Shown here: piece by piece, positions 1-64,000 of the stretch
Numbering within the stretch: the stretch's first letter is position 1
How the letters are laid out: each line of letters starts with the position of its first letter
Virus record (IMG/VR): IMGVR_UViG_3300010352_002811
Coordinates: 1 to 64,000 of that record
Length of the DNA stretch: 64,000 nt
Source: a virus
Lineage: Duplodnaviria; Caudoviricetes
Reading direction: 5' to 3' (one strand)
Made by a program: the position numbers and the translations under genes
Notes under the pieces: generated by a model
What the model was told of the DNA's origin: nothing
The model's input: only the letters and a program-made list of their open reading frames with translations
The model's database searches: none

Positions 1-444
1 ATGTTCCTTCAACCTGACACGACCAATCTTCGGAAGAATGATGTAGTTGTAGCCAACTCTAGTGGTAGCACAAACCTTGTATGAATCGTGGTGTCCTCTC
101 TTCTTCATCACAGGGTAGGCACCCTGTTTGGCAAAGAATCTTTTGAACGCAGTTTCTAGATTCCTGAGAGCTTCCTGCCAGCATGATTTAGACACATCAC
201 CAATCCATTTTAGTTCATCATCTCTCAATTTGGCAAACTGTTTATACCAGTCTTTAGATGATATTTTAGGATAGTTTGGTTTGACCAACCCCAATGTTTC
301 GGCTTCTCGTTTAGCCATATCAACTTTGTTTGTATGATTTTGTAGCGCCCAATTATACGCGAACCGGGACACGCCACAATGATTGTAGAACTGTTTGATT
401 TGTGCTTGGTTTGGCTTGAGTTCGATGCGGTAACTTAGAATCAT
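1..444 (-). mobile_element. tnpB: TnpB (IS200/IS605/IS607-family RNA-guided nuclease), N-terminal part; runs off the window edge
   Basis: Not in the ORF track. Manual translation from ATG 444 gives MILSYRIELKPNQAQIKQFYNHCGVSRFAYNWAL...WQEALRNLETAFKRFF...YPVMKKRG...LPKIGRVRLKE, the typical TnpB HTH/WED N-terminus. No tnpA upstream. Confidence 0.9.
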
Positions 445-512
445 ATACCTATATTTAGTGTTGTTGAAAGGACTATGTATGATAATTGTTGACTATATTA
501 TGATTGAAATGA

Positions 513-878
513 TTAAACACATTCTCTTTTGATAATTTTATTTTTCCGTAATGATTCTGGAAGCTTGGCTAGATATTCGTTCCAAGAAGCTTCCTTATAT
601 TCCTGAGTAGCATGTTTATCCCGTGATTTTTGATTTATCTGGTCACGATTTTTCTCTTTATATAGCCTCATTTTTTCTCTGTTACAATCTGAACATAATG
701 ATATAACTCCAATATCCTTCTTAGTGTTTTTTACCATCTCCGATAATAATTTCGGCTTGCTACATTTATAACAGAATAAATGTATTGGTTTTATTCCAGT
801 TTGTTTATATTCATCAAAAATTTTCTTATTCTCAGCAACAACATATTCGTTTGTCTGCTCTTTCTTTCCTTTTGGCAT
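513..878 (-). CDS. Small CxxC...CxxC zinc-finger protein resembling the N-terminus of phage HNH/EndoVII homing endonucleases, with no nuclease domain
   Basis: CYKC...LCSDC followed by a basic helix; own promoter box at 962-978. Confidence 0.5.
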   Translation of the reverse strand: MPKGKKEQTNEYVVAENKKIFDEYKQTGIKPIHLFCYKCSKPKLLSEMVKNTKKDIGVISLCSDCNREKMRLYKEKNRDQINQKSRDKHATQEYKEASWNEYLAKLPESLRKNKIIKRECV

Positions 879-993
879 GTTTTTTATTTTCTTTTAATTA
901 TTAGTTTATGAGAATAACTGTTTGTTTGACTGATTTATCCACTTACAGGTCTTCCTAAATGATTATATCGTGGAAGAAAATGTTGATATAATA

Positions 994-1024
994 GAAAAGG
1001 CGGGATTTTTCAACCCCGCCTTAA
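994..1024 (-). terminator. Rho-independent terminator after gp23
   Basis: aaaaggcggg-atttttcaac-cccgcctt hairpin; U-tract on the minus strand. Confidence 0.8.
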
Positions 1025-1050
1025 ATTTCACATCAAGAGTAAAACTAAAC

Positions 1051-2361
1051 TTACGCGCCTAGAACTTTGTCAAGGTTTGTAAATGTAGCAACTCTATAAT
1101 ATCTTCCAGACCCAAGCAAATTGTCCGTCAGTGCCGCGCGATGCATTACACCAATATTCATTCCGAAGTTATCAGGATTGACAGCGCGATTGAATAGGCC
1201 CGTGATATATGGGGAGTAGATAATTCCACAATCCGAAATTCCTGGTCCCTTGTATCCAACTAGAGCATAATCGGAATAAGCGAGAGGATCGCGGAAAACC
1301 TTGATGGTTCCATTGATAGTTCCAATTTCAGCAAGTGTCTGAGAAGCATTTACTTCAGCAGTGTTGGCAGTGAACTGTGGACCAGCAGCCTGAAGAGCAG
1401 TCGCAACGCGAGGGGAGACTACAACGAAGTTACCAGCACCACGGAAAGTAGCAGTAGCAATGTCGTTAGAAAGCTTGATGATGACATTGACAACGTTTGA
1501 GAACTTTTCTTGGCTCCAACGACCGTCGGTAGCAGAAACGTTAATAGCAACAGGAACAGCACCACCATTGGATGTGTTTATAGCAGCCTGAATCATCCGA
1601 CCAAGAATTTCGCGGTCAAGTTCGGCAACGATTTCGTAGTTGAGGATGTTGAGCATTTCGCGTTCAATTTCAATACCCTGCATAGCCTTAAGATCCTGAG
1701 CGGCTTCGAGAGTGAAGGAAGCGCCGAGCTTACGAGTCTTAGCTTCAATCGCAACCTTATCAAGGAACAGTTTAGCCTGTGGCATGGTTGAAGACATGAG
1801 CCAAGCTTCAGCAGTAGAAGTATTAGCCATGGTTCCAAACTTACCAGCAGTGGCAGTGGTGGAGAAATCATAGATGGCGGAAGGCGCAGTGCTAAGAGCA
1901 GAACCGGCCTGAGCACCAGTATAACCCGAATATTCATTAAGAGCGCGGAAACCGGCTTCATAAGAATCAGAACCACCATTAAATGCAGTTAGTCCAGCAG
2001 AAGAGCCAGTTGGAGGAACGCCTGGAACATTGAGACTGTAGCGCAGCGCGAATGCGAGGCCGATTGGGGAATTCATAGCCTGAACACCAACGCACTTGTG
2101 AGCGAAAAGGTCAGGGAAAGTACGACGAACAAGAGCTAGAGCGATTGGGCTGAACTTAGCACCTTCACCAGCGTTAGAGCCGAAGTTAGTGGTAGAGATA
2201 GCATCTTCGTTTAGCATAGCCCGGACGTCGAGGCGTTCCTGGTTTTCGAGAAGGACTGAAAGCTGTTCGCGGACATCAGCTTCACCAACATTAGAAACTG
2301 AAAGCTTACCTGGGGCATTTAGCCACTTCTGGTAGATTTCTTTACGATCAAATTTTTCCAT
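1051..2361 (-). CDS. gp23: Major capsid protein (T4 gp23-like)
   Basis: LVRRTFP, VGVQAMNSPIGLAFALR, AKTRKL, EAAQDLKAMQGI, EIVAELDREI and YSPY motifs; N-terminal LLE/LNE cleavage sites. Confidence 0.97.
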   Translation of the reverse strand: MEKFDRKEIYQKWLNAPGKLSVSNVGEADVREQLSVLLENQERLDVRAMLNEDAISTTNFGSNAGEGAKFSPIALALVRRTFPDLFAHKCVGVQAMNSPIGLAFALRYSLNVPGVPPTGSSAGLTAFNGGSDSYEAGFRALNEYSGYTGAQAGSALSTAPSAIYDFSTTATAGKFGTMANTSTAEAWLMSSTMPQAKLFLDKVAIEAKTRKLGASFTLEAAQDLKAMQGIEIEREMLNILNYEIVAELDREILGRMIQAAINTSNGGAVPVAINVSATDGRWSQEKFSNVVNVIIKLSNDIATATFRGAGNFVVVSPRVATALQAAGPQFTANTAEVNASQTLAEIGTINGTIKVFRDPLAYSDYALVGYKGPGISDCGIIYSPYITGLFNRAVNPDNFGMNIGVMHRAALTDNLLGSGRYYRVATFTNLDKVLGA

Positions 2362-2388
2362 TTTAACAATCTCCTTTATAGGTAAAAG

Positions 2389-2396
2389 TATTTATA
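2389..2396 (-). promoter_or_regulatory. T4-type late promoter TATAAATA for gp23
   Basis: Exact TATAAATA upstream of an AGGAG RBS and the gp23 start. The TAAATA core recurs at 452, 3396, 4177, 4604, 4810, 7702, 8521, 10011, 10516, 11680, 12400, 42598 (-) and 42614, 49309, 50020, 52141, 54689 (+). Confidence 0.9.
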
Positions 2397-2426
2397 GAAA
2401 TCGCAGAAAATTTTTTTCTTTTGCGA

Positions 2427-3368
2427 TTATTCTCCAAGTAGATAACGAACGCGGTCTAGTCTAATTTCGTCATCTTTCTTCTCAACTTCAGATTCGACGG
2501 ATGCGGATTCAACGATTTCTTCAACAGATCCGGTGAACACATCTTCATTAATGACTTCTGTTTCGGTCTTTCCGATGATGACGTCTTCTGTTTCTGAGAT
2601 GATGTCGATCACGGTGTCGATTTTAGCGGCGACTTCTTCAAAAGACTTACCTTCGAGCATGACGGTGACGCGATTTTTCTGTGATTCGGTTAGCCCTTCT
2701 GACTTGGTAGCGATGAGCAATCCAGTCTGTAGGGATTCGACCTTCTTCACGAGTTCAATCTTATCGGCCATTGATTCATTCAGCTTAGTCTTGAGGGTTT
2801 CGGCTTCGGCTTTAGCTTCAGCGACGATCTTAGTTCCTTCGGCGTCGATAGCAACGAACTTGTTTTCAAACAGATCGCGGATACCATTGACGATTGGGGC
2901 ATAAGCTTCATTGATTGCGACGGATTCGAGGAGTTCATCGGATATCTTTGAAGAGATTTCCAGATCGAGGAACTTATCGAGCTTATCTACAACATTTTCT
3001 TCAAGGGACTGAATCTTTTCGGCGTACTCTTCATCAAGCTGGGTTTTAATTTCGGCTACTTTGTCGGAGACTTCTTTAGCGACGAAACCTTCAGCCAGTT
3101 CTTGTAGGCGTTCGATTGCGGTTTCCTTGAAAAGTTCGGTCTTAGAAGCGTATGATTCTTCGAGTTCGGTGGTCTTTTCAGAAACTAGGCGATCAACTTC
3201 CTGTAGGGTGTACTGTTCGGCAAGAGTTTCGAGTTCGGCCTTGATATCAGTGACGATGAGAGCGGCGCGGTCTTTTGCCTTTTCTTCAATTAGGGAAACG
3301 ATTGACTCTTCAAGCTGGACGAAATCTTCAGCAGAGAGATGTTCCTTAAACTTTTCTAGAATATCCAT
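2427..3368 (-). CDS. gp22: Prohead core scaffold protein (gp22-like)
   Basis: Highly acidic coiled-coil protein between the protease and MCP; many L/I-x-E sites (LLES, INEA, LNES, LTES, INED). Confidence 0.88.
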   Translation of the reverse strand: MDILEKFKEHLSAEDFVQLEESIVSLIEEKAKDRAALIVTDIKAELETLAEQYTLQEVDRLVSEKTTELEESYASKTELFKETAIERLQELAEGFVAKEVSDKVAEIKTQLDEEYAEKIQSLEENVVDKLDKFLDLEISSKISDELLESVAINEAYAPIVNGIRDLFENKFVAIDAEGTKIVAEAKAEAETLKTKLNESMADKIELVKKVESLQTGLLIATKSEGLTESQKNRVTVMLEGKSFEEVAAKIDTVIDIISETEDVIIGKTETEVINEDVFTGSVEEIVESASVESEVEKKDDEIRLDRVRYLLGE

Positions 3369-3446
3369 TTGTATTAACCTCCATTTGGTTATAATTATTT
3401 AGAAAGGTGGAGAAAATAAAATTTGGAGTTTTTTATAAATAGAATG

Positions 3447-3479
3447 AAAAAAGCCAAACTCTGAGGAGAATGGCTTTTA
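3447..3479. terminator. Bidirectional-looking terminator between gp21 and gp22
   Basis: aaaaaagcca...tggctttt hairpin. Confidence 0.6.
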
Positions 3480-3500
3480 GAATGAATTTGGGTGAAAGAA

Positions 3501-4151
3501 TTAAATGCGCTTGCGAAGATTTGAAATAAACTTAGAAAGGTCTTCAGCAAGTTGTTTTGAACCGTGCTTGGAGAGGTCTTTTTCTAATTGCGACACGGCC
3601 ATTTCAACAATATCACCATGTTCATTTATGATGTAGTCTTTTGATTCAAACACGTTTTCCATTACCGCACGGTTCGCGGACGGATCTGACACCGCGTCGA
3701 TAGCTAATAGTTTATAATCTTCACCAACAACATTTCCTTCTCCTAGAGACCCGATACCTCTTGTAGAAACAGCTATTTGGCAATTAGCGTCCATCAATAC
3801 TTTTAGAATTTTTCCGGTTGGTGTATCGAGAACTTCCAACTCTCCAATTCCGCATTGGTTTCCTCTATCATAGTGAAGTTCTGTTATAATATGCGAAGCG
3901 TCTGCTAATTTAATAACCGCCTGACTTGGATGATCACAGTTTCCAAATGATCTGCGTTTCGAAATCTTTTCTTCATTATAACGTTCAATCTCTCGTTCAA
4001 GAAGTTCGTTTGGATATACTCTACCATTTCTATTTTTAGTAGAAGCTTCCATCATTATTCCGCGCATCTTGTATATTTTTGGCTTGTTTTCAGCAGCTTC
4101 GGTTAGATATTCGAACTGCCCGTGGTCTACCAATTCTGAAAAAATCTTCAT
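3501..4151 (-). CDS. gp21: Prohead protease (gp21-like)
   Basis: KNRNGRVYP, DHP, ASHII, LDTPTG, VSTRGIGS, DAVSDPSA. Confidence 0.96.
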   Translation of the reverse strand: MKIFSELVDHGQFEYLTEAAENKPKIYKMRGIMMEASTKNRNGRVYPNELLEREIERYNEEKISKRRSFGNCDHPSQAVIKLADASHIITELHYDRGNQCGIGELEVLDTPTGKILKVLMDANCQIAVSTRGIGSLGEGNVVGEDYKLLAIDAVSDPSANRAVMENVFESKDYIINEHGDIVEMAVSQLEKDLSKHGSKQLAEDLSKFISNLRKRI

Positions 4152-4262
4152 AGGATTTTAGTCCTCCTCTTTTATGTATTTATTAGTTTTAATTATTTTT
4201 CACGAATAACAAAAAAGCCCTCATTTTATTGAAGGCTTTTCGTTTCATATTTTATTTTGTTT

Positions 4263-4583
4263 TTAGTCTTCGTCGCTTGATTCTTCTGGTTCTCCGCCGA
4301 ATTCACCTATTAGCAAATCATACATTTCTTTAGCCATTCCTGTTGGTTTTGATTCCATTCGTCCTGGTTTATAATCTGATGTTGAGAGAGCGGAGTAAAG
4401 GTTTGAAGATTGTCCAGTATGGTTGTTTGATGCGTACCAATAGATTGCTGATTCGACATCAATATCATCGGCTTCATATGACTTTTTGAATTTGTCCAGA
4501 TATTTTTTCATTTCTTTATATGTTGGGTCTTTGGATGTTTTTTCAGACTCAGTTAGCATCTTTATATATTCATTAAACTTCAT
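4263..4583 (-). CDS. Putative internal head protein with CTS-like leader (MKFNEYIKMLTE|S)
   Basis: Start reassigned to ATG 4583 (GAGG RBS, TAAATA at 4604); flanked by terminators at 4211-4241 and 4616-4645. Confidence 0.65.
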   Translation of the reverse strand: MKFNEYIKMLTESEKTSKDPTYKEMKKYLDKFKKSYEADDIDVESAIYWYASNNHTGQSSNLYSALSTSDYKPGRMESKPTGMAKEMYDLLIGEFGGEPEESSDED

Positions 4584-4648
4584 TGATTTGTTCCTCTTTG
4601 AATTATTTAGGTATGAAAAAAGCCCCGATTTGACTCGAGGCTTTTGTT

Positions 4649-4792
4649 TCACTTCTGGTTTCTCATCTTTTGAATGAATTCTTGTTTCTTTTCTGAGACT
4701 TTCTTAGCGACTTTTTCGGCTATTTTGTCTTCGATTTGAGACTTGAGTTCATCCAGACGATTTTCTTGAAGTTGTTTAATTACGTCCTTCAT
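4649..4792 (-). CDS. 47-aa coiled-coil prohead core protein (gp67-like by position)
   Basis: Manual ORF MKDVIKQLQENRLDELKSQIEDKIAEKVAKKVSEKKQEFIQKMRNQK; RBS GGAG, late promoter at 4810, terminator downstream; lies between portal and protease. Confidence 0.6.
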   Translation of the reverse strand: MKDVIKQLQENRLDELKSQIEDKIAEKVAKKVSEKKQEFIQKMRNQK

Positions 4793-4822
4793 AGGTTCTC
4801 CTTTTCTTTTATTTAGAATTAT

Positions 4823-5113
4823 TCAGATATATTTTTTGAAGATTATGGAAGATTCTGGCTTGATTTTCATGATTTTTGAGTCTTTGAATGTTATCAGTAG
4901 GGCTTTTTCAACATCTTCTTTCTTGGATTCGTGGTTCAATTCTTTTAGGGTTTTGGAAATTTTAGATTCAATCTTATTTTGAGGCATTGGTTCTGGAAGG
5001 CTGATGAAGATTTTGAACTCAGCATCTCCGGCGTTCAGAATGAGGGTGAAAGAGTTGGAGACAGCATCATCCTTGGTTTCTGTGAGCATTCGGACATATT
5101 CATTGAACTTCAT
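4823..5113 (-). CDS. Putative internal head protein (leader MKFNEYVRMLTE|T)
   Basis: Leader nearly identical to that of 4583. Confidence 0.6.
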   Translation of the reverse strand: MKFNEYVRMLTETKDDAVSNSFTLILNAGDAEFKIFISLPEPMPQNKIESKISKTLKELNHESKKEDVEKALLITFKDSKIMKIKPESSIIFKKYI

Positions 5114-5116
5114 ATA

Positions 5117-5440
5117 TTATCCCAGATTCTTCAAACGTTCTGCTGATTGGATTAGAGATTCAGAATAGAAGACGAATGCTGTAATTGCTTTCTTATCCAG
5201 GTATTTGAACTCTGATTTTGCGATTTTAATTTCTGGTGTGATTGATGTCATTCGTAGTTCAAGTTTTGTGGTTTCATGGTCTGTTGAAACATCGATGGTG
5301 AAATCGTCAGAAATCTTCTTCATCGCTGTCTTGTGGTCTTTTGATGTTTTGAATCCTGCGTCTTTTAGGAGTTTTATTTCTTCATCAGCCAGTTTGTTCT
5401 CTTTTTCAAAATCTTCGTTCTCGTAGAAATTCTTGAACAT
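5117..5440 (-). CDS. Hypothetical late protein (leader-like MFKNFYENE)
   Basis: ORF in the head operon. Confidence 0.55.
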   Translation of the reverse strand: MFKNFYENEDFEKENKLADEEIKLLKDAGFKTSKDHKTAMKKISDDFTIDVSTDHETTKLELRMTSITPEIKIAKSEFKYLDKKAITAFVFYSESLIQSAERLKNLG

Positions 5441-5665
5441 TTACCATTTTCTCCTTGGACATGTTGAGTTTTGGTAATAGCATTTTCGTTTCAGTTCGGA
5501 CCATGGCCAGAATTTTGTTTCCGGGCATCCACATTCTCTACAATAGTTTCTGTGGTCTTTTTGAACATTCCAAACACAAGTTGAGCAGACATTAATCCTA
5601 TGAACATATGTCGTCATGTTTGTCTTGGGACCGAATATTGCTTTTAGAAATGAGAATATTTTCAT
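5441..5665 (-). CDS. Small Cys-rich protein (DUF6171-like)
   Basis: R-x-x-x-CxxC...CxECGC...CPxxKW; start reassigned to ATG 5665. Confidence 0.6.
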   Translation of the reverse strand: MKIFSFLKAIFGPKTNMTTYVHRINVCSTCVWNVQKDHRNYCRECGCPETKFWPWSELKRKCYYQNSTCPRRKW

Positions 5666-5667
5666 TT

Positions 5668-5997
5668 TTACATGTATGAATAATGGAACTTTTTTACCAG
5701 GGCATCCAATTCTCCACAAAGACGAATGACGTTTGACACTTGTTCTACTGAGTGGACTTTTGATTGGAGATAGATTTTTTCTTTTCCATACAATTCTGAA
5801 ACACCTTCTAGAATCGTAATGTAATAGTCTTTGATTTTTCTAACAATGAGTTCAGTATGATAATATTGGTATTTGAATTCTTCTGTCTCGTTATCATATT
5901 TTAGCTTCAGTTTTTCAAGTTTCTCAATCTCGGAATTTGAAAACTCTATATACTCTACCGTTTCATTCAGATGTTCTAAGTATTCTGAAAATCTCAT
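5668..5997 (-). CDS. Putative internal head protein (leader MRFSEYLEHLNE|T)
   Basis: Leader motif; directly downstream of portal. Confidence 0.55.
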   Translation of the reverse strand: MRFSEYLEHLNETVEYIEFSNSEIEKLEKLKLKYDNETEEFKYQYYHTELIVRKIKDYYITILEGVSELYGKEKIYLQSKVHSVEQVSNVIRLCGELDALVKKFHYSYM

Positions 5998-6005
5998 ATA
6001 TCACC

Positions 6006-7679
6006 TCATGGTTCTGGGAATTCAGTGGTACCGCCTTCACCTGCGCCCACTGTTGCTGGAGTCTCTTCGGGGGTTTCGTTTGGTAGTTCTTGAACAGGCA
6101 CTTCTGATTTTGCCTCTTCAGAACCATCTTCATTTTCTGGGGGTTCTTCTGAAGGTTTCTCACTCTTCTTTGGAGCTTTTTCCTTCGCTTCAGTTTCAGC
6201 AAGTTCTTCTTGAATCATAGTTTGCTGTTCCTGGTATTCCTGATCTGTCATTCCCCAAATTTCGGTCATGACATATTTCCTAGACCAAAGGCCATTCTTG
6301 TTTTCCGCTGAGGCAATATCGTCCTTGAATTTTGCCATCACATCCATCTTGGCATTCAAAACTTGGAGCTTCTTCTGTTCAGCAAATGCGTTCTCTTCGA
6401 AATACTTGACCTTGAACAATGAGGATTTTGTGTAGACTTGGTTGACCTGATTCGAAAGCCTGAGTTGCTGAATCATGATGTCGATGATAATTTGAGAGAA
6501 TCGATTTCTAAGACGGGTGATGAACTTTGAGAACTTCAATTCTTCTCTAGTGATTTCGCCAGGAGCAACACCTGTAGCCACCGTGTTCAAAGTGTCTTCC
6601 CAACGAGACCTTGGAATGTTCAATGTTTTGTAAAGCTTTCTTAAGAAGTAATTGACATCATCAAGCTCTCCAAGAGACATACCAGATTGAAGAGTGTTGA
6701 CTTCTGCTCCACGACCATCAGCATCCTTCAAGAACCAATAATCCTGTGTGAGTGCTTGGAATGCTTTTGTTGAATCTACCTGACCTGTTTGATTGTTATA
6801 GATGTCGTTCTTCCGGTATGAGTGAATCAAGTTCTTCAAGAATTCCTGAGCTTTTCCTGGTTGAAGTTTTCCAGTCGAAATGTTCCAAATTCTTCTCTCA
6901 GGAGCACGAACTAAACGATAAATGATAACAGCATCTTCAAGAGATTTTAACTGATTATAAGTTCTGATAGATGCTTCAAGATATCCACGAACATCGAGCA
7001 GAGAATTTCCATATTGTCCATAATGAGAATATGCTACCTGATTCGATTCAAACACGACAGGCTTGTTCCCTTGATTCTGTCCATAATTAGTTTGAATGGG
7101 GGTGTTGGTTTGAACGAATTTCTTTATGATCTGACCTTCATACATTGGCTGAGTGATGGCAACTGGGAGCGCACGAACACGAATGATTTTGTTTCCTTCA
7201 TTGTTCAAAACCATTTCAAGATATAGTTCAGCCTCAATCAACCACCGACGAAAATATTCCCATCCATTTCTGTCAAACTTCAAAACTTCATTTACAACAT
7301 AGTCAAACGTCTTCCTGATTATCTTCTCTTCTCTTAATGGAATCTCTTTTGTTATAATTAAATCAAGATACTCGCCATTCTCATTTGATGTTATAGTTTC
7401 GTCACAAATAGTATCAATTGCATCTTTGATTTCTGGGAAGTTAGCCATCTCTCTATACATGGCAACCTTCTGCCGCTTGTCCATGAAACTTGTCTTGAAC
7501 ATCGCCATCGTGTTGTTAGTTCCAAAACCCTGATTGCCAGAATTTTCAGAATAGAATTCATAATCCTCTGTAGAAATACCAACAGCATTCTTCATGCTCT
7601 GTATTTCTTTCTCTTCCTCCGCTCTGTATTTTGAGTCTAAGAAGAATTTTGAGAATGGGTTGTAATAAGAAAAATCCAT
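6006..7679 (-). CDS. gp20: Portal vertex protein (gp20-like) with acidic C-terminal tail
   Basis: YREMA, EDAVIIYRLVRAPERRI, DYWF, YFLRKLYKTLNIPRSR, EITREELKFSKFI. Confidence 0.97.
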   Translation of the reverse strand: MDFSYYNPFSKFFLDSKYRAEEEKEIQSMKNAVGISTEDYEFYSENSGNQGFGTNNTMAMFKTSFMDKRQKVAMYREMANFPEIKDAIDTICDETITSNENGEYLDLIITKEIPLREEKIIRKTFDYVVNEVLKFDRNGWEYFRRWLIEAELYLEMVLNNEGNKIIRVRALPVAITQPMYEGQIIKKFVQTNTPIQTNYGQNQGNKPVVFESNQVAYSHYGQYGNSLLDVRGYLEASIRTYNQLKSLEDAVIIYRLVRAPERRIWNISTGKLQPGKAQEFLKNLIHSYRKNDIYNNQTGQVDSTKAFQALTQDYWFLKDADGRGAEVNTLQSGMSLGELDDVNYFLRKLYKTLNIPRSRWEDTLNTVATGVAPGEITREELKFSKFITRLRNRFSQIIIDIMIQQLRLSNQVNQVYTKSSLFKVKYFEENAFAEQKKLQVLNAKMDVMAKFKDDIASAENKNGLWSRKYVMTEIWGMTDQEYQEQQTMIQEELAETEAKEKAPKKSEKPSEEPPENEDGSEEAKSEVPVQELPNETPEETPATVGAGEGGTTEFPEP

Positions 7680-7704
7680 AATGCTCCAGTTCGTTCAATA
7701 CTAT

Positions 7705-8499
7705 TTAGTCTTCGAAAAATGAAGTGTCGCGAACTTTTCCAGTGAGATAATAAGATTCAATATCACGGTAAATGATTTTTGGGTCAACGCCTTTCTTGTA
7801 TACTTTACCAAACTTCGGATATTCAGGTGACCAAAGATCGAGCGCAACTTCAGAATTAGAATGAGAAACTGCCGACTTTATCTGAGCATATTGTTTTGTG
7901 GTTGGACGTTCCTTAATATCAAAGCCCGTCTGCTCAGGAATAAAACGGATTGTTCCAGTGTCTTTCAAAAACATCTCCATTACTTCTGATAGTGATTTAC
8001 CTTTCTTAAACTCTTCTGGAATAAACGAACCAATTATTCTATGGTCGTCTCCTCGTTTAATTGTTCCTGGAAACTTTATACAACGACCATCCGGAAGAAT
8101 ATATGCACAAGCCGAACCTATAAAATCAACAATTGAAACTCCTGACTCTTTTTCCTTCGCGATGTTTTTAATTACAATTTTCAAAAGGTCTTTGATTTTG
8201 GCAGGAGCTTCTACCTTGAATCCTATAACTTTTTTAACCGTATCAATCCAAGAATCATAAACCTTGTAGAATTTCTCATCATGGTCGCCTTGGATGAAAA
8301 TATGCTTCTTGAATAATTTCTTGATGTCTTCCGGTCCACGAACATCATAACCTTCAGAACTTAGATAATTGTTCATTTTGGTTAATTGTTCTTGGGTCAA
8401 ACGATCAACAGCAATCCAATAACCATCTTCCTTCTTTATTAGAATATCAGATGATTCCAAAAGAACGACATAATTATAACATTCTGATAACAAATCCAT
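7705..8499 (-). CDS. Hypothetical late protein with leader-like N-terminus (..YVVLLE|S)
   Basis: TATAAATA at 8521-8528; YILPDG...DHR motif. Confidence 0.6.
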   Translation of the reverse strand: MDLLSECYNYVVLLESSDILIKKEDGYWIAVDRLTQEQLTKMNNYLSSEGYDVRGPEDIKKLFKKHIFIQGDHDEKFYKVYDSWIDTVKKVIGFKVEAPAKIKDLLKIVIKNIAKEKESGVSIVDFIGSACAYILPDGRCIKFPGTIKRGDDHRIIGSFIPEEFKKGKSLSEVMEMFLKDTGTIRFIPEQTGFDIKERPTTKQYAQIKSAVSHSNSEVALDLWSPEYPKFGKVYKKGVDPKIIYRDIESYYLTGKVRDTSFFED

Positions 8500-8523
8500 A
8501 TAAATTCCTCTAATTAGAATTAT

Positions 8524-10005
8524 TTATATCTTTATCTGACTATCTGAAAATGGAAATCCTTGTTCTTCATAATATTGTTTTCTTGTTTTGAAATGTCTGT
8601 ATATGAAGTTATCAATCGTCTTATTTCCTTGACTATAACGAAGATCATCAACAACATCCCAAAGAACCATTATGTCTTTTGTCTCATGTTTTCTTAATCC
8701 TCTTCCAATCGACTGAAGCACTTTTATTTTTGATTTGTAAGAAGAGTAAAACACAATATTATGGAGTCTTGGTAAATTCCATCCAACAGCCAACGTAGCA
8801 TATGTTCCAATTATCAAAACATTTCCTTGACTCCTAGCAGCTATTCTAATATCTTCTCGTTCATCTGCTTTCACTTCACCATAAATCACATACACTTGGT
8901 GAGTTTTTCCATAATTCTCTTTCAAATATTCTTCGGTCTTTTTCAAATGGTCTATCTTATGCACCAGAATCAGAGTGTTTTCGTTGTTCTCATTTTTCTC
9001 AATTATATGGTCTAACACTTTTCTTCTTGGTTCATAACTTGTAATAAACTTCATCTCAGAATCATAATCTCTTGAACCAACACAATGAACTTTATCATAT
9101 TTCACAATCAAGTTATTAATCTTTATCTTACTCAAAACATCTCTATCAATCAATTCCTTTGTAGAGATGTTGAATGTGACTGGTCCAAGATATGATACAA
9201 CTGTTTGATAATCTGCCTTGTTCGGTGGCATTGTTCCTGTAAATCCATTTCTAATATCAGCATTCACACATTTCTTGCTGATTGATGCCATTTGATTTGA
9301 TTTCAGTCCATGTGTCTCATCAACCAAAAGAGCATCATATTGTTTGAAAAATGCTTCTTTCTTATACTGAACACTCTGCCATGTTGTAATCAAAACGTTC
9401 TTATTAAAATCTGGAGTAACCCCTGAATAAAGCTTAGTGACAAAATCATTTATAGTTGTCCATCCATATTCAATAAAGTCTGAATACATTTGGTTTACCA
9501 GAGCGACGTTAGGAACAATTAGAATTATCTTCTTGTTATGATTTATTAAGTAACGAATGATAGAATAAATGATAGCACTCTTTCCAGCACCAACAGAAGC
9601 TTCAATGATGGAACGTTTGTTGGATAGAGATTTTAGAATGGCTGTATGCTGATAATCTCTTGGATAAACTCCCGATTCAATTGAAAAAATAGAATCATAA
9701 AGATCGTAAAGTTCTTCTTCATCAATTTGGTTATAAAGGCAATGTGTGTCAAAATCAAGAGTGAGAGAAATGTCGTTGGCTTTGCAATATTTCGAAAGCT
9801 TGGGGAGAAGACCAATCGGAAGAAGATGGTCCTGTGGGTTGTAAGCAAATATTTTTCCATTCCAAAGCCCTTGTTTGAATTTTGGATGAAACATGAAATT
9901 TGCGGCCATCTCTGAGAAATAGTCTTTCAAATTCATCTCAATGCTTCTAGATGTGTGTATTTTTAAGTGAACTTCGTCTATTTTTCTTGCTATAACCTGT
10001 TCCAT
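8524..10005 (-). CDS. uvsW: UvsW-like SF2 DNA helicase
   Basis: PRDYQ, GAGKS, VDETH, GFTGT, LQSIGRGLR, WNGKI N-domain. Confidence 0.95.
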   Translation of the reverse strand: MEQVIARKIDEVHLKIHTSRSIEMNLKDYFSEMAANFMFHPKFKQGLWNGKIFAYNPQDHLLPIGLLPKLSKYCKANDISLTLDFDTHCLYNQIDEEELYDLYDSIFSIESGVYPRDYQHTAILKSLSNKRSIIEASVGAGKSAIIYSIIRYLINHNKKIILIVPNVALVNQMYSDFIEYGWTTINDFVTKLYSGVTPDFNKNVLITTWQSVQYKKEAFFKQYDALLVDETHGLKSNQMASISKKCVNADIRNGFTGTMPPNKADYQTVVSYLGPVTFNISTKELIDRDVLSKIKINNLIVKYDKVHCVGSRDYDSEMKFITSYEPRRKVLDHIIEKNENNENTLILVHKIDHLKKTEEYLKENYGKTHQVYVIYGEVKADEREDIRIAARSQGNVLIIGTYATLAVGWNLPRLHNIVFYSSYKSKIKVLQSIGRGLRKHETKDIMVLWDVVDDLRYSQGNKTIDNFIYRHFKTRKQYYEEQGFPFSDSQIKI

Positions 10006-10066
10006 GATAATATTTATACCAACAAAAACCGCTTCAATTTCTCAAAGCGGTTTTGTTTAATTCCTA

Positions 10067-10492
10067 TCAGACTTCTTCAGCAGTTTCGTCTGTTTCTGGC
10101 TCAGGCTCAACCTTCTTAGCAGCCTTCTCTTCTTCCTTCTTCTGACGCTCTTTGATGTTCTTGGAAAGAGAAACAAGCTTCTTCCCTGTGACATCTCTAA
10201 GTCCTTCGGAAATTCTTCTCATGGCTGTCAATTCTTCGTCAGTGAAAATCTTGTCCTTATTGTCGCAAGAATTCTTCACAGTGTTAACTAGTGTCCGAAT
10301 GTCAATCAAAGCACGTTTCGAATCACCAGAAGCATAAAGATTCCCCTTGGTCGAAACAACTTGGAAAAAATCAGCAAGCCGAGAGACAACTTCTGATAGA
10401 TTCTCAAAAACACTGGTCGCATTTCCAAAATCATCAACTGAGAAGTCCTCTTCTTCGTTGATCTGAGTCTTAACATATTCCTTAAAGTCCAT
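10067..10492 (-). CDS. Putative internal head protein (leader MDFKEYVKTQINE|E)
   Basis: TATAAATA 10516-10523; terminator 10024-10055. Confidence 0.6.
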   Translation of the reverse strand: MDFKEYVKTQINEEEDFSVDDFGNATSVFENLSEVVSRLADFFQVVSTKGNLYASGDSKRALIDIRTLVNTVKNSCDNKDKIFTDEELTAMRRISEGLRDVTGKKLVSLSKNIKERQKKEEEKAAKKVEPEPETDETAEEV

Positions 10493-10577
10493 ATTTCATT
10501 TCTCCGTTATAGAACTATTTATAATTCGAAAAAAGAAAAGGATGACTCGGTTGAATCATCCTTAATTTTATCTAATT

Positions 10578-10979
10578 TTATGATGCGTAGATCGAAGGCA
10601 GAAATTTCTTTAGATATTCCTTTGACTTTGGAGTGATCTTCATTGCTTCAGTCAGTAGTCCCATTGAAACGAGTTCTGCGTCATCTTCAATTGATTCATT
10701 CATTAGAGATTCGGCAAAAGACGCGACCATTAGAGTACGAAGCTGACGAGCAGAGAGACGGATATCTTCAACTTCAGCTTCGGTCAATGCCTTTTCCTTA
10801 GAGCATTCAGAAGAAGATTTAGAAGAGCTTGATTCAGATTCTTCTTCCTTCTTCCCATTCTTTTCTTCATCGAGGATATCAACATCGCTCTGAGTGAAAG
10901 TGGGTGCGATGCTTGTGATTCCAAAACTAACATCGGCTTCTTGAATTAGAGCGGCTTTAATCTTTTCCTTTATGTCCAT
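10578..10979 (-). CDS. Acidic hypothetical late protein with several L/M-x-E sites
   Basis: Start reassigned to MDIKEK (10979); LIQEA, LTEA, LMNES; terminator 10536-10563. Confidence 0.55.
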   Translation of the reverse strand: MDIKEKIKAALIQEADVSFGITSIAPTFTQSDVDILDEEKNGKKEEESESSSSKSSSECSKEKALTEAEVEDIRLSARQLRTLMVASFAESLMNESIEDDAELVSMGLLTEAMKITPKSKEYLKKFLPSIYAS

Positions 10980-11274
10980 TTTTATCATCCTTTTCCTTAG
11001 ACGGAGTTTTCTTATCATTATTTATGAATTTCGAATTTAGAATATCCAGAACTTGCATTGAAACATCAGACAGTCTTGATTGGTACGCTTCCATCATTTG
11101 TCTAAGTTTAGTTTCTATAGCAGTTTTAAGGATTTGTTCATTCGAAAGTTCTATAGAGTCATTTTGTTTCTTGATTTCTTCAGCCAGTTCGACCAAAGAA
11201 TCAATCAGAGTTTGTTTCGAGTTCAACAGACCATAATCTTTATCATTAATATATTTCTCGAATTTAGTCTCCAT
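10957..11274 (-). CDS. Hypothetical protein
   Basis: ATG 11274 with AGGAG RBS (METKFEKYIN...). Confidence 0.55.
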   Translation of the reverse strand: METKFEKYINDKDYGLLNSKQTLIDSLVELAEEIKKQNDSIELSNEQILKTAIETKLRQMMEAYQSRLSDVSMQVLDILNSKFINNDKKTPSKEKDDKNGHKGKD

Positions 11275-11674
11275 TTTCAAATCTCCTGTATTCGAATTCA
11301 AGTTTTAGAGCGAAAGCGTAATCCTTGAGGTTCGAGTTTTGTTCTAACATATACTCAATTATAATATCTCGTTGGTTAATTTCTCTTTGAATTGAACATA
11401 CTTTTGGATCGCCATTCATCTTTATTTTCATTTCGTTAGCATTATCATAAAGGTTTGAGTGTTTCTTAATATCATCTAGAACATTTGATTTAATTTCGTC
11501 AAGTTTTGTAATGAGTTCTTTACGGTATGATGATTCTACTGATATTTGGTTAATCAGGATACTTCTGTATTTGTTGATTTTTGTATATTTGTCTTTTGAA
11601 GGATCATCGAAGAACTTAGTCATCGTTGCTTTCAGATTATCAAATTGGTCATACGTCATGTGGGTGTTTGTCAT
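11264..11674 (-). CDS. uvsY: UvsY-like recombination mediator
   Basis: 136 aa, helical, C-terminal EYRRFENG (T4 UvsY ends in a similar xRxFEAG); near uvsW. Confidence 0.7.
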   Translation of the reverse strand: MTNTHMTYDQFDNLKATMTKFFDDPSKDKYTKINKYRSILINQISVESSYRKELITKLDEIKSNVLDDIKKHSNLYDNANEMKIKMNGDPKVCSIQREINQRDIIIEYMLEQNSNLKDYAFALKLEFEYRRFENGD

Positions 11675-11831
11675 GTAGGTATTTAGACAGGTAAGAAATT
11701 GATGATGAGGTTTTGTGACCGGAAGACAATGAAGAAATATGGCCGTAATGAATTGTTTGAATAGGTTCTTGGCTGGATTAATGATTGTCTGACCATTGTT
11801 ATGTTTACATGATTAATTCTTCCGGAGGTCA

Positions 11832-11960
11832 GTTTGATGAGCGAAGCGAAATCAAACAGCGACGAACGAAGTGAGGAGCTTTAGAAGAAATGTTAATATA
11901 AAATAAAATTAACATTCGCTTCGCTCATTACTCAATCGTCGCTATCGCTCCTCATTCGTA
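11832..11960. repeat. Cluster of inverted repeats and GNA mini-hairpins around an AT-rich palindrome (candidate origin element)
   Basis: atgagcgaagcgaa / ttcgcttcgctcat; agcgacga / tcgtcgct; acgaagtgaggagc / gctcctcattcgt; aatgttaat...attaacatt. Confidence 0.75.
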
Positions 11961-12044
11961 AAAGACTATATGTTATATTGACCATGATTAAGACAAGATG
12001 ATGTTTAGACAATATTTAATTTATGTTTCGATAATTTTAATTTC

Positions 12045-12394
12045 ACTGCCTCCCCAAACCCCTCCAGACAAAACCCGTCAGTGTGGTTTGAGAAAAGCCA
12101 TCGAACTCAGTTCAACGTCCTCCGCAATGTCATACAAACCTTTGCTGTATCAATCAGTTCTTCGGTCGGCTACATTAATATCGCCTGACATTACCGTCGT
12201 GTTTGCTTTTGTATAGGACATTTCTGCCGATTTGACACTCCTAGCCATTTAGACTCCATGTCGAATCACTACCAAACATTCATTCACCTTGTTTCTTCAT
12301 CATGTCTCTCAATGAAGGTTCTGAGAATATATCTTTTGAGGGATAGTCTGGACCGCCTAAGCGAACACAACTCCGAAAGGATTTTAACCCCTTC
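12045..12394 (-). ncRNA. Candidate ~350-nt structured non-coding RNA (unassigned)
   Basis: TATAAATA at 12400-12407 plus a second promoter at 12481-12498; 5' hairpin, long-range helices, GAAA tetraloop, G-rich 3' tract; no credible ORF. Confidence 0.6.
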
Positions 12395-12535
12395 AACTTT
12401 ATTTATATCCTCGTTATTCTTCCAAGTCAAGCTGCCTTCGAAAATTTGTTTAGAAGGGCTTGTTGTGCTGGTTCTACAGGATTTTAGCTTGGAGAAATCT
12501 TGCTAAATATTCCTGAAGATAGGATAGACAAACCT

Positions 12536-12552
12536 TTCTTCCAAGCTACAAT
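12536..12552 (+). promoter_or_regulatory. Pre-replicative promoter with TTCTTCCA(A/T)GN box abutting the -10 (representative copy)
   Basis: Nine copies: 962(-), 12481(-), 12536, 15303, 18776, 25865, 27474, 43915, 63319. Each is an 11-nt box immediately followed by TANNAT or TATACT. Confidence 0.8.
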
Positions 12553-12573
12553 TATTTAGAAAGGAGTGCTGAC

Positions 12574-13074
12574 ATGGACAGAACCGCATACTACCTAATA
12601 CAGAACACTAATGGGGTAGAGACAATCAATTTTCAGAGAATGTTTGATAATTGTTGTATTGGTAAGAACACTGAGGCACTTCTGAATAAATTGTGGAATT
12701 ACGTGAATTTCTATGACGATGTGACTGAAGAACAGGAATTGAAGTTTTTAGAAATGCTGAAAAGTTTTGTCAATGTTAAGTTGGACAAATACACTCTTTT
12801 CAAAAACAAAATTGTCGACCGTCTTGCTTTTGAGTACGCGGTTGAAGTTTTGGAAGACACGAAGAAACATGAAAAGACTGAAACTGTCACCTGGATCGAT
12901 CATGCCGGGTTCTTCTATTTTGTTTTTGGAATTGAAGAAGAGAAATTGAACAAACTGATTCGAAACAAGATTTTTAGGATCGATTCCAGATTTTTTGAGA
13001 GAACGGGAATTGAAGCTCCTGGGGTTTTTCGGAGAGTAATGATTAAAGTTAGAAAGGCGTTTGATGTTCGTTAA
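12574..13074 (+). CDS. Hypothetical protein, first gene of the replication arm
   Basis: AAGGAG RBS, promoter at 12525-12552. Confidence 0.7.
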   Translation: MDRTAYYLIQNTNGVETINFQRMFDNCCIGKNTEALLNKLWNYVNFYDDVTEEQELKFLEMLKSFVNVKLDKYTLFKNKIVDRLAFEYAVEVLEDTKKHEKTETVTWIDHAGFFYFVFGIEEEKLNKLIRNKIFRIDSRFFERTGIEAPGVFRRVMIKVRKAFDVR

Positions 13075-15295
13075 ATTCAACAACCTTAAGTTCAAAAATA
13101 TTTTAAGTTACGGGAATAATGAAAATGTTGTGAACTTTGAACCTGGGATGACTTTGATTTCTGGGAAAAATGGAAACGGAAAATGTGTACGTCGGAATAC
13201 TGTAATTAAGATTAAAGCAACTAGGCAAGATACTTTATTGAAATGGTATTCGTACACTTTTAATAAGAATAGTTATTTTTCATGCAAGTCGATCAACGAA
13301 GAGTTTGTGACAACTGTAGGAGATGTTTCTGACTTTTACAGAATTTATCCAGCATGTATTGGTCATTTTGAAGTTTCAACTCGTTTTGGATACAAGACGA
13401 TTGAATTTGCTTGTATCACTTCATTTAATTCAGACATCATTCGAATTGAAACAGAGAACAGATATATTGAAACTTCTCCAGACCATCTTTTGTTTGTTTC
13501 CGGTAAGTGGATTCAAACAAAGTTTCTGAAAAAAGGAGACACGCTTGAGACTGAAGCTGGATTGGAGAAGATAAAGAAAACATCAAGATTGGATTTCGTA
13601 GAAGATTTATATGACCTCCAAGTTCAAGATGTTCATGAGTTTTTTGCGAATGGCGTGGTTTCTCATAACTCCACCATGATCGATGCTTTGTCATTTTGTT
13701 TGTATGGAAAGCCTTATAGGAAAATTAGAATAAATGATTTGATTAACCGCAGAAATAGGAAGAAACTTTATACAGAATGTAACTTTACTATTGGTGATGA
13801 TGAATACAAGATTGTTAGAACTCTTCAACCAAACAGTATAGAAATGTGGAAGAATGGGGTTGAGACTGAAAAACTATCTTCTAAGAAGTTGAATCAAGAA
13901 GAGATTAATAAAATCATTGGTCTTGATTATAGCCTGTTTCGAAATATTATAGCTCTTTCAATCAATTACAACAAAGCATTCTTGGCACTTGAAATTGCTG
14001 AGAAGAGAGACATCATCGAATCTATCTTCAATATCAAAATTTTCGCAGAGATGTTGAAGAAGTTGAAGACGAACAATTCGAATTTGAAAGTTCAGAATCA
14101 GGTCAACATTTCTCAAATTTCGATCCTTGAAACCACCATCAAGACATTAGCAAATCAGATTAAGAATGTTGAGAAAACCAAGTCAACATTCGATTCCGAC
14201 AAGGCTGAAAGAATCAAAGAACTGAATTTGGAATTTTCTCAGAAGCAAGAACATTATAAGCAGTTACAAAAAGAGAATAAGGAATTAGCTAAGAAGATTG
14301 CTGAGATTGAATCATTGCTAGACACGACTGATTTCTCTCATGAAGCTTCTGAATTGAATACTTTGATTAAACTGAGTGAAAAACAGTTCAATGACAATCT
14401 AAGCAAAATTGAATTGTTTGATAATAATGCGATTTGTCCTGATTGTGGCTCTGTGCTCGATCATAAACATAAGATACAAGAAATCACTCGGCTGAATTCT
14501 GAAAATGATAAACTGAAGAATGATGTTTCAAATGCTAAGAATAATAAGAGTGAATTGGCAAACAGATACAGAATTAATGAAGATAGAAAATCAGAAATTA
14601 CAAAGTATAAGAATAAGATAACAACGAATAATAATGAGATTGAGCATATTAAGAGAACTGCTGTTAGAATTAATTCAGACATCAAAAAGGAGAATGAAAG
14701 AATATTTGATTTTGATGATGTTCAATTAAAGTCCGATTATGAGTCTAAGAAGAATGATTATACAGCAGTTCATTCGGAATATGTTAACATTGCGGATGAT
14801 ATTAAGTATAATGATTTCGCGTTGAATATTCTGTCTGACCAGGGAATCAAGGCGTTCTTCTTCAAGCGTTTAGTCCCTATTCTGAATCAAAAAATAAATG
14901 GATACCTTGATATATTTGAGCTTCCACTTCAGATAAATTTTAATGATATGATGGAAGAAAATATTACAATGATTGGAAGCAAGGAAAACATTTCATACAT
15001 GTCATTCTCAGAAGGCGAAAAAAAGAGAATTGATATTGCGATTATGCTTAGCTTCATTGATACAACCAAAGTGATTTCTAACTGGAACTGTAACTTGCTT
15101 GCGTTTGATGAGATTCTTGATTCTTCCACGGATTCTGATGGGCTGGACAAGATTATGGGAGCAGTGAAGCAGATGACGATAGAACAAACAAATCTGTGCT
15201 GCTATATAATAAGTCATAGAGATAATGACCATGAGAATTATACACGGAAAATCATTGTTAAGAAGGTCGGTGGTTTTTCATCAATCAATGCTTAA
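13064..15295 (+). CDS. gp46: SbcC/Rad50-like recombination endonuclease subunit (gp46) with intein
   Basis: FKNILSYGN, Walker A GKNGNGK/ST split by the intein, CPDC zinc hook, SFSEGEKKRID, FDE, IISH. Confidence 0.95.
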   Translation: MFVKFNNLKFKNILSYGNNENVVNFEPGMTLISGKNGNGKCVRRNTVIKIKATRQDTLLKWYSYTFNKNSYFSCKSINEEFVTTVGDVSDFYRIYPACIGHFEVSTRFGYKTIEFACITSFNSDIIRIETENRYIETSPDHLLFVSGKWIQTKFLKKGDTLETEAGLEKIKKTSRLDFVEDLYDLQVQDVHEFFANGVVSHNSTMIDALSFCLYGKPYRKIRINDLINRRNRKKLYTECNFTIGDDEYKIVRTLQPNSIEMWKNGVETEKLSSKKLNQEEINKIIGLDYSLFRNIIALSINYNKAFLALEIAEKRDIIESIFNIKIFAEMLKKLKTNNSNLKVQNQVNISQISILETTIKTLANQIKNVEKTKSTFDSDKAERIKELNLEFSQKQEHYKQLQKENKELAKKIAEIESLLDTTDFSHEASELNTLIKLSEKQFNDNLSKIELFDNNAICPDCGSVLDHKHKIQEITRLNSENDKLKNDVSNAKNNKSELANRYRINEDRKSEITKYKNKITTNNNEIEHIKRTAVRINSDIKKENERIFDFDDVQLKSDYESKKNDYTAVHSEYVNIADDIKYNDFALNILSDQGIKAFFFKRLVPILNQKINGYLDIFELPLQINFNDMMEENITMIGSKENISYMSFSEGEKKRIDIAIMLSFIDTTKVISNWNCNLLAFDEILDSSTDSDGLDKIMGAVKQMTIEQTNLCCYIISHRDNDHENYTRKIIVKKVGGFSSINA
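13184..13669 (+). mobile_element. Mini-intein (162 aa) in gp46 Walker A
   Basis: GK|CVRRNT...TSPDH...YDLQV...NGVVSHN|ST. Confidence 0.93.
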
Positions 15296-15336
15296 CAAAT
15301 CATTCTTCCAAGGTATACTTTATTAGAGGGAACAAT

Positions 15337-15771
15337 ATGGCAAAACAAAAGAAAGGGTATATAGACAACATCAAATTTCACAAACTCCTCATTGAAAAAC
15401 ACGAACTCAAAGAATACCTATTAGAAAATGAATCCAAAGAAAAAGACCTGAGATTAAAAAGAGTTGAGAATGATATTGGACGAAAGCTGATAAAGATTGC
15501 TGATGGAATGGGGACAAGACCAAACTTCACAAATTATCCGTTCGACCAAATGGTAGATATGAAGTCTGATGCGATTTTCAACATGGCTAAAGCTGTCGAT
15601 GGATATGACATTACACGGTCAAATCCATTCGCATATTTCTCACAAATCACATGGAATTCGTTCCTCGCTTCAATCCAAAATATGAAGAAGCGAGTGAAGA
15701 CAACAATTAATGTAGAATTTGTTGATAATTTTGATGGTATGGAAAATGATATGACTGGGAGTGATGAGTGA
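15337..15771 (+). CDS. gp55: Late-transcription sigma factor (gp55-like)
   Basis: RPNFTNYP, DMKSDA, NPFAYFSQITWNSF. Confidence 0.9.
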   Translation: MAKQKKGYIDNIKFHKLLIEKHELKEYLLENESKEKDLRLKRVENDIGRKLIKIADGMGTRPNFTNYPFDQMVDMKSDAIFNMAKAVDGYDITRSNPFAYFSQITWNSFLASIQNMKKRVKTTINVEFVDNFDGMENDMTGSDE

Positions 15772-16808
15772 GAGTAGCAATCCTGAGTGACACCCATTTT
15801 GGAACTCGTAAGGGAAATGAAACCTTTCTAAACTCTCAATTGAAGTTTTTTAGAGAGCAATTCATCCCTCATTTGAAGCGTGAAGGAATCAAAACAATCC
15901 TTCACCTTGGAGACTTTTTTGACAACCGAGTTCATATCAATTCGAAAGTTCTGAACGCGGTGATTGAACTTCTTGGAACGGATATGAAGGATTTTGAAAT
16001 ATACATCCTTGTTGGAAATCATGACTCATATTTTGAATCAACTATTGAGGTTAATTCGATTGAGCCGCTTTCTCTTTTCCCACACGTTCACATCATCAAA
16101 ACTATCAATCAAATCCAACTCCAAGATAGAAAAATTACGATGGTTCCTTGGATTGTGAAAAATGAAGAAGCGATTGCTCAAATGGAATCTCTACCAACAT
16201 CAGATATTTGTGTTGGTCATTTTGAGATGGCTTCGTTTGACATGTTTCGAAATAAGATTTGTGAACATGGAATCTCTTTTGAATATTTCGCAAATCGTTA
16301 TCCTTTAACATTCTCTGGACACTTTCACACAAGATCGGTAAAAGAATTTGCGAACGGGAACAAGATTGTATACATGGGAAATCCTTATCATCTTACAAGA
16401 AATGATATTGGAGATGAACGTGGTTTCTGTATTTTGAATCTTGATGACCTAACTTATGAATTGATTAATAATGAAGTTTCTCTGAAATACATCGCCGTAA
16501 CATACCCTCAAGTCCTGACAGAAGAAATGGTCTCGGGGAACAATGTAGACGTGTATGTAGATTTACAAACTACATCTGAAGAAGACCTACATACTTATAT
16601 CAGAGAGATTGAATCTTTCCACCCAGCATTTTTGCCTGTCCAAATTAAGTCTGTCAATGCGATGTCTTACTCGACTTCAGCAGATATACAAGTTGGAACA
16701 GTTACAGATTTGATGTTGGAATATATTCAAGCTTTGGGAATTGAGAATAAAGAAAAGATGACAAAACTTATGATGTCATTGTATGAAGAATGTAAAAACG
16801 AAATCTAA
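15768..16808 (+). CDS. gp47: SbcD/Mre11-like nuclease (gp47)
   Basis: SDTHFG, LGDFFD, VGNHD, GHFE, SGHFH. Confidence 0.95.
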   Translation: MRVAILSDTHFGTRKGNETFLNSQLKFFREQFIPHLKREGIKTILHLGDFFDNRVHINSKVLNAVIELLGTDMKDFEIYILVGNHDSYFESTIEVNSIEPLSLFPHVHIIKTINQIQLQDRKITMVPWIVKNEEAIAQMESLPTSDICVGHFEMASFDMFRNKICEHGISFEYFANRYPLTFSGHFHTRSVKEFANGNKIVYMGNPYHLTRNDIGDERGFCILNLDDLTYELINNEVSLKYIAVTYPQVLTEEMVSGNNVDVYVDLQTTSEEDLHTYIREIESFHPAFLPVQIKSVNAMSYSTSADIQVGTVTDLMLEYIQALGIENKEKMTKLMMSLYEECKNEI

Positions 16809-16817
16809 GAGGAAAAT

Positions 16818-17120
16818 ATGAAGCTCATCACAGAAAATGAATTTAAGAATACAATCGAAACAGGAATTACTTTGATTGATTTTTTTGCCCCTTGGTGTGG
16901 ACCTTGTAAGGCTATGGCAACCTATTTGGATAAGATTGAAACAAACCATTCAAATATTAAGTTCGCTAAGATTGATACTGATGAATGCGAAGAAGTAAAT
17001 AGTGTATATCAAGTTAGAGCACTACCAACAGTTGTTCTTTTTAAGGATGGCGTTGAGGTTGATCGCATTGTCGGATTCACCACTAAGGCTGTTGATGAGT
17101 TGCTACGAAAGGCTGTATAA
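16818..17120 (+). CDS. trxA: Thioredoxin
   Basis: DFFAPWCGPCK, LPT. Confidence 0.95.
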   Translation: MKLITENEFKNTIETGITLIDFFAPWCGPCKAMATYLDKIETNHSNIKFAKIDTDECEEVNSVYQVRALPTVVLFKDGVEVDRIVGFTTKAVDELLRKAV

Positions 17121-18310
17121 TGGAAACAACCACGTTCGAACAATTTAAGGAATCAATTGATAATATCGCTGGAATTAAACAAGCACAGAATTTAATCCCA
17201 ATTAAGAAGAGTTTTTTGTTAAGCTTTGTATCAGATGGTGCAGGGGTTGGTCATATACGAAATATTTTCCCTATGACTTATCTAAATTCGATTTATGGGA
17301 AAAGTGCTGAGCTTATTCCAATTATTACTCCTGTGTTTATTTGGCAGCACGATATTCTTGTCCGCACTAAGTCTTTATATTTTCAGCGCCAAATGTCTCC
17401 AGACCAATTACAATCTGTGATGCAGTATAAAGAACTTCAGAAGCAGTATGGATATAAGATGGTTTGGGATATTGATGATTTTATCTGGGGGCATAATGAG
17501 AAGCAGGGGGGAACTATTGATGATGGAGTTCCTTCTTACAATTTGGGTTATCCAGGAATTACTGACGCTGCTAAAGAAGCATCAATTGAAATTATAAAGT
17601 TGATGGATTTGATTACAGTATCTACAGAATATCTAAAATGGTATCTACAAACTGTTAAAGGTATCACTGTTCCTATTCAAGTTGTTCCAAATGCGGTTCC
17701 TAAGTATTTCTGGGGGAACAAGCGTAAGCGTCCTATAACTAAAGATATTCAAAAGCCACGGGTAGTTTACACAGGTTCTCCGACGCATTATAATAATCAA
17801 GAAAAGCTTCCAGGAGACTTTGGAAATGCTTGGAAGGATTGGGTTATCAAGGCGGTGAATGAAGGACGAATTGATTTTTGGGTGATGGGAGGTCTTCCAT
17901 TTTTCTTCGAATCAATTAAGAACAAGATTCATATTTTTGATTGGGTTGGAAGTTTTCAATATCACCATGTTGTAAGAGATATTAATGCTGACTTTGCTAT
18001 AATGCCTTTAGTCCCAAACAATTTCAATCACTCTAAGTCGGATATTAAGGCTATTGAACTATATGCTTGTGGTGTTGCTTGTATTGGCACGACATTCACA
18101 AACGGTAAGCCTTCTCCTTATGATAACAATCCTTTAACTCTTCCAGACACATGTACGGTTTCAGACATTGATTCTCTTGTGTCTAAATATTGTAAGATGG
18201 ATGCTTATAATAAAGTTCTTGAAGTACAGTATAACAAGATGAATAAAGAGCATCGTTATCTTGAAGACCCAGTATATGTTAAGTTACTAGTTGACTCTTA
18301 TTTTATTTAA
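17120..18310 (+). CDS. GT-B fold glycosyltransferase-like protein
   Basis: FQRQ, WDIDD, ITVST, VPN, YTGSPTH, PL..NNFN.SKSDIK..E. Confidence 0.7.
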   Translation: METTTFEQFKESIDNIAGIKQAQNLIPIKKSFLLSFVSDGAGVGHIRNIFPMTYLNSIYGKSAELIPIITPVFIWQHDILVRTKSLYFQRQMSPDQLQSVMQYKELQKQYGYKMVWDIDDFIWGHNEKQGGTIDDGVPSYNLGYPGITDAAKEASIEIIKLMDLITVSTEYLKWYLQTVKGITVPIQVVPNAVPKYFWGNKRKRPITKDIQKPRVVYTGSPTHYNNQEKLPGDFGNAWKDWVIKAVNEGRIDFWVMGGLPFFFESIKNKIHIFDWVGSFQYHHVVRDINADFAIMPLVPNNFNHSKSDIKAIELYACGVACIGTTFTNGKPSPYDNNPLTLPDTCTVSDIDSLVSKYCKMDAYNKVLEVQYNKMNKEHRYLEDPVYVKLLVDSYFI

Positions 18311-18319
18311 GGATTTCCG

Positions 18320-18718
18320 ATGAAGAAGAATGAAAAATATTATCCAATCGTCATCTGTGGAGCATTTTTCGCAGAGGTAGATTTGAAAGAGCCGTTTGAA
18401 TTTTCTGAAACTGACACGATTGTTGACATCACCGAAAAGTTCAAGGGATTTTTCGATGGTGTTGATTTCACTCAGTACCCGGAATTCATGAAGCATATTA
18501 TCATGATGCATTCGACAAACGTGCTCTATGAAGAAAAAGATGATGAGCCAGGATTCTATGTCGGAGTTCCTTTCTATTGTGTCCCAGACCATTTTTCCGT
18601 GAAGAGAGTATGTGTTGATGTTCGAAATCTGTTCATCAATTCGGGTTTGATTCCTGATGATGTCGATCCAAATTTCATCAAGCTCTTTTCAAAAATCATA
18701 AAAATAAAAGAAACTTGA
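18320..18718 (+). CDS. Hypothetical protein
   Basis: ORF with RBS; terminator 18733-18760 follows. Confidence 0.6.
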   Translation: MKKNEKYYPIVICGAFFAEVDLKEPFEFSETDTIVDITEKFKGFFDGVDFTQYPEFMKHIIMMHSTNVLYEEKDDEPGFYVGVPFYCVPDHFSVKRVCVDVRNLFINSGLIPDDVDPNFIKLFSKIIKIKET

Positions 18719-18808
18719 GATTGGATGAGAACAGGGTCGGGCAAAAATCCGGCCCTTTTCTTTTGCCTGCCTCATTTCTGCCAAGTTACAATACTAAGAG
18801 GTACAAAC

Positions 18809-19567
18809 ATGATCCAATTGTTCAATGACGACTGTTTAGAAATTCTTCCAAGGCTGAGTGATGAAAGTGTGGAACTCATTCTAGTCGATCTTCCATATGC
18901 GGTGACTGATTGTGAATGGGATGTGATTATTCCGTTTGAGTTCATGTGGAAAGAGTTGAACAGAATTGCCAAGCCAAAGACTCCAATGGTTTTCACCGCG
19001 ACGCAACCATTCACATCCATGCTTCTAATGAGTAATAAGAAACAATTCAAACACGAGTGGATTTGGGAGAAGAGTCAAGGAACAAATCCAATGGCTTCGA
19101 ATTATGCTCCAATGAAATGTCACGAATCAGTTCTTGTGTTTGGAAATGGTTCGATCAATTACTTCCCCCAAATGGAAAAAGGAAAACCGTATGGAGGATT
19201 TAGTGGAGATAAAGGAATTGGTGAAGTGTATGGGAAGAATCTAAAATCGACACATAGAGACAATCCAACAGGCGAAAGATTTCCAAGAAGCGTTCAATAC
19301 TTCAAGAGCGAAAAAGGATTCCACCCAACTCAAAAGCCAGTAGAATTGATGGAATATTTGGTCAACACTTATTGCTCTGAAAATGGAACCGTGCTTGATT
19401 TTACCATGGGTTCGGGGACTACAGGAGTTGCCGCTGTAAACTGTGGAAGAAATTTTATCGGAGTTGAACGAGATGATGAGTATTTCAAAATTTGTCAAGA
19501 ACGAATTGGAAATGCTGAAAAGATAATGAAGAAAAAAGAAAATGGAGTTAAAAGGTTTTTCAAGTAA
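18809..19567 (+). CDS. DNA N6A/N4C methyltransferase (beta class)
   Basis: DLPY, HPTQKP, DFTMGSGTTG; start reassigned to ATG 18809. Confidence 0.93.
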   Translation: MIQLFNDDCLEILPRLSDESVELILVDLPYAVTDCEWDVIIPFEFMWKELNRIAKPKTPMVFTATQPFTSMLLMSNKKQFKHEWIWEKSQGTNPMASNYAPMKCHESVLVFGNGSINYFPQMEKGKPYGGFSGDKGIGEVYGKNLKSTHRDNPTGERFPRSVQYFKSEKGFHPTQKPVELMEYLVNTYCSENGTVLDFTMGSGTTGVAAVNCGRNFIGVERDDEYFKICQERIGNAEKIMKKKENGVKRFFK

Positions 19568-19592
19568 GTATTGTTTTTAAGATTGGAACTAA

Positions 19593-19817
19593 ATGAAAAT
19601 ACAAATGCGGTTCTCTAAAGCGGATACATTTTATGATAGTGAGTTTGAACTTGAACTGGAAGAAGATGTTTCAATACGTATAGTTCAAAGAAAACATAAA
19701 ATTGAATATCATGGATTTTATTGTTCAAAATCTTTCAATAATGCGATTTGCTTCCGAAAAGAAAAACCAATTAGAAAAATGATTGAAATATTGAAAGAGT
19801 TTAGGAAATACGAGTAA
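19593..19817 (+). CDS. Small basic protein (MKI... family)
   Basis: MKIQMRF...LKEFRKYE. Confidence 0.55.
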   Translation: MKIQMRFSKADTFYDSEFELELEEDVSIRIVQRKHKIEYHGFYCSKSFNNAICFRKEKPIRKMIEILKEFRKYE

Positions 19818-19851
19818 ATAATGCTGTTATTGTCAATTCTAAATAATACTG

Positions 19852-20058
19852 ATGGTCCTATATCTGAGAATTACCAGCAATTATTGGGCATGTAACGAGA
19901 ATGAATATCTTTTTGAGTTCGGGCAATCGTCAAATTTCTACGGAACTGATAAACTTGTTGTCGACCATTGGTTTTCCGACGAAACAAATACTCTAGACTA
20001 TAACATTAAAGAAAGTAGGAAACTTGAAAATAGAATTCAGAATAGAGAAGAAGATTAA
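19852..20058 (+). CDS. Small hypothetical protein
   Basis: MVLYLRI...IKESRKLE; possibly the same family. Confidence 0.45.
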   Translation: MVLYLRITSNYWACNENEYLFEFGQSSNFYGTDKLVVDHWFSDETNTLDYNIKESRKLENRIQNREED

Positions 20059-20236
20059 TAAATATTCTTTTAAGGATTACTCTGTCAATTTCAACAATAT
20101 GTTAACGTTTAATAATTTCATCATCGATTATTTGGAAGGCGCAAGTAAACGAGATTCAATCAAAACAAGAAAAATATTTAAAATCATTAATTATTATAAA
20201 AATTTGGAGGCGAAGAATGAACTCAGAGATGCTTGA
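20024..20236 (+). CDS. Small basic protein (MKI... family)
   Basis: TTG start; MKIEFRIEK...RKIFKII. Confidence 0.5.
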   Translation: MKIEFRIEKKINKYSFKDYSVNFNNMLTFNNFIIDYLEGASKRDSIKTRKIFKIINYYKNLEAKNELRDA

Positions 20237-20477
20237 AAAATATTTGAGAAATTCAGTTTTGATTCAGACAGAAACTGGTACATATGATGATTTCGTTGAA
20301 CTTTGCCAGAATCCGAATGAAGATAATTTGGTTTTGATTTTTATGCTTGGATATTTTGCAGCAAACCAATTCTATACGGACAAGATTCGGGAATTGTTGA
20401 ATGAGCATAGATTAGAATTCAAGTTGTCTGATGTTCATGAGATTGTTAAACAAATTTCAAGAAAGCCGCTCGAATGA
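20217..20477 (+). CDS. Hypothetical protein
   Basis: GGAGG RBS, coupled ORF. Confidence 0.55.
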   Translation: MNSEMLEKYLRNSVLIQTETGTYDDFVELCQNPNEDNLVLIFMLGYFAANQFYTDKIRELLNEHRLEFKLSDVHEIVKQISRKPLE

Positions 20478-20830
20478 CAGAAATCTTTGTTTTTGGTTCG
20501 AATTTAGCGGGTAGGCATGGTAAAGGTGCTGCTTTGTATGCGAAACAATACCATGGAGCGGAATATGGAGCTGGGATTGGGCTAACCGGAAATTCATACG
20601 CCGTTCCGACAAAAGATGAACATTTGAAAACTCTTCCTTTGTTCATAATTAAAGAATATATAAACGATTTCAAAACATTTGCTGAAGAACATTCTGAACT
20701 TAAATTCAAAGTGACTAGAATAGGGTGCGGTTTGGCAGGATATAAGGATTTTCAGATCGCGCCAATGTTCAAAAATTTCCCATCTAACTGTTCATTCGAT
20801 CTTGCTTGGAATGAATTTTTAAACGACTAA
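20474..20830 (+). CDS. A1S_2505-family phage protein
   Basis: IFVFGSNLAGRHGKGAA, SYAVPT, TRIGCGLAG. Confidence 0.85.
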   Translation: MTEIFVFGSNLAGRHGKGAALYAKQYHGAEYGAGIGLTGNSYAVPTKDEHLKTLPLFIIKEYINDFKTFAEEHSELKFKVTRIGCGLAGYKDFQIAPMFKNFPSNCSFDLAWNEFLND

Positions 20831-20854
20831 ATAATAGAAACAGAAAGCAATTGA

Positions 20855-21760
20855 ATGAATCTTAAGGAACAATATCGCAAACTTTTGAACAGGAATGCGA
20901 AGATATTAAACGTTTGCCATTTTGACCTTGACGGAACAGCATCTTCTATAGTTGTCGCAAACGTGTTCAAAAATGTTCAGCACAGATATTTCCGATATGA
21001 TGAGGTTGATGAATTTCTAAAAACATCCGACCTTTCTGAATTTGATGTCATCCTTCTCACAGACATCTCTCCGAATGATTCTTTGTTGCTTGAAGAGTTT
21101 CCAAATTCATTTTTATTAGACCATCACGACTCTGCTCTTTGCCAACACAGTCCAGAAAAAAACAGAATCGTGCTCAATGGAAAATCCGCCGCACTGTTGT
21201 GTAAAGAGTTTTTCGAATCTCTTTTCAACATTGATTTATCTTATTTGAATGATTTTTGTAAAGCTGTGAATGATTATGATATGTGGATAAATGCTGAAAG
21301 AACTGGATGGTGTTTGAATGAACTCCATTTCAGACTTTGGCCAGAACATTTTCGGAATCGCTTTTTGAATGGGAAACTCTCTCTCAGTGAAGATGAACAA
21401 GAATATATCAAAGAACGAATCACCAAGTTCAAGCAAACCATGGACAATCTTCAAATTTATGAACTCGAATCAATCAAAGGTTCATTCATCCTAGCTTCAG
21501 AGTTTGTGAATGACCTCTGTTCTGAATTGTTGAAGAAAGACAATGAAATCATCATCTGCCTGAATCCAAAAAATAAAAATTGTTCCATTCGCATCAATGA
21601 TTCTGACATTCACATCGGACACATTTTGAAAGAACTTGATTTTGGTGGGGGTCATAAACAAGCAGGTGGTATACGAGAACCCGATTCAATAAAATTCAAA
21701 ACCAAGCTTGACATTCTTGAAAATCTGCTCTACACTCGTTTTAGACACATCAGACGATAG
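20855..21760 (+). CDS. DHH/DHHA1 phosphoesterase
   Basis: HFDLDG, TDIS, LDHH, GGGHKQAGG. Confidence 0.9.
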   Translation: MNLKEQYRKLLNRNAKILNVCHFDLDGTASSIVVANVFKNVQHRYFRYDEVDEFLKTSDLSEFDVILLTDISPNDSLLLEEFPNSFLLDHHDSALCQHSPEKNRIVLNGKSAALLCKEFFESLFNIDLSYLNDFCKAVNDYDMWINAERTGWCLNELHFRLWPEHFRNRFLNGKLSLSEDEQEYIKERITKFKQTMDNLQIYELESIKGSFILASEFVNDLCSELLKKDNEIIICLNPKNKNCSIRINDSDIHIGHILKELDFGGGHKQAGGIREPDSIKFKTKLDILENLLYTRFRHIRR

Positions 21761-21769
21761 GACTCAAAA

Positions 21770-24700
21770 TTGTTTAAGAATATTTACTATGACCACTTTA
21801 AGAATGAAATGCACCTGTGGGAAATTGAAAACGGGAAGCATCAGTATCATAAAGTGAAGCATGATGTCGAATACTATGTTGAAGATAGGACTAGACAATC
21901 AGACACTACTGACATTTATGGTACTCCTGTAATTAAGAAAGTTGCCGAATCGTACAAGTCTCTACAAGAACTCAGAAAGGCAACAAAACTTTTCGAATCT
22001 GATATCTCCGAAGAAATTAAATTCCTACAAAAACGATATGGGACAAGCGAAGAACGTATTGACCCATCTCTGTATAATGTCGCTGTACTTGATATTGAAA
22101 TTGCTTCTGGCCATCGCTTTTCGCTAAATCATATCATCAAAGTTAGAAAAGATACTGTAGAATCAATGAAGTTCTCAGATTTTGAAAAGCTTAAAACTGA
22201 TGAATATGAAGTGTATGATGAAGAAAAACGTGCTTGGGTAGCTTATAATAAAAGCTGTTATTACCCTACAACAGAATTTCCAAAACCCGAACTTGCCAAA
22301 TACCCAATTAATCTTATTACAATCAATTTCGTTAATAAAGGAAAGATTGTAACATTTGGCTCAGATCCATATACAGGAAATTCACCATTTGTTAAAAATT
22401 ATATTCACGATTCCGACGAAACTCAACTCCTACAAAAGTTTATTCAATTTTGGAAGAAGAGTAAGATTGATATCGCGGTAGCTTATAATGCCCCGTTCGA
22501 CTTTGGATATATTCTGAAACGGTGTGAAAATCTAGGAATCGATCCAAATGAATTGTCTCCTGTCAATAGAGTCGAATACAAAAATCCAAAGAGAATAAAA
22601 ATCCACGGAATCACAATCCTGGACTATATCGATTTGTATAAAAAGTTCGCATTCAGTCCACAACCAAGCTATAAATTGGAAAATGTGGCAATGGCAGAAA
22701 TCGGAGAAGGTAAAACAAAATACGAAGGCGATATATTCTCTATTTGGAAGACTAATTGGAATCTGTTCGTTGAGTATAACATCCAAGATACTGTCCTTGT
22801 TGATAAAATGGACAAAAAGAGAAAGCTGATTCCGCTAGCAATTAAAATGGCTACAGAATCTCTTGTTCCTGTTGATAGATGTATGACTACTACACTTATT
22901 GTTGAAGGATATATTCTAAAAAATCTTCACAAACAAAATAAAGTAATGCCTGATAGAAATCGTCATACTTCTGGAGATGATGATGAGGAAGATGATGAAC
23001 TTGAAGGCGCTCACGTTGAAGCGTATCCAGGATTTTACAAGAATCTAATGTCGTTTGACGTGGAATCACTTTATCCACATATGGTTATGATGTATAATAT
23101 TAGTCCAGAAACAAAATTATCAGAAGATGATATTATTGGAATGGATGAGTCAGAATATATTAAAACGCCTGTTCCTGGAGTTTATTATAAGAAGAATGTA
23201 AAGGGTATTCTTCCTATGATTGTCGAAATGATTTTCAAAGAACGCAAAATGTTCAAAAAGAAAATGTTTGATGCTCATGAATCTGGAAATGTGGAAGACC
23301 ACGAATATTTTGATTCAATGCAGCACAATAGAAAGATTCTAATTAACTGCTTCCATAAAGATACTAAGATTATGACAGTTGATGGTATTAAATTTGTGAA
23401 AGATGTTAAAATTGGTGACTATGTTTGGAGTATAAATCCCAAAACAAGAATCGCTGAGAAGAAAAAAGTTTTAGATACCGTCGCACGTCATCACACCGAG
23501 AATCTTGTAGTGTTTGATAATGGATTTACGAAACTACGTGTTACAAAAAACCATGACATGTTAGTAACAAATATATATGGTAATATAGTAAAAACTGAGG
23601 CGCGGCAATTATTAGGCAGTGGATTCTATCATGTAGTAACACATATAGGAACAGGTGTTCAATGTTTTGGTAGAGGATTTTCAAATAATCAAATAACTGA
23701 AGAGCCTTATGATGATATGGTATATTGTGTAAATGTTGAAGATAACCACACAGTTCTTGTTGGAGAAACTGATAAAATGATTTGGTGTGGAAATTGTGTT
23801 TACGGCGTTATGGGGGCAGAAGCGTTCCATTTCTATGATATTGACAATGCTTCTGTTGTTACTGCTGGTGGAAGAGAGCTAATTAAGCATCTTTCTGAGA
23901 ATGTTAATAACTATTTGAATAATTGGCTACCATCAAGAATCTCAAATTTTTACCCAGATATTCAAAACATTACTATCAAACGACCAAAGCATCCAAAGGC
24001 GGTGGTTATTGATACTGATTCCGTCGTCGGTTCTACATTAATTCGAACAAATCTTGGAGAACTTTCAATCGAATCAATTTTTGACAATTATTCTTTTGAT
24101 GCCACCGAAAATGCTCCAAATAATTTCGTTGCTAATGTAAGAAAATTAAAAGCATTATCAGTTACAAAGAATCTAAAACTAACAGAAAACAAGATTACTT
24201 ATATCAAAAAGCATCTTGTTGAGAAAGAGATGTTTGATTTCTTTGGAGTTGAACTTACAGCAGACCACTCGTGTATGGTTATTCGAAATGGGCAATTGAT
24301 AGATGTGAAGCCAAGAGATGTAAAACAGGGTGACTTCTACATTAAATTGCTTGATGAATTTTCCTTCGTATCTAATGAAATAAAAGAACTTCCAAAATCA
24401 TTAGGAGTCAAGACTGTTTGGGTTTATGATATTGAAGTAGAAGATGTCCATAATTTCTTCGGGAATGACATCCTTGTTCATAATAGTAATTACATTGACA
24501 TTTCTGATTATTACTCACAAATAGCACCATCTCAAGATTTTATTGATTTCTCTAATGATTTTGACCAAAGAATCTTAACTCCATTTTTCAACAAACTGGT
24601 AGACATTTATTGTAACAAGTATAACATTCCGAACAAAATTAATTTCAAGCGTGAGAAAATCATTCTTAAGATGTTTGTCCAAGTTAAGAAGAAATATGTT

Positions 24701-25309
24701 TGCCAGATTGTTGCGAATGAAAAAGAAGTGTATGACCATCCGAAGATTAAAATCACTGGCCTAGAAACGAAGAAATCTGACTTGCCGGGATTCTGTAAAA
24801 CTGGATTGAATGAATTGATTGATGTGATGTTTGATGGAGACATGCCGAACGAAGATGCGATGGTTGAAGTTGTTCGGAAGTACCAAAAAATTCACAAAGA
24901 ATCTCCTGTTGAAACTATCGCAATTCCAAAGGGTGTGAAGGATTATAAGAAATATGATATTGACTTTTCTAAAGGATTGAAATTCATACCTGCTACACCA
25001 ATTCACAACAGAGCAAGTATCAATCACAATTATATGGTTCAGAAATATAAACTACCATTAAGAGAGATTGATGATGGTGCTAAGATTAAGTATCTGTTCG
25101 TGAATGAAAACAACGAACTTCATCAGAACGTGATTGCTTTTGATGATGAATGGCCTGAATTGTTCGATCAAAAATTCAAGATTGATAGAGATGAATTGTT
25201 CACGAAGACATTTTTGGATATCAGTCAGAGAATGTTTGATGCTCTCGGATTCAAGAAAATTTCATTGAAGCAGAACAAGATGGGAATGTTCTTGAAGAAG
25301 GATAAGTAA
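21770..25309 (+). CDS. gp43: Family B DNA polymerase (gp43-like) with two inteins
   Basis: DIE, YNAPFD, YNIQD, FDVESLYP, KILIN/(C)VYG, DTD/S, KKKY, KITGLE; sigma70-like TTGACA-17-TACACT upstream. Confidence 0.97.
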   Translation: MFKNIYYDHFKNEMHLWEIENGKHQYHKVKHDVEYYVEDRTRQSDTTDIYGTPVIKKVAESYKSLQELRKATKLFESDISEEIKFLQKRYGTSEERIDPSLYNVAVLDIEIASGHRFSLNHIIKVRKDTVESMKFSDFEKLKTDEYEVYDEEKRAWVAYNKSCYYPTTEFPKPELAKYPINLITINFVNKGKIVTFGSDPYTGNSPFVKNYIHDSDETQLLQKFIQFWKKSKIDIAVAYNAPFDFGYILKRCENLGIDPNELSPVNRVEYKNPKRIKIHGITILDYIDLYKKFAFSPQPSYKLENVAMAEIGEGKTKYEGDIFSIWKTNWNLFVEYNIQDTVLVDKMDKKRKLIPLAIKMATESLVPVDRCMTTTLIVEGYILKNLHKQNKVMPDRNRHTSGDDDEEDDELEGAHVEAYPGFYKNLMSFDVESLYPHMVMMYNISPETKLSEDDIIGMDESEYIKTPVPGVYYKKNVKGILPMIVEMIFKERKMFKKKMFDAHESGNVEDHEYFDSMQHNRKILINCFHKDTKIMTVDGIKFVKDVKIGDYVWSINPKTRIAEKKKVLDTVARHHTENLVVFDNGFTKLRVTKNHDMLVTNIYGNIVKTEARQLLGSGFYHVVTHIGTGVQCFGRGFSNNQITEEPYDDMVYCVNVEDNHTVLVGETDKMIWCGNCVYGVMGAEAFHFYDIDNASVVTAGGRELIKHLSENVNNYLNNWLPSRISNFYPDIQNITIKRPKHPKAVVIDTDSVVGSTLIRTNLGELSIESIFDNYSFDATENAPNNFVANVRKLKALSVTKNLKLTENKITYIKKHLVEKEMFDFFGVELTADHSCMVIRNGQLIDVKPRDVKQGDFYIKLLDEFSFVSNEIKELPKSLGVKTVWVYDIEVEDVHNFFGNDILVHNSNYIDISDYYSQIAPSQDFIDFSNDFDQRILTPFFNKLVDIYCNKYNIPNKINFKREKIILKMFVQVKKKYVCQIVANEKEVYDHPKIKITGLETKKSDLPGFCKTGLNELIDVMFDGDMPNEDAMVEVVRKYQKIHKESPVETIAIPKGVKDYKKYDIDFSKGLKFIPATPIHNRASINHNYMVQKYKLPLREIDDGAKIKYLFVNENNELHQNVIAFDDEWPELFDQKFKIDRDELFTKTFLDISQRMFDALGFKKISLKQNKMGMFLKKDK
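23348..23794 (+). mobile_element. Mini-intein 1 in DNA polymerase (149 aa), motif B
   Basis: KILIN|CFHKDT...VTKNH...VYCVNV...WCGN|CVYG. Confidence 0.92.
24020..24484 (+). mobile_element. Mini-intein 2 in DNA polymerase (155 aa), motif C
   Basis: DTD|SVVGST...LTADHS...VYDIEV...ILVHN|S. Confidence 0.94.
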
Positions 25310-25842
25310 TGAAAATAGTTCTACATGTAAATAAAAATCCAGAGGTTCCGCCGATTTTTATATTTGAAAAGTTTACAACGGTTGCTGCGGTAAGCTTAAC
25401 AGATTATGATAAAAACCAGATAAGGAAATATTATAAACTTAGAGATGTTGATATTGGAGATTTTAGGTCAATTACTAAGCACTCGAGTTGTTTACATGAA
25501 GTCAAATTTATTAAAAATGATGTTGGTGCTATGAAATATTATTCAAAACATTTTATTGAAACAAAATATAAGTTGGATTATAAATGTTTTGATAATTATA
25601 TATTCAATTCAGATTTAATGAACTTGTGTACAGATGAAGAAATTGCTGGATTATTATATGTTGGCCGTTCTGTAAATATATTTCACCCGCTTAGTTATGA
25701 TGAGTTTGTAACATGCCATAATATTGCTAAAGCTGCTAAAATTGCTGGAAGCCTTGATATAGTAAAAGAACAGATTAATGATTATTTCTGTTATAGAGAA
25801 CCAAGTATGTTACAGTCATTAATAGACGTGTGGTTGTGCTAA
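25309..25842 (+). CDS. Hypothetical protein
   Basis: Coupled to the polymerase stop. Confidence 0.55.
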   Translation: MKIVLHVNKNPEVPPIFIFEKFTTVAAVSLTDYDKNQIRKYYKLRDVDIGDFRSITKHSSCLHEVKFIKNDVGAMKYYSKHFIETKYKLDYKCFDNYIFNSDLMNLCTDEEIAGLLYVGRSVNIFHPLSYDEFVTCHNIAKAAKIAGSLDIVKEQINDYFCYREPSMLQSLIDVWLC

Positions 25843-25903
25843 ATAGCTAGACATGGACGAACCATTCTTCCATGATATAATTAAGTAAGAGAGAAGGGAA
25901 ACA

Positions 25904-27445
25904 ATGGCAAAAATTAACAACGCTAGAATAGAAAAATATCTAAAGAATAGTAGCTTGAAGTTGGCAAGACCACTAAACAGTTCAATTTTGACAGAGGAAT
26001 GTGAACCAATTGAGACGGATGTTCCAGCACTCAATATCGCATTTTCCGGCAAGCTAGATGGTGGAATTTCTCCAGGGTTCTATCAAATTGCTGGACCGTC
26101 AAAGCATTTCAAGACATCGTTTGGATTGGTAGCTGTGGCATCATATCTAAAGAAGTATGATGACTCTATCGTGTTCTTCTTTGACTCAGAATTCGGCGCA
26201 AGTATGAGTTATTTTGATAGGTTTGGAATAACTGAGGAAATGAGAGAACGAATCATTCACCTTCCATTTCAGAATTTGGAAGAGTTGAAGTTTGAACTCG
26301 TGAAACAACTTGATTCGGTTGAACGTGGTGAGCATGTCATGTTTTTCATTGACTCTATCGGGCTTTCAGCATCCAAGAAGGAAGTTGAAGATGCGCTTGC
26401 TGAGAAGAGTTCACAGGATATGACAAGAGCAAAACAGCTTTCTTCTATCGCAAGAATGATCACTCCAGTTTTGAGCATGAAACAGGTCGTGTGTCTGGCA
26501 ATCAATCACGTTTACAAGACTCAGGAAATGTTCGCAAAGGATGTAGTGAGTGGTGGATGTGTCGCCGCTGGAACTAAGATTAAATTGGCTGATGGAACAT
26601 TGAAGAACATTGAAGATGTTTTAGTTGGAGATATCGTATTGTCAAAAGATGGTGCTAAGCCTGTGACACATGTTTGGAACCCTGAAACTTTGACAAATGG
26701 TACTCCAGAATGTTATGAAATTGAATTTGAAGATGGATATAAGGTTGTCTGTTCGGAAAATCATAAATTTTATTTTGCTCCAGCTAATACGTGGTTTGAA
26801 GCTAAGAATATGGAAGAAAATACATCATTTTCGAAAATTTCAATGTCAACAGAATATGATGCTGGTAGCTTTTCATTTTCAAACGATACTGGAAAAGTAG
26901 ACGACTGTTTGAATTTTAATAACAGAATATTTATTAAAACCAAATCAATTAAATCTGTTGGTACTCTACCAGTATATGATATTTCAGTAGCAGATTCGGA
27001 ATCATATGTTCTTGAGAATGGAGTGATTACACATAATACAAAACTCGAACTTGCCTCACAGGGAATTCTTCTTATTACCCGTTCAAAGGAAAAGGATGAT
27101 GATGGAGTTTCTGGGTACACTTTTAATATCAAGATTATGAAGTCTCGTTTTGCCAGAGAAGAAACAAGAGTTCCTGTCACAGTCACTTGGGATGGAGGAA
27201 TTCACCGTTGGTCAGGAATGGCGGAAATTGCTTCAAAGCTTGGAGTAATTCAGGAAGGCCGAATTAGTCGTTCTAAGGGTTATATGTTCACTAAGAAGGA
27301 TGGAACTGTTATTCAGGAAAAGGATTCTGATATTGACCGTGCTGACTCTTTCTGGATGACCATTCTTGCTGAGTCAAACTTCCGAGAACTTGTCGAAGCT
27401 CAGTACACGATGGGTAGTCCGGTAGAAAATCTAATTGGAGAATAA
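25904..27445 (+). CDS. uvsX: UvsX/RecA-like recombinase with intein
   Basis: AGPSKHFKT, FDSEFG, IDSIG, DMTRAK, INHVY, SGG. Confidence 0.96.
   Translation: MAKINNARIEKYLKNSSLKLARPLNSSILTEECEPIETDVPALNIAFSGKLDGGISPGFYQIAGPSKHFKTSFGLVAVASYLKKYDDSIVFFFDSEFGASMSYFDRFGITEEMRERIIHLPFQNLEELKFELVKQLDSVERGEHVMFFIDSIGLSASKKEVEDALAEKSSQDMTRAKQLSSIARMITPVLSMKQVVCLAINHVYKTQEMFAKDVVSGGCVAAGTKIKLADGTLKNIEDVLVGDIVLSKDGAKPVTHVWNPETLTNGTPECYEIEFEDGYKVVCSENHKFYFAPANTWFEAKNMEENTSFSKISMSTEYDAGSFSFSNDTGKVDDCLNFNNRIFIKTKSIKSVGTLPVYDISVADSESYVLENGVITHNTKLELASQGILLITRSKEKDDDGVSGYTFNIKIMKSRFAREETRVPVTVTWDGGIHRWSGMAEIASKLGVIQEGRISRSKGYMFTKKDGTVIQEKDSDIDRADSFWMTILAESNFRELVEAQYTMGSPVENLIGE
26558..27037 (+). mobile_element. 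Mini-intein (160 aa) in UvsX
   Basis: SGG|CVAAGT...CSENH...VYDISV...ITHN|T. Confidence 0.94.
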
Positions 27446-27505
27446 GAAAAATAGGGGGCGGTTGTCCCCTTCATTTTTCCAAGCTAGAATACTTTAGAGG
27501 AACCA

Positions 27506-29371
27506 ATGACCGCAGAACTTGACCCATTATATTTTGAGAAACTTCTAATTCATTACATCTTCAGGGATGAGACTGTTCGCGAAAAAGTTCTACCATACTT
27601 AAATGTTGATGTTTTTGATGGTGAAGATACGATTGATATTGTAAAAGTTTTAGTTAAGTATATTGAAGAGTATCAGAATTTTCCAACTAAGAAGAATCTG
27701 AAACTCATGATGGATTCTGGAACATTTTCAAAGTTGATGGAAATTATAAATCTTGAAGATGTTGATGAGTATGACAGAGAATTTGTGTTAGACCAGCTAG
27801 AAGAATTCTTTCGCGGCAAGCTTGCTTTAGAGGCGATTCTTGATGCGAAGGATGGTCTTGATTCAGGCGATGAAAAGAAACTGATCGAATCACCAGACAA
27901 GCTTCGTGAGGCTTTGAGTTTCACCTTTGACACGAATATCGGATTGAACGTGGTTGAAGATGGTGAAAGGATGTTTGCGGCTCTCCATGACAGAGACAAA
28001 GTTGTTAGCACTGGATTGAAGACTCTTGACCAATTGATTGAGGGCGGATTTCATGAAAAGAGCTTGAGTTTGGTCTTGGCTGAATGTGTTACTGAAGATG
28101 GAATGGTTTCTATTAGAGTTAGTAAAAATCCAAACGCATTTATACAAGTTGTTGAATTTGGAAAAGATGGAATTGTATATGTTCCGCCGCAAAAGTCTTC
28201 ATCAATTAGAGAATATATTAATTGTCCAATATCAGACATTCTAAAATATGTTGATGGCTACGTTGTCGAAATAACTTCTCCGGATGGATATGTTCCTGTA
28301 ACACATTATATCAAGAAGGGTGAGAAGGAAATTTGGAATGTTCAGACTGATAATGGAAACTCTTTTGAATGTAGTGGAAAACATGTTGTAGATACGAATA
28401 ATGGATTGAAATTTGTTGAATCGTTATTAGAAGATGATTTACTATTGACCACGACAGGTTATTCTAAGTGCTCTATTAATAAAACAGACAAGATTCTTCC
28501 AGTTGTTGATATTCGTGTAGAACACCCAAATCATAGATTCTTTTATGAAAATGTTTCTGTAAAAAATTCGAATCTTGGCAAAAGTTTGATTAAATGTGCT
28601 CTTTCTACTAATTCATTACTTCAGAATAAGAATGTTTTGTATGTATCTCTTGAAATGTCTGAGGAAAAGATTTCTGAGCGTATTCTTGCCAATGCTTTTG
28701 ATATTGAATTGAACATGTTGAAGATGTTGGATAAGAACACCTTTATCACGAAGCTATCAACAATGAAAGAGCAGACTTCTGGGCAATTATATGTTGTTGC
28801 CTATCCTCCAAAGTCAATCAATTCGAATCGTTTAAGGAACATTGTCAAAGAGCTTAAGACCAAGAAGAAGTTTGTTCCTGATATTATTTTCGTTGACTAT
28901 ATGGGATTGATGTCTCCAAATAGTTCAAGAAAAACAGACAATAGTTATTCTGAGCAAAAGACTGTCTCGGAGGAATTGAGAGCGATTGCTGTTGAGTTTG
29001 GGATTCCTGTTGTTTCGGCGGTCCAGACAAATCGTGGTGGTTTTGGAAACTCTGAATTAGACATGACAGACATTGCTGATTCGATTGGAACTGTTGCGAC
29101 TGCTGACGTGATTTTTGGTGTGACACAGACTCAAGAGATGCGAGAAGCTGGCCGTTACACTTTTTTGCTTTTGAAGAATCGGTATGGTGAGAATAAGAAG
29201 AAATGCTATATCGGGGTTAATTATCCAAAAATGAGAATCTATGATGTTGAAGAAGATTCTGGTACATCTAAAGATATTAAACCTGATGAAGATGCTACTG
29301 CTGAAATTGTGACATCTTTAATGAAAAAAGACCGAACTGCTGGTAAAAAGAAAGTTATAAATTTTAATTAG
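27506..29371 (+). CDS. gp41: Replicative DnaB-like helicase (gp41) with intein
   Basis: Spliced Walker A AE/SNLGKS, SLEMSE, VDY, SAVQTNR, KNRYG. Confidence 0.96.
   Translation: MTAELDPLYFEKLLIHYIFRDETVREKVLPYLNVDVFDGEDTIDIVKVLVKYIEEYQNFPTKKNLKLMMDSGTFSKLMEIINLEDVDEYDREFVLDQLEEFFRGKLALEAILDAKDGLDSGDEKKLIESPDKLREALSFTFDTNIGLNVVEDGERMFAALHDRDKVVSTGLKTLDQLIEGGFHEKSLSLVLAECVTEDGMVSIRVSKNPNAFIQVVEFGKDGIVYVPPQKSSSIREYINCPISDILKYVDGYVVEITSPDGYVPVTHYIKKGEKEIWNVQTDNGNSFECSGKHVVDTNNGLKFVESLLEDDLLLTTTGYSKCSINKTDKILPVVDIRVEHPNHRFFYENVSVKNSNLGKSLIKCALSTNSLLQNKNVLYVSLEMSEEKISERILANAFDIELNMLKMLDKNTFITKLSTMKEQTSGQLYVVAYPPKSINSNRLRNIVKELKTKKKFVPDIIFVDYMGLMSPNSSRKTDNSYSEQKTVSEELRAIAVEFGIPVVSAVQTNRGGFGNSELDMTDIADSIGTVATADVIFGVTQTQEMREAGRYTFLLLKNRYGENKKKCYIGVNYPKMRIYDVEEDSGTSKDIKPDEDATAEIVTSLMKKDRTAGKKKVINFN
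28085..28567 (+). mobile_element. Mini-intein (161 aa) in gp41 Walker A
   Basis: LAE|CVTEDG...CSGKH...VVDIRV...VSVKN|SNLGKS. Confidence 0.9.
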
Positions 29372-29376
29372 GAGAT

Positions 29377-29823
29377 ATGATGGACTTAGAAGAAGAATAT
29401 GCGAAACATTTACAAAACCCTGATAATGCTCTTCAATTTTTAGAGAAGATTTCAATCAAGAAAGATTTTTGGGTTCAGAGAGATGCGGAGTTTGAACAAA
29501 TAAAGAAGATTACAAAGGAGCAGCTTTTCAATGAATTATCTAAGCACGACATCGATATGGAAGTTGTTTCAAATGGTAAGCGAGTGGGGAACAGTCAATT
29601 TCACATGTTCAATCTTATTATTAGAAAACTACACACTCGCGAGCACTTGTCTCTTTCTGACATCGCTTTTTTCTTAGAAGAGGATTATTTTGATTTTAAG
29701 AAAGTAGTAGCGTGTTTTAATGAAGAGAACATGTATTTGCTCAGAGAAGAAATGGTGAAGAGATTTAATTACAAGAAAAAGAAAACAAGACTTAAGGAAT
29801 TTATAGAAAATAGCGATGTTTGA
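29377..29823 (+). CDS. Hypothetical protein, gp33-like by position and C-terminal motif
   Basis: Two genes upstream of gp32 as in the T4 33-59-32 order; C-terminal TRLKEFI. Confidence 0.35.
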   Translation: MMDLEEEYAKHLQNPDNALQFLEKISIKKDFWVQRDAEFEQIKKITKEQLFNELSKHDIDMEVVSNGKRVGNSQFHMFNLIIRKLHTREHLSLSDIAFFLEEDYFDFKKVVACFNEENMYLLREEMVKRFNYKKKKTRLKEFIENSDV

Positions 29824-30367
29824 TGAAAGAAAATTATACACATTGATGGTGAATCTTGACGAATACATACTCGGAAAAGATTCAAACTTATACAAAAATC
29901 GGTATAATATTAGAGTTAGTGAGAAGTTGATGAAGTGGTTGAAAAATGCTATAACGTTTTATAACAACAATTACTTCACTCCAAAACAATTGATGCTGTT
30001 TGTGTGTAATGGGCTTTTGTTTGATGATAAATTCCACTTCAAATTCAAAGATTGGGATTTCAAACACATCTCAGATATAGATAAGAAATTTTCTCCGGAA
30101 CAGCTAAAGCAAGATAAAAAAACAATAGATGGTATTTTGAATAGACATGGTATTGATTTAGAATATTTGATGACCATAAATAATGTTGGAGAAATGATTG
30201 CTTTAGAGCTTGTTCTACAGAAAAAAATCTCCCCTATTTTTGTTATACGGTTCAAAGATAGGATTGTGCGAAAGTCGAAACCTTCTGCGGAAACTATACG
30301 AAAGTTAAGAATAATAAGCGCATTGGAAAGTGTTCTAAAAACCGAATTGTTGAAGAAAGATAACTAA
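29816..30367 (+). CDS. Hypothetical protein, gp59 helicase-loader-like by position
   Basis: Immediately upstream of gp32; basic and helical, KISP motif. Confidence 0.4.
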   Translation: MFDERKLYTLMVNLDEYILGKDSNLYKNRYNIRVSEKLMKWLKNAITFYNNNYFTPKQLMLFVCNGLLFDDKFHFKFKDWDFKHISDIDKKFSPEQLKQDKKTIDGILNRHGIDLEYLMTINNVGEMIALELVLQKKISPIFVIRFKDRIVRKSKPSAETIRKLRIISALESVLKTELLKKDN

Positions 30368-30379
30368 AAGGAAAATAAA

Positions 30380-31273
30380 ATGGCTGAAAGAAGAAAATTT
30401 AATTGGGGTGCGATTGCTGAAGAAATGGGAAATGCTGAGAAGAAGAACTTCGGGAATCAGAAGGAAAATGATAATCGTCTTTATCGTCCAAAGATTAAGG
30501 ATGATGGCACGTTTGAAGGAATCATTCGTTTCGTTCCTTCACCAGACACAGACCTCCCATTCGTGATTGTTTACGACCACGCTTTCCAGGGTCCAGATGG
30601 CTCTTGGTTCATTGAAAAGTGCCCAAAGACCCACAACGAGGATTGCCCTGTTTGTAAGCACGCTTCTAAGGTTTGGAATAGTGGTGATGAGGAAGCTGCT
30701 CGTCGGCGTTTCAAGAAGATGACAGTTTATTCAAATATTCTGGTCATCAAGGATCCCCAGACTCCTGAGAACGAAGGAAAGGTTTTCTTGTTCAAGTATG
30801 GCAAGAAGATGTATGAGCAGATTAAGAACACAATGATTCCTCCAAAGGATTCTATTGACGAGCCTGTGATGGTTTTTGATTATGACGAAGGTGCGAACTT
30901 CAAGCTAAAGATTGCTACTAAGATTATCAATGGTTGGAATGGAAAGAAGACTCCTGTTCCTAATTATGACGCATCTCAGTTCATGTCAGTATCAAAGCTT
31001 CCAGACCATGTTGTTGACACTGTTGAGTCCAGCATCTTCCCTCTAAAGCCTTTCGCATCCCGTGACAAGTTCCTTTCAAATGATGAACTTATTGCGAAGC
31101 TGAACAAGGTTGAAGGTCTTACTGCTGGTCCAGTTGCTTCAAAGCCTGCTGAGAAGGATCCTCTTTTCCAGTTTGATGATGAAGTTCAGACTGAGAAGAA
31201 GCCTGAGAAGAAGGTTGAAAAGAAGGAAACGAAGCCATCTGATGACGACGATTTCTTCGCACAGTTCAAGTAA
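30380..31273 (+). CDS. gp32: Single-stranded DNA-binding protein (gp32)
   Basis: IIRF, HAFQG, CP..H..CPVC, NILVIKDP..PENEGKVF, GANFKLK, acidic tail DDDDFF; terminator 31295-31325. Confidence 0.96.
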   Translation: MAERRKFNWGAIAEEMGNAEKKNFGNQKENDNRLYRPKIKDDGTFEGIIRFVPSPDTDLPFVIVYDHAFQGPDGSWFIEKCPKTHNEDCPVCKHASKVWNSGDEEAARRRFKKMTVYSNILVIKDPQTPENEGKVFLFKYGKKMYEQIKNTMIPPKDSIDEPVMVFDYDEGANFKLKIATKIINGWNGKKTPVPNYDASQFMSVSKLPDHVVDTVESSIFPLKPFASRDKFLSNDELIAKLNKVEGLTAGPVASKPAEKDPLFQFDDEVQTEKKPEKKVEKKETKPSDDDDFFAQFK

Positions 31274-31337
31274 TTCAAAATCTTGTTGATATTCAGGCCG
31301 GGAGTCAAATCTCGGCCTTTTTTTATGAGAGGGTTAC

Positions 31338-32213
31338 ATGTATATACGAAATTTTTATGAAAGCTCCAGAACTGCGAAGAACATCAATTTTGAAAGTATC
31401 ATTAAGCAAGTTGAGAATCCTGTGAACTATGAAGACCCAAAGAAATCTCCACTAATTTACGGATTTTCGTATAAAGATGGTGTTGCTCTAAAAGAAAACG
31501 CAGTATCGGTTGAATATATTCTTCTTGATTATGAAAAAAGCAAAACCATAGAAGAATTTATAGAAGAATATAAAGAGTTTCAGTTTTATCTTTACACAAC
31601 AACAGGGTATAAAATTAAGGATGATAGTGATAGATATAGAGTAATACTTCCTTTAGATAGGTCATACACAATTGATGAGTATGAACCTTATTGTAAAAGA
31701 GTCAAATCAAAGAACGGGAATTCAGTTCTTTCATGGTTTTTCGTTGGTTGTGATTTGACTTGCTTTGATATAAACCATGGACAAAGAGTTCCGGCATTTA
31801 CAGAACATTATAAATTCGTAATAAATGAAGGCCGAAATTTCTCATTATCAGACATTCCTGAAAGTTTGATGGACCGATTCAAGAGAGAACTGGCTATTGA
31901 AAAACTAAATGAGAGTTCAAAAAAGATTCGTAAATATAAGAAAACGGTTGATTATACAAAAGAACAGACTGAAGAATATTTTGAAAATAAGCTTGAAAGA
32001 ACGTTGATAAGATTGAATTCCGAAAACACGTTCAATTGGAGAAAAAGCGGAACCGGGCAAGGAACTGACATGTGGTTGTTCAAAGCGGCATCTTCTCTTG
32101 TCAAATGCCGAATGAGTAGAAATGAAATAATAGATACGTTATTGAACTTCACCCACGGAAAACGAAAAAAAGAAATTGAACATAAAGTAGATGAAGCGTT
32201 TAGGAGAAATTGA
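31338..32213 (+). CDS. AEP/PrimPol-like protein
   Basis: LLDYE, YLYTT, RYRVILPL, D..C motifs plus a helical C-domain. Confidence 0.7.
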   Translation: MYIRNFYESSRTAKNINFESIIKQVENPVNYEDPKKSPLIYGFSYKDGVALKENAVSVEYILLDYEKSKTIEEFIEEYKEFQFYLYTTTGYKIKDDSDRYRVILPLDRSYTIDEYEPYCKRVKSKNGNSVLSWFFVGCDLTCFDINHGQRVPAFTEHYKFVINEGRNFSLSDIPESLMDRFKRELAIEKLNESSKKIRKYKKTVDYTKEQTEEYFENKLERTLIRLNSENTFNWRKSGTGQGTDMWLFKAASSLVKCRMSRNEIIDTLLNFTHGKRKKEIEHKVDEAFRRN

Positions 32214-32969
32214 ATGAAGTTGTATCATGGTGATTGTATAGACGTGATGAAGAATATTAAAGATAATAGCATTGATTTGATTGCTACCGATTTGCCATTT
32301 GGAGTTGTGAAGTGTGATTGGGACATTGTTGTTCCTTTTGATAAGCTTTGGAAGGAATATAAAAGGATAATTAAGCCTAATGGAGCGATTGTTCTAAACT
32401 CACAACAACCATTCACGAGCCAGTTAATTATTTCAAATCTTGATTGGTTTAAGTATTCTTTGATTTGGGACAAGTCACAGGTCACAGGATTTCTCGACGC
32501 AAACAGAAAACCGTTGAAGCGGCATGAAGATATTTGTATTTTTTATAATAAGCAGCCAACTTACAATCCTCAATTCACTCAGGGGAAAGCATATAAAATT
32601 GTCAGGAATCCGAAGACTTCAAATTATGGAGAACAGGACGAAAAGACATCAACCGAAAGCTCTGGGAGAAGATACCCAACATCCATCATTTCCATTCCTC
32701 AGAAGCGGGAACAAGGCGGGCATCCAACACAAAAGCCTGTAGAATTGCTGGAATATTTGATAAAGACCTATTCTAATGAGGGTGATACGGTTCTTGATTC
32801 TACCATGGGTTCGGGGACAACTGGAATCGCTTGCTTGAATTTGAAGAGAGAATTTGTCGGGATTGAAAAGGATGGAAAATTCTTTGAGATGGCGAAACAA
32901 AGGCTAGAATCTCATGAGCAGACAATGTCATCTTCAAACAACCTAAATAAATTTATCAGAAAGGCGTAG
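32214..32969 (+). CDS. DNA N6A/N4C methyltransferase (beta class), paralog of 18809
   Basis: DLPF, HPTQKP, DSTMGSGTTG. Confidence 0.92.
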   Translation: MKLYHGDCIDVMKNIKDNSIDLIATDLPFGVVKCDWDIVVPFDKLWKEYKRIIKPNGAIVLNSQQPFTSQLIISNLDWFKYSLIWDKSQVTGFLDANRKPLKRHEDICIFYNKQPTYNPQFTQGKAYKIVRNPKTSNYGEQDEKTSTESSGRRYPTSIISIPQKREQGGHPTQKPVELLEYLIKTYSNEGDTVLDSTMGSGTTGIACLNLKREFVGIEKDGKFFEMAKQRLESHEQTMSSSNNLNKFIRKA

Positions 32970-32970
32970 T

Positions 32971-33705
32971 TTGGATTTTACACTTGTTACATGCTCATAC
33001 AACACGCCTGAGATAACTTTGAATATGCTAAAATCATGGTTATTCAAACACCCTATTGAAAAAACAAATTTGGTGCTGATGGAAAATTCTACAAATGAAG
33101 ATACTGCTAACATTCTATCATCATTAGGAATCCCCTTTTACAGAAGACCATCAACCACCCACAGTATCGGTGTTAATGAAGCTTTGAAACTATGTAAAAC
33201 TAAATACGCATTGCTGGTTGATACAGACATATTATTCAACAAAAATATAATTCCTCTTCTTGACAAGTTCATTTCTACAAACTATACTTTATTAGGCGAG
33301 AGATGTGCTGACCGTGGCCAATTCCATCTCTTCCCAAGAATTCACCCGTGGTTTTGTTTCATCAACATCGAGCATCTGAATAAATTTGGTATTTCGTTTC
33401 ATGACCAAAAAAGAATCGATGAGACGAATAGCAATCAATTTTTTCAGCACGTTCCATTAGCACCAAATAATGAAAATACCAAATATGATGTTGGTGCGAC
33501 GATGTATGAAGATGTTGTGAATTCTGGATTGAAAATAGGGAATTCGAAATTTGACGATGTTTGGTTCACTCATTATGAAGGTATGAGTTGGTATCAAAAA
33601 ACAGGAAATGCGCTTCTATCAAAAATTAGAGAAGAACGATTAACTCATTACTTAAGAACTGTTAAAACTTTTGAACATATTGAACTGAGAGGAAGGTTTG
33701 TTTGA
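32971..33705 (+). CDS. GT-A (GT2-like) glycosyltransferase
   Basis: VTCSYNT, HSIGVN, LVDTD, YDVG. Confidence 0.8.
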   Translation: MDFTLVTCSYNTPEITLNMLKSWLFKHPIEKTNLVLMENSTNEDTANILSSLGIPFYRRPSTTHSIGVNEALKLCKTKYALLVDTDILFNKNIIPLLDKFISTNYTLLGERCADRGQFHLFPRIHPWFCFINIEHLNKFGISFHDQKRIDETNSNQFFQHVPLAPNNENTKYDVGATMYEDVVNSGLKIGNSKFDDVWFTHYEGMSWYQKTGNALLSKIREERLTHYLRTVKTFEHIELRGRFV

Positions 33706-34484
33706 TTAAGATACTTACAGGACATTCTTCATACGGGGGCTCTACTACAGCTTTTATAAACTTAACAAACCTATTTAATAAGAATGGTATTGAATGTAAG
33801 CTGTATGGTCCTCACGAATGGCACTTAACAAAATGTAATGCCGGTATGATAAATTCTGTAGAAATAAATCCAGACGATACAGTTATTGTTCATTATTTGA
33901 ATATACCTACTCGTATTCAATGTAGAAAAATGATTCTTAGTATTCATGAATTCTCTAGCATTTTTAACGTACAAACATTAAATCTAAGCGTGTTTGACTC
34001 ATTTCATTGCGTGAGTGATAAAGTCAGAGAAGAACAGAATATTATAAGAAACTATGAAATAATTACAAATGTTATGGACGACTTGAAGCCAAATAAAAAG
34101 AATGATGATAAAGTAGCAGGAATTATAGGAACAATACACCCGATAAAGAATGTTCACGTATCTTTGCGACGCGCTTTGAATGATGGTATGAAGAAAATAT
34201 ATATTTGTGGCAATGTTGGAGATGCCGAATACTACAATACAAAAATAGTCCCATTCTTACAAGCTTGGCCCGGAAAAATAAAGCATTTGGGATATTGTGA
34301 AAATAAACAGACCATGTATGATTTGTTAACAGATGTATACCATAGTTCTGAATTTGAAACGTGGGGGTATATAAAAGCTGAATGCGCTCTCACAAATACA
34401 ACATACCACGGAAATGAGAAAACTGATGGAGTGTTGTATATGAATAATGATGAAATACTAACAAGATGGATGAAAATTATATGA
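33702..34484 (+). CDS. GT-B (GT4-like) glycosyltransferase
   Basis: YGGS, SIHE, GTIHPIKN, SEFETWG...E. Confidence 0.75.
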   Translation: MIKILTGHSSYGGSTTAFINLTNLFNKNGIECKLYGPHEWHLTKCNAGMINSVEINPDDTVIVHYLNIPTRIQCRKMILSIHEFSSIFNVQTLNLSVFDSFHCVSDKVREEQNIIRNYEIITNVMDDLKPNKKNDDKVAGIIGTIHPIKNVHVSLRRALNDGMKKIYICGNVGDAEYYNTKIVPFLQAWPGKIKHLGYCENKQTMYDLLTDVYHSSEFETWGYIKAECALTNTTYHGNEKTDGVLYMNNDEILTRWMKII

Positions 34485-35254
34485 ACGATATATTTTCGGA
34501 TGCTTGCTATGTTATACAGCATCGCGATCATTCAAAAAATCATGACAGAACTCGTAATTTAATACAGGTTCTAAAATATGTTCGCAGTATATCAAAATAC
34601 ATTGAAATTCTTATTATTGAACAAGATACAAGCAAATCATCTGAACTTGAAACTATTGCGGCGGAATATAATGTCAAGTATGAATTTTTATACAATCCGG
34701 GACTATTCAATCGTAGTTGGGGATTTAACTTTTCAACAAGAGTAACTGATAAGCAGAAATTGGTGTTTGCTGATAATGATATGCTAATTGATAATGAGTG
34801 TTTTATTCAAAGTGTTACATTGCTAGATATATTTTCAATAGTTAGGCCGTATAATGGATATTCTAATGATTTAACCGAAGAACAAACACTCGCATATATA
34901 TCTACTAAACAAATTGGCCAGGGAATTATTAGAAATATTCACAACTTGTCTGGTGGGGTTATATTGTTTAATAAGACTACGTTTGAACAAATCGGAATGT
35001 TTGATGAACGGTTTGAAGGTTGGGGTGGAGAAGATGATGAGATGATGTTGAATATTCAAAAATATGCTACCGAAGGTTCCGTCACTGTAGCCACATTAAA
35101 TCACCCAATAACACATCTATATCATTCTAGAGAAATTTATGATGGGAACTCTCAGCCAAATTATAACAAAAATGTCTCATATATAACAGATGGTAACAGA
35201 AATTTCGGAATTATAAAACTTGGAGATGTTAATAAATATAGGGGGCTACCATGA
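34466..35254 (+). CDS. GT2/GT7-C galactosyltransferase-like
   Basis: IEQD, FNRSWGFN, ADND, FDERFEGWGGEDD, HLYH. Confidence 0.85.
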   Translation: MDENYMNDIFSDACYVIQHRDHSKNHDRTRNLIQVLKYVRSISKYIEILIIEQDTSKSSELETIAAEYNVKYEFLYNPGLFNRSWGFNFSTRVTDKQKLVFADNDMLIDNECFIQSVTLLDIFSIVRPYNGYSNDLTEEQTLAYISTKQIGQGIIRNIHNLSGGVILFNKTTFEQIGMFDERFEGWGGEDDEMMLNIQKYATEGSVTVATLNHPITHLYHSREIYDGNSQPNYNKNVSYITDGNRNFGIIKLGDVNKYRGLP

Positions 35255-35994
35255 GTGATTTTTCAATAGGTATAACAACATTCAAACGTAGGGAGCAATA
35301 TTTATATTCTTTAGTCAATAATATTCGTAATCAGACAAATAGAGATATATTAATTACAATAAATCAAGATTATAAAGAACCAGCAGACTTCGGTTATATT
35401 AACAGAATTTATAAATTTGTTTCGGAGTTTGATAATATTTTTGTATTTGTATTTCCTACATTTACATCATTATCAAAAATGTGGAATACTATTATTATAA
35501 ATTCGCAGACAAAAACAAATTTGATTTTGAACGATGATGTTGTTATATATGATAGGTTTTTCAATTCAATTAACAATATAGATGTTGATAGCTGTGTAAA
35601 AATAAACAATACCTTTGGGATGTTTTTTATAAATAAAACTTGTGCTATTAACTTAAATTTTTTTGATGAACGACTTCTTGCGTATGGAGAAGAAGATGGA
35701 GATTTTGTTTGGAAATACGAAACGACGTATAAGAAGACTATTCCAACAATCTATAATAATCTTATTGAAAATGTTCAGGAAGGTTATAGAGTTGAAAATA
35801 AATTGTCTAAGATTGATTTGGGTCATCGTTTGGTTCCCCGTTTTAATAGAGAATTGATTCAAAAAATGTATAAACCAACAAATTCAGGAGTGTCAGGTAT
35901 GTTTGGAAGTCCATCATATAAAACAACCGAATTTCCAGACTATAAGCAATATCCATACGAAATGTTTAAAGACGAAAATTTTGGTAACTTGTAG
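35251..35994 (+). CDS. GT2-like glycosyltransferase
   Basis: IGITTFKR, WN, LNDD, FDER...EDGD. Confidence 0.78.
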   Translation: MSDFSIGITTFKRREQYLYSLVNNIRNQTNRDILITINQDYKEPADFGYINRIYKFVSEFDNIFVFVFPTFTSLSKMWNTIIINSQTKTNLILNDDVVIYDRFFNSINNIDVDSCVKINNTFGMFFINKTCAINLNFFDERLLAYGEEDGDFVWKYETTYKKTIPTIYNNLIENVQEGYRVENKLSKIDLGHRLVPRFNRELIQKMYKPTNSGVSGMFGSPSYKTTEFPDYKQYPYEMFKDENFGNL

Positions 35995-36001
35995 GAATAA
36001 T

Positions 36002-36811
36002 ATGCGTATTAAATTATTTTGTAATTGGACCTCGTGTTTTAACTTGCGAGAAGAATTTAAAAAATATTTCAAGAACGAATACACGTATGATGATTTAGAA
36101 TTTGTTACGGAAAATCAAGAATATAATATTGTCATAAATTATACAAACGAGAATATTGATTTAAAAAAAACAATTTTGTTTCAGTGGGAACCTATAACTA
36201 CAAGAAATTCCTGGCCATTTTTGTTTTCAAATCCAAATCCTGAAAATTTCTTAAGATGCTATGATATCAAAAATCATCACAATATTGTTTGTTGGTATTT
36301 TAATAAAACATATACTGAATTACAGAACGAAACGATTTTAAAAACAAAATTATTTTCAGGCATAGTGTCGAATTTATCAAATTTGGAAGGCCATTACTTT
36401 AGACGGTGCTTTGTCGAAAATTATTTAATGAAATTGCCATATTATGAACATTATGGTAGAGGATATACTGAAATACAAGATAAAACAGAAGGTTTGTTTC
36501 CATTTAAGTACACATTTAGTTGTGAAAATAGTTTTGAGAGAAATTATTTTACTGAAAAAATAGTTGATTCGATAATGTCGGAATGTGTTTGCTTTTATGA
36601 TGGATGTCCTAATATTGGAGATTTTTTTCATAAGGATTGTTTTATTAAAATCGATGTTAAAGAACCACAAGCTTCAATTAAAATTATTCAAGATAGTATT
36701 TATAACAACGAATATGAAAAAAGGATTGATAATATTCGGAAGGAAAAAACCCGAATTTTGAACAGTATGAATTGGTGTGAACTTGTAAAAGAAGCATTGG
36801 ACGAAGCATGA
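36002..36811 (+). CDS. GT10 (alpha-1,3-fucosyltransferase-like) glycosyltransferase
   Basis: EP, KYTFSCENS, NYFTEKIVD, YDGCPNI; start reassigned to 36002. Confidence 0.88.
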   Translation: MRIKLFCNWTSCFNLREEFKKYFKNEYTYDDLEFVTENQEYNIVINYTNENIDLKKTILFQWEPITTRNSWPFLFSNPNPENFLRCYDIKNHHNIVCWYFNKTYTELQNETILKTKLFSGIVSNLSNLEGHYFRRCFVENYLMKLPYYEHYGRGYTEIQDKTEGLFPFKYTFSCENSFERNYFTEKIVDSIMSECVCFYDGCPNIGDFFHKDCFIKIDVKEPQASIKIIQDSIYNNEYEKRIDNIRKEKTRILNSMNWCELVKEALDEA

Positions 36812-37761
36812 AGATATTGTTTCATGATAATTCTTTATCTTTTAGAGGCACAACAATCGCCTTGTATGATTATGCGTATTACAATCAAGAAATATTAGGA
36901 AATGAAAGTGTAATAACATATAATATCAATGATGTAAATACAAATCAACGGGTTTTGGAAAAATTTAAAAAGCATTTCAATGTTGTCGCGTATGATAATT
37001 TTTCAGAAGTTGATAACATTTTACAAAAAGAAATGTGTGATAAATTATATATTATAAAATCAGGAGAAACGAATTATCAAGTATCCAATTGCCGGGATAC
37101 ATTAGTTCACGCTGTTTTTCCTCAGAGCATTTCTCAAAAACATGGAACTCGTTACGCATTTGTTTCGGAATGGTTATCAAAAGTATGTTCAAATTACAGT
37201 ATTGATAATGTTCCTCATATGATAAACATGGCAGATACTAATGATACTCTTAGATCCGACTTAAATATTGGACGTGATGATTATGTATTTGGTAGATATG
37301 GAGGTTATGAAACATTCGATATTGATTTTGTTAAGGCGGAAATTATACATAGCTTAAATACATATAACAATTATTGGTTTGTTTTTATGAATACTGAAAA
37401 ATTTATAAACCATCCGAGAGTTTTATTTTTACAAGCAGATAGCGATATGATGATTAAACGTAAATTTATAAACACTTGCGATTTTATGATTCACGCTCGT
37501 TACCAAGGAGAATCATTTGGACTATCCGTTTTGGAATTTGCTTGTTTAAATAAGCAAATAATAACATATGGAAGCTCGCCAGAAAATTCACATTTGATGT
37601 ATCTTGGAAACAATTGTTATATTTATAATAATGCGACAGACCTTAGATATATTTTTGATAATGTACAAAAAAATCAATTTGATACATACTATTTGAATGA
37701 TACATTCTCCCCTAGAGTAATTATGGAAAAATTCAATAAAGTTTTTCTGGAAAATTTATGA
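36808..37761 (+). CDS. GT-B glycosyltransferase (giant-virus/phage type)
   Basis: RGTTIALYDYA, HAVF, FGRYGG, HARYQGESFGLSVLE. Confidence 0.82.
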   Translation: MKILFHDNSLSFRGTTIALYDYAYYNQEILGNESVITYNINDVNTNQRVLEKFKKHFNVVAYDNFSEVDNILQKEMCDKLYIIKSGETNYQVSNCRDTLVHAVFPQSISQKHGTRYAFVSEWLSKVCSNYSIDNVPHMINMADTNDTLRSDLNIGRDDYVFGRYGGYETFDIDFVKAEIIHSLNTYNNYWFVFMNTEKFINHPRVLFLQADSDMMIKRKFINTCDFMIHARYQGESFGLSVLEFACLNKQIITYGSSPENSHLMYLGNNCYIYNNATDLRYIFDNVQKNQFDTYYLNDTFSPRVIMEKFNKVFLENL

Positions 37762-38384
37762 TCGTAATATCTACAAAATATACAGATAGATTAATATTAA
37801 AAGATTGTTTAGAACGGATATGTGAGTTTTATCCAAATGAAAAAGTTGTAATTGTTGATAGTAATTCAAAAGATATGAGCTTTATACATTCGGTTGATGT
37901 ATTTGATAAAATATACAATAATCTAAATTATGATACTGGAGCTTATTACAAAGCATTTATAAAATATCCTAATGAGCCACATTATATGTTCATACATGAT
38001 AGTTTAATGATAAATAAATTTTATGATTTTTCAAGTATCGATCTTAAGCCCATACGTCATTTTAGAATACAGGAAGATTCTACTTCAGATTTCACAAGAC
38101 ATATATGTTCAACAATTGGGATAGAATATGAATATTGTTATGGTTGCTTTGGACCAATGTTTATTTCAAATAATGAAATAGCTCACAACACATTCGTTAA
38201 ACTCACAACAAGTATTTTGCCAAGCAATAAAATAGAAGCTATGGCTTATGAAAGAATTTTTGGACTCATATTCAAATCGCTTGGAAAAGAAATAACTTCA
38301 TCATTTCAGGGAGAACATATTATAGACCCTTATGGTCCATTTGATGAGACTTATTTCTCTAAAATTTATTTGAATAGACAATAA
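37758..38384 (+). CDS. GT-A-like glycosyltransferase
   Basis: IVDSNS, YDTGA, FIHDS, ERIFG. Confidence 0.65.
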   Translation: MIVISTKYTDRLILKDCLERICEFYPNEKVVIVDSNSKDMSFIHSVDVFDKIYNNLNYDTGAYYKAFIKYPNEPHYMFIHDSLMINKFYDFSSIDLKPIRHFRIQEDSTSDFTRHICSTIGIEYEYCYGCFGPMFISNNEIAHNTFVKLTTSILPSNKIEAMAYERIFGLIFKSLGKEITSSFQGEHIIDPYGPFDETYFSKIYLNRQ

Positions 38385-38398
38385 TTTTAGGTACAAAT

Positions 38399-39112
38399 AT
38401 GAAATTATCATCAGGAAAATTAGCGTTGTGCTTATCAGGCCAGCCAAGATATTTGGATGTTGGTTATAATTCCATAAAACAATTATTAGATTTTTATGAT
38501 ATAGATGTTTTTATTCATACATGGTACGATGAAGATTTAGTAGGCCAGCAGTATGAAATGCCTGAGTTATTACGATATAATAGGCGTTGTATTCGTGAGA
38601 AAAATGTTATTGATAATATAAAAATGTTGTATTCTCCTAAACAAATCATACATGAACCAAGTAGAATTTTTGAAACATATGACGCAAATTATGGATTGTG
38701 CTTACCTAATTCGGTTCATAGCATGTTTTATTCAATATATAAATCAAACGAATTGAAGAAATTATTTGAATTTGAGAATAAATTTACATATGACGCGGTT
38801 ATACGTTGCCGTTTCGATATTGTCATTGAAAATTTTTTATTAGATGATATAGACACAAGTAAATATTATGTTAGTGGCGAGATACATAGGTCCGGGCAAT
38901 ACAATATACCAAATGACCAATTTTGTATAAGTTCCTCTTCAAATATGGACCTGTATTCGAATTTATTTAACAATCTTGAACAGTATTACAAAAATGGGTT
39001 TCGTGAATTTGTAGGAGAACGGTTACTGTCTTATCATATAACAACTATTAACAATAAACAATTTGACTTCTCTGAAAATAAATTAACAATAAATATCGTT
39101 AAGAATGGATGA
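38399..39112 (+). CDS. Putative glycosyltransferase (ALCLSGQPR family)
   Basis: ALCLSGQPR, DVFIHTW, SMFYS, YDAVIRCRFD, NDQF. Confidence 0.72.
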   Translation: MKLSSGKLALCLSGQPRYLDVGYNSIKQLLDFYDIDVFIHTWYDEDLVGQQYEMPELLRYNRRCIREKNVIDNIKMLYSPKQIIHEPSRIFETYDANYGLCLPNSVHSMFYSIYKSNELKKLFEFENKFTYDAVIRCRFDIVIENFLLDDIDTSKYYVSGEIHRSGQYNIPNDQFCISSSSNMDLYSNLFNNLEQYYKNGFREFVGERLLSYHITTINNKQFDFSENKLTINIVKNG

Positions 39113-39115
39113 CCT

Positions 39116-40504
39116 ATGAAAAAATTAATTATATTTGACCTTGATGGAGTGATTATTGATTCAAGGCAACTTCATTATGATTGTCTAAATAAAGCATTAG
39201 CAGAGGTTGATTTAAGATTTATAATTTCTGAAGAAGAGCAACATACAATTTATGATGGGCTTCCTACAATGAAAAAATTGGAAATGCTGACAGAATATAA
39301 AAATCTTCCAAGAAAATTCCATCAACAAATATGGACTCGTAAACAAGAAATTACTACTGCTTGCTTACTAAATGATACGAGTAGAGACGATAAACTTATA
39401 AGCATTTTTAAGTATTTGATATCTAAAGGTGTTGAAATTTGTGTAGCATCAAACTCTATAAGAAATACAATTGATATAATTTTAGAATCTAAGAAAATAA
39501 AAACATATGTCTCTAAAATAGTTTCGAATGAAGATGTCCATTATCCAAAACCAAATCCTCAAATGTATTTACACTGTATGTCTCATTTTGGAATATCCCC
39601 TAAAGAGACAATTATCGTTGAAGATTCTTATGTTGGGAGACAGGCAGCATTCATGTCAGGTGCTATCGTAATGCCTGTAAAAAACTCAACGGAAGTGACT
39701 CTTGAACGAATTAAAAGTTATATTGAAACTGGAGAAGATATAAAAATGAAATGGGAAAATAAAAACTTAAATGTTCTAATACCTATGGCTGGAGAAGGTT
39801 CAAGATTTTCCAAAGCAGGGTATACATTTCCAAAGCCATTAATTGATGTATTTGGAAAGCCAATGATTCATAAAGTTGTAGATAATATCAATATAGATGC
39901 GAATTACATATATTTGATAAGAAAAGAGCATAATGATAAATTCAATATTTCATCAATGTTAAATCAAATCACTCCAGGATGTAAAATTGTTGAAGTTGAT
40001 TCTTTAACTGAAGGCGCTGCGTGTACTACGTTGTTAGCAAAAGAGCATATTGATAATGATATGGAATTGCTTATTGTAAACTCAGACCAATATATGAAAT
40101 GGGACTCGGGAGAATTTTATCATTCTATAAACAATCCGAATATAGATGGTTCTGTTATTTGTTTTGAAAACTCACATCCAAAATGGAGTTATGCTAAGAC
40201 AGATAATTTTGGAAATATTGTTGAAATCAAAGAAAAGGAAGTTATAAGCAATAAAGCAACAGTCGGTATTTATTATTGGGCGAAAGGTTCAGACTATGTT
40301 AAATATGCTGAACAAATGATTTCAAAAAATATAAGATATGGACAAAATTTTAATGGCACTGGAGAGTTTTACGTAGCCCCAGTTTATAATGAAGCAATCA
40401 GTGATGGAAAGAAAATAAAAACATTCATGATTGATAAAATGTATGGATTGGGAACTCCGGAAGATTTAACAACATTTCTAAGGGAGACGGCAAATGAATC
40501 TTGA
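39116..40504 (+). CDS. HAD phosphatase fused to sugar-phosphate nucleotidyltransferase
   Basis: FDLDGV, KPNP, VEDS; then IPMAGEGSRF...PKPLI, NSDQ, GLGTPED. Confidence 0.9.
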   Translation: MKKLIIFDLDGVIIDSRQLHYDCLNKALAEVDLRFIISEEEQHTIYDGLPTMKKLEMLTEYKNLPRKFHQQIWTRKQEITTACLLNDTSRDDKLISIFKYLISKGVEICVASNSIRNTIDIILESKKIKTYVSKIVSNEDVHYPKPNPQMYLHCMSHFGISPKETIIVEDSYVGRQAAFMSGAIVMPVKNSTEVTLERIKSYIETGEDIKMKWENKNLNVLIPMAGEGSRFSKAGYTFPKPLIDVFGKPMIHKVVDNINIDANYIYLIRKEHNDKFNISSMLNQITPGCKIVEVDSLTEGAACTTLLAKEHIDNDMELLIVNSDQYMKWDSGEFYHSINNPNIDGSVICFENSHPKWSYAKTDNFGNIVEIKEKEVISNKATVGIYYWAKGSDYVKYAEQMISKNIRYGQNFNGTGEFYVAPVYNEAISDGKKIKTFMIDKMYGLGTPEDLTTFLRETANES

Positions 40505-40805
40505 TAGTTTTGTGAAAGGATGGATTGTTGGTGATTTTTCTCCAGCACTACTCAAATCTAAAGATATCGAAGTTGGAATTAAAAAATATAAAACTGGCGA
40601 TTTTGAAGCGAAACATGTTCATAATTTGGTAGATGAGTATACCATAATTGTTTCAGGTATAGTTGAAATGGATGGTGTGAAATATAGTGAAAATGATATT
40701 GTATTTGTTCCAAAAGGTGTTCCTACAGATTTCAAATGTTTGGAAAATTCAATCACTGTGGTTTTGAAAACTCCGTCAATACCATCAGATAAACAAGTTC
40801 TATAA
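40494..40805 (+). CDS. Cupin-fold protein (sugar isomerase/epimerase-like)
   Basis: KGWIVGDF, HVH...EYT, KTPS. Confidence 0.75.
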   Translation: MNLDSFVKGWIVGDFSPALLKSKDIEVGIKKYKTGDFEAKHVHNLVDEYTIIVSGIVEMDGVKYSENDIVFVPKGVPTDFKCLENSITVVLKTPSIPSDKQVL

Positions 40806-41519
40806 CGTCTTAAAAATAAAATCCTGTTTATATAGCGGGATTTTTGTTTTTTTAGTTGTGTGTGAAATGACGTGCTTATGAAAATCTTCAAGCCAATCCA
40901 ATGTTTTTATTCCAAATCTAATTCTCAATTCATCATACAAAACATAACAAAGCCACGCGGCATCAACAATATCACTTGTCGGAGAACATCCTTTAGGGTT
41001 TCTCTTGCCTTTATTCTTCCCTCTAATGTATACCGGTATCTTTGGTAAATCCGATATGTCAAAGTTCAAAAACAATGGTTCTTTAATAAGCGAGTCAAAC
41101 ATATCTGTCTTTTCAGCTTTACCAGACCCTGTAGCAAATTGTTTGTTTTGTAATGGACTTATTAATCTAATCTTAGTTCCATTCCGTATCAATTGAAATT
41201 TAATTAATGAACACCATTCCGATATCTCACAAAGACTTCCATTAGCTCCGAACGCATAGTCTTCAATTGCCGCATATTCACAATCTTTAATAAATTCGGA
41301 AACATACTCAATCATTAACAAACTTCTATTATAAAAATCAAGTTCGTTATCATAGGAAATTATGTCTTTGTACTTGGGAGGTTCAAAGTCTTTTTTCTTA
41401 GGAACGTCATATCCAAGAAACCCAAGCCGTTTGATTTCTACAATTTCAAAAGACTCGTCAAGAACAAACTTCACGAATCCTGTTGACCTTGGAGATGAAT
41501 CTATTCCGAGTATGTTCAT
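40800..41519 (-). CDS. RuvC-like Holliday junction resolvase
   Basis: ILGIDSSPRSTG, AIEDYAF, KQFATGSGKAEK, DIVDA. Confidence 0.85.
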   Translation of the reverse strand: MNILGIDSSPRSTGFVKFVLDESFEIVEIKRLGFLGYDVPKKKDFEPPKYKDIISYDNELDFYNRSLLMIEYVSEFIKDCEYAAIEDYAFGANGSLCEISEWCSLIKFQLIRNGTKIRLISPLQNKQFATGSGKAEKTDMFDSLIKEPLFLNFDISDLPKIPVYIRGKNKGKRNPKGCSPTSDIVDAAWLCYVLYDELRIRFGIKTLDWLEDFHKHVISHTTKKTKIPLYKQDFIFKTL

Positions 41520-42140
41520 TTATTTCCTATAATAAGTGTTAAATGTTGTGTTTGTTAATCCAGCATCAACAATCTTAGCTTTACCGTCAACAATTCCCCA
41601 ACTACTAATACGAACCAAATCTCCATATGGCATATCATAATTTATCATCAAATCCGCCACTTTATTTACTATACTATCTTCGTCTTCCCAATATTTCTTA
41701 GATTCGTCAGGAACCTTTTGTAGTCTTCCATCATAATATAGTTTAACATCGGTTAGAGCTTTTCCAAATGTTTTGAAATCCAAACCTGTCAATGTTTTGA
41801 ATTCTGATGGTTTTATCTTTGTTCCTTTTTTCACAATCAGCCAATAACAATCATCATTATCATCGCGGTCTTTCAATTCAGGTACCAATTCAGGATACAT
41901 TCTTTGTAAGCCGTAGTCTCCATCAGTTAGATTTTGTTCCAATCCTTTTTCATTCTTAGCAAGTTTTAGAACATATCCATCTTCAAGATCGAATACAATT
42001 CTTGACGAACCTTCTCCAAGCTTTTTTAGAAATTTTTTAGCATATTGAATCTTTTTTGAGAACGATGACAAGCTGTCCAATACTTTAGTATCAAATTTTT
42101 CTTCATTCTCAAGTAAAAGAATATAGTCGGTGAACTTCAT
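41520..42140 (-). CDS. Protein-kinase-like protein with CTS-like leader (MKFTDYILLLE|N)
   Basis: LGEGSSRIV, VLKLA, GDL...SWG, IVDAG. Confidence 0.75.
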   Translation of the reverse strand: MKFTDYILLLENEEKFDTKVLDSLSSFSKKIQYAKKFLKKLGEGSSRIVFDLEDGYVLKLAKNEKGLEQNLTDGDYGLQRMYPELVPELKDRDDNDDCYWLIVKKGTKIKPSEFKTLTGLDFKTFGKALTDVKLYYDGRLQKVPDESKKYWEDEDSIVNKVADLMINYDMPYGDLVRISSWGIVDGKAKIVDAGLTNTTFNTYYRK

Positions 42141-42400
42141 TAGAATCCGCCAGTATGTTCCTTAGAATAGTCAAACGCAGCTTTTAGATTAGAAACAATC
42201 AAATCACACTTCTTGATAGCATCTTCAATGTGCTTCTCTACTTCAGACTTGTTAGTAGAATTCTTTGCTCTGGTAATAGCTTCAGCAAGTTCCTTCACAA
42301 TGATTTTAGAATTCTTGATGTTGTTCGAAACAATCTTGTCTTCAGAACCTTCACAAACAAGTCCAAATAGTTTTTCAGCAGTTTCTAGATTATTTTCCAT
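42140..42400 (-). CDS. Hypothetical late protein
   Basis: Start reassigned to ATG 42400 (GGAG RBS). Confidence 0.55.
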   Translation of the reverse strand: MENNLETAEKLFGLVCEGSEDKIVSNNIKNSKIIVKELAEAITRAKNSTNKSEVEKHIEDAIKKCDLIVSNLKAAFDYSKEHTGGF

Positions 42401-42404
42401 TTTT

Positions 42405-42578
42405 TTAGTCTCTCCATGATAAAAGGTCAAGAGCAGCATTTCGGGTTTTTGTTACATCTACCTCGGATTCCTTCTTCTTACGTGCTTCTTCCTTGGCAGA
42501 CTCTTCCTTCAACTTTTCGATTGTGACTTTACGAATCTTCTCAGCCTCAATGATAAAGTCAAATTGGTCGTTATTCAT
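42405..42578 (-). CDS. 57-aa late protein (MNNDQFDFIIE|A...)
   Basis: Manual ORF; GAGGG RBS; TAAATA at 42598. Confidence 0.55.
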   Translation of the reverse strand: MNNDQFDFIIEAEKIRKVTIEKLKEESAKEEARKKKESEVDVTKTRNAALDLLSWRD

Positions 42579-42641
42579 ATATATTCCCTCTTACCATTAT
42601 TTAGCAATCTCCCTAAATAGTTTTATAACGGAGATTGAAAA

Positions 42642-43841
42642 ATGATTGACACTAAAAAGTTGCTTGGATATTTGAATCTTCTCGCAGAACTTGTTGAGAA
42701 GACCAAGGGTGATACAGAAACAAAATCAACTACCAGCCCAATTACTAAAGAAACTACTATTGAAAACATTGGCAAAGCTTACTACACTATCAAAGTCAAG
42801 ACTCGGCTTTTGAAGGAAATTGCTGACGCTGTTAAAAAGGCTGAAGAAATCAAGGACGACGCATCTGAAGAAGATTGGAAGAGTTTGCTAATTTCTGTTG
42901 ATAATTTAGTTAACATAATTAAAACATCTGCTAAGGAATTGAAGGACCACAAAGAACTTTTGAAGACAAATGAAAAGATTGATGGTCTAACTCATAAAGT
43001 CATTGTAGATATGTACGGTGCTGATAGAAACGCTGAACATGTTGCTCGTGATGATGACTATTCTAAAGAAAAAGATGAGAAGAAAAAGGAAGAAGACGAC
43101 TTCAAAAAGAGCCTTGAGAATGCGTACATGAAACTTATGGAAAAGCTCGCGAAAGTTGGCGAATCTATTTGGACAGTATTCCGTGACACTACTTATCGTT
43201 CTGTTGATGAAAAAAATGACAATGAAAAGAAGGTCAAGCTTCTCGATTCCATTCTAAAGAAGCTGAAGAGAGAAGTTCCATCCGAAGAGATTTCAGATGA
43301 TGAAGCCAAGAAACTCCTTCAGTTGGTTGTTCGTCTCCGGGAAAATTCTATGGGAACGGATTATTCTGGCGCTGTTGACACTCTAACAAAAGCGGTAGCA
43401 AAGCACATTCAGAAGGCAGCAGTCAAGAATGAAAGCGAAACATTTGACATTGAAATGCTTCTCGAAACCGCTGGAAAAGGAAAGAGAATCGCGGTTTCTT
43501 ATGAGACTTGGAGCGAAGAAGATGTTGATGATGGCGACACAGACGACCGTGGATGGGAAGATGAAGAAGGTGTTGATTTCACAGACGAAGACGACCCTGT
43601 AAAAGAAGCCATCTCATTCCTAAAGGAGAAAGGTGCTACCAACGCATCTTCAAGTCATTTCGGAAAAGGAGTCTGGTATTCTTCTGAAGATGATGTTGAT
43701 ATGAAGACCGGAGATCGTACAATTTATTCATATCATCTCTATGGTTGGACAAAAGATGAAGAGCAGAAGATTTTCGATGCCATTGTGAATAAAAAGGCTC
43801 TAACAGAATCCTACTACGACGCTGCTAACTGGCTTCTGTAA
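42642..43841 (+). CDS. Two-domain acidic late protein with internal LLE/LTE sites
   Basis: TAAATA 42614, GGAG RBS, terminator 43864-43890. Confidence 0.7.
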   Translation: MIDTKKLLGYLNLLAELVEKTKGDTETKSTTSPITKETTIENIGKAYYTIKVKTRLLKEIADAVKKAEEIKDDASEEDWKSLLISVDNLVNIIKTSAKELKDHKELLKTNEKIDGLTHKVIVDMYGADRNAEHVARDDDYSKEKDEKKKEEDDFKKSLENAYMKLMEKLAKVGESIWTVFRDTTYRSVDEKNDNEKKVKLLDSILKKLKREVPSEEISDDEAKKLLQLVVRLRENSMGTDYSGAVDTLTKAVAKHIQKAAVKNESETFDIEMLLETAGKGKRIAVSYETWSEEDVDDGDTDDRGWEDEEGVDFTDEDDPVKEAISFLKEKGATNASSSHFGKGVWYSSEDDVDMKTGDRTIYSYHLYGWTKDEEQKIFDAIVNKKALTESYYDAANWLL

Positions 43842-43947
43842 GTTCTTTATAAATCATGATTCAAAGGCGGGACAAAATCTCGCCTTTTCTATTTCTAAGA
43901 ATTTATTCGAGGCATTCTTACAAGCTACTATACTAAAAGGAACAGCG

Positions 43948-44895
43948 ATGGCTCTAACGAAATTTGTCCAGAAAAGCACGACCAAGACCGGACCCACACT
44001 AGTATTCGACTGTCATAATTTGATTTTCAGAGTTTTGTTTGTCGCTGTATCCCAATCAAAAAAATTCCATGAAGATATAAATGAAACAAATTATTACTAT
44101 TGGAAATACCTGTTCGTTAAATCAATGATCACAACAATCAAGCAATTTAGTCCAAAAGATGTCATCATGGCACTAGATTCAACTTCATGGCGGAAAGAAA
44201 TTTATCCACAATATAAAGCAAATAGAAAAGCCTCCAGAGATTCTTCCTTGGTTGATTTTGATAAGTTCTTCCCGGTGCTCGAAACATTCCTTCAAGAACT
44301 CCAGGAATTGCTGTCAAATTACTGCTGGCTAAAAGTTGATAGGTCGGAAGCAGATGATATCATGGCTATCTTATCAAAAGAAATTCCATCAAACGTCATC
44401 CTCGTTTCTACAGACCGAGACCTAAATCAACTCCTTTCACTCCCAAATGTAAAACAATACAATCCAGTAGACAAGAAATTCGTCAACCTAACAAACCCAG
44501 AACAAGCTCTTCAAATTAAATGCCTGACTGGAGATAAAGGTGATAATATTCCAGCTATCATGCCTAAATGCGGTCCAGTAAAAGCCGCGAAATTCCTCAG
44601 CGAAGGTCTAATAACAGTCACCTCAAATTCAATACTTATGGCTAATTATACTAGAAATAAACAACTAATCGATTTCAATTTCATCCCCATCGACATCCAA
44701 AAATCTATAAAAGAATCATATCATAAATATTCCTACAAACCAATTGAAGGAAGGAAAATTTTTAACTTTTTCGTCAAACATAAAATGTCATCCATGCTTG
44801 ACGAAATGACTGACTTTGTCGATATAGTTAAAAATACTAGCTCAAAATGCGAATCTACGAACCAAGAGCATATGAACAAGGAACATATAATCTAA
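43948..44895 (+). CDS. rnh: T4 RNase H-like 5'-3' exonuclease
   Basis: FDCHN, SWRK.IYPQYKANR, EADD, STDRD, GDKGDNIP. Confidence 0.93.
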   Translation: MALTKFVQKSTTKTGPTLVFDCHNLIFRVLFVAVSQSKKFHEDINETNYYYWKYLFVKSMITTIKQFSPKDVIMALDSTSWRKEIYPQYKANRKASRDSSLVDFDKFFPVLETFLQELQELLSNYCWLKVDRSEADDIMAILSKEIPSNVILVSTDRDLNQLLSLPNVKQYNPVDKKFVNLTNPEQALQIKCLTGDKGDNIPAIMPKCGPVKAAKFLSEGLITVTSNSILMANYTRNKQLIDFNFIPIDIQKSIKESYHKYSYKPIEGRKIFNFFVKHKMSSMLDEMTDFVDIVKNTSSKCESTNQEHMNKEHII

Positions 44896-45347
44896 CAAAT
44901 CCAGCAAAATATTTCGGAAGCAAAACACCAAAATATAAATCAAGCTTCGAATTGAGATTTATGGAATGGTGCGATAAAAATAAAAACGTTATCAAATGGG
45001 CATACGAACCATATTACATTGATTATATATTCTGTAAACCACCAAACTTCCCGGATTGGGTCGAACAATTGGTGGACGGAAAACAACACAAATACTTCAT
45101 CGACTTCCATGTAGAACTCATAGACAATAACGGAAATAAAAAAATATACCTCATAGAAATCAAACCAAAATCACAAATGAGAGAACCTAAAGAACCTAAA
45201 AAGAAAACCAGAGCAGCCGTCAAAAGATTCGTGAACGCTATGAAAGAATATGCGAAAAATGTGTGTAAATGGGAAACAACGAAAATACACTGTAAACGAA
45301 AAGGATTTGAGTTTTTTATTTTGAATGAAGATAATCTGTTTTTTTGA
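44847..45347 (+). CDS. gp4: Head completion nuclease (gp4-like, TnsA fold)
   Basis: NPAKY.G, YKSSFE, W.YE, H.YFIDF, IEIKP, KW, FFILNE. Confidence 0.9.
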   Translation: MRIYEPRAYEQGTYNLTNPAKYFGSKTPKYKSSFELRFMEWCDKNKNVIKWAYEPYYIDYIFCKPPNFPDWVEQLVDGKQHKYFIDFHVELIDNNGNKKIYLIEIKPKSQMREPKEPKKKTRAAVKRFVNAMKEYAKNVCKWETTKIHCKRKGFEFFILNEDNLFF

Positions 45348-45377
45348 CAGACCAATTAAAAAGGAGAAAAAGAGAAA

Positions 45378-48300
45378 ATGACGAGAGAAGATGCGATCAA
45401 AAATAGTATCGTTTATTTTGAAGGTGATGAATTGGCAGCAACAGTTTTTGTTGACAAGTATGCGCTAAGAGACGAGGATGGAAATATTCTTGAATCTACT
45501 CCTGACGATTTACACAAAAGACTTGCTACAGAATTTGCTAGGATTGAAGGAAAATATCCAAATCCAATGACAGAAGATGAAATATTTAATTTGTTAAAGG
45601 ATTTTGATAAAGTAGTTCCTCAAGGTTCTCCAATGGCAGGTATTGGAAACTCTTCTCAATTAATGAGTATTTCAAATTGTTTTGTTGTTGGCTCTCCAGA
45701 AGATTCTTATGGCGGTATTCTAAAATCTGACCAAGAATTAGCACAAATTTATAAGAGGCGCGGCGGTGGAGGTATTGATATTTCCACAATTCGCCCAAAG
45801 GGATTGAAGACAAATAATGCGGCAAAGACTACAGATGGGATTGGAGTATTTATGGAAAGATATTCCAATACCTGCCGTGAAGTTGCCGTTCAAGGCCGCC
45901 GAGCAGCTTTGATGATGTCAATCTCGGTACACCATCCAGAAGTTGAAACATTTATTAATATTAAACGAAACAAAACAAAGGTTACAGGGGCAAATATTTC
46001 TGTAAGATTGACAGATGCTTTTATGACGGCTGTTAAAAATGATACTGAATATGAACAGCGTTGGCCAATTGATTCAGATTCTCCACAAATTTCTCGTAAA
46101 GTAAATGCTCGTAGAATATGGAATCAAATTATTGAATCCGCTTGGGAATCTGCCGAACCGGGAATTCTTTTCTGGGATAATGTTTTGAATAATGGAACTG
46201 CTGATGCGTATCCTGAATTCAAGTCAATATCAACAAATCCATGTTTAGTTGGGGATACAAAAGTTTATGTTGCTGATGGTCGGGGAATTGTAACTATAAA
46301 AGAACTTTCAGATGCTGGTGAAGATGTTGATGTTTTTTGCTATGATTCTGAAAACAACGTGGTAATTCGAAAGATGCGTCATCCAAGAGTAACAGGCCAT
46401 AATGAGAAGATTTATAAAGTAACATTTGATGATGGAAATTCAGTAAGGACTACAGGAAATCACAAATTCCAATTAAAGAGCGGTGAATATAAGGAAGTTA
46501 AAGATTTACAGTTCAATGACCAGTTATCCACAATTGTTAGATTTGAAGATTCAATAGCGTATAAATTTGATACTCGTAAAACTTCAAAATATAGTCATTA
46601 TTTTTGGATTGATAATGATACAAAAATAAAAACAGAACATCGTTTAATTGCGGAAAATTCTTATGGCGATATTGATGGCCTTGTAATTCATCATATAGAT
46701 TTTAATTCAAAGAATAATGCTCCAGACAATCTAAAACCAATGACACGCGAAGCTCATGACAAATATCATGGCGAAATGATGCGTGGAGATAACAATCCAA
46801 TGCGTAGAGCAGCTACAGAATGGTCGGATGAAAAAAAGAAGGCATATTCAGAAAATATGTCAAAAGTAAAGTCTGGTTTCGGAAATGGCCATGTGTATGA
46901 AATAACAAATGACGAAATAAAAGAACATGCTGTTAAATTTACACAGCAATTAGGTAGGCGTTTCTCTTCAAAGGAATGGCAAGTGTACGCTAAAGAAAAT
47001 TCTCTTCCTAAATTGTTTACAAAATTCCGCCAAACTGAAGAATACACAAATCCTGTGGAATTGAGTTTTGTCGCGGCCAAAATAGCTGGATTAGAAAACC
47101 AGAATTATGACACACGCCTTCTTGAAACTCAGGCGAAGGCAGAAAGTCAAGGATACGAAACAAAGATTGAAAATTCTGAAGTTTTGGTTAAGAAGATTTG
47201 TGAAGTTTGTGGTGAAGAATTTTGGGTATCATTCTGGAATCGTGAGCAGGGAATATGTTCAATTAAATGCTCAATGGTTTATCTAAATTCTAATTCTGAA
47301 CGAACAGCTAAACGAGTTGCTGCTACCAAAAAAACATATTCTGAAAAACAAGAAATTACAAAAAATAAGATTCTTGACGAATATACAAGATTGAAGGCAA
47401 TTCTTGGAAGAAAACCAATGCTAAAGGAATTGGAAAAATCTTGTAAGGAAAATAATATTCCTATTAGACTAAGAACAAAATACGGATTTAAGTCTTTTGA
47501 TGAAATTCAAGAAAAAGCTGAATATCACAATCATAGAGTTGTGTCGGTTGTTGAAGATGGATATGAAACAGTTTATAATGGAACTGTAGATGATTTTCAC
47601 AATTTCTTCGTCGGTGGATTTGCTCTGAATGATGATAGAAATAGTGTTATATTTTTGAATAACCGGCAGTGTGGGGAACTCCCATTATCAAAAACAGATT
47701 CGTGCCGCTTGCTAGCTATGAATGTGTTGGGCTTTGTAAAGAACAAATATTTAGAAACTTCTTATTTTGATTGGGAAGAATTTGATATTGTTTGTAAAAA
47801 AGCTCATAGATTAATGGATGATATTATTGATATTGAGCTTGAACATGTTGAGAAGATTATCAACAAAATTCAAGATGACCCTGAAAGCGATGAAGTTAAG
47901 AGAACTGAACTGATGTTGTGGAATAGTATTAAAGAAGCATGTATGTCCGGTAGACGGTGTGGTATGGGAATAACTGCTCTTGGTGATGCTCTTGCCGCCC
48001 TTGGAATTAAATATGGAACATCCGAATCTATTGAACTGGTTGAGAAAATTTATAAGTCTCTTGAACTCGCCGCTTTCAAATCAACAATTGAATTGGCGCG
48101 GGACAGAGGAGCATTCCCACGTTATGAATACGAACTTGAAAAAAACCATAAGTTCATTTCAAAGATTATTGATAATTTGCCAGAAGAATATCAAGAAATG
48201 TATAAAATGTATGGACGCAGAAATATCGCACTAACAACTACCGCACCTACAGGAACAGTTTCTTTAGTAACTCAAACGTCTTCAGGAATCGAGCCAGTAT

Positions 48301-49256
48301 TTAGATTGTCATATAAGCGTCGTAAGAAGTTAAATCCTAATGAAAATGTAGAACCTGATTTTGTTGATGATGTTGGAGATAAATTTATAAATTATACAGT
48401 TTATCACCACGAATTGAAAAATTGGATGAAAATTACAGGCGAAACGGATGAAACAAAATCTCCTTGGTTTGGCGCTACTGCCGAAGATATCGATTGGATG
48501 GCTTCAGTTGATTTACAAGCGGCTGCTCAAAAATGGGTGTGCGCTTCAATTTCAAAGACCTGTAATTTACCAAATTCAGCAACCAAGGAACTCGTAGCAG
48601 ATGTTTATATGCGAGCTTGGGAAACTGGATGTAAGGGGTTCACAGTATACCGCGATGGATGTCGAGACGGAGTTCTTGTTACAAATGAATCAAAGAAAGA
48701 AGAAACTAAATTTGAACAAAAAGATGCTCCAAAACGACCAAACGAACTTGAATGCGACATCCATCATATTAAGGTGAAGGGAGAAAATTGGATAGTGTTT
48801 GTTGGCTTGTATGATGGCAAACCTTATGAAACTTTCGCTGGATTGTCTAAGTTTGTTTCGATTCCAAAGAAGGTTGCAAAGGGAACTCTTATAAAGCACA
48901 ATACTAAGAAATCAAACGGGTCTTCAATATACGATGTTTCTTATGTTGATGATGGAAATTTGGTTGAGATTAAGGATATTGTAAAAACTTTTGAAAATCC
49001 AACAGAAGGGGAATTTACAAGATTAATTTCATTGGCACTGCGGCATGGGACTCCAATACAATTCCTAACAGAGCAATTACAAAAAGATGAAAATAGTGAT
49101 ATGTATTCATTTAGTAAAGTTATTGCTCGTGTTTTGAAAGTGTATATTAAAGATGGTATCAAGGTAAAGGCGGTTTGCCCAAATTGTGGGGGGACTTTGA
49201 TTTATCAAGAAGGATGTCTTCGATGCCTAGACTGCTCGCACAGCAAATGCGGATAA
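45378..49256 (+). CDS. nrdJ: Class II (B12-dependent) ribonucleotide reductase with intein
   Basis: SNCFV, RRGGGG, GRRAALM, AEPGI, TNP/CGE, APTGT, SSGIEP, SISKT, TVYRDG, C-terminal TSCPD and Zn ribbon. Confidence 0.95.
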   Translation: MTREDAIKNSIVYFEGDELAATVFVDKYALRDEDGNILESTPDDLHKRLATEFARIEGKYPNPMTEDEIFNLLKDFDKVVPQGSPMAGIGNSSQLMSISNCFVVGSPEDSYGGILKSDQELAQIYKRRGGGGIDISTIRPKGLKTNNAAKTTDGIGVFMERYSNTCREVAVQGRRAALMMSISVHHPEVETFINIKRNKTKVTGANISVRLTDAFMTAVKNDTEYEQRWPIDSDSPQISRKVNARRIWNQIIESAWESAEPGILFWDNVLNNGTADAYPEFKSISTNPCLVGDTKVYVADGRGIVTIKELSDAGEDVDVFCYDSENNVVIRKMRHPRVTGHNEKIYKVTFDDGNSVRTTGNHKFQLKSGEYKEVKDLQFNDQLSTIVRFEDSIAYKFDTRKTSKYSHYFWIDNDTKIKTEHRLIAENSYGDIDGLVIHHIDFNSKNNAPDNLKPMTREAHDKYHGEMMRGDNNPMRRAATEWSDEKKKAYSENMSKVKSGFGNGHVYEITNDEIKEHAVKFTQQLGRRFSSKEWQVYAKENSLPKLFTKFRQTEEYTNPVELSFVAAKIAGLENQNYDTRLLETQAKAESQGYETKIENSEVLVKKICEVCGEEFWVSFWNREQGICSIKCSMVYLNSNSERTAKRVAATKKTYSEKQEITKNKILDEYTRLKAILGRKPMLKELEKSCKENNIPIRLRTKYGFKSFDEIQEKAEYHNHRVVSVVEDGYETVYNGTVDDFHNFFVGGFALNDDRNSVIFLNNRQCGELPLSKTDSCRLLAMNVLGFVKNKYLETSYFDWEEFDIVCKKAHRLMDDIIDIELEHVEKIINKIQDDPESDEVKRTELMLWNSIKEACMSGRRCGMGITALGDALAALGIKYGTSESIELVEKIYKSLELAAFKSTIELARDRGAFPRYEYELEKNHKFISKIIDNLPEEYQEMYKMYGRRNIALTTTAPTGTVSLVTQTSSGIEPVFRLSYKRRKKLNPNENVEPDFVDDVGDKFINYTVYHHELKNWMKITGETDETKSPWFGATAEDIDWMASVDLQAAAQKWVCASISKTCNLPNSATKELVADVYMRAWETGCKGFTVYRDGCRDGVLVTNESKKEETKFEQKDAPKRPNELECDIHHIKVKGENWIVFVGLYDGKPYETFAGLSKFVSIPKKVAKGTLIKHNTKKSNGSSIYDVSYVDDGNLVEIKDIVKTFENPTEGEFTRLISLALRHGTPIQFLTEQLQKDENSDMYSFSKVIARVLKVYIKDGIKVKAVCPNCGGTLIYQEGCLRCLDCSHSKCG
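46242..47669 (+). mobile_element. 476-aa intein with HNH endonuclease, ending in Gln
   Basis: TNP|CLVGDT...TGNH...EHRL...HHIDFNSKNNAPDNL...H...VYNGTVDDFHNF...NNRQ|CGE. Confidence 0.92.
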
Positions 49257-49336
49257 CCGGATAGATAATTCTAATAAACCCAATTTCAAAAGAGTTGGGT
49301 TTTGTTTTTATAAATACTATCAAACAGGAGAATAAA

Positions 49337-49963
49337 ATGAAGTTTAATGAATATGTTAACGTGTCAATGGTTTGCTCTGAACTGCTTGAATCTGTTGAGG
49401 AAACTTCTCTTCCAACAATGTGCGAATCTCTCGATCTCATGGAGCAGGAATTGAACGAACTTTTTGGACTTGGAAAGGTCGCTGAAAAGCTCAAGAGTCT
49501 GGACACCAAGGCTGATGAAAAGGTTGAAGACATCAAGAAGAAGGGCAAGGAATTTGCTTCCGACGCCAAGTATGTTGCTAAGAATCTTGGACAGGAAGCT
49601 AAGGAAAAGTGGGCGGATGCTAAGGAAGTTGCTCAGTCTCACAAGGAAATCGCGGTTGCTGCGAAGGACAAGCTCGTTTCTCTATTCTCAAAGTCTCAGA
49701 GTGCTTTTAAGGACATTTGGGGAGCCATTTCCAAGGAGAATCTTTCGGACGATCAGAAGTCAGTTTTGGCGGATCTTGCCATAGCTCAGCAGAAGATGAC
49801 CTCCGGAAAGTTTTTGAATGGCGATGATTCTGTCAAGGTTCTAGCCGCGATTCTTGCTGGAAAGGGCTCGGTTCCATCATCCAAGAAGTATCTCACCAAG
49901 CTTGAAGAGTTGAAGGCAATTCCTGGCATCGCGACTGTTCGGGTTTCTGCTCGCGTTAAGTAA
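49337..49963 (+). CDS. Probable abundant internal head protein (leader MKFNEY...LLE|S; LNE)
   Basis: TATAAATA 49309, AGGAG RBS, gp23-like codon bias, own terminator 49987-50014. Confidence 0.7.
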   Translation: MKFNEYVNVSMVCSELLESVEETSLPTMCESLDLMEQELNELFGLGKVAEKLKSLDTKADEKVEDIKKKGKEFASDAKYVAKNLGQEAKEKWADAKEVAQSHKEIAVAAKDKLVSLFSKSQSAFKDIWGAISKENLSDDQKSVLADLAIAQQKMTSGKFLNGDDSVKVLAAILAGKGSVPSSKKYLTKLEELKAIPGIATVRVSARVK

Positions 49964-50030
49964 GATTGATTGAAATTGTTTGAATGAAGGAGAGTCATTT
50001 GATTCTCCTTTTTTGTTCATAAATAATTAC

Positions 50031-50903
50031 ATGAAGTTTAAGAATTTTTATTTGACTGAGTCTTTGGAAAAAGTATATCATGCTTTAGATGTTCATCAAA
50101 TGATTTCTATTTTGAAGAACAATTCATTAGAACTATCTCCAAATGTTTCAAAAGTTGAGACAGAGATGGGAGCTGATACATATTATTATTTGTCAACTAT
50201 GAGAAACAAATCAGGTTCATATTTCCTTGGGGTTTCTAAAAATACAAAATATCCAATGAAGGATGTTTATTTTGAAATTGATTATGATTATTTGAAATCA
50301 AAGATGAAATCTGCTCCAGTTGATTATTGGAAAGCTGGACGAAAAGACAGTGAAGAAGAGGAACGTTTTTGGTCAGATGAAGACCACATTTCGGATGTTT
50401 CTAAATTCATCAAAAAGATTAATGTGTTGCTGATGGATTCTTTGTCAGACGAAGCCCGAAAGAAGCATATTGTAAATTTATACTGGCAAGCTAAGATGCG
50501 AAACATTCCAATTTTCTTTTATGACAATCCTCAGAATTTTGTGCTTGGTAAGAAACCATTAGATTTAAATTTTGATAATGATTATAATTTTGAACACCCT
50601 AAATCAGAATATGTTAACGATTTAGACGCTATCAATAAACTTATGAATGATAAAAAATTGGATGGGAAAGAAGTTAAAAGATTGAAAGATGTTATGAGAT
50701 ATGATGTGTATCGTTCGGATTTTATTGGGGCATTAACTCGCGAAGTTCATGGTAGTAGGAAAATGTTAACATCTGTAAATCGCGAATATATTAAAGATTT
50801 TATTGATTTGATGAAGAAATATAAGAGAAAAACTGTAAAAGAATTTGTTGACAATGATGTTCTTGATAAAATGATTGAACGAAAACTTTTACATAGGAAA
50901 TAA
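50031..50903 (+). CDS. ART-fold-like protein with leader MKFKNFYLTE|S
   Basis: VYH...ILKNN, YLSTMR, EEEER pattern (H-S-E type); start reassigned to 50031. Confidence 0.6.
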   Translation: MKFKNFYLTESLEKVYHALDVHQMISILKNNSLELSPNVSKVETEMGADTYYYLSTMRNKSGSYFLGVSKNTKYPMKDVYFEIDYDYLKSKMKSAPVDYWKAGRKDSEEEERFWSDEDHISDVSKFIKKINVLLMDSLSDEARKKHIVNLYWQAKMRNIPIFFYDNPQNFVLGKKPLDLNFDNDYNFEHPKSEYVNDLDAINKLMNDKKLDGKEVKRLKDVMRYDVYRSDFIGALTREVHGSRKMLTSVNREYIKDFIDLMKKYKRKTVKEFVDNDVLDKMIERKLLHRK

Positions 50904-50905
50904 AG

Positions 50906-51835
50906 ATGGGATTCAAACAATTTTATCTTTTGGAGTCTGGACAAAAACTAATTGGTTACCATTCTACCAATTCTAAATTTGAAGCATTTGACCATAAGTT
51001 TACAGGCCATGTTGGATTTTATTTTACTCCAGAAAAATATTTTGAACATCCTGAACATAAAAATTCCACACTTGATTATTCTAAAGGTAAAAAGTACACG
51101 TTAAAATGCGAACTAGATATTAAAAATCCAATTCCTAATGACGTGTTTGTAGATGTCATGAACAAGGCTTTTGGTGGAAATCCTAGAAAAATGGCTATAG
51201 AACAATTCAAAAAACTTGGATATGACGGATATATTGCCAAAGCTCAAATTTGGGTGTTTGAACCAGAGCAGATTAAAATTGTAGATGCTGTTGATAATGA
51301 AATAAACGAAGCGCCAATTATTGATGACCGATATGGTGAAACAGCAAAAATGCCAATATATACAAAACCGGAAATTGGAGGATTCTATACAAAATATAAA
51401 GAATCAAAACTTTTTAAAAAAATAGATAATATTGAGATGCGAATGTTAGATTATATAAAAGATGAGATATATCTTTATTATGTTGTGAATGGAAAACCTG
51501 CCGCTGTTTTAGTTTACAAATTCCTTGATAAAAAAGCTAAAGATTTCAACAAATATCCGATGGTAGGATGGATGTACACAACTCCCGAATATTTGAAAAA
51601 AGGAATTCAACAAGAGCTTCATAATTTTCTAATGGCATATCATAAAGGCATTTTGGTTGATACTACATTATCCCCGGAAGGATTTAAGTTTTACAAGAAA
51701 TGGGCGGAACCATTTTACACATATTCTTTTGATAATGATGATACTTATAGCAAAATAAAAAAAGTTGATTGGAACAAAGTAAAAAGCAATCGTCATGAAA
51801 GATTTGTTATTCTTAAAAATGAGGTGGACGATTGA
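50906..51835 (+). CDS. ART-PolyVal-like + GNAT two-domain protein, leader MGFKQFYLLE|S
   Basis: YHST..F..F...GFYFT...IKNP...GYDG...VFEPEQIK; linker INE|A; MYTTPEYLKKGI...LSPEG. Confidence 0.72.
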   Translation: MGFKQFYLLESGQKLIGYHSTNSKFEAFDHKFTGHVGFYFTPEKYFEHPEHKNSTLDYSKGKKYTLKCELDIKNPIPNDVFVDVMNKAFGGNPRKMAIEQFKKLGYDGYIAKAQIWVFEPEQIKIVDAVDNEINEAPIIDDRYGETAKMPIYTKPEIGGFYTKYKESKLFKKIDNIEMRMLDYIKDEIYLYYVVNGKPAAVLVYKFLDKKAKDFNKYPMVGWMYTTPEYLKKGIQQELHNFLMAYHKGILVDTTLSPEGFKFYKKWAEPFYTYSFDNDDTYSKIKKVDWNKVKSNRHERFVILKNEVDD

Positions 51836-52140
51836 GTTTCAAGAAGCTTTATCTAACTGAATCGGAACAACCTCTTCAATTTTCATTATCAAAGAAATTG
51901 AAAGTTGAGAAATTCGAATTCAGAAAAGACGGAACAAACTTTATCATAAAAACGTTAACTCTTCCAGAAATTAATGTTAAGCTTGGAGATGGTGTTCGAG
52001 CAATGTTGGAAATTTATTCATATTGCGATAAAAAAGGTTATGATGTTGTTCTAGATTGTAATTATCAGCAGTTTGTAGATTCTGTTGGTTTAGATTATTA
52101 TGTTGAAGGAGTTAGAGTTCAAGTAGCGTTGGTTCTTTAA
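51832..52140 (+). CDS. Small GNAT-like protein, leader MSFKKLYLTE|S
   Basis: TTG start; LP....GDG..AM..I..YCDK.G..V.L. Confidence 0.5.
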   Translation: MSFKKLYLTESEQPLQFSLSKKLKVEKFEFRKDGTNFIIKTLTLPEINVKLGDGVRAMLEIYSYCDKKGYDVVLDCNYQQFVDSVGLDYYVEGVRVQVALVL

Positions 52141-52151
52141 TAAATAACTAT

Positions 52152-53102
52152 ATGAACTTCAAAACTTTTTATTTGACAGAATCTGAAAATACTCATCTTG
52201 GTTATAAAATTGTAAACTATGATGGAAAACAAGCATACTCAATCGCAGACAATAAAGTTAAATATTCTCTTAAAAAAGGAACAATTGAAACTGGGAAAAT
52301 ATATCTAGGAACCTCGGAGAAATACGCTCGAGCTTATTACTCAACAGAATCTTCAGACCCAGATGACCCACAAGAATTACTTTTGGTATATGAAATCAAT
52401 CCATCTGATATTATACAGGGAAATCTAGAAGACAAAGACCAACTGACAGGTGGTAGTGAAATTATAGTCAGAAAAGCAAAATTAAAATCTGCTTATAATA
52501 TCACGAAAAAAGAATATATTATTGAAATGCCATCTATTAACAAATCAAATTCTGGCTGGTCTGAGAGTCCTGATCATTGGTCCGGAATTCAAGATAGATA
52601 TAAATTAACAAAATTAGTCAAAGAATATAAAATTGGAAATACTGTATACCAGATACGTCAGAATAAAAGTAAAAATATTCTAGATGTATATTGTCTATCT
52701 TCAGAATTGTTATATGGAAATTCTAAAATAATTGGAGTTCTACAGTTAAATAAATTAGACACAGATGATAGTATAAAACTTAAACGATTGAAATATCCAA
52801 AAATTTCATGGGTTGCTGTTCGCCCGGAATATAGAAATAAAGGAATTGCTTCTGGATTATATATTTCTGCTATAGATTATTTCGGTGGCCTTGTTTCAGA
52901 TTCTTCTTTAACCAAACGCGATGATGGCTCAGGTTCATTAAATGTTTGGACGTCTCTTCAAAAATCAAAATATGTTTATGCTTTTGATGGTGACAATTTT
53001 AAAGAACTTGATTCGCATGATATTGGTTCAGACGAATATCACAAATCAGATATTCTATTTGTCGCGTCTGAAAATAAAATCAAAGGAGCTATAGAAGAAT
53101 GA
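52152..53102 (+). CDS. Two-domain protein (ART-like? + GNAT), leader MNFKTFYLTE|S
   Basis: GYKIV...IYLG...EIIV; linker IIE|M; VAVRPEYRNKGIASGLY...LVSD. Confidence 0.7.
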   Translation: MNFKTFYLTESENTHLGYKIVNYDGKQAYSIADNKVKYSLKKGTIETGKIYLGTSEKYARAYYSTESSDPDDPQELLLVYEINPSDIIQGNLEDKDQLTGGSEIIVRKAKLKSAYNITKKEYIIEMPSINKSNSGWSESPDHWSGIQDRYKLTKLVKEYKIGNTVYQIRQNKSKNILDVYCLSSELLYGNSKIIGVLQLNKLDTDDSIKLKRLKYPKISWVAVRPEYRNKGIASGLYISAIDYFGGLVSDSSLTKRDDGSGSLNVWTSLQKSKYVYAFDGDNFKELDSHDIGSDEYHKSDILFVASENKIKGAIEE

Positions 53103-54001
53103 GATTTTTAGAATTTTATCTATCAGAAGCCTCTCAAGAATATAACATTGCTAAGACCCTGGCTGAAAAATTATCAAAGTTATTAGATGAGATAGAATAT
53201 TCAGCAGAGAAGAATCCAGATTATCTTAAGAAATATAAATATAGTAATTCAGGACATTATCATATTCCATTAAAAGATTTTATAAAGAAAATAAACTTTC
53301 CAGAAGATTCGGTTTTTTCTCACTTGAAAGATGGGAAATTATATCTTGAATATGGATATCGTGATGATTCAACAACACCATACCTATTAGCGGTTACTAG
53401 AGAAGATGGACATACATATAGAACAAAAGCTGGAGCATACTTTGACCAAGACAAATATTTTCTTGGAATTCATTTACCATTTATTGACCCAAAAACCGAA
53501 CTTCCATATCAAGGATTTAGAACTCACTGGAAAAATCTTCTGATACATGAATTAACTCATTATATTCAAGATTCTAAAGATTCGTCTAAATATGGCACAT
53601 CAACATTATCATCAGAAGAATGGCATAAAGATAAAAAAGAACAAGAAGCGTATTTACATGAATTATACTCTCTATTTCAAAATTGGCTATCTGAAGAACT
53701 GTCAGACTTGAAGAATTTGCGAAATGATACAGAATACAAAAAATCTGATATTCCTGAGTATGTAAAAAAGAATAATAGATTGGTTGACTTATTTTCTTCA
53801 GAAGAGATGTTTGAACGAAAATATCCAGTTGGTGAGATTTTGTTAGATAATGATAAACAAAAGAGAAGAATAAATTATCTTGCCGGAAATTTGAAAGATG
53901 TTTACAAAAAGTTTATTCATGATACATATATTGAATTGAAAAAAGAATTCAGGAACGTTCTACCTACTAAGAAATTAAGTTATTCGGGAGTAAAGAAGTG
54001 A
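53099..54001 (+). CDS. Zincin-like metallopeptidase, leader MRFLEFYLSE|A
   Basis: LIHELTHYIQD ... EQEAY. Confidence 0.75.
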   Translation: MRFLEFYLSEASQEYNIAKTLAEKLSKLLDEIEYSAEKNPDYLKKYKYSNSGHYHIPLKDFIKKINFPEDSVFSHLKDGKLYLEYGYRDDSTTPYLLAVTREDGHTYRTKAGAYFDQDKYFLGIHLPFIDPKTELPYQGFRTHWKNLLIHELTHYIQDSKDSSKYGTSTLSSEEWHKDKKEQEAYLHELYSLFQNWLSEELSDLKNLRNDTEYKKSDIPEYVKKNNRLVDLFSSEEMFERKYPVGEILLDNDKQKRRINYLAGNLKDVYKKFIHDTYIELKKEFRNVLPTKKLSYSGVKK

Positions 54002-54684
54002 TGTTCAAAGATTTTTATTTTCTTGAAAGTCTCCAAATTTCTTTATCCAAAAAAGCTTGGGATAAGTTGTCTTCTGAAGCTCAACAAGCTATAATATCTT
54101 GGGAAGCTTCTAATTGGGTTGGTGGAACTTTAGAAAAACATATAAAGGCGAATGACTCTGTCGCAAAAGAAATAAAACAAGTAATGAAACCAATTCTAGA
54201 TTCTATAAAAGGTGATACCGTAACGCTTTATAGAGGGGCAACCAAGGAAATAATGGACGAACCAAGATTTTTACAGTCTTGGACTTCTTCAGAAAAAGTT
54301 GCGAAACATTTTGCCGGATTAAGTTCAAGTCAAACAAAAGATATTCCATTAACTTATCCAACATATACTCAAAAAGAAATTGATGATGTTGTTGAAAAAT
54401 TTAATAAAACAGGTTATGTTAAATTTGACAATCAATATTTTATAGTTGACAAAAAGAATCCAAAATATTACAACATATATGATAAAGAACGAAATCTTGT
54501 AACTGATAGCGAAACGAGCGAATTCAGAAATAACATAACTTCCAGTTATGATGAACGAATAGATTTGAACAATAAACGAACCAAAGACAAAGTCGTACTA
54601 AAACGAACATTTGATAAAAACAAAATCATCTGGATATCTAACAATCTAGATTCTAAAGAATATATTGTCAAGGTAGATGAATGA
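54001..54684 (+). CDS. R-S-E ADP-ribosyltransferase-like protein, leader MFKDFYFLE|S
   Basis: TLYRG, QSWTSS..VA..FA, C-terminal KEYIV. Confidence 0.7.
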   Translation: MFKDFYFLESLQISLSKKAWDKLSSEAQQAIISWEASNWVGGTLEKHIKANDSVAKEIKQVMKPILDSIKGDTVTLYRGATKEIMDEPRFLQSWTSSEKVAKHFAGLSSSQTKDIPLTYPTYTQKEIDDVVEKFNKTGYVKFDNQYFIVDKKNPKYYNIYDKERNLVTDSETSEFRNNITSSYDERIDLNNKRTKDKVVLKRTFDKNKIIWISNNLDSKEYIVKVDE

Positions 54685-54699
54685 CCCATAAATAGTTCT

Positions 54700-56211
54700 A
54701 TGAATAGTGACACTCTTTATAGAACGCTTTACCTACTTGAAAATGACATTGCTAGGCTGGACGAAGCATTAGACCAGCAAAAGATAGATTCATTAACATC
54801 TCTTCTTCCATCGGCTACAGCAGATTCAATTATTCAGCTTCATAAACAAAATAATGATAATGGTGTTATGTCTCAATTGAATTCATATCTAAGAACTGCG
54901 ATTGGTAAAAAGGCTTCGTCCATTGATGATGCTATAAAGATTTTGAAACAAGATAAGTCCGAAATCACTTCAATTACTAATATTTTACTTAGAGCATCAA
55001 TGCCAAAAGACCAAGTTGATAAAATGACAAGTGTTGAAAAAAGAAGAACTCTGAACACACTCGCAGAAAAAAGCGGAATTAGCACAAAAGGAAAACCCAC
55101 TGCTGAGGTAACAAGCGCGTTAAGTAATGTTCTTGCTGTTAAAAAGGCATCTCAAGATAAAACAACATCAGCTACAGGAGAATTTAATAGAACCAAAAAT
55201 GTTCAAGCAACTGAACCATTCCCCGGCAAGCGTCAAATTTTCATAAACAATTACAAAAAGACATTAGCTCTTGGATGGCCTGGAGAACCTATTAAAGTTA
55301 AAGGTGGAACCGCAGACAATCCCGAAATTGAGCAAACTGTTGGCAAATTAATTCCATTCAATGTTGGTGCTAAAATTGGAACAAAATTGACAAACGCAAT
55401 TCCAGGCACAAAAGTTCTTCCTCTCTGGATAAAAACTGCGAAGAATTTGGTTTATAATAAGTTCAAGCAAGACCCAACAGGTTTGAAGAAGTTGCTTGAC
55501 GCTGTAAATGATATAATTGAAAAGAATAAGCAGTACAAATTATCTAAGCGTGTTGGCTTTAGAGATGTTTTCAAATCTTTAGGAAATTCATTCTTAGCTA
55601 AGTTTGGTGCTAGTGATAAGGATTTGGCTGTATTTAATTGGCTCGTCACAAAAGCCGTTGGTATGGACATTTTTGAATTCCAGAAACTCATTCTCGAAGA
55701 AGTCATGTCAGCAATAGATATGACAGATGAACGACTTTTGAAAATGGAAAATGTTGCTAAAGGTTTGAAGAGAATGTTTGAAAGAGCCCCTGAAGCGAAT
55801 AAGTTTTCAATCTCTTCATTAAAATCATCTCAATCTTATGATGGTGGGTATAAAGTTTGGTATGTAATCAAATCAAATGTCAAACCTCCAACAACATCAA
55901 CAATTGCGAGCCCTATGGAATTTTATCTTAGAATGCTTGAAGAATATATTAAACTTCCTGCTGGTAAAAAGTGGACAGAAGTGCCATCTGAAAAAGATAT
56001 TAGAAATGAACAAATTAAATTGAGAGATTATAGCATTGGTCGCTCAAAAGAAAAATATTCTTATGATGATACTGAAGATGGTCCTTTGAGTTGTGTTGAT
56101 GAAGAGAAACAAGGAGACAAATTGATAGGAAAACAGTTTATGTACCCGGTCTTCTTGGAACGAAATGGCCTTTATATTTACGTAACATATAACCCGGAGA
56201 GAGAAGAATGA
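54700..56211 (+). CDS. Hypothetical late protein (..LYLLE|N, LDE|A)
   Basis: TAAATA 54689 five nt upstream of the ATG. Confidence 0.65.
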   Translation: MNSDTLYRTLYLLENDIARLDEALDQQKIDSLTSLLPSATADSIIQLHKQNNDNGVMSQLNSYLRTAIGKKASSIDDAIKILKQDKSEITSITNILLRASMPKDQVDKMTSVEKRRTLNTLAEKSGISTKGKPTAEVTSALSNVLAVKKASQDKTTSATGEFNRTKNVQATEPFPGKRQIFINNYKKTLALGWPGEPIKVKGGTADNPEIEQTVGKLIPFNVGAKIGTKLTNAIPGTKVLPLWIKTAKNLVYNKFKQDPTGLKKLLDAVNDIIEKNKQYKLSKRVGFRDVFKSLGNSFLAKFGASDKDLAVFNWLVTKAVGMDIFEFQKLILEEVMSAIDMTDERLLKMENVAKGLKRMFERAPEANKFSISSLKSSQSYDGGYKVWYVIKSNVKPPTTSTIASPMEFYLRMLEEYIKLPAGKKWTEVPSEKDIRNEQIKLRDYSIGRSKEKYSYDDTEDGPLSCVDEEKQGDKLIGKQFMYPVFLERNGLYIYVTYNPEREE

Positions 56212-56408
56212 AATTTAGCGAATATGTTGAAATGATTAATACCACTGAAGTTAATGAAGATGACAATCCACAGCAATTGGCTCAAATCAAAGCTATTGAC
56301 TCTCAGATTGATGCGAAGAAAAAGCAGATTGAATCTTTGAATAAGCAGCTCGCCCAATTGGTTCAGAAGAAAGCATCTCTTGGGGGAATGGTTGATAAGG
56401 AACTGTAA
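56208..56408 (+). CDS. Small coiled-coil protein, leader MKFSEY...VNE|D
   Basis: Leader motif; coupled ORF. Confidence 0.6.
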   Translation: MKFSEYVEMINTTEVNEDDNPQQLAQIKAIDSQIDAKKKQIESLNKQLAQLVQKKASLGGMVDKEL

Positions 56409-57532
56409 TGTTTTCTGACAGCTATCAGTTTTTATTCGAAGCTACTCCATTAAAAAATAAGGGATTTGTAACAGAAGCTCTTGTTGCTATTGCTATCTTT
56501 CTAAAATTTAAGAAACGCGGAGATAAAGTTTTTTACTCCGACATTGAAAAATATATCAAGTTTCTAAGAACAATTTATACTGTAGGCTCTTTGAAACAAA
56601 ATGGCGTCACAATTCATGAAAATTATGCCATGGTCAAAGATTCGGAAGATAAGAATATTAAAGATAAACTACGATTGAAAATAAAATTGATGAATCGGTC
56701 TTTGGAATATTTAATGGGCCATCCAGGAACTACAGAATTCGATCCTGAAAACCATCGTTATTCTCTTGATTTTGGAGAAGAAATGTATTCCGTCGCCGCA
56801 TTTGTTAACTCTGACCATGTTGCTAATTATGTTAAAAAGGTAATTACAAATAAAGAGAAAAATATTATTGAGATTGCTGCGGATGGATTATCAAATAACA
56901 ATTCTGTAAAAACTGATGTCTGGGTTGAAGTTGATGGCAAGAAAATCCCAATGTTTGACTTTTCTATTAAAACAAGAAACACTCAGCAATTGTCTCAACA
57001 TGATAACGCTGATAAAAAAGATAAGCAAATAAAGTTTTGGAATGACTTGTGCGGAATTGATGTTTCTTCGTATTTTAGAAAAACTGGAGCAGAATCTTTG
57101 GAAGATATAGATGATTACTTCAGGTACATTTGCTCAAAGATGGAAAAGCAGTTGACAACCCAGAGAGCGGATGCTACCTTTGTTACAAGATTGGCAGAAG
57201 GAATCAAAAATTCGGCCACTCTTGGAAATGACGTCATTCTGTTGTCGATAGATGGTACGACAAAAGGAAAATTCCGAACATTTGGTTTCAAGTCATTTGT
57301 CGAAGCATTGGTTGAAACAGGAATTGACTTGAGTTGTAAGATGTCTCCCGAAGTAAATAAAGAAGGTTCAAAATCAAAACAAACTTGGTTGAAAATCTAC
57401 GACAGTTCAGACGAATCACCCTCTGGAGTTCTTGTAAAGATTCGTTACAGGAGCGACAGAACCATGACCGCTATCACCATTGAAAAAGGACCACTGCTTG
57501 AACGACTCACGGAACTCATGCCAGCGTTTTGA
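56408..57532 (+). CDS. Putative PD-(D/E)XK nuclease-like protein, leader ..YQFLFE|A
   Basis: EALVA helix, KTDVWV...FSIK. Confidence 0.45.
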   Translation: MFSDSYQFLFEATPLKNKGFVTEALVAIAIFLKFKKRGDKVFYSDIEKYIKFLRTIYTVGSLKQNGVTIHENYAMVKDSEDKNIKDKLRLKIKLMNRSLEYLMGHPGTTEFDPENHRYSLDFGEEMYSVAAFVNSDHVANYVKKVITNKEKNIIEIAADGLSNNNSVKTDVWVEVDGKKIPMFDFSIKTRNTQQLSQHDNADKKDKQIKFWNDLCGIDVSSYFRKTGAESLEDIDDYFRYICSKMEKQLTTQRADATFVTRLAEGIKNSATLGNDVILLSIDGTTKGKFRTFGFKSFVEALVETGIDLSCKMSPEVNKEGSKSKQTWLKIYDSSDESPSGVLVKIRYRSDRTMTAITIEKGPLLERLTELMPAF

Positions 57533-57533
57533 T

Positions 57534-58025
57534 TTGATTGCCGCAATGACTTATGATAGAGTCATAGGTAATGGCTCCCAGCTTCCTTGGCACATTCCAG
57601 AAGAGCTAAAATTCTTCAAAGAAATGACGACCAACAAGACTCTTATCATGGGAGCGAATACACTAAAGTCAATTGGGAAAACTCTACCAAACAGAAATCA
57701 TGTTATCATTTCTTCAAAGCCTCAATCTGAATTTGATTCTTTTGGAAATGTTGCTGTGTGTAATGATATCAATTCAGCAATTACCAAGGCTAAATCTTTC
57801 AGAACAGATGTTTTTGTAGTTGGGGGTTTGAGTATTTACAAGCAATTTCTCGAAACAAATATCTGCGACTCTTTGATAATTTCATGGATTAAAGATAAGT
57901 ATGCTGGAGATGTTATTTTTCCCAATTTGATTCATTACCCATACAAGGTAGATTCTATTGTAAAAGAATCTTCCGAATTCATAACAATGAGATACATCCG
58001 AAATGATAATAAACATAGACGTTAA
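57534..58025 (+). CDS. folA: Dihydrofolate reductase
   Basis: IAA...VIG..LPWHIPEEL.FFK..T, MG, LPNR, VGG..IY; start uncertain (TTG 57534 or 57480). Confidence 0.93.
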   Translation: MIAAMTYDRVIGNGSQLPWHIPEELKFFKEMTTNKTLIMGANTLKSIGKTLPNRNHVIISSKPQSEFDSFGNVAVCNDINSAITKAKSFRTDVFVVGGLSIYKQFLETNICDSLIISWIKDKYAGDVIFPNLIHYPYKVDSIVKESSEFITMRYIRNDNKHRR

Positions 58026-58653
58026 AAATAGGAATGGCGAAGGAACTATAAAACTTCCCAGGTATTTGATTTCTGAAAAAGAACAACCAATCGGAGTTGT
58101 GTTTGGAAAGTTCTCGCCTTGGACTGGAGAAAATGGCCACGCACGTTTATTAAATTTGTTGAAGAAAAACGGTATTAATAAATTCTACATTGTATCTCCA
58201 AAGCGTGATGATAAGATTGCTGAAAAATACGACGCTAATATTTTTTCTCCAGAAGCAAGGAAGAAAATTGTAGAACGAGTTGTTACAGATGATGGCTTCC
58301 TTGGTTATATTCAAGCAGATTCAAATAACATAATGGGTGTGATTAAAGAACTTATTCATAAAATCAAACGCCCTGTATTTGTTGTTGGTCCTGATAGAGA
58401 AACAATGTTTGATAGGCACTTTGTTATTTTTGGACACGAACCTGTTAAAGATTCTAATAACAAGGATTTTGGAAAGCCGGAAGCACTTGTTTATACTGGA
58501 CCGAGAGAAGTTTCCGGAACTCTTGTTAGGAAATCTTTGGTTGAGAATGATTTTGAAACATTCACAGACTTGACGAAATATGATAAAGAAACATTTGAAT
58601 TTATGCGAAATCTGATGACAAAAAGTTTCAAGCAATTTTATGGAGGCAAATAA
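58003..58653 (+). CDS. HIGH-superfamily cytidylyltransferase-like protein
   Basis: FGKFSP....GH, VGPDR, VSGTLVR. Confidence 0.78.
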   Translation: MIINIDVKNRNGEGTIKLPRYLISEKEQPIGVVFGKFSPWTGENGHARLLNLLKKNGINKFYIVSPKRDDKIAEKYDANIFSPEARKKIVERVVTDDGFLGYIQADSNNIMGVIKELIHKIKRPVFVVGPDRETMFDRHFVIFGHEPVKDSNNKDFGKPEALVYTGPREVSGTLVRKSLVENDFETFTDLTKYDKETFEFMRNLMTKSFKQFYGGK

Positions 58654-59852
58654 TGGGCGGGAATCTTAAGATTGGAAACATTGCGGCTGACAAGCTTCAA
58701 ATCTCCGAAATGAATACGAAAGACGTTGATGATTTGAAAACCAGAATCAAGAATGGTCTCGTTGAATTTTTTAATAACATGTCAAATTTCAATCTGTTCT
58801 GGATGGATTACACAAAGCTAATTCAAAACAATGAAGTGTTTTCAGGTTCTTCAAAACATTTCTTCACCAAGGCCGTAAAAGAATTCTCAAAGGTTAAAAA
58901 GGCTATTGGTGATATTGACATCCAATTCCCGAACACTTATGAAAATGAATTGATTGAATATATTGAGAGAAGTTCGGGGTTAACATTTGGGGAATTGAAG
59001 CTTGTTGGTCTTGGTGGTCGTTCTCCAATTCAGACAAACACCCTGTTCACCGACATTCCTACAGGTTTGAATGTTCAGATTGATTTTGAGCCGATTGATT
59101 TCAAAAACAAAGTTCCTAGCCAGTTTGCCAAGTTTTCGCATTCATCGGACTGGAATGATTTGGAAGAAAGCATCAAGGGAGTGTTTCACAAATTCATGAT
59201 TCGGGCCTTGGTTGCTAGAGAACGAATATCAAACATCTATTTGGTCACTTCATACAATCCTAAAACTTTCAAGTGGCGAGTTTCTAAAAAAGAAGTAGAA
59301 GGAACAAACATTCAAGGATTCTCGGTGGACAAGGGAGTTCGGATTAAATATGAAAGAGCAAGAAATCGTCATGGAGCAGAATTCTTCGTATCTGAAAATG
59401 GAGATGAATTCCCAAGCAAAGAGAATGGCACAAAACCAGCATATATAGAAACTGACACTAAAACGTATGATTACATTAAAGATATCTCAAAAATTGCTAC
59501 AATATGCTTCGGTGTAGAGTTAAATGCTTCCGAACTTGATAAATTTGGTTCGTTTGTCGGATGCCTTGAATTGATTAACAAATATATTCCAAATGACACA
59601 GATTACATTGAGGAAGAGTTTTTCAATCATCTGTTCGGAAAGTCTGCTCAAGAAATCGAACAAGGTGAATTTGTTGATGGAATAAATGAGAATGATTTCT
59701 ACACAAAGTTCCGAGCATATAAGAAATTGATGAAAGAGTTATTTGGAATTGATGTGAATGACTTGAATGAAATTGAACCAGTAAGACTAAGCATTATTAA
59801 ACAATTCTATAAAAATCTAGAAAGTAAGAAAAATGGAACAGACAAAACGTAA
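58653..59852 (+). CDS. Pol-beta-superfamily nucleotidyltransferase
   Basis: MGGN start, GS...GDIDIQ, VQIDF, IKGVFHK. Confidence 0.75.
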   Translation: MGGNLKIGNIAADKLQISEMNTKDVDDLKTRIKNGLVEFFNNMSNFNLFWMDYTKLIQNNEVFSGSSKHFFTKAVKEFSKVKKAIGDIDIQFPNTYENELIEYIERSSGLTFGELKLVGLGGRSPIQTNTLFTDIPTGLNVQIDFEPIDFKNKVPSQFAKFSHSSDWNDLEESIKGVFHKFMIRALVARERISNIYLVTSYNPKTFKWRVSKKEVEGTNIQGFSVDKGVRIKYERARNRHGAEFFVSENGDEFPSKENGTKPAYIETDTKTYDYIKDISKIATICFGVELNASELDKFGSFVGCLELINKYIPNDTDYIEEEFFNHLFGKSAQEIEQGEFVDGINENDFYTKFRAYKKLMKELFGIDVNDLNEIEPVRLSIIKQFYKNLESKKNGTDKT

Positions 59853-60642
59853 AGGAATTAAATATCTCACAGGAACAAACCAAATATCTGATAAAGAGTT
59901 TGTTAAGTTTCTTCTAAGCATTCCTGAAAAAAAATTAACAAATCAAAATTCTTCAATCTCAGAAAAGCTTGATGGATTTGGATTTCGTTTTGGATATGAT
60001 GGAAGATTTTTTGTAGAATCGTCTCGTTCAGGCCCCGTGTATGAATCAGGAGTGTTTAATTCTTATACCGAAAAGAAATTTGGAAAAAAGAACGCCATTT
60101 CTGAGGCGTATGAATCTCTGTTTGAAAATCTTGGAAGAAATGAGAAAATCCAAGAAATATTGAAAAATCATCAGAATGAAAAACTTGTCTGCGAATGCTT
60201 GTATACAAATCTTGGAACGGTTGACCAAGAACGAATTAGATTTGTAAAAACTTGGTATGATATTGATAAACTTGGAACATTCGCTACATTCGGGTTTATC
60301 AAAATTGTGGATGAAAACGGAAACGAAATCCAATCAAACATTTTCCAACAGCTTCAAAATATAAGTGATGACAACATAAAATTTGTAGATTCGACACTAA
60401 AAGAATATGATATTTGTCTTAATTGTGAGTTGAAAGAGTTTGACAATATTTTAGAAACGTATGGTAGACAAACAATTCTTTCGATGCTACAATCAAAGAA
60501 GAAAGCTAGCTGCCTGACACAGTTGGATTCGGTTAGAAAAATGGTTGAATGGAAGCTGAAACAAATGCTGAAATCTGGAATTCTTGGAGATGTTGAAGGA
60601 TTCGTAGTTAAGAAAGATGACACAATTTTCAAAATACTATGA
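59833..60642 (+). CDS. ATP-dependent (RNA) ligase-like protein
   Basis: SEKLDG motif I, CE, EGFVV, FK motifs. Confidence 0.65.
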   Translation: MEQTKRKGIKYLTGTNQISDKEFVKFLLSIPEKKLTNQNSSISEKLDGFGFRFGYDGRFFVESSRSGPVYESGVFNSYTEKKFGKKNAISEAYESLFENLGRNEKIQEILKNHQNEKLVCECLYTNLGTVDQERIRFVKTWYDIDKLGTFATFGFIKIVDENGNEIQSNIFQQLQNISDDNIKFVDSTLKEYDICLNCELKEFDNILETYGRQTILSMLQSKKKASCLTQLDSVRKMVEWKLKQMLKSGILGDVEGFVVKKDDTIFKIL

Positions 60643-60776
60643 AAATAAAACTAAAGATTGAAAAATTAATTTATACAAACATTACAGGAAACTTGTTATA
60701 TTATTATCAGTTTTCTAGATGGCCTTCTTGGTCGCAAACCGGAAGGATTCGTCGTAACAAATTTAATATAGGCTAA
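60639..60776 (+). CDS. 45-aa basic protein (MKI... family)
   Basis: Manual ORF MKIKLKIEKLIYTN...RIRRNKFNIG. Confidence 0.45.
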   Translation: MKIKLKIEKLIYTNITGNLLYYYQFSRWPSWSQTGRIRRNKFNIG

Positions 60777-60781
60777 TTCAA

Positions 60782-60937
60782 ATGAAAATACAATTTCATA
60801 TAGTTTCTTCACAAACTTATTTCTCATTAAGTTCTACAAATTTTAGAATATACTAAAGATATTACTTTACCCGTGATAGATGTAACCGGCGCAGGTATTC
60901 ATTCAACACATTAAAAAGAATTAGAAAATATGCTTAA
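60782..60937 (+). pseudogene. MKI... family ORF with in-frame TAA at 60854-60856
   Basis: MKIQFHI...RIY*RYY...LKRIRKYA*; both ends match 19593..19817. Confidence 0.45.
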
Positions 60938-61451
60938 ATTAAACGAAAATAAAAAAATATATTGTATTTCTGATACACATTTCTATCATCAGCGTATATT
61001 GGAATTCTGTTCTCGTCCATTTTCAGATTACAATGAGATGAACAAAGTATTATTCGAAAATTGGAATAATACTGTAACAGATGATGATATTGTTTTATTT
61101 CTTGGAGACTTTGTTGTAGGTTCTTCTCAATACGGAATTCCTAAGAGACAAGCATCAGAAACCATTTACAAGAACTTGGCTGGAGAAAAATACTTCATTC
61201 TTGGAAACCATGATGACAAGAGATGTTCAATGTTTCTCCCTGAACTTGTGGAGACGTTTGAATATCGCGGGAATTCTTTTACAATTTCTCACCATCCTCT
61301 TGATTTGTTTGCTACTGATTATTTAATTCACGGGCATATTCACAACTCTCCACATGAAATCAGAGAAAACAAACGAGCTTTTAATGTTGGTGTGGAAGAT
61401 ATTGAATATAAACCAATTCTCTTGGATGAGATTTTGGAGAGAATTGGATGA
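60930..61451 (+). CDS. Calcineurin-like metallophosphoesterase
   Basis: SDTHF.H, LGDF, GNHD, HHP, HGHIH, NVGV. Confidence 0.9.
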   Translation: MLKLNENKKIYCISDTHFYHQRILEFCSRPFSDYNEMNKVLFENWNNTVTDDDIVLFLGDFVVGSSQYGIPKRQASETIYKNLAGEKYFILGNHDDKRCSMFLPELVETFEYRGNSFTISHHPLDLFATDYLIHGHIHNSPHEIRENKRAFNVGVEDIEYKPILLDEILERIG

Positions 61452-61615
61452 CAAGAGAACAACGATATGAATATATTCGATGGAGCAATAACATTCGAAT
61501 ATCAAAACAGGGAAATAAAATTGTTTTCAAATGTAAGACTGTTGCGGATTTCGTAAAAGATGACATTTCTGCTTTTATGAATAAATGGATGATATCACGA
61601 AAGGAAACTAATTGA
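61448..61615 (+). CDS. 55-aa hypothetical protein
   Basis: Manual ORF MTREQRYEY...; overlaps both neighbours by 4 nt. Confidence 0.5.
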   Translation: MTREQRYEYIRWSNNIRISKQGNKIVFKCKTVADFVKDDISAFMNKWMISRKETN

Positions 61616-62736
61616 AAAAAGGATTATATTACGAGAAATCAAATGTCAAGGGAATGGGATGTCTATATTATTATTTTGGGCAATCCTCGAATGTCGAAAA
61701 GTTAGGTGAACGAGGTCTTTCACATTACGCAGAGCATCTAATTTGTAAGTCGTTTGACCATCTACTCCCAAAGATTAAGGCTCTTGGGATTTCATACAAT
61801 GCTGCTACATATGATAATTTTGTCATTTTTTATTGGCACGGACTTGATGAAAATTTGAAAATGCTTGAACCTGAGTTGAAGAATATTTTGTCATTTACTC
61901 CAACAAAGGAACAATTCGAATCTGAGAGAAATATCATTCTTCAGGAATATGCTGAGAACTTTTCTGACCAAGGGTCTATTTGGGATAACATTAAACGCAA
62001 GTATTTCAATTATTACAGTCCAATTGGCGCAAAATCCGATATTGAGAACGTGACATATGAGAAGATGTTGAAGTTCCTGGAACGTTTCAAGAACCCAACA
62101 TCAATCATTCGAATCACCAGCAATAGTAAGAAGAATGTCAAAGCGATGTATTCTGATGTTAAGTTTAAGAATGAAATGAAACATGCGAATCCTGGAAAGA
62201 CTGAGTTTGTTCAAGAAGGAGATTCAACATTTCCAAAGTCAGGAATGATGGCTGAATGGCTTGATATTACGAACAAGATGGATGTGTGTGAATTGAATTT
62301 TCTATCAATAATGTTATCTTCTGGTCTTGATACTCCATTTTATCAAGAAATCAGAGAAAAACGAGGACTTTGTTATAGTTTAGGTTCGTTTTGTATTGAA
62401 TTTCAAGGAAAGAGTCTTTGGTATTTTATTGCCAATACGACTTCCGAAAATGTATCCGAAATTCAAAATGTTGTTTATGATATGTTGAGAAATCCAGAAG
62501 TATACATTACACGAGATTTGTTTGATTATACATTAGAATCTCAAAAGAATATTATAATAAAGACAAATATTTTGAACTATCAATTTGGAAATATTATTCA
62601 GATTATTGAAGAACATAAGGCTGAAAAGGTTATTAACACTATTACATACGAAAGAATCCTTGAAATTGCCAATATGCTGAAGAATGAAATCCCAAACATT
62701 CATTCTGCTTCATATGGAGAAACGATGAATTTTTGA
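61612..62736 (+). CDS. M16 (inverzincin) peptidase
   Basis: GLSHYAEH, NAAT, E...ILQE, QEIREKRGLCY. Confidence 0.88.
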   Translation: MKKGLYYEKSNVKGMGCLYYYFGQSSNVEKLGERGLSHYAEHLICKSFDHLLPKIKALGISYNAATYDNFVIFYWHGLDENLKMLEPELKNILSFTPTKEQFESERNIILQEYAENFSDQGSIWDNIKRKYFNYYSPIGAKSDIENVTYEKMLKFLERFKNPTSIIRITSNSKKNVKAMYSDVKFKNEMKHANPGKTEFVQEGDSTFPKSGMMAEWLDITNKMDVCELNFLSIMLSSGLDTPFYQEIREKRGLCYSLGSFCIEFQGKSLWYFIANTTSENVSEIQNVVYDMLRNPEVYITRDLFDYTLESQKNIIIKTNILNYQFGNIIQIIEEHKAEKVINTITYERILEIANMLKNEIPNIHSASYGETMNF

Positions 62737-62811
62737 AAACTTAATGAATTGATAACAAGAGGGCGACCACATGGTTTCCCTCTTTTTCGCATGAATTCCA
62801 AAGGAGAAAAT

Positions 62812-63300
62812 ATGGAAACAACAATATATTTTTCGAAGATGCGAGATGGAGTCAAAATCCCATCAAAGAAAGATGAAAACGCTGGATATGATATCTATGC
62901 GAACTTTGAAGAAGATAGCATTACAATTATGCCTCATGAAACGGTAATGATTCCTACAGGCTTGGTTAGTATGTTTGATAAGGAATTTTTTGTTGAAATT
63001 ATGGAGCGCGGTTCTACAGGGTCAAAGGGAATGGGTCGTCGTTGTGGTGTGATTGATTCGAATTATCGTGGAGAATGGTTTATCGCAATTACAAATCACA
63101 ATACAAAAGCGTTATGTATTACTAAAGATTTGAATAAGAAAAACAACGATTATGTAACATATTATCCATATTCAAAAGCCATTGCCCAAGCTGTTATTCT
63201 ACCTGTTCCTAAGACGAATGTTGTCGAACTTGAACTTTCCGAACTTCTTTCCAACACAACTGATAGAGGAGATGGGAAGCTAGGTTCTTCTGGGAAGTAG
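62812..63300 (+). CDS. dut: Trimeric dUTPase
   Basis: AGYD, PTG, RGS, GVIDSNYRGE, IAQ, RGDGKLGSSG; start reassigned. Confidence 0.95.
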   Translation: METTIYFSKMRDGVKIPSKKDENAGYDIYANFEEDSITIMPHETVMIPTGLVSMFDKEFFVEIMERGSTGSKGMGRRCGVIDSNYRGEWFIAITNHNTKALCITKDLNKKNNDYVTYYPYSKAIAQAVILPVPKTNVVELELSELLSNTTDRGDGKLGSSGK

Positions 63301-63380
63301 GTTGACTTAACGAGGCTATTCTTCCATGATAGGATTTAGTGAGGGAGAGAACAAACCCCTCAGAATAAAAGGAACCTAAC

Positions 63381-63581
63381 ATGGAATATAAGCTAATCGC
63401 AGACTCAAATTCAACCAAGCTTTCTGAGCAGGTAACACAAGCCCTTGAAGAAGGCTTCGAACTTTATGGACAGCCATTCACTCGCGATGGTTTTTACGAA
63501 GAGCGGTCTCGTGGAGAATCAAGAGGAGAGTTTAATTATCGTCCCCTATTCTGCCAAGTTGTTGTCAAGGGGGCCAAGTAA
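63381..63581 (+). CDS. DUF1737-like small protein
   Basis: YKLI...VTQALEEGFELYGQP...QVVVK. Confidence 0.75.
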   Translation: MEYKLIADSNSTKLSEQVTQALEEGFELYGQPFTRDGFYEERSRGESRGEFNYRPLFCQVVVKGAK

Positions 63582-64000
63582 TGAAGTCAGTATCATTTAA
63601 TAAGGAAGTGCTTTCTCTTGTAAATGAACTGGCTTCCATCAATCAGTCAATCAAGCTTTTTAAGGATAATGGAAAGGTTGTTATTAAGACTCAGAATCCA
63701 CAAGAGACAATCGCATACATTCTAACTACGGAAGATATGTCGTTTGATTTTGATGGAGATGAGATTGCGTTCTACAATTATACAGACTTCTATAAGTGGA
63801 TTTCTACTCTGAATGCTACCTCTATGTCTCAGGATGATAATGGAATGCTTCAGATTGGAAATGGTCGTCAGAAGGGTCTTTATCAAACATCCGACACCGA
63901 CATTGTTAAGGGTGGACGATTTGACATTGATTTTGGTGAACCTGATGCTACTCTTGTTCTTTCTGTTGATGACCTAAAGGAACTCCAGAAGCTTCGGTCG
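63581..64000 (+). CDS. gp45: Sliding clamp (gp45-like), truncated at the window end
   Basis: Manual translation MKSVSFNKEVLSLVNELASINQSI...TIAY...EIAFYNYTDF, resembling the T4 gp45 N-terminus. Confidence 0.75.
   Translation, partial: MKSVSFNKEVLSLVNELASINQSIKLFKDNGKVVIKTQNPQETIAYILTTEDMSFDFDGDEIAFYNYTDFYKWISTLNATSMSQDDNGMLQIGNGRQKGLYQTSDTDIVKGGRFDIDFGEPDATLVLSVDDLKELQKLRS

Follow-up and report, generated by a model that had tools for sequence, protein, structure and literature searches.

A predicted folded non-coding RNA of about 350 nt upstream of uvsY in uncultured T4-like phages

The stretch of DNA analyzed here (the window) covers the first 64 kb of a virus record 94,443 bp long, which IMG/VR classes as a provirus and which CheckV estimates to be ~42% complete. 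Its source is a distant T4-like phage, uncultured and from wastewater. The gp46 protein is 28 to 30% identical to cyanophage and T4 gp46, both uvsW and uvsY-like genes are encoded by the record, and the same DNA turns up again in runs from activated sludge, wastewater, sediment, and freshwater. On the minus strand, positions 11264 to 11674 hold the uvsY-like gene, assigned through PHROG 231 (E = 4e-4), with a weak match to Pfam UvsY. A gap of ~900 nt separates it from orf166 (12574 to 13074, plus strand; 166 aa), which overlaps the gp46 start and forms with gp46 a divergent operon upstream. The initial annotation had placed a structured RNA upstream of uvsY, and the gene downstream is indeed uvsY-like. 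No Pfam family includes orf166, and its AF2 model (pLDDT 77) has no Foldseek match in PDB or BFVD; the gene is kept beside the RNA promoter in six lineages and is absent in L029, a locus considered separately below.

The gap between uvsY and orf166 contains no tRNA and, as had been claimed for the DNA behind the promoters, no ORF in any frame, even with any single stop codon reassigned. Codon periodicity was not found in the interval of the RNA. A coding, pseudogene, or recoded-stop reading is ruled out, as reassigning any single stop leaves every frame closed, and a 13-codon GTG frame after the last hairpin (P9) was dropped as not conserved. Short words near gene starts were also recorded in this region (window positions 11675 to 11690, 10018, and 10523). 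A TAAATA word ends 8 nt 5′ of the uvsY start, without a Shine-Dalgarno (SD)-like word, and does likewise in L020 and L026; TATAAATA precedes the starts of uvsW and orf141 by 5 and 23 nt, respectively. These words near uvsY, uvsW, and orf141 may be late promoters, possibly giving near-leaderless mRNAs.

Relatives of the locus were collected via exact-protein look-ups with uvsY and orf166 homologues together with pattern scans. The loci comprise a 96%-identical strain (L024), L020 to L023 (uvsY 52% identical), L026 to L028, L032, L039/L040/L046, L041, L045, and L029 to L031. A pattern common to L026 recovered L032, and a pattern of the L026 group recovered L045 and L046; IMG/VR protein-pattern scans with uvsY and orf166 returned nothing, and exact-pattern scans with the G tract and with blocks specific to the window and L020 returned chance matches or nothing. 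Gene order in the relatives is gp47-gp46-orf166, gap, uvsY, small acidic ORFs, and uvsW, and the RNA is always flanked by the orf166-gp46 operon on one side and the uvsY-uvsW operon on the other. At least seven lineages conserve it (the window, L020, L026, L032, L039, L041, and L045), all uncultured T4-like phages of sludge, wastewater, and sediment. Flanking proteins of the window and L020 are 48 to 53% identical, and the gap retains perfect blocks of 18 to 25 nt over the RNA interval. L032 keeps the RNA though the uvsY gene is missing downstream: tblastn found no uvsY homologue there, and the RNA, the motif cluster described below, orf114, orf146, and uvsW are retained. Two unrelated ORFs (106 and 273 aa) without a Pfam family fill the uvsY position in that locus (2494 to 3628). 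More distant uvsY relatives (L033 to L037) have no gap upstream of uvsY, and the RNA element thus belongs to a subclade.

Two tandem promoters without an ORF behind them had been proposed on the minus strand, and only the inner one withstands comparison. Its −10 region, at 12400 to 12407, is conserved in position; the box promoter at 12481 to 12498 is not conserved in the 52%-identical lineage. The −10 hexamer TATAAA (12407 to 12402) lies within TATAAATA (12407 to 12400), which is also a T4-type late-promoter word, and is preceded by a −35 hexamer, TTGACT, at 12425 to 12430. All seven lineages align in a −35-like hexamer, a 17-nt spacer, the −10, and then 7 nt to the first hairpin of the RNA (P1). 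At this promoter none of the seven carries a MotA-box word; each has a sigma-70 −35 (TTGACT and similar) instead. From the seven aligned promoters we infer a start at ~12394 to 12397, host sigma-70 polymerase, and early expression. Late transcription is also possible, given that the −10 is at the same time a TATAAATA word and that the same word stands before uvsW and orf141. In five relatives the TATAAATA word is found ~50 nt farther upstream.

On the minus strand, oriented like uvsY, the predicted RNA of ~350 nt (12394 to about 12045) folds into about nine helices (P1 to P9) around conserved junctions; G+C is enriched in its first 350 nt, at 40 to 42%. The 5′-terminal hairpin P1 (GAAGGGG/TTAAAA/TCCTTTC; 12375 to 12394) has double changes in six of its eight pairs. 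It is followed by a 5′ domain (12199 to 12374) in which GGAGUUG and a long-range, covarying helix, P2 (12368-12359 with 12208-12199), enclose P3 to P6. P3 (12351-12346 with 12277-12272) also covaries, its partner strand changing in step in four lineages; the domain also holds a conserved junction, at 12343-12318 and 12295-12278. P4, a hairpin (12317-12295), is built from six different stems of 6 to 9 bp in seven lineages around a conserved loop; P5/P5a (12267-12229) and the P6 hairpin GGCA-GAAA-TGTC (12228-12217) complete the domain. In the central domain (12124 to 12198), GACGG is followed by P7 (12194-12186 with 12132-12124), which encloses P7a, P7b, and a conserved loop, GAAGAAC. Every lineage ends with a P8 hairpin and a long P9 hairpin. 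P8 (12099 to 12117) shows compensated changes inside the L026 group, such as U:A in place of A:U in L045, and the terminal hairpin P9 (12049 to 12096) is redesigned between lineages.

The sequence features listed in the initial annotation, namely TATAAATA, P1, the GGCA-GAAA-TGTC hairpin, and a G-rich tract (GGAGGGGTTTGGGGAGG) at 12065 to 12049, are all present where it placed them. Its two long-range pairings fared differently. That of 12186-12194 with 12124-12132 is P7, which covaries, with double changes in five of nine pairs. The other, 12346-12352 with 12063-12069, is complementary in the window but competes with P3, whose 5′ strand it uses, and in the L026 group no such pairing is retained at the corresponding site; the covarying P3 is preferred and this pairing rejected.

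Nor is the G tract a free 3′ tail. It is the 3′ strand of P9, with AT-rich DNA after it: GGUUUGGGGAGG (12060-12049) makes up the purine strand of the stem, its pyrimidine partner is at 12096-12085, and a tip hairpin lies between them (12079-12067). The partner strand changes in step between lineages, and the stem is AAACC:GGUUU in the window versus UACCUC:GAGGUA in L029. A free G tract that forms a hybrid or quadruplex (G4) in the nascent RNA and ends transcription, as in the primer-forming element of mitochondrial CSBII, is therefore not what is found here, as the tract is paired in P9; moreover, it has only two runs of four G, and so only a two-layer quadruplex would be possible. Within each group of lineages the purine strand of P9 is invariant while its partner drifts through wobble pairs, a pattern that suggests a second, sequence-specific role for the purine strand.

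Conservation in the gap could in principle come from DNA-level signals (protein-binding sites or cruciforms) or from a decayed gene, with no RNA at all. Single-sequence folding would allow this, as neither strand has a significant energy: the MFE gives z-scores of −0.92 (minus strand, with 17 of 100 shuffles folding equally well) and −0.97 (plus strand), so that energy carries no weight here. The comparative data point the other way. Model R1, a hand-refined RNAalifold structure of the window, L024, and L020 (292 positions and 65 pairs, from two lineages), finds L026, L032, L039, L041, and L045 at full length with E = 1e-13 to 1e-17, and one copy in each record searched. Eight distinct sequences entered a covariance-model alignment in which 94% of the cells are paired, and compensatory double changes occur at 35 of 65 pairs versus 5 to 11 when the partner is slid by 1 to 3 columns; none of 500 shuffles attains the observed value on any of five covariation measures. 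Because such an alignment leans towards the model, a separate MAFFT and RNAalifold run, not fitted to the model structure, was added on seven full-length sequences. In this run 44 of 99 pairs are compensated, and it recovered P1 to P6 (including P5a), an extra helix AUCC/GGAU, P7a to P7c, P8, and P9. The covariation that the initial annotation proposed looking for among uvsY-upstream homologues is thus strong, on a basis of about seven lineages in three groups. MAFFT misaligns helices of the 3′ domain across groups, and P8 and P9 therefore rest on per-lineage folds and the RNAalifold run.

The compensatory changes pass through G-U intermediates, with pairing only in the minus-strand reading, and the alifold energy is −78 kcal/mol on the minus versus −47 kcal/mol on the plus strand; on these two grounds the RNA is assigned to the minus strand. 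Between the window and the 96%-identical strain L024, it differs at 2 of 354 bases, and one of the two substitutions leaves P7 with C-G in place of U.G. The flanking non-coding DNA diverges by 5.5 to 7.6% (upstream, 7 of 99; spacer, 5 of 91; repeat cluster, 8 of 121; uvsY-proximal, 12 of 158), such that the RNA diverges roughly tenfold more slowly. With the long-range helices P2 and P7 covarying, neither a reading frame nor codon periodicity in the interval, and a conserved promoter placed exactly at P1, an explanation by DNA signals or gene decay is very improbable. The pattern is clearly more than chance by comparative evidence, not by energy, and the comparison establishes, at the level of sequence, that the gap upstream of uvsY holds a gene for a folded non-coding RNA of ~350 nt.

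The RNA family is absent from Rfam 15. A search of the whole window at gathering thresholds gave no match, and at E ≤ 10 the interval 11600 to 12700 gave four chance-level snoRNA matches (13 to 16 bits, E = 0.5 to 9), none within the RNA. A blastn search against 50,697 phage records also returned no match, and no paper describing the RNA was found in the literature. The proposal of a new large phage non-coding RNA class, which a match to a known family would have overturned, is borne out by this result together with the covariation in seven lineages, the conserved promoter, and the ~tenfold slower divergence. One comparison is with GOLLD and ROOL, large “ornate” phage-associated RNAs whose function is not known (PMC12286853). 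Like them, the present RNA is a large, multi-helix, strongly covarying non-coding RNA of phages, but it is 350 nt long versus 500 to 800 nt, has no tRNA neighbourhood and no covariance-model match, and holds a fixed position in the replication-recombination module.

On the RNA strand, P9 is followed by an AT-rich, poorly conserved spacer (11954 to 12048, minus strand). No intrinsic terminator was found in a scan after P9, where CAGUGAAAUUAAAA comes next without a U run, and read-through towards uvsY is accordingly possible. The spacer is among the 0.6 to 1.3% least stable 50- to 80-bp windows of the 94-kb record, although not the least stable. In the L026 group a hairpin with a run of 6 to 7 A after it stands ~40 to 70 nt beyond P9 on the RNA strand (4750 to 4800 in L026 and 2215 to 2265 in L032); this hairpin is no terminator in either direction. 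Beyond the spacer, positions 11833 to 11953 hold a cluster of GAGCGAAGCGA-type motifs (GCGNAGC mini-hairpins) in both orientations around an AT-rich centre. The motifs, in non-nested order, are confined to this locus within the 94-kb record, and every related locus, L029 included, has CGAAG/CTTCG clusters. GCGNAGC is a single-stranded DNA (ssDNA) mini-hairpin known at priming sites of ssDNA (G4-type) phages (PMC13037366).

Two variants of the cluster were noted. In strain L024 one GCGAAGC has become GCGGAGC, which is still GCGNAGC. In L045 a 422-aa TnpB (OrfB_IS605, Cas12f1-like TNB, and HTH_OrfB_IS605 domains; 7678 to 8946) is inserted inside the cluster, between the RNA and uvsY, with ACGAACAATC repeated at both borders. 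The IS605 family targets single-stranded DNA.

Contigs of two wastewater metatranscriptomes and of two metagenomes labelled “RNA-Seq” cover the RNA and flanking genes. Among these RNA-library contigs, X16 spans 11868 to 12388 and X18 spans 12066 to 12403; they give no strand, ends, or level, and X16 runs ~180 nt past P9.

The arrangement of promoter, folded RNA, AT-rich spacer, and GCGNAGC cluster might form a replication origin at the place of T4 oriF, or ori(uvsY), with the RNA as its transcript. The transcript would enter the spacer and form a persistent RNA-DNA hybrid, a processed 3′ end would prime the leading strand, and the 5′ body would set the boundary of the hybrid or recruit replication proteins, much as primer formation by ColE1 RNA II depends on its fold. 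In T4, oriE, oriF, and oriG lie at transcription-strand switches, and oriF, at the uvsY promoter, needs only a promoter and an adjacent unwinding element, ~100 bp in all (PMC3016281). Like oriF, the present locus has a promoter upstream of uvsY whose untranslated transcript would be aimed at AT-rich DNA; it also lies at a strand switch, and uvsW follows downstream in the same operon order. The base skew changes sign at the locus, and the skew check proposed in the initial annotation places the cumulative GC-skew minimum of the 94-kb record at 10 to 12 kb, although this minimum coincides with the strand switch and the record represents ~42% of the genome. An origin would better account for the constant position of the RNA beside the AT-rich spacer and the hairpin-motif cluster than a discrete RNA acting through its fold. 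The promoter points at a spacer among the least stable windows without a terminator in between; the cluster, of a motif with precedent at phage priming sites, is unique in the genome and present in all lineages, even in L029, whose RNA body is too diverged to be detected; and the L045 insertion in the cluster comes from a family that targets ssDNA. The X16 contig, which continues through P9 to 11868, weakly favors the same reading.

The differences from oriF are also substantial. T4 oriF has its unwinding element immediately after a MotA-dependent middle promoter and requires no RNA fold; in the window, 350 nt of covarying structure separate a sigma-70-type promoter from the AT-rich DNA. No A+T-rich unwinding element lies within ~100 bp of the promoter, AT-rich DNA beginning only after 12048, some 350 nt after the start site, and the spacer is not the easiest site of the record to melt. 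Since T4 R-loop origins need ~100 bp and no specific sequence, a selected fold of 350 nt is left unexplained, and a G tract paired in P9 is not free to invade DNA. The missing MotA box counts against the origin less than it might, as T4 oriE uses an early promoter (PMC3016281) and the lack of the box is thus compatible with an origin. By blastn against the 50,697 phage records, there is no sequence similarity to T4 oriF.

ColE1 RNA II offers another point of comparison. It is a folded, untranslated plasmid primer precursor of a few hundred nt with a constitutive promoter and a G-rich element, and its fold is required for primer formation. The present RNA is similar as a folded untranslated RNA with a G-rich element upstream of a putative origin; it differs in that no plasmid RNA of Rfam matches it, no RNA I-like antisense is evident, and the G tract is paired. 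On balance, we consider a role as origin transcript possible but unlikely, and place it second.

With read-through possible, the RNA could instead be the 5′ part of a long uvsY-uvsW transcript and control the operon in cis, as the gp32 leader pseudoknot does, by binding a protein or ligand or through processing or stability. Its orientation matches that of the downstream genes in all lineages, no terminator follows P9, and SD-like GGAGG words are sequestered in P9. Those words are absent from P9 in the L026 group, however, and at least 370 nt separate the end of the RNA from the uvsY start, with no expression platform or conserved start codon next to P9. In three lineages a TAAATA word lies no more than 8 nt from the uvsY start, and TATAAATA words precede uvsW and orf141, which suggests that these genes have promoters of their own. 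L032 retains the RNA where other genes replace uvsY. Such a leader is improbable, and we rank it third, ahead of a DNA-only signal in fourth place and of other readings that make up the remainder.

The reading that we place first, tentatively and at less than even confidence, is a discrete, stable RNA that acts through its fold with a putative partner. Host RNA polymerase would start at ~12394 to 12397 from the sigma-70-type promoter, so that the RNA would be made from the first minutes of infection, and the TATAAATA word possibly drives late transcription as well. The RNA would accumulate as a discrete molecule and work via its fold. Terminal hairpins are the usual protection against RNase E and 3′ exonucleases, and the hairpin at +1 (P1) and the long end hairpin (P9) may serve in this way. 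A surface for the partner could be formed by the junction bases and the P9 purine strand, both of them invariant; the likeliest candidates are a phage protein from the replication-recombination module and a host factor. Neither Pfam, the AF2 model, nor Foldseek gave support for orf166 in this role, and it has no recognisable fold. End hairpins, invariant junctions, and tenfold slower divergence are what is expected of a stable, shape-dependent RNA.

Few large RNAs combine many covarying helices with invariant junctions, and those that do have repeatedly proved to be ribozymes, cores of ribonucleoproteins (RNPs), or regulators. The present one is phage encoded, has a host-type promoter, and sits in the replication-recombination module of a poorly known, large T4-like clade. 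A bolder proposal, which we hold to be doubtful, is that a new type of phage replication origin is organised around it, or that it serves the recombination-replication machinery as a new ribozyme or RNP core; in the origin version, a large, precisely folded origin RNA, resembling ColE1 RNA II in function but unrelated to it and belonging to a T4-like virus, the AT-rich spacer, and GCGNAGC clusters on both strands would together start DNA synthesis. The rules of R-loop formation are listed among open questions (PMC3016281), and a conserved folded RNA aimed at an origin-like element would make the question of how replication starts in T4 relatives beyond T4 a testable one. If the RNA acts in trans, it would represent a new class of viral RNA effector.

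The divergent locus set aside above shares part of this architecture. Model R1 did not detect L029 or L030 (E > 0.01 with filters off), but by eye three features of the family can be recognised in them, namely the promoter, P1 with GGGAGUU, and the purine strand of P9; they were treated as a diverged or partly homologous variant and excluded from the counts.

A separate observation concerns the gene on the other side of the strand switch. In the window, gp46 (13061 to 15295, plus strand) carries an insert of ~159 aa at 13184 to 13660 that splits the Walker A motif, in the arrangement GKNGNGK / C...VVSHN / STMIDAL, a mini-intein layout. The insert is present in L020 (739 aa), and residues 42 to 200 are missing from gp46 of L026, L029, and L039 (580 to 581 aa).

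Follow-up and report, generated by a model that had tools for sequence, protein, structure and literature searches.

Organization of the array

The window is a 64,000-nucleotide stretch (positions 1 to 64,000 of IMG/VR record IMGVR_UViG_3300010352_002811) of a 94-kb contig that represents ~42% of the genome of an uncultured, very divergent T4-like phage. Between positions 49337 and 57532 on the plus strand, ten successive ORFs with unrelated bodies carry a common N-terminal leader, either M-x-F-x-x-(F/L)-Y-(L/F)-x-E or a longer M-x-F-x-E-Y...Φ-x-E form (Φ, hydrophobic; in the leaders below, a slash follows the terminal Glu). All ten N-termini are as a sequence-only reading of this DNA had quoted them, with starts at 49337, 50031, 50906, 51832 (TTG), 52152, 53099, 54001, 54700, 56208 and 56408. 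By BLASTP the bodies are mutually unrelated, except that ORF3 and ORF5 have GNAT halves 27% identical to each other.

A terminator-like hairpin (49276..49302, plus strand) directly 3' of the RNR gene closes the upstream early/middle unit and is followed by a T4-type late promoter box, TATAAATA (49309..49316, plus strand), 28 nt upstream of the ORF1 ATG. The same box stands 13-35 nt ahead of gp23 (2396), uvsW (10018) and the tagged genes starting at 8499 and 10492, and precedes other head genes too, in agreement with the earlier description of the array as late. A second terminator-like hairpin (49986..50011) follows ORF1. At ORF2 a TAAATA-N5-ATG arrangement (50020..50033) places the late box 5 nt before the start with no SD, possibly giving a leaderless mRNA; it recurs at 52141 and 54689. 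A TAAATA is found in the 40 nt ahead of 11 of 21 tagged genes, compared with 16 of 122 others (Fisher p = 1.6e-4); head genes make up about half of those others. These sequence features support the view that the array is a late unit embedded in an early region, with terminators separating it from the RNR gene.

The sequence-only reading had listed ART-like, GNAT, zincin, kinase and nuclease-like enzymes as cargo, and several of these can be recognized in the array. ORF1 (208 aa, 49337..49963) has the long leader MKFNEYV...ELLE/S and terminators on both sides; this conserved first array gene has homologues of 37-50% identity in three relatives (L001, L026 and L011), and its product would be an abundant Lys/Ala-rich internal protein. 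ORF2 (290 aa, 50031..50903; MKFKNFYLTE/S) has an N-terminal domain (about residues 8-172) with an ADP-ribosyltransferase (ART) fold nearest Tpt1/KptA and DarT. Its structure model (pLDDT 79), in which the leader is disordered (residues 1-11 below 50), gives VIA Z 10.8 to Tpt1 (7yw4) and 8.4-8.6 to DarT, and H17, S55, R58 and E108/110/111 are invariant. Two cultured relatives with a comparable array, Vibrio phage K566 and Alishewanella phage Slickus01, encode homologues that have leaders of their own. ORF2 orthologues bear the form MKTFKEFxESYLxE/S. ORF3 (309 aa, 50906..51835; MGFKQFYLLE/S) consists of an ART-PolyVal domain, an internal joint I-N-E135/A136 and a GNAT module. ORF4 (102 aa, 51832..52140; MSFKKLYLTE/S) starts at a TTG with an SD. 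In ORF5 (316 aa, 52152..53102; MNFKTFYLTE/S) an N-module is followed by an internal relic leader, EYIIE125/M126, and then by a GNAT module that occurs in L001 as a free tagged ORF.

ORF6 (300 aa, 53099..54001; MRFLEFYLSE/A) contains HExxH and a downstream E-x-E-A, both invariant in five homologues; by motif it is zincin-like, as had been proposed, and it does not match the MPTase-PolyVal profile. For ORF7 (227-228 aa, 53998..54684; (M)MFKDFYFLE/S) a GTG at 53998 is a likelier start than 54001, because it restores the 10-residue leader M-M-F-K-D-F-Y-F-L-E; its invariant TLYRG, QSWTSS and E220 motifs suggest a putative R-S-E ART. ORF8 (503 aa, 54700..56211; ...TLYLLE/N) is basic and kept in all arrays, and ORF9 (66 aa, 56208..56408; MKFSEYV...VNE/D) is a small coiled-coil protein. 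The nuclease-like cargo would be ORF10 (374 aa, 56408..57532; MFSDSYQFLFE/A), for which a HaeIII-like restriction-endonuclease fold is a possible, weak lead.

Distribution of the leader and the head machinery

When the entire 94-kb contig is translated in six frames, seven instances of F-x-x-[FLY]-Y-[LF]-x-E are seen in open frames, and six of F-x-[ED]-Y-[VIL]; every one of them begins at the third residue counted from a start codon, and neither core motif is found inside any protein. The leader residues are encoded by differing synonymous codons (Leu TTG/CTT/CTA/CTG, Phe TTT/TTC, Glu GAA/GAG), indicating that constraint acts on the peptide. The shared leader is real and far above chance. Φ-x-E by itself is a weak motif, occurring within residues 5-22 of 49 of 142 ORFs, so the less canonical leaders of the ORFs starting at 54700, 56408, 8499 and 42578 rest mainly on conservation in orthologues. 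The cut site cannot be fixed exactly for ORF1 and some other long leaders.

Eight additional leader-bearing starts reported earlier (4583, 5113, 5440, 5997, 8499, 10492, 42140 and 42578) are all present on the minus strand, and four more lie past the window, at 70752, 77211, 93450 and 94021. The contig encodes more than 20 tagged unrelated proteins, ten of them in a row; as it covers only ~42% of the genome, other partners of the tag may be encoded outside it. Only head-module genes and genes with late promoters bear the tag, and no replication or nucleotide-metabolism gene of the contig has it. Both of the leader subclasses distinguished by the sequence-only reading exist, but they overlap in one phage (L050), and the proposed division between leaders of enzymes and leaders of small core proteins is a tendency only.

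The head module is of T4 type, with matches to Peptidase_S77, T4_CASP, Gp23 and Portal_T4 (gp21-type protease, gp22-like scaffold, gp23 and gp20), so the protease and scaffold that the T4 parallel calls for are both present. The prohead protease (3501..4151, minus strand) has ...FEYLTE/A at its own N-terminus. The scaffold (2427..3368, minus strand) has the highest Φ-x-E density in the proteome (5.4 vs 1.06 per 100 aa), as expected for a gp21-type substrate. Small tagged prohead-core ORFs (4263..5997, minus strand; starts 4583, 5113, 5440 and 5997) are sited between the protease and the portal.

Elsewhere on the minus strand, TATAAATA boxes precede a tagged 264-aa ORF (7705..8499; MDLLSECYNYVVLLE/S), whose orthologue in L002 has the canonical leader MNFKQFYLKE, and an acidic tagged 141-aa ORF (10067..10492; MDFKEYVKTQINE/E). 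A small late-type unit (41520..42578, minus strand) comprises the ORF starting at 42578 (MNNDQFDFIIE/A, 57 aa), an untagged 99-aa ORF and the ORF starting at 42140 (MKFTDYILLLE/N, 206 aa). The predicted kinase cargo is represented by a P-loop kinase at 93450; the weak kinase-like character of 42140 is a lead only.

Exchange of modules among relatives

A DNA pattern for M-x-F-K-x-F-Y-L-x-E matched 36 IMG/VR contigs, and in 26 the match falls on a real ORF start. The 82 unique tagged ORFs across the fetched loci fall into 49 body families. In L001 the locus is kept after the same RNR gene, with the end genes conserved and the middle cassettes different. Tag and locus are retained among relatives while cargo is swapped, which bears out the earlier description of the leader as a portable label.

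Nine module junctions coincide exactly with Φ-x-E. The ORF6 body ASQEYNIAK is preceded by FYLSE/ here, by QLNE/ in L039 and by IITE/ in L036. The internal EYIIE/MPSINKS of ORF5 corresponds to FYLLE/MPKIIKG of a free ORF in L001, EILNE/SEEQSYFGYKIV of L039 to FYLTE/SENTHLGYKIV of ORF5, and NKIDE/MASLNS of P0043 to FYLEE/MASLNS of another free L001 ORF. P0021 has ESFYLTE/SLQTVYHAL internally, I-x-E follows the ART module in ORF3, P0044 and L001, and in L002 the counterparts of the 4583 and 5113 ORFs form a single fused core protein with the joint ISE/A. With about one Φ-x-E site per 100 residues, chance coincidence of the junctions is very unlikely. The earlier notion of a split-gene system holds in that most modules are separate genes, but in ORF3, in ORF5 and in a number of their relatives, modules are joined at internal Φ-x-E motifs into short polyproteins.

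Function of the leader

In T4, the leaders read from NC_000866 are MKTYQEFIAE/A in IPII and IPIII and MKTFKEF...ITE/A in IPI, and gp21 cleaves the capsid-targeting sequence (CTS) from IPI, IPII, IPIII and Alt (Mullaney & Black 1996, cited in PMC13326640; PMC3012670, PMC9026906). CTS positions 4 and 7 serve targeting, and 8 and 10 processing (PMC9026906). The tag agrees with the CTS as read from GenBank, as the earlier comparison had it, in its length of 10 residues, or a longer IPI-like form, ending in (L/I)-x-E, and in the aromatic at position 7 and the P3/P1 residues, here Leu at 8 and Glu at 10. Also shared with T4 are a gp21-type protease and gp22-type scaffold in one genome, late promoter boxes, and tagged proteins with unrelated bodies that vary between related phages and include an ART. 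Each expectation of the sequence-only reading that could be checked computationally held, the cargo assignments in part.

We consider it likely, with a probability of roughly 0.7, that the leader is this lineage's version of the T4 CTS and that the tagged proteins are capsid-targeted, protease-trimmed internal proteins; the phage probably delivers a set of enzymes to the host along with its DNA. The docking, cleavage, head retention and injection that we infer would proceed as follows. Late in infection, T4-type late promoters would drive synthesis of the tagged proteins, and the aromatic N-terminal part of the tag would dock them on the gp22-type scaffolding core during prohead formation. The gp21-type serine protease would cut after the Glu of Φ-x-E, freeing mature proteins inside the head and separating fused modules such as those of ORF3 and ORF5. 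The cargo (ART-fold proteins, GNATs, the HExxH protein and others) would stay with the DNA, be expelled into the next host and act ahead of phage gene expression. As each module begins at a tag or a cut site, modules could be exchanged, split and fused between phages without loss of delivery. A point against this reading is that at least 10 cargo species of 5-55 kDa would have to fit into the head beside the DNA. Some of the tagged proteins may also be components of the scaffolding core that are broken down and lost instead of being injected.

The leader might instead be a core-assembly or propeptide signal only, the proteins entering the prohead core, being cut and mostly degraded or expelled before DNA packaging, like T4 gp22, gp67 and gp68, or it might keep toxic enzymes inactive until cut. 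The small acidic core-type ORFs beside the protease bear the same leader, and in T4 most of the core protein material exits the head after processing (PMC9026906). However, T4 Alt and the internal proteins, which take the same route, are injected (PMC9026906), the array members are of 25-55 kDa and enzyme-like (ART fold, GNAT, HExxH) with few internal Φ-x-E sites, unlike the scaffold, and their domain vocabulary is that of proteins for which packaging in the head and injection have been argued (PMC5512222, PMC9503650). We regard a role confined to the core or to propeptide function as unlikely.

It is highly improbable that the leader is a recognition site for another phage enzyme or chaperone, such as a RiPP-like or modification tag. 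The contig, being only ~42% complete, leaves room for such a partner, but a Radical_SAM match was not found in it, and the tag ends in the gp21 rule, parallels the T4 CTS residue for residue and is present on head-core proteins; at fusion joints it shrinks to Φ-x-E alone, which suits a protease site and not an extended recognition peptide. Equally slight is the chance that conservation serves the nucleic acid, as a 5' coding element for leaderless late mRNA translation or as a stretch of homology at which cassettes recombine, the peptide itself having no role. Several tagged genes do have TAAATA-N5-ATG without an SD and cassettes are clearly shuffled, but residues are kept while synonymous codons vary freely, the same peptide occurs on tagged genes with ordinary SD sites, and the peptide motif is retained at internal joints, which are remote from any 5' end. 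Chance, or residual similarity of recent paralogues, for which only the GNAT half common to ORF3 and ORF5 speaks, is contradicted by the lack of internal occurrences in six frames, by the unrelated bodies and by the spread of the tag over 49 body families, and its probability is close to nil.

Comparison with known systems

Diverse T-even internal proteins with only the CTS in common have already been published (PMC3012670, PMC9026906), and the best reading is an expanded, modular version of a principle known from T4. Whereas T4 has about eight head-internal proteins, at least 20 tagged ORFs lie here on 42% of a genome, ten of them forming one late unit within an early region. In contrast to the small basic T4 proteins, the predicted cargo is mostly of 25-55 kDa and enzyme-like, with some short polyproteins containing internal cut sites, and its bodies have no detected homology to IPI-III or Alt.

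The cargo shares ART-PolyVal, GNAT, HExxH peptidase-like and kinase domains with the polyvalent proteins of phages and conjugative elements (Iyer et al. 2017, PMC5512222), and both are predicted to be co-delivered with DNA for immediate action. Multi-module chains are found here too (ORF3, ORF5, a 595-aa protein of L039 and P0043), but most modules are separate genes, and delivery would depend on an N-terminal tag in place of attachment to a large virion protein. The modules would be parted at Φ-x-E by the prohead protease, not by an in-chain MPTase.

The prohead proteases of the giant phages phiKZ and SPN3US cut after small-x-Glu (A/S/G-x-E), whereas the motif here is of T4 type, hydrophobic-x-E, and their substrates are not known to have a single portable decapeptide in common. 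The likeness to these phages lies in the many head-internal proteins, among them propeptide-bearing ejection and inner-body proteins, that are cut after Glu by a gp21-related prohead protease and ejected into the host (PMC5694885, PMC7411985, PMC10052503).

Genomic Setting of the Tagged Genes

The sequence covers the opening 64 kb of a virus contig of 94,443 bp, with an estimated completeness of ~42%. It comes from a T4-like myovirus that is very divergent: its major capsid protein shares only ~34% identity with gp23 of cyano- and pelagimyophages. The head module is on the minus strand and includes gp23 (1051-2361), a gp22-type scaffold (2427-3368; T4_CASP, 7.5e-13), a gp21-type prohead protease (3501-4151; Peptidase_S77, 1.2e-22) and the portal gp20 (6006-7679), together with uvsW (8524-10005). 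The array of ten consecutive tagged genes (ORF1-ORF10, 49337-57532, plus strand) lies within the early/middle nucleotide-metabolism region. Its upstream neighbor encodes a 1292-aa, intein-bearing ribonucleotide reductase (RNR; 45378-49256), the intein of which carries an HNH endonuclease (Intein_splicing, 4e-13; HNH_3, 2.8e-9), and its downstream neighbor encodes dihydrofolate reductase (DHFR; 57480-58025).

The ten ORFs and their N-termini agree with the description in the sequence-only reading, and the eight further tagged starts that it reported are all real. With four more tagged genes past the window (70752, 77211, 93450 and 94021), the total is 21-22 tagged non-shell ORFs on a partial genome. 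That the tag might be equally common on early genes, a possibility raised in the same reading, is not borne out, as the number of replication and nucleotide-metabolism genes carrying it is zero.

When the whole contig is translated in six frames, the two core motifs F-x-x-[FLY]-Y-[LF]-x-E and F-x-[ED]-Y-[VIL] have seven and six open-frame occurrences, respectively, always at residue 3, right after M-x, and never internally. BLASTP shows the bodies behind the leaders to be unrelated, except for the GNAT halves of ORF3 and ORF5. The conserved leader residues are encoded by varying synonymous codons (four Leu codons, both Phe and both Glu codons), and therefore selection acts on the peptide. The start of ORF7 is probably the GTG at 53998, which gives back a 10-residue leader. 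Since a bare Φ-x-E (hydrophobic-x-Glu) is common on its own, the atypical leaders (ORF8, ORF10 and the minus-strand genes starting at 8499 and 42578) rest on orthologue conservation. Two further ideas were considered and dropped. Leader type does not cleanly track phage lineage rather than cargo, as one related locus (L050) has both MRFKEFYLTE and MKTFKEFxESYLxE leaders, and a search for a radical-SAM partner of the tag gave no match in the contig, which is ~42% complete. The C-terminus encoded by the untagged gene after DHFR (58003-58653) reads ...KSFKQFYGGK. This near-copy of the tag core stands just ahead of the start of the next gene and may be left over from a cassette border.

Likeness to the T4 Capsid Targeting Sequence

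The leaders of the T4 internal proteins, as read from NC_000866, are MKTYQEFIAE/A for IPII and IPIII and MKTFKEFTSTTTPVSTITE/A for IPI, where the slash marks the cut after Glu (outside T4, a predicted cut). The T4 capsid targeting sequence (CTS) and the class-1 leaders (M-x-F-x-x-(F/L)-Y-(L/F)-x-E type, e.g., MKFKNFYLTE/S) are both 10 residues long with an aromatic residue at position 7, L/I at position 8 (Leu in MKFKNFYLTE) and Glu at position 10. In T4, residues 4 and 7 of the CTS are used for targeting and residues 8 and 10 for processing (PMC9026906). Every class-1 leader ends with [LF]-x-E followed by S, A or N, which fits the gp21 cleavage rule of (L/I)-x-E. The first seven residues of T4 IPI are shared with ORF2 orthologues on other contigs (MKTFKEFxESYLxE/S).

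The small ORFs between portal and protease are headed by the same leaders and occupy the interval that holds core genes 67 and 68 in T4. The prohead protease has an N-terminus that reads ...FEYLTE/A, and no protein in the proteome is denser in Φ-x-E[small/acidic] sites than the scaffold (5.4 per 100 residues versus a mean of 1.06), as would be expected of a gp21-type substrate. AlphaFold models the ORF2 leader as disordered. Docking in the prohead, cutting, retention in the head and injection of the tagged proteins are inferred steps.

Late-Type Control Elements

A terminator-like hairpin follows the RNR gene (49276-49302), a TATAAATA late-type box is located at 49309, 28 nt upstream of ORF1, and a second terminator-like hairpin follows ORF1 (49986-50011). 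The sequence CATAAATA is placed exactly 5 nt upstream of the ORF2 ATG, which has no SD. The TATAAATA box is also found upstream of gp23, uvsW and the tagged genes at 8499 and 10492. By motif matching, 11 of 21 tagged genes have TAAATA in the 40 nt ahead of their start, versus 16 of 122 others (Fisher p = 1.6e-4), and about half of those others are head genes or the lysozyme gene. As judged from such motifs, the array appears to have its own late-type control elements, with the terminator-like hairpins setting the unit apart. Because the two hairpins bracket ORF1 to make a one-gene late unit, expression of ORF1 far above that of the downstream cargo genes is suggested. ORF1 is conserved, terminator-bracketed and Lys/Ala-rich, and may be a bulk DNA-associated internal protein.

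TAAATA stands exactly 5 nt ahead of an SD-less ATG at 50020-50033, 52141-52154 and 54689-54702 in the window and at 70741, 93439 and 94010 further along the contig; all six of these genes encode tagged proteins. The window has five matches to TAAATA-N5-ATG versus 1.6 expected. Given a T4-like spacing, transcription would start at or beside the A of the ATG, yielding leaderless late mRNAs. The ORF7 homologue on another T4-like contig (L048) has the same arrangement, CTAAATA-TCAAC-ATG.

Module Joints

Comparing module joints between relatives gives more information than any other result here. Whenever one phage carries a module free and another carries it fused, the edge of the homology falls on Φ-x-E/, as seen at nine junctions. 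The ORF6 body, starting ASQEYNIAK, follows FYLSE/ here, QLNE/ in a 595-aa protein of locus L039 and IITE/ in a 395-aa protein of locus L036. The N-terminal module of ORF5 follows FYLTE/ here and EILNE/ in L039, and the internal EYIIE125/MPSINKS of ORF5 can be aligned to the leader plus start of an ORF that is free in locus L001 (FYLLE/MPKIIKG). In the protein P0043, an ORF3-type ART is joined to the next module at NKIDE/MASLNS, and L001 has that module free and tagged (FYLEE/MASLNS). A full relic leader, ESFYLTE/SLQTVYHAL, precedes an ORF2-type body in P0021, and the ART modules of ORF3, P0044 and P0043 always end with I-x-E. The core proteins encoded at 4583 and 5113 are a single ORF in locus L002, with the joint at ISE/A. 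With about one such site per 100 residues, nine exact coincidences are not due to chance. As their module borders fall on Φ-x-E, ORF3 and ORF5 are best read as two-module polyproteins.

One reading, to which we give a probability of 0.45, is that the prohead-protease site serves as a universal joint. Modules headed by the tag or by Φ-x-E would be loaded into the head, cut free and delivered, relatives would trade, split and fuse them, and the effectors would act before phage genes are read, as a T4-lineage counterpart of polyvalent proteins.

Predicted Cargo

The structure model of ORF2 (pLDDT 79) has an ART fold. Its best VIA match is yeast Tpt1 (Z 10.8, rmsd 2.7, 111 residues aligned), DarT gives VIA Z scores of 8.4-8.6, and the best 24 rows of the fold search are nearly all ART-fold proteins; the best Foldseek E-value is only 3e-3. 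Candidate residues of the catalytic type (H or R, then S/T, then E), namely H17, S55, R58 and E108/110/111, do not vary among 22 homologues. The ART-PolyVal match of ORF3 (9e-6, 26.9 bits) is under the Pfam cut-off of 31.2, PF18760 (ART-PolyVal) is precomputed for a protein identical to ORF3, and ORF3 also carries a GNAT. The C-terminal module of ORF5 matches Pfam Acetyltransf_1 with 26.4 bits, over the gathering cut-off of 20.7. ORF6 has an invariant HExxH with a downstream Glu, and its profile search gave no match, MPTase-PolyVal included. The invariant TLYRG, QSWTSS and E220 of ORF7 are suggestive of an R-S-E ART; its structure model is too poor for a fold search (pLDDT 62, putative ART core <50). 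For ORF10, language-model and structure comparisons give leads, and leads only, to HaeIII-type restriction endonucleases (0.93; TM 0.49/0.59). The gene at contig position 93450 encodes a P-loop kinase (AAA_33, Zeta_toxin), and for the protein at 42140 a PDB sequence search gave just a weak SteC kinase match (0.03). No functional assignment came out for ORF1, ORF4, ORF8 or ORF9. PDB sequence searches with ORF2, ORF7 and ORF10 gave no matches, and a PHROGs search gave solely families of 'unknown function' or weak tape-measure noise. At 70752-72860 of the contig (6752-8860 of locus L008), a 702-aa late-gene protein starting MSNFNSFYNDGANFLIE/Q lies behind TAAATA-N5-ATG; it has no Pfam assignment and is probably another large cargo protein with the tag.

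Relation to Known Systems

The CTS principle is already published, and head-packaged ARTs and polyvalent proteins with an ART, GNAT, peptidase and kinase vocabulary have been described (PMC5512222, PMC9503650). Polyvalent proteins have 2-15 effector domains per polypeptide, with ART-PolyVal and MPTase-PolyVal as signature domains (Iyer et al. 2017). Most cargo here is single-module; the multi-module chains are ORF3 (ART-PolyVal and GNAT) and ORF5 (two modules), with three-module chains in relatives (the 595-aa L039 protein and the 437-aa P0043). What this phage adds is the scale, with >20 tags on under half a genome, ten genes set in a late-type unit of their own within an early region, the mostly enzyme-sized cargo, the switching of modules between split and fused forms precisely at the protease motif, and the spread across many uncultured contigs. 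No paper describing this turned up in a literature search.

If the universal-joint reading is true, the effectors delivered in an uncultured clade would include a nucleic-acid-directed ART of the DarT/Tpt1 kind, GNATs, an HExxH protein and perhaps a nuclease of the restriction type. Packaging of the tagged proteins, if it takes place, would reveal the reach of the T4 CTS principle in this lineage: a large, exchangeable set of pre-made enzymes would be delivered with the genome, and the head protease would double as the separator of fused modules. In uncultured T4-like phages, a simple sequence rule could then predict which effectors are injected, these being candidates for anti-defence or host takeover. 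There would also be a list of new candidate effectors, such as the widely conserved Tpt1/DarT-like ART-fold family, members of which occur in Vibrio, Dickeya, Pseudomonas and Alishewanella phages too. The natural tag variants could also be used for loading proteins into engineered T4-type capsids.

Distribution among Relatives

The related contig IMGVR_UViG_3300029288_001754 (L001/L012) has an RNR of the same 1292-aa length with a tagged array behind it. The genes at the ends of that array are orthologues of ORF1, ORF8, ORF9 and ORF10 (47-65% identity), the middle cassettes differ from those of the window, and the ORF2 orthologue is at another position. Further versions of the array are found in L036, L039, L011/L021, L026 and L050. 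Proteins identical to those of the window are also encoded on a 100.6-kb contig. A degenerate DNA pattern for M-x-F-K-x-F-Y-L-x-E matches 36 IMG/VR contigs, in 26 of which a real ORF begins at the match; several contigs have 3-8 tags. Taken together, the loci that were fetched contain 82 unique tagged ORFs, which make up 49 body families. The array has no megablast match among GenBank phages, and ORF10 has no tblastn match among phages; a related-locus search with ORF10 returned no loci, and its orthologues were recovered by BLAST against the fetched loci.

Two cultured phages have the same design with leaders of their own. Alishewanella phage vB_AspM_Slickus01 (OQ508957.1, 88337-97245) carries a row of six ORFs with MKIxxLYESxLxE starts; three are ART-fold homologues of the ORF2 type, all six are annotated as 'hypothetical protein', and the phage lends itself to tests of the tag. 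In Vibrio phage K566, the ORF2 homologue begins with MKKFNEFANELAE/A. On L048, another T4-like contig, a leaderless ART-PolyVal protein is encoded in an early-type gene region (6280-6786), while the ORF7 homologue on the same contig, unlike that protein, has both a leader and a late box; because of this difference, the same effector families may be used either packaged or early-expressed.
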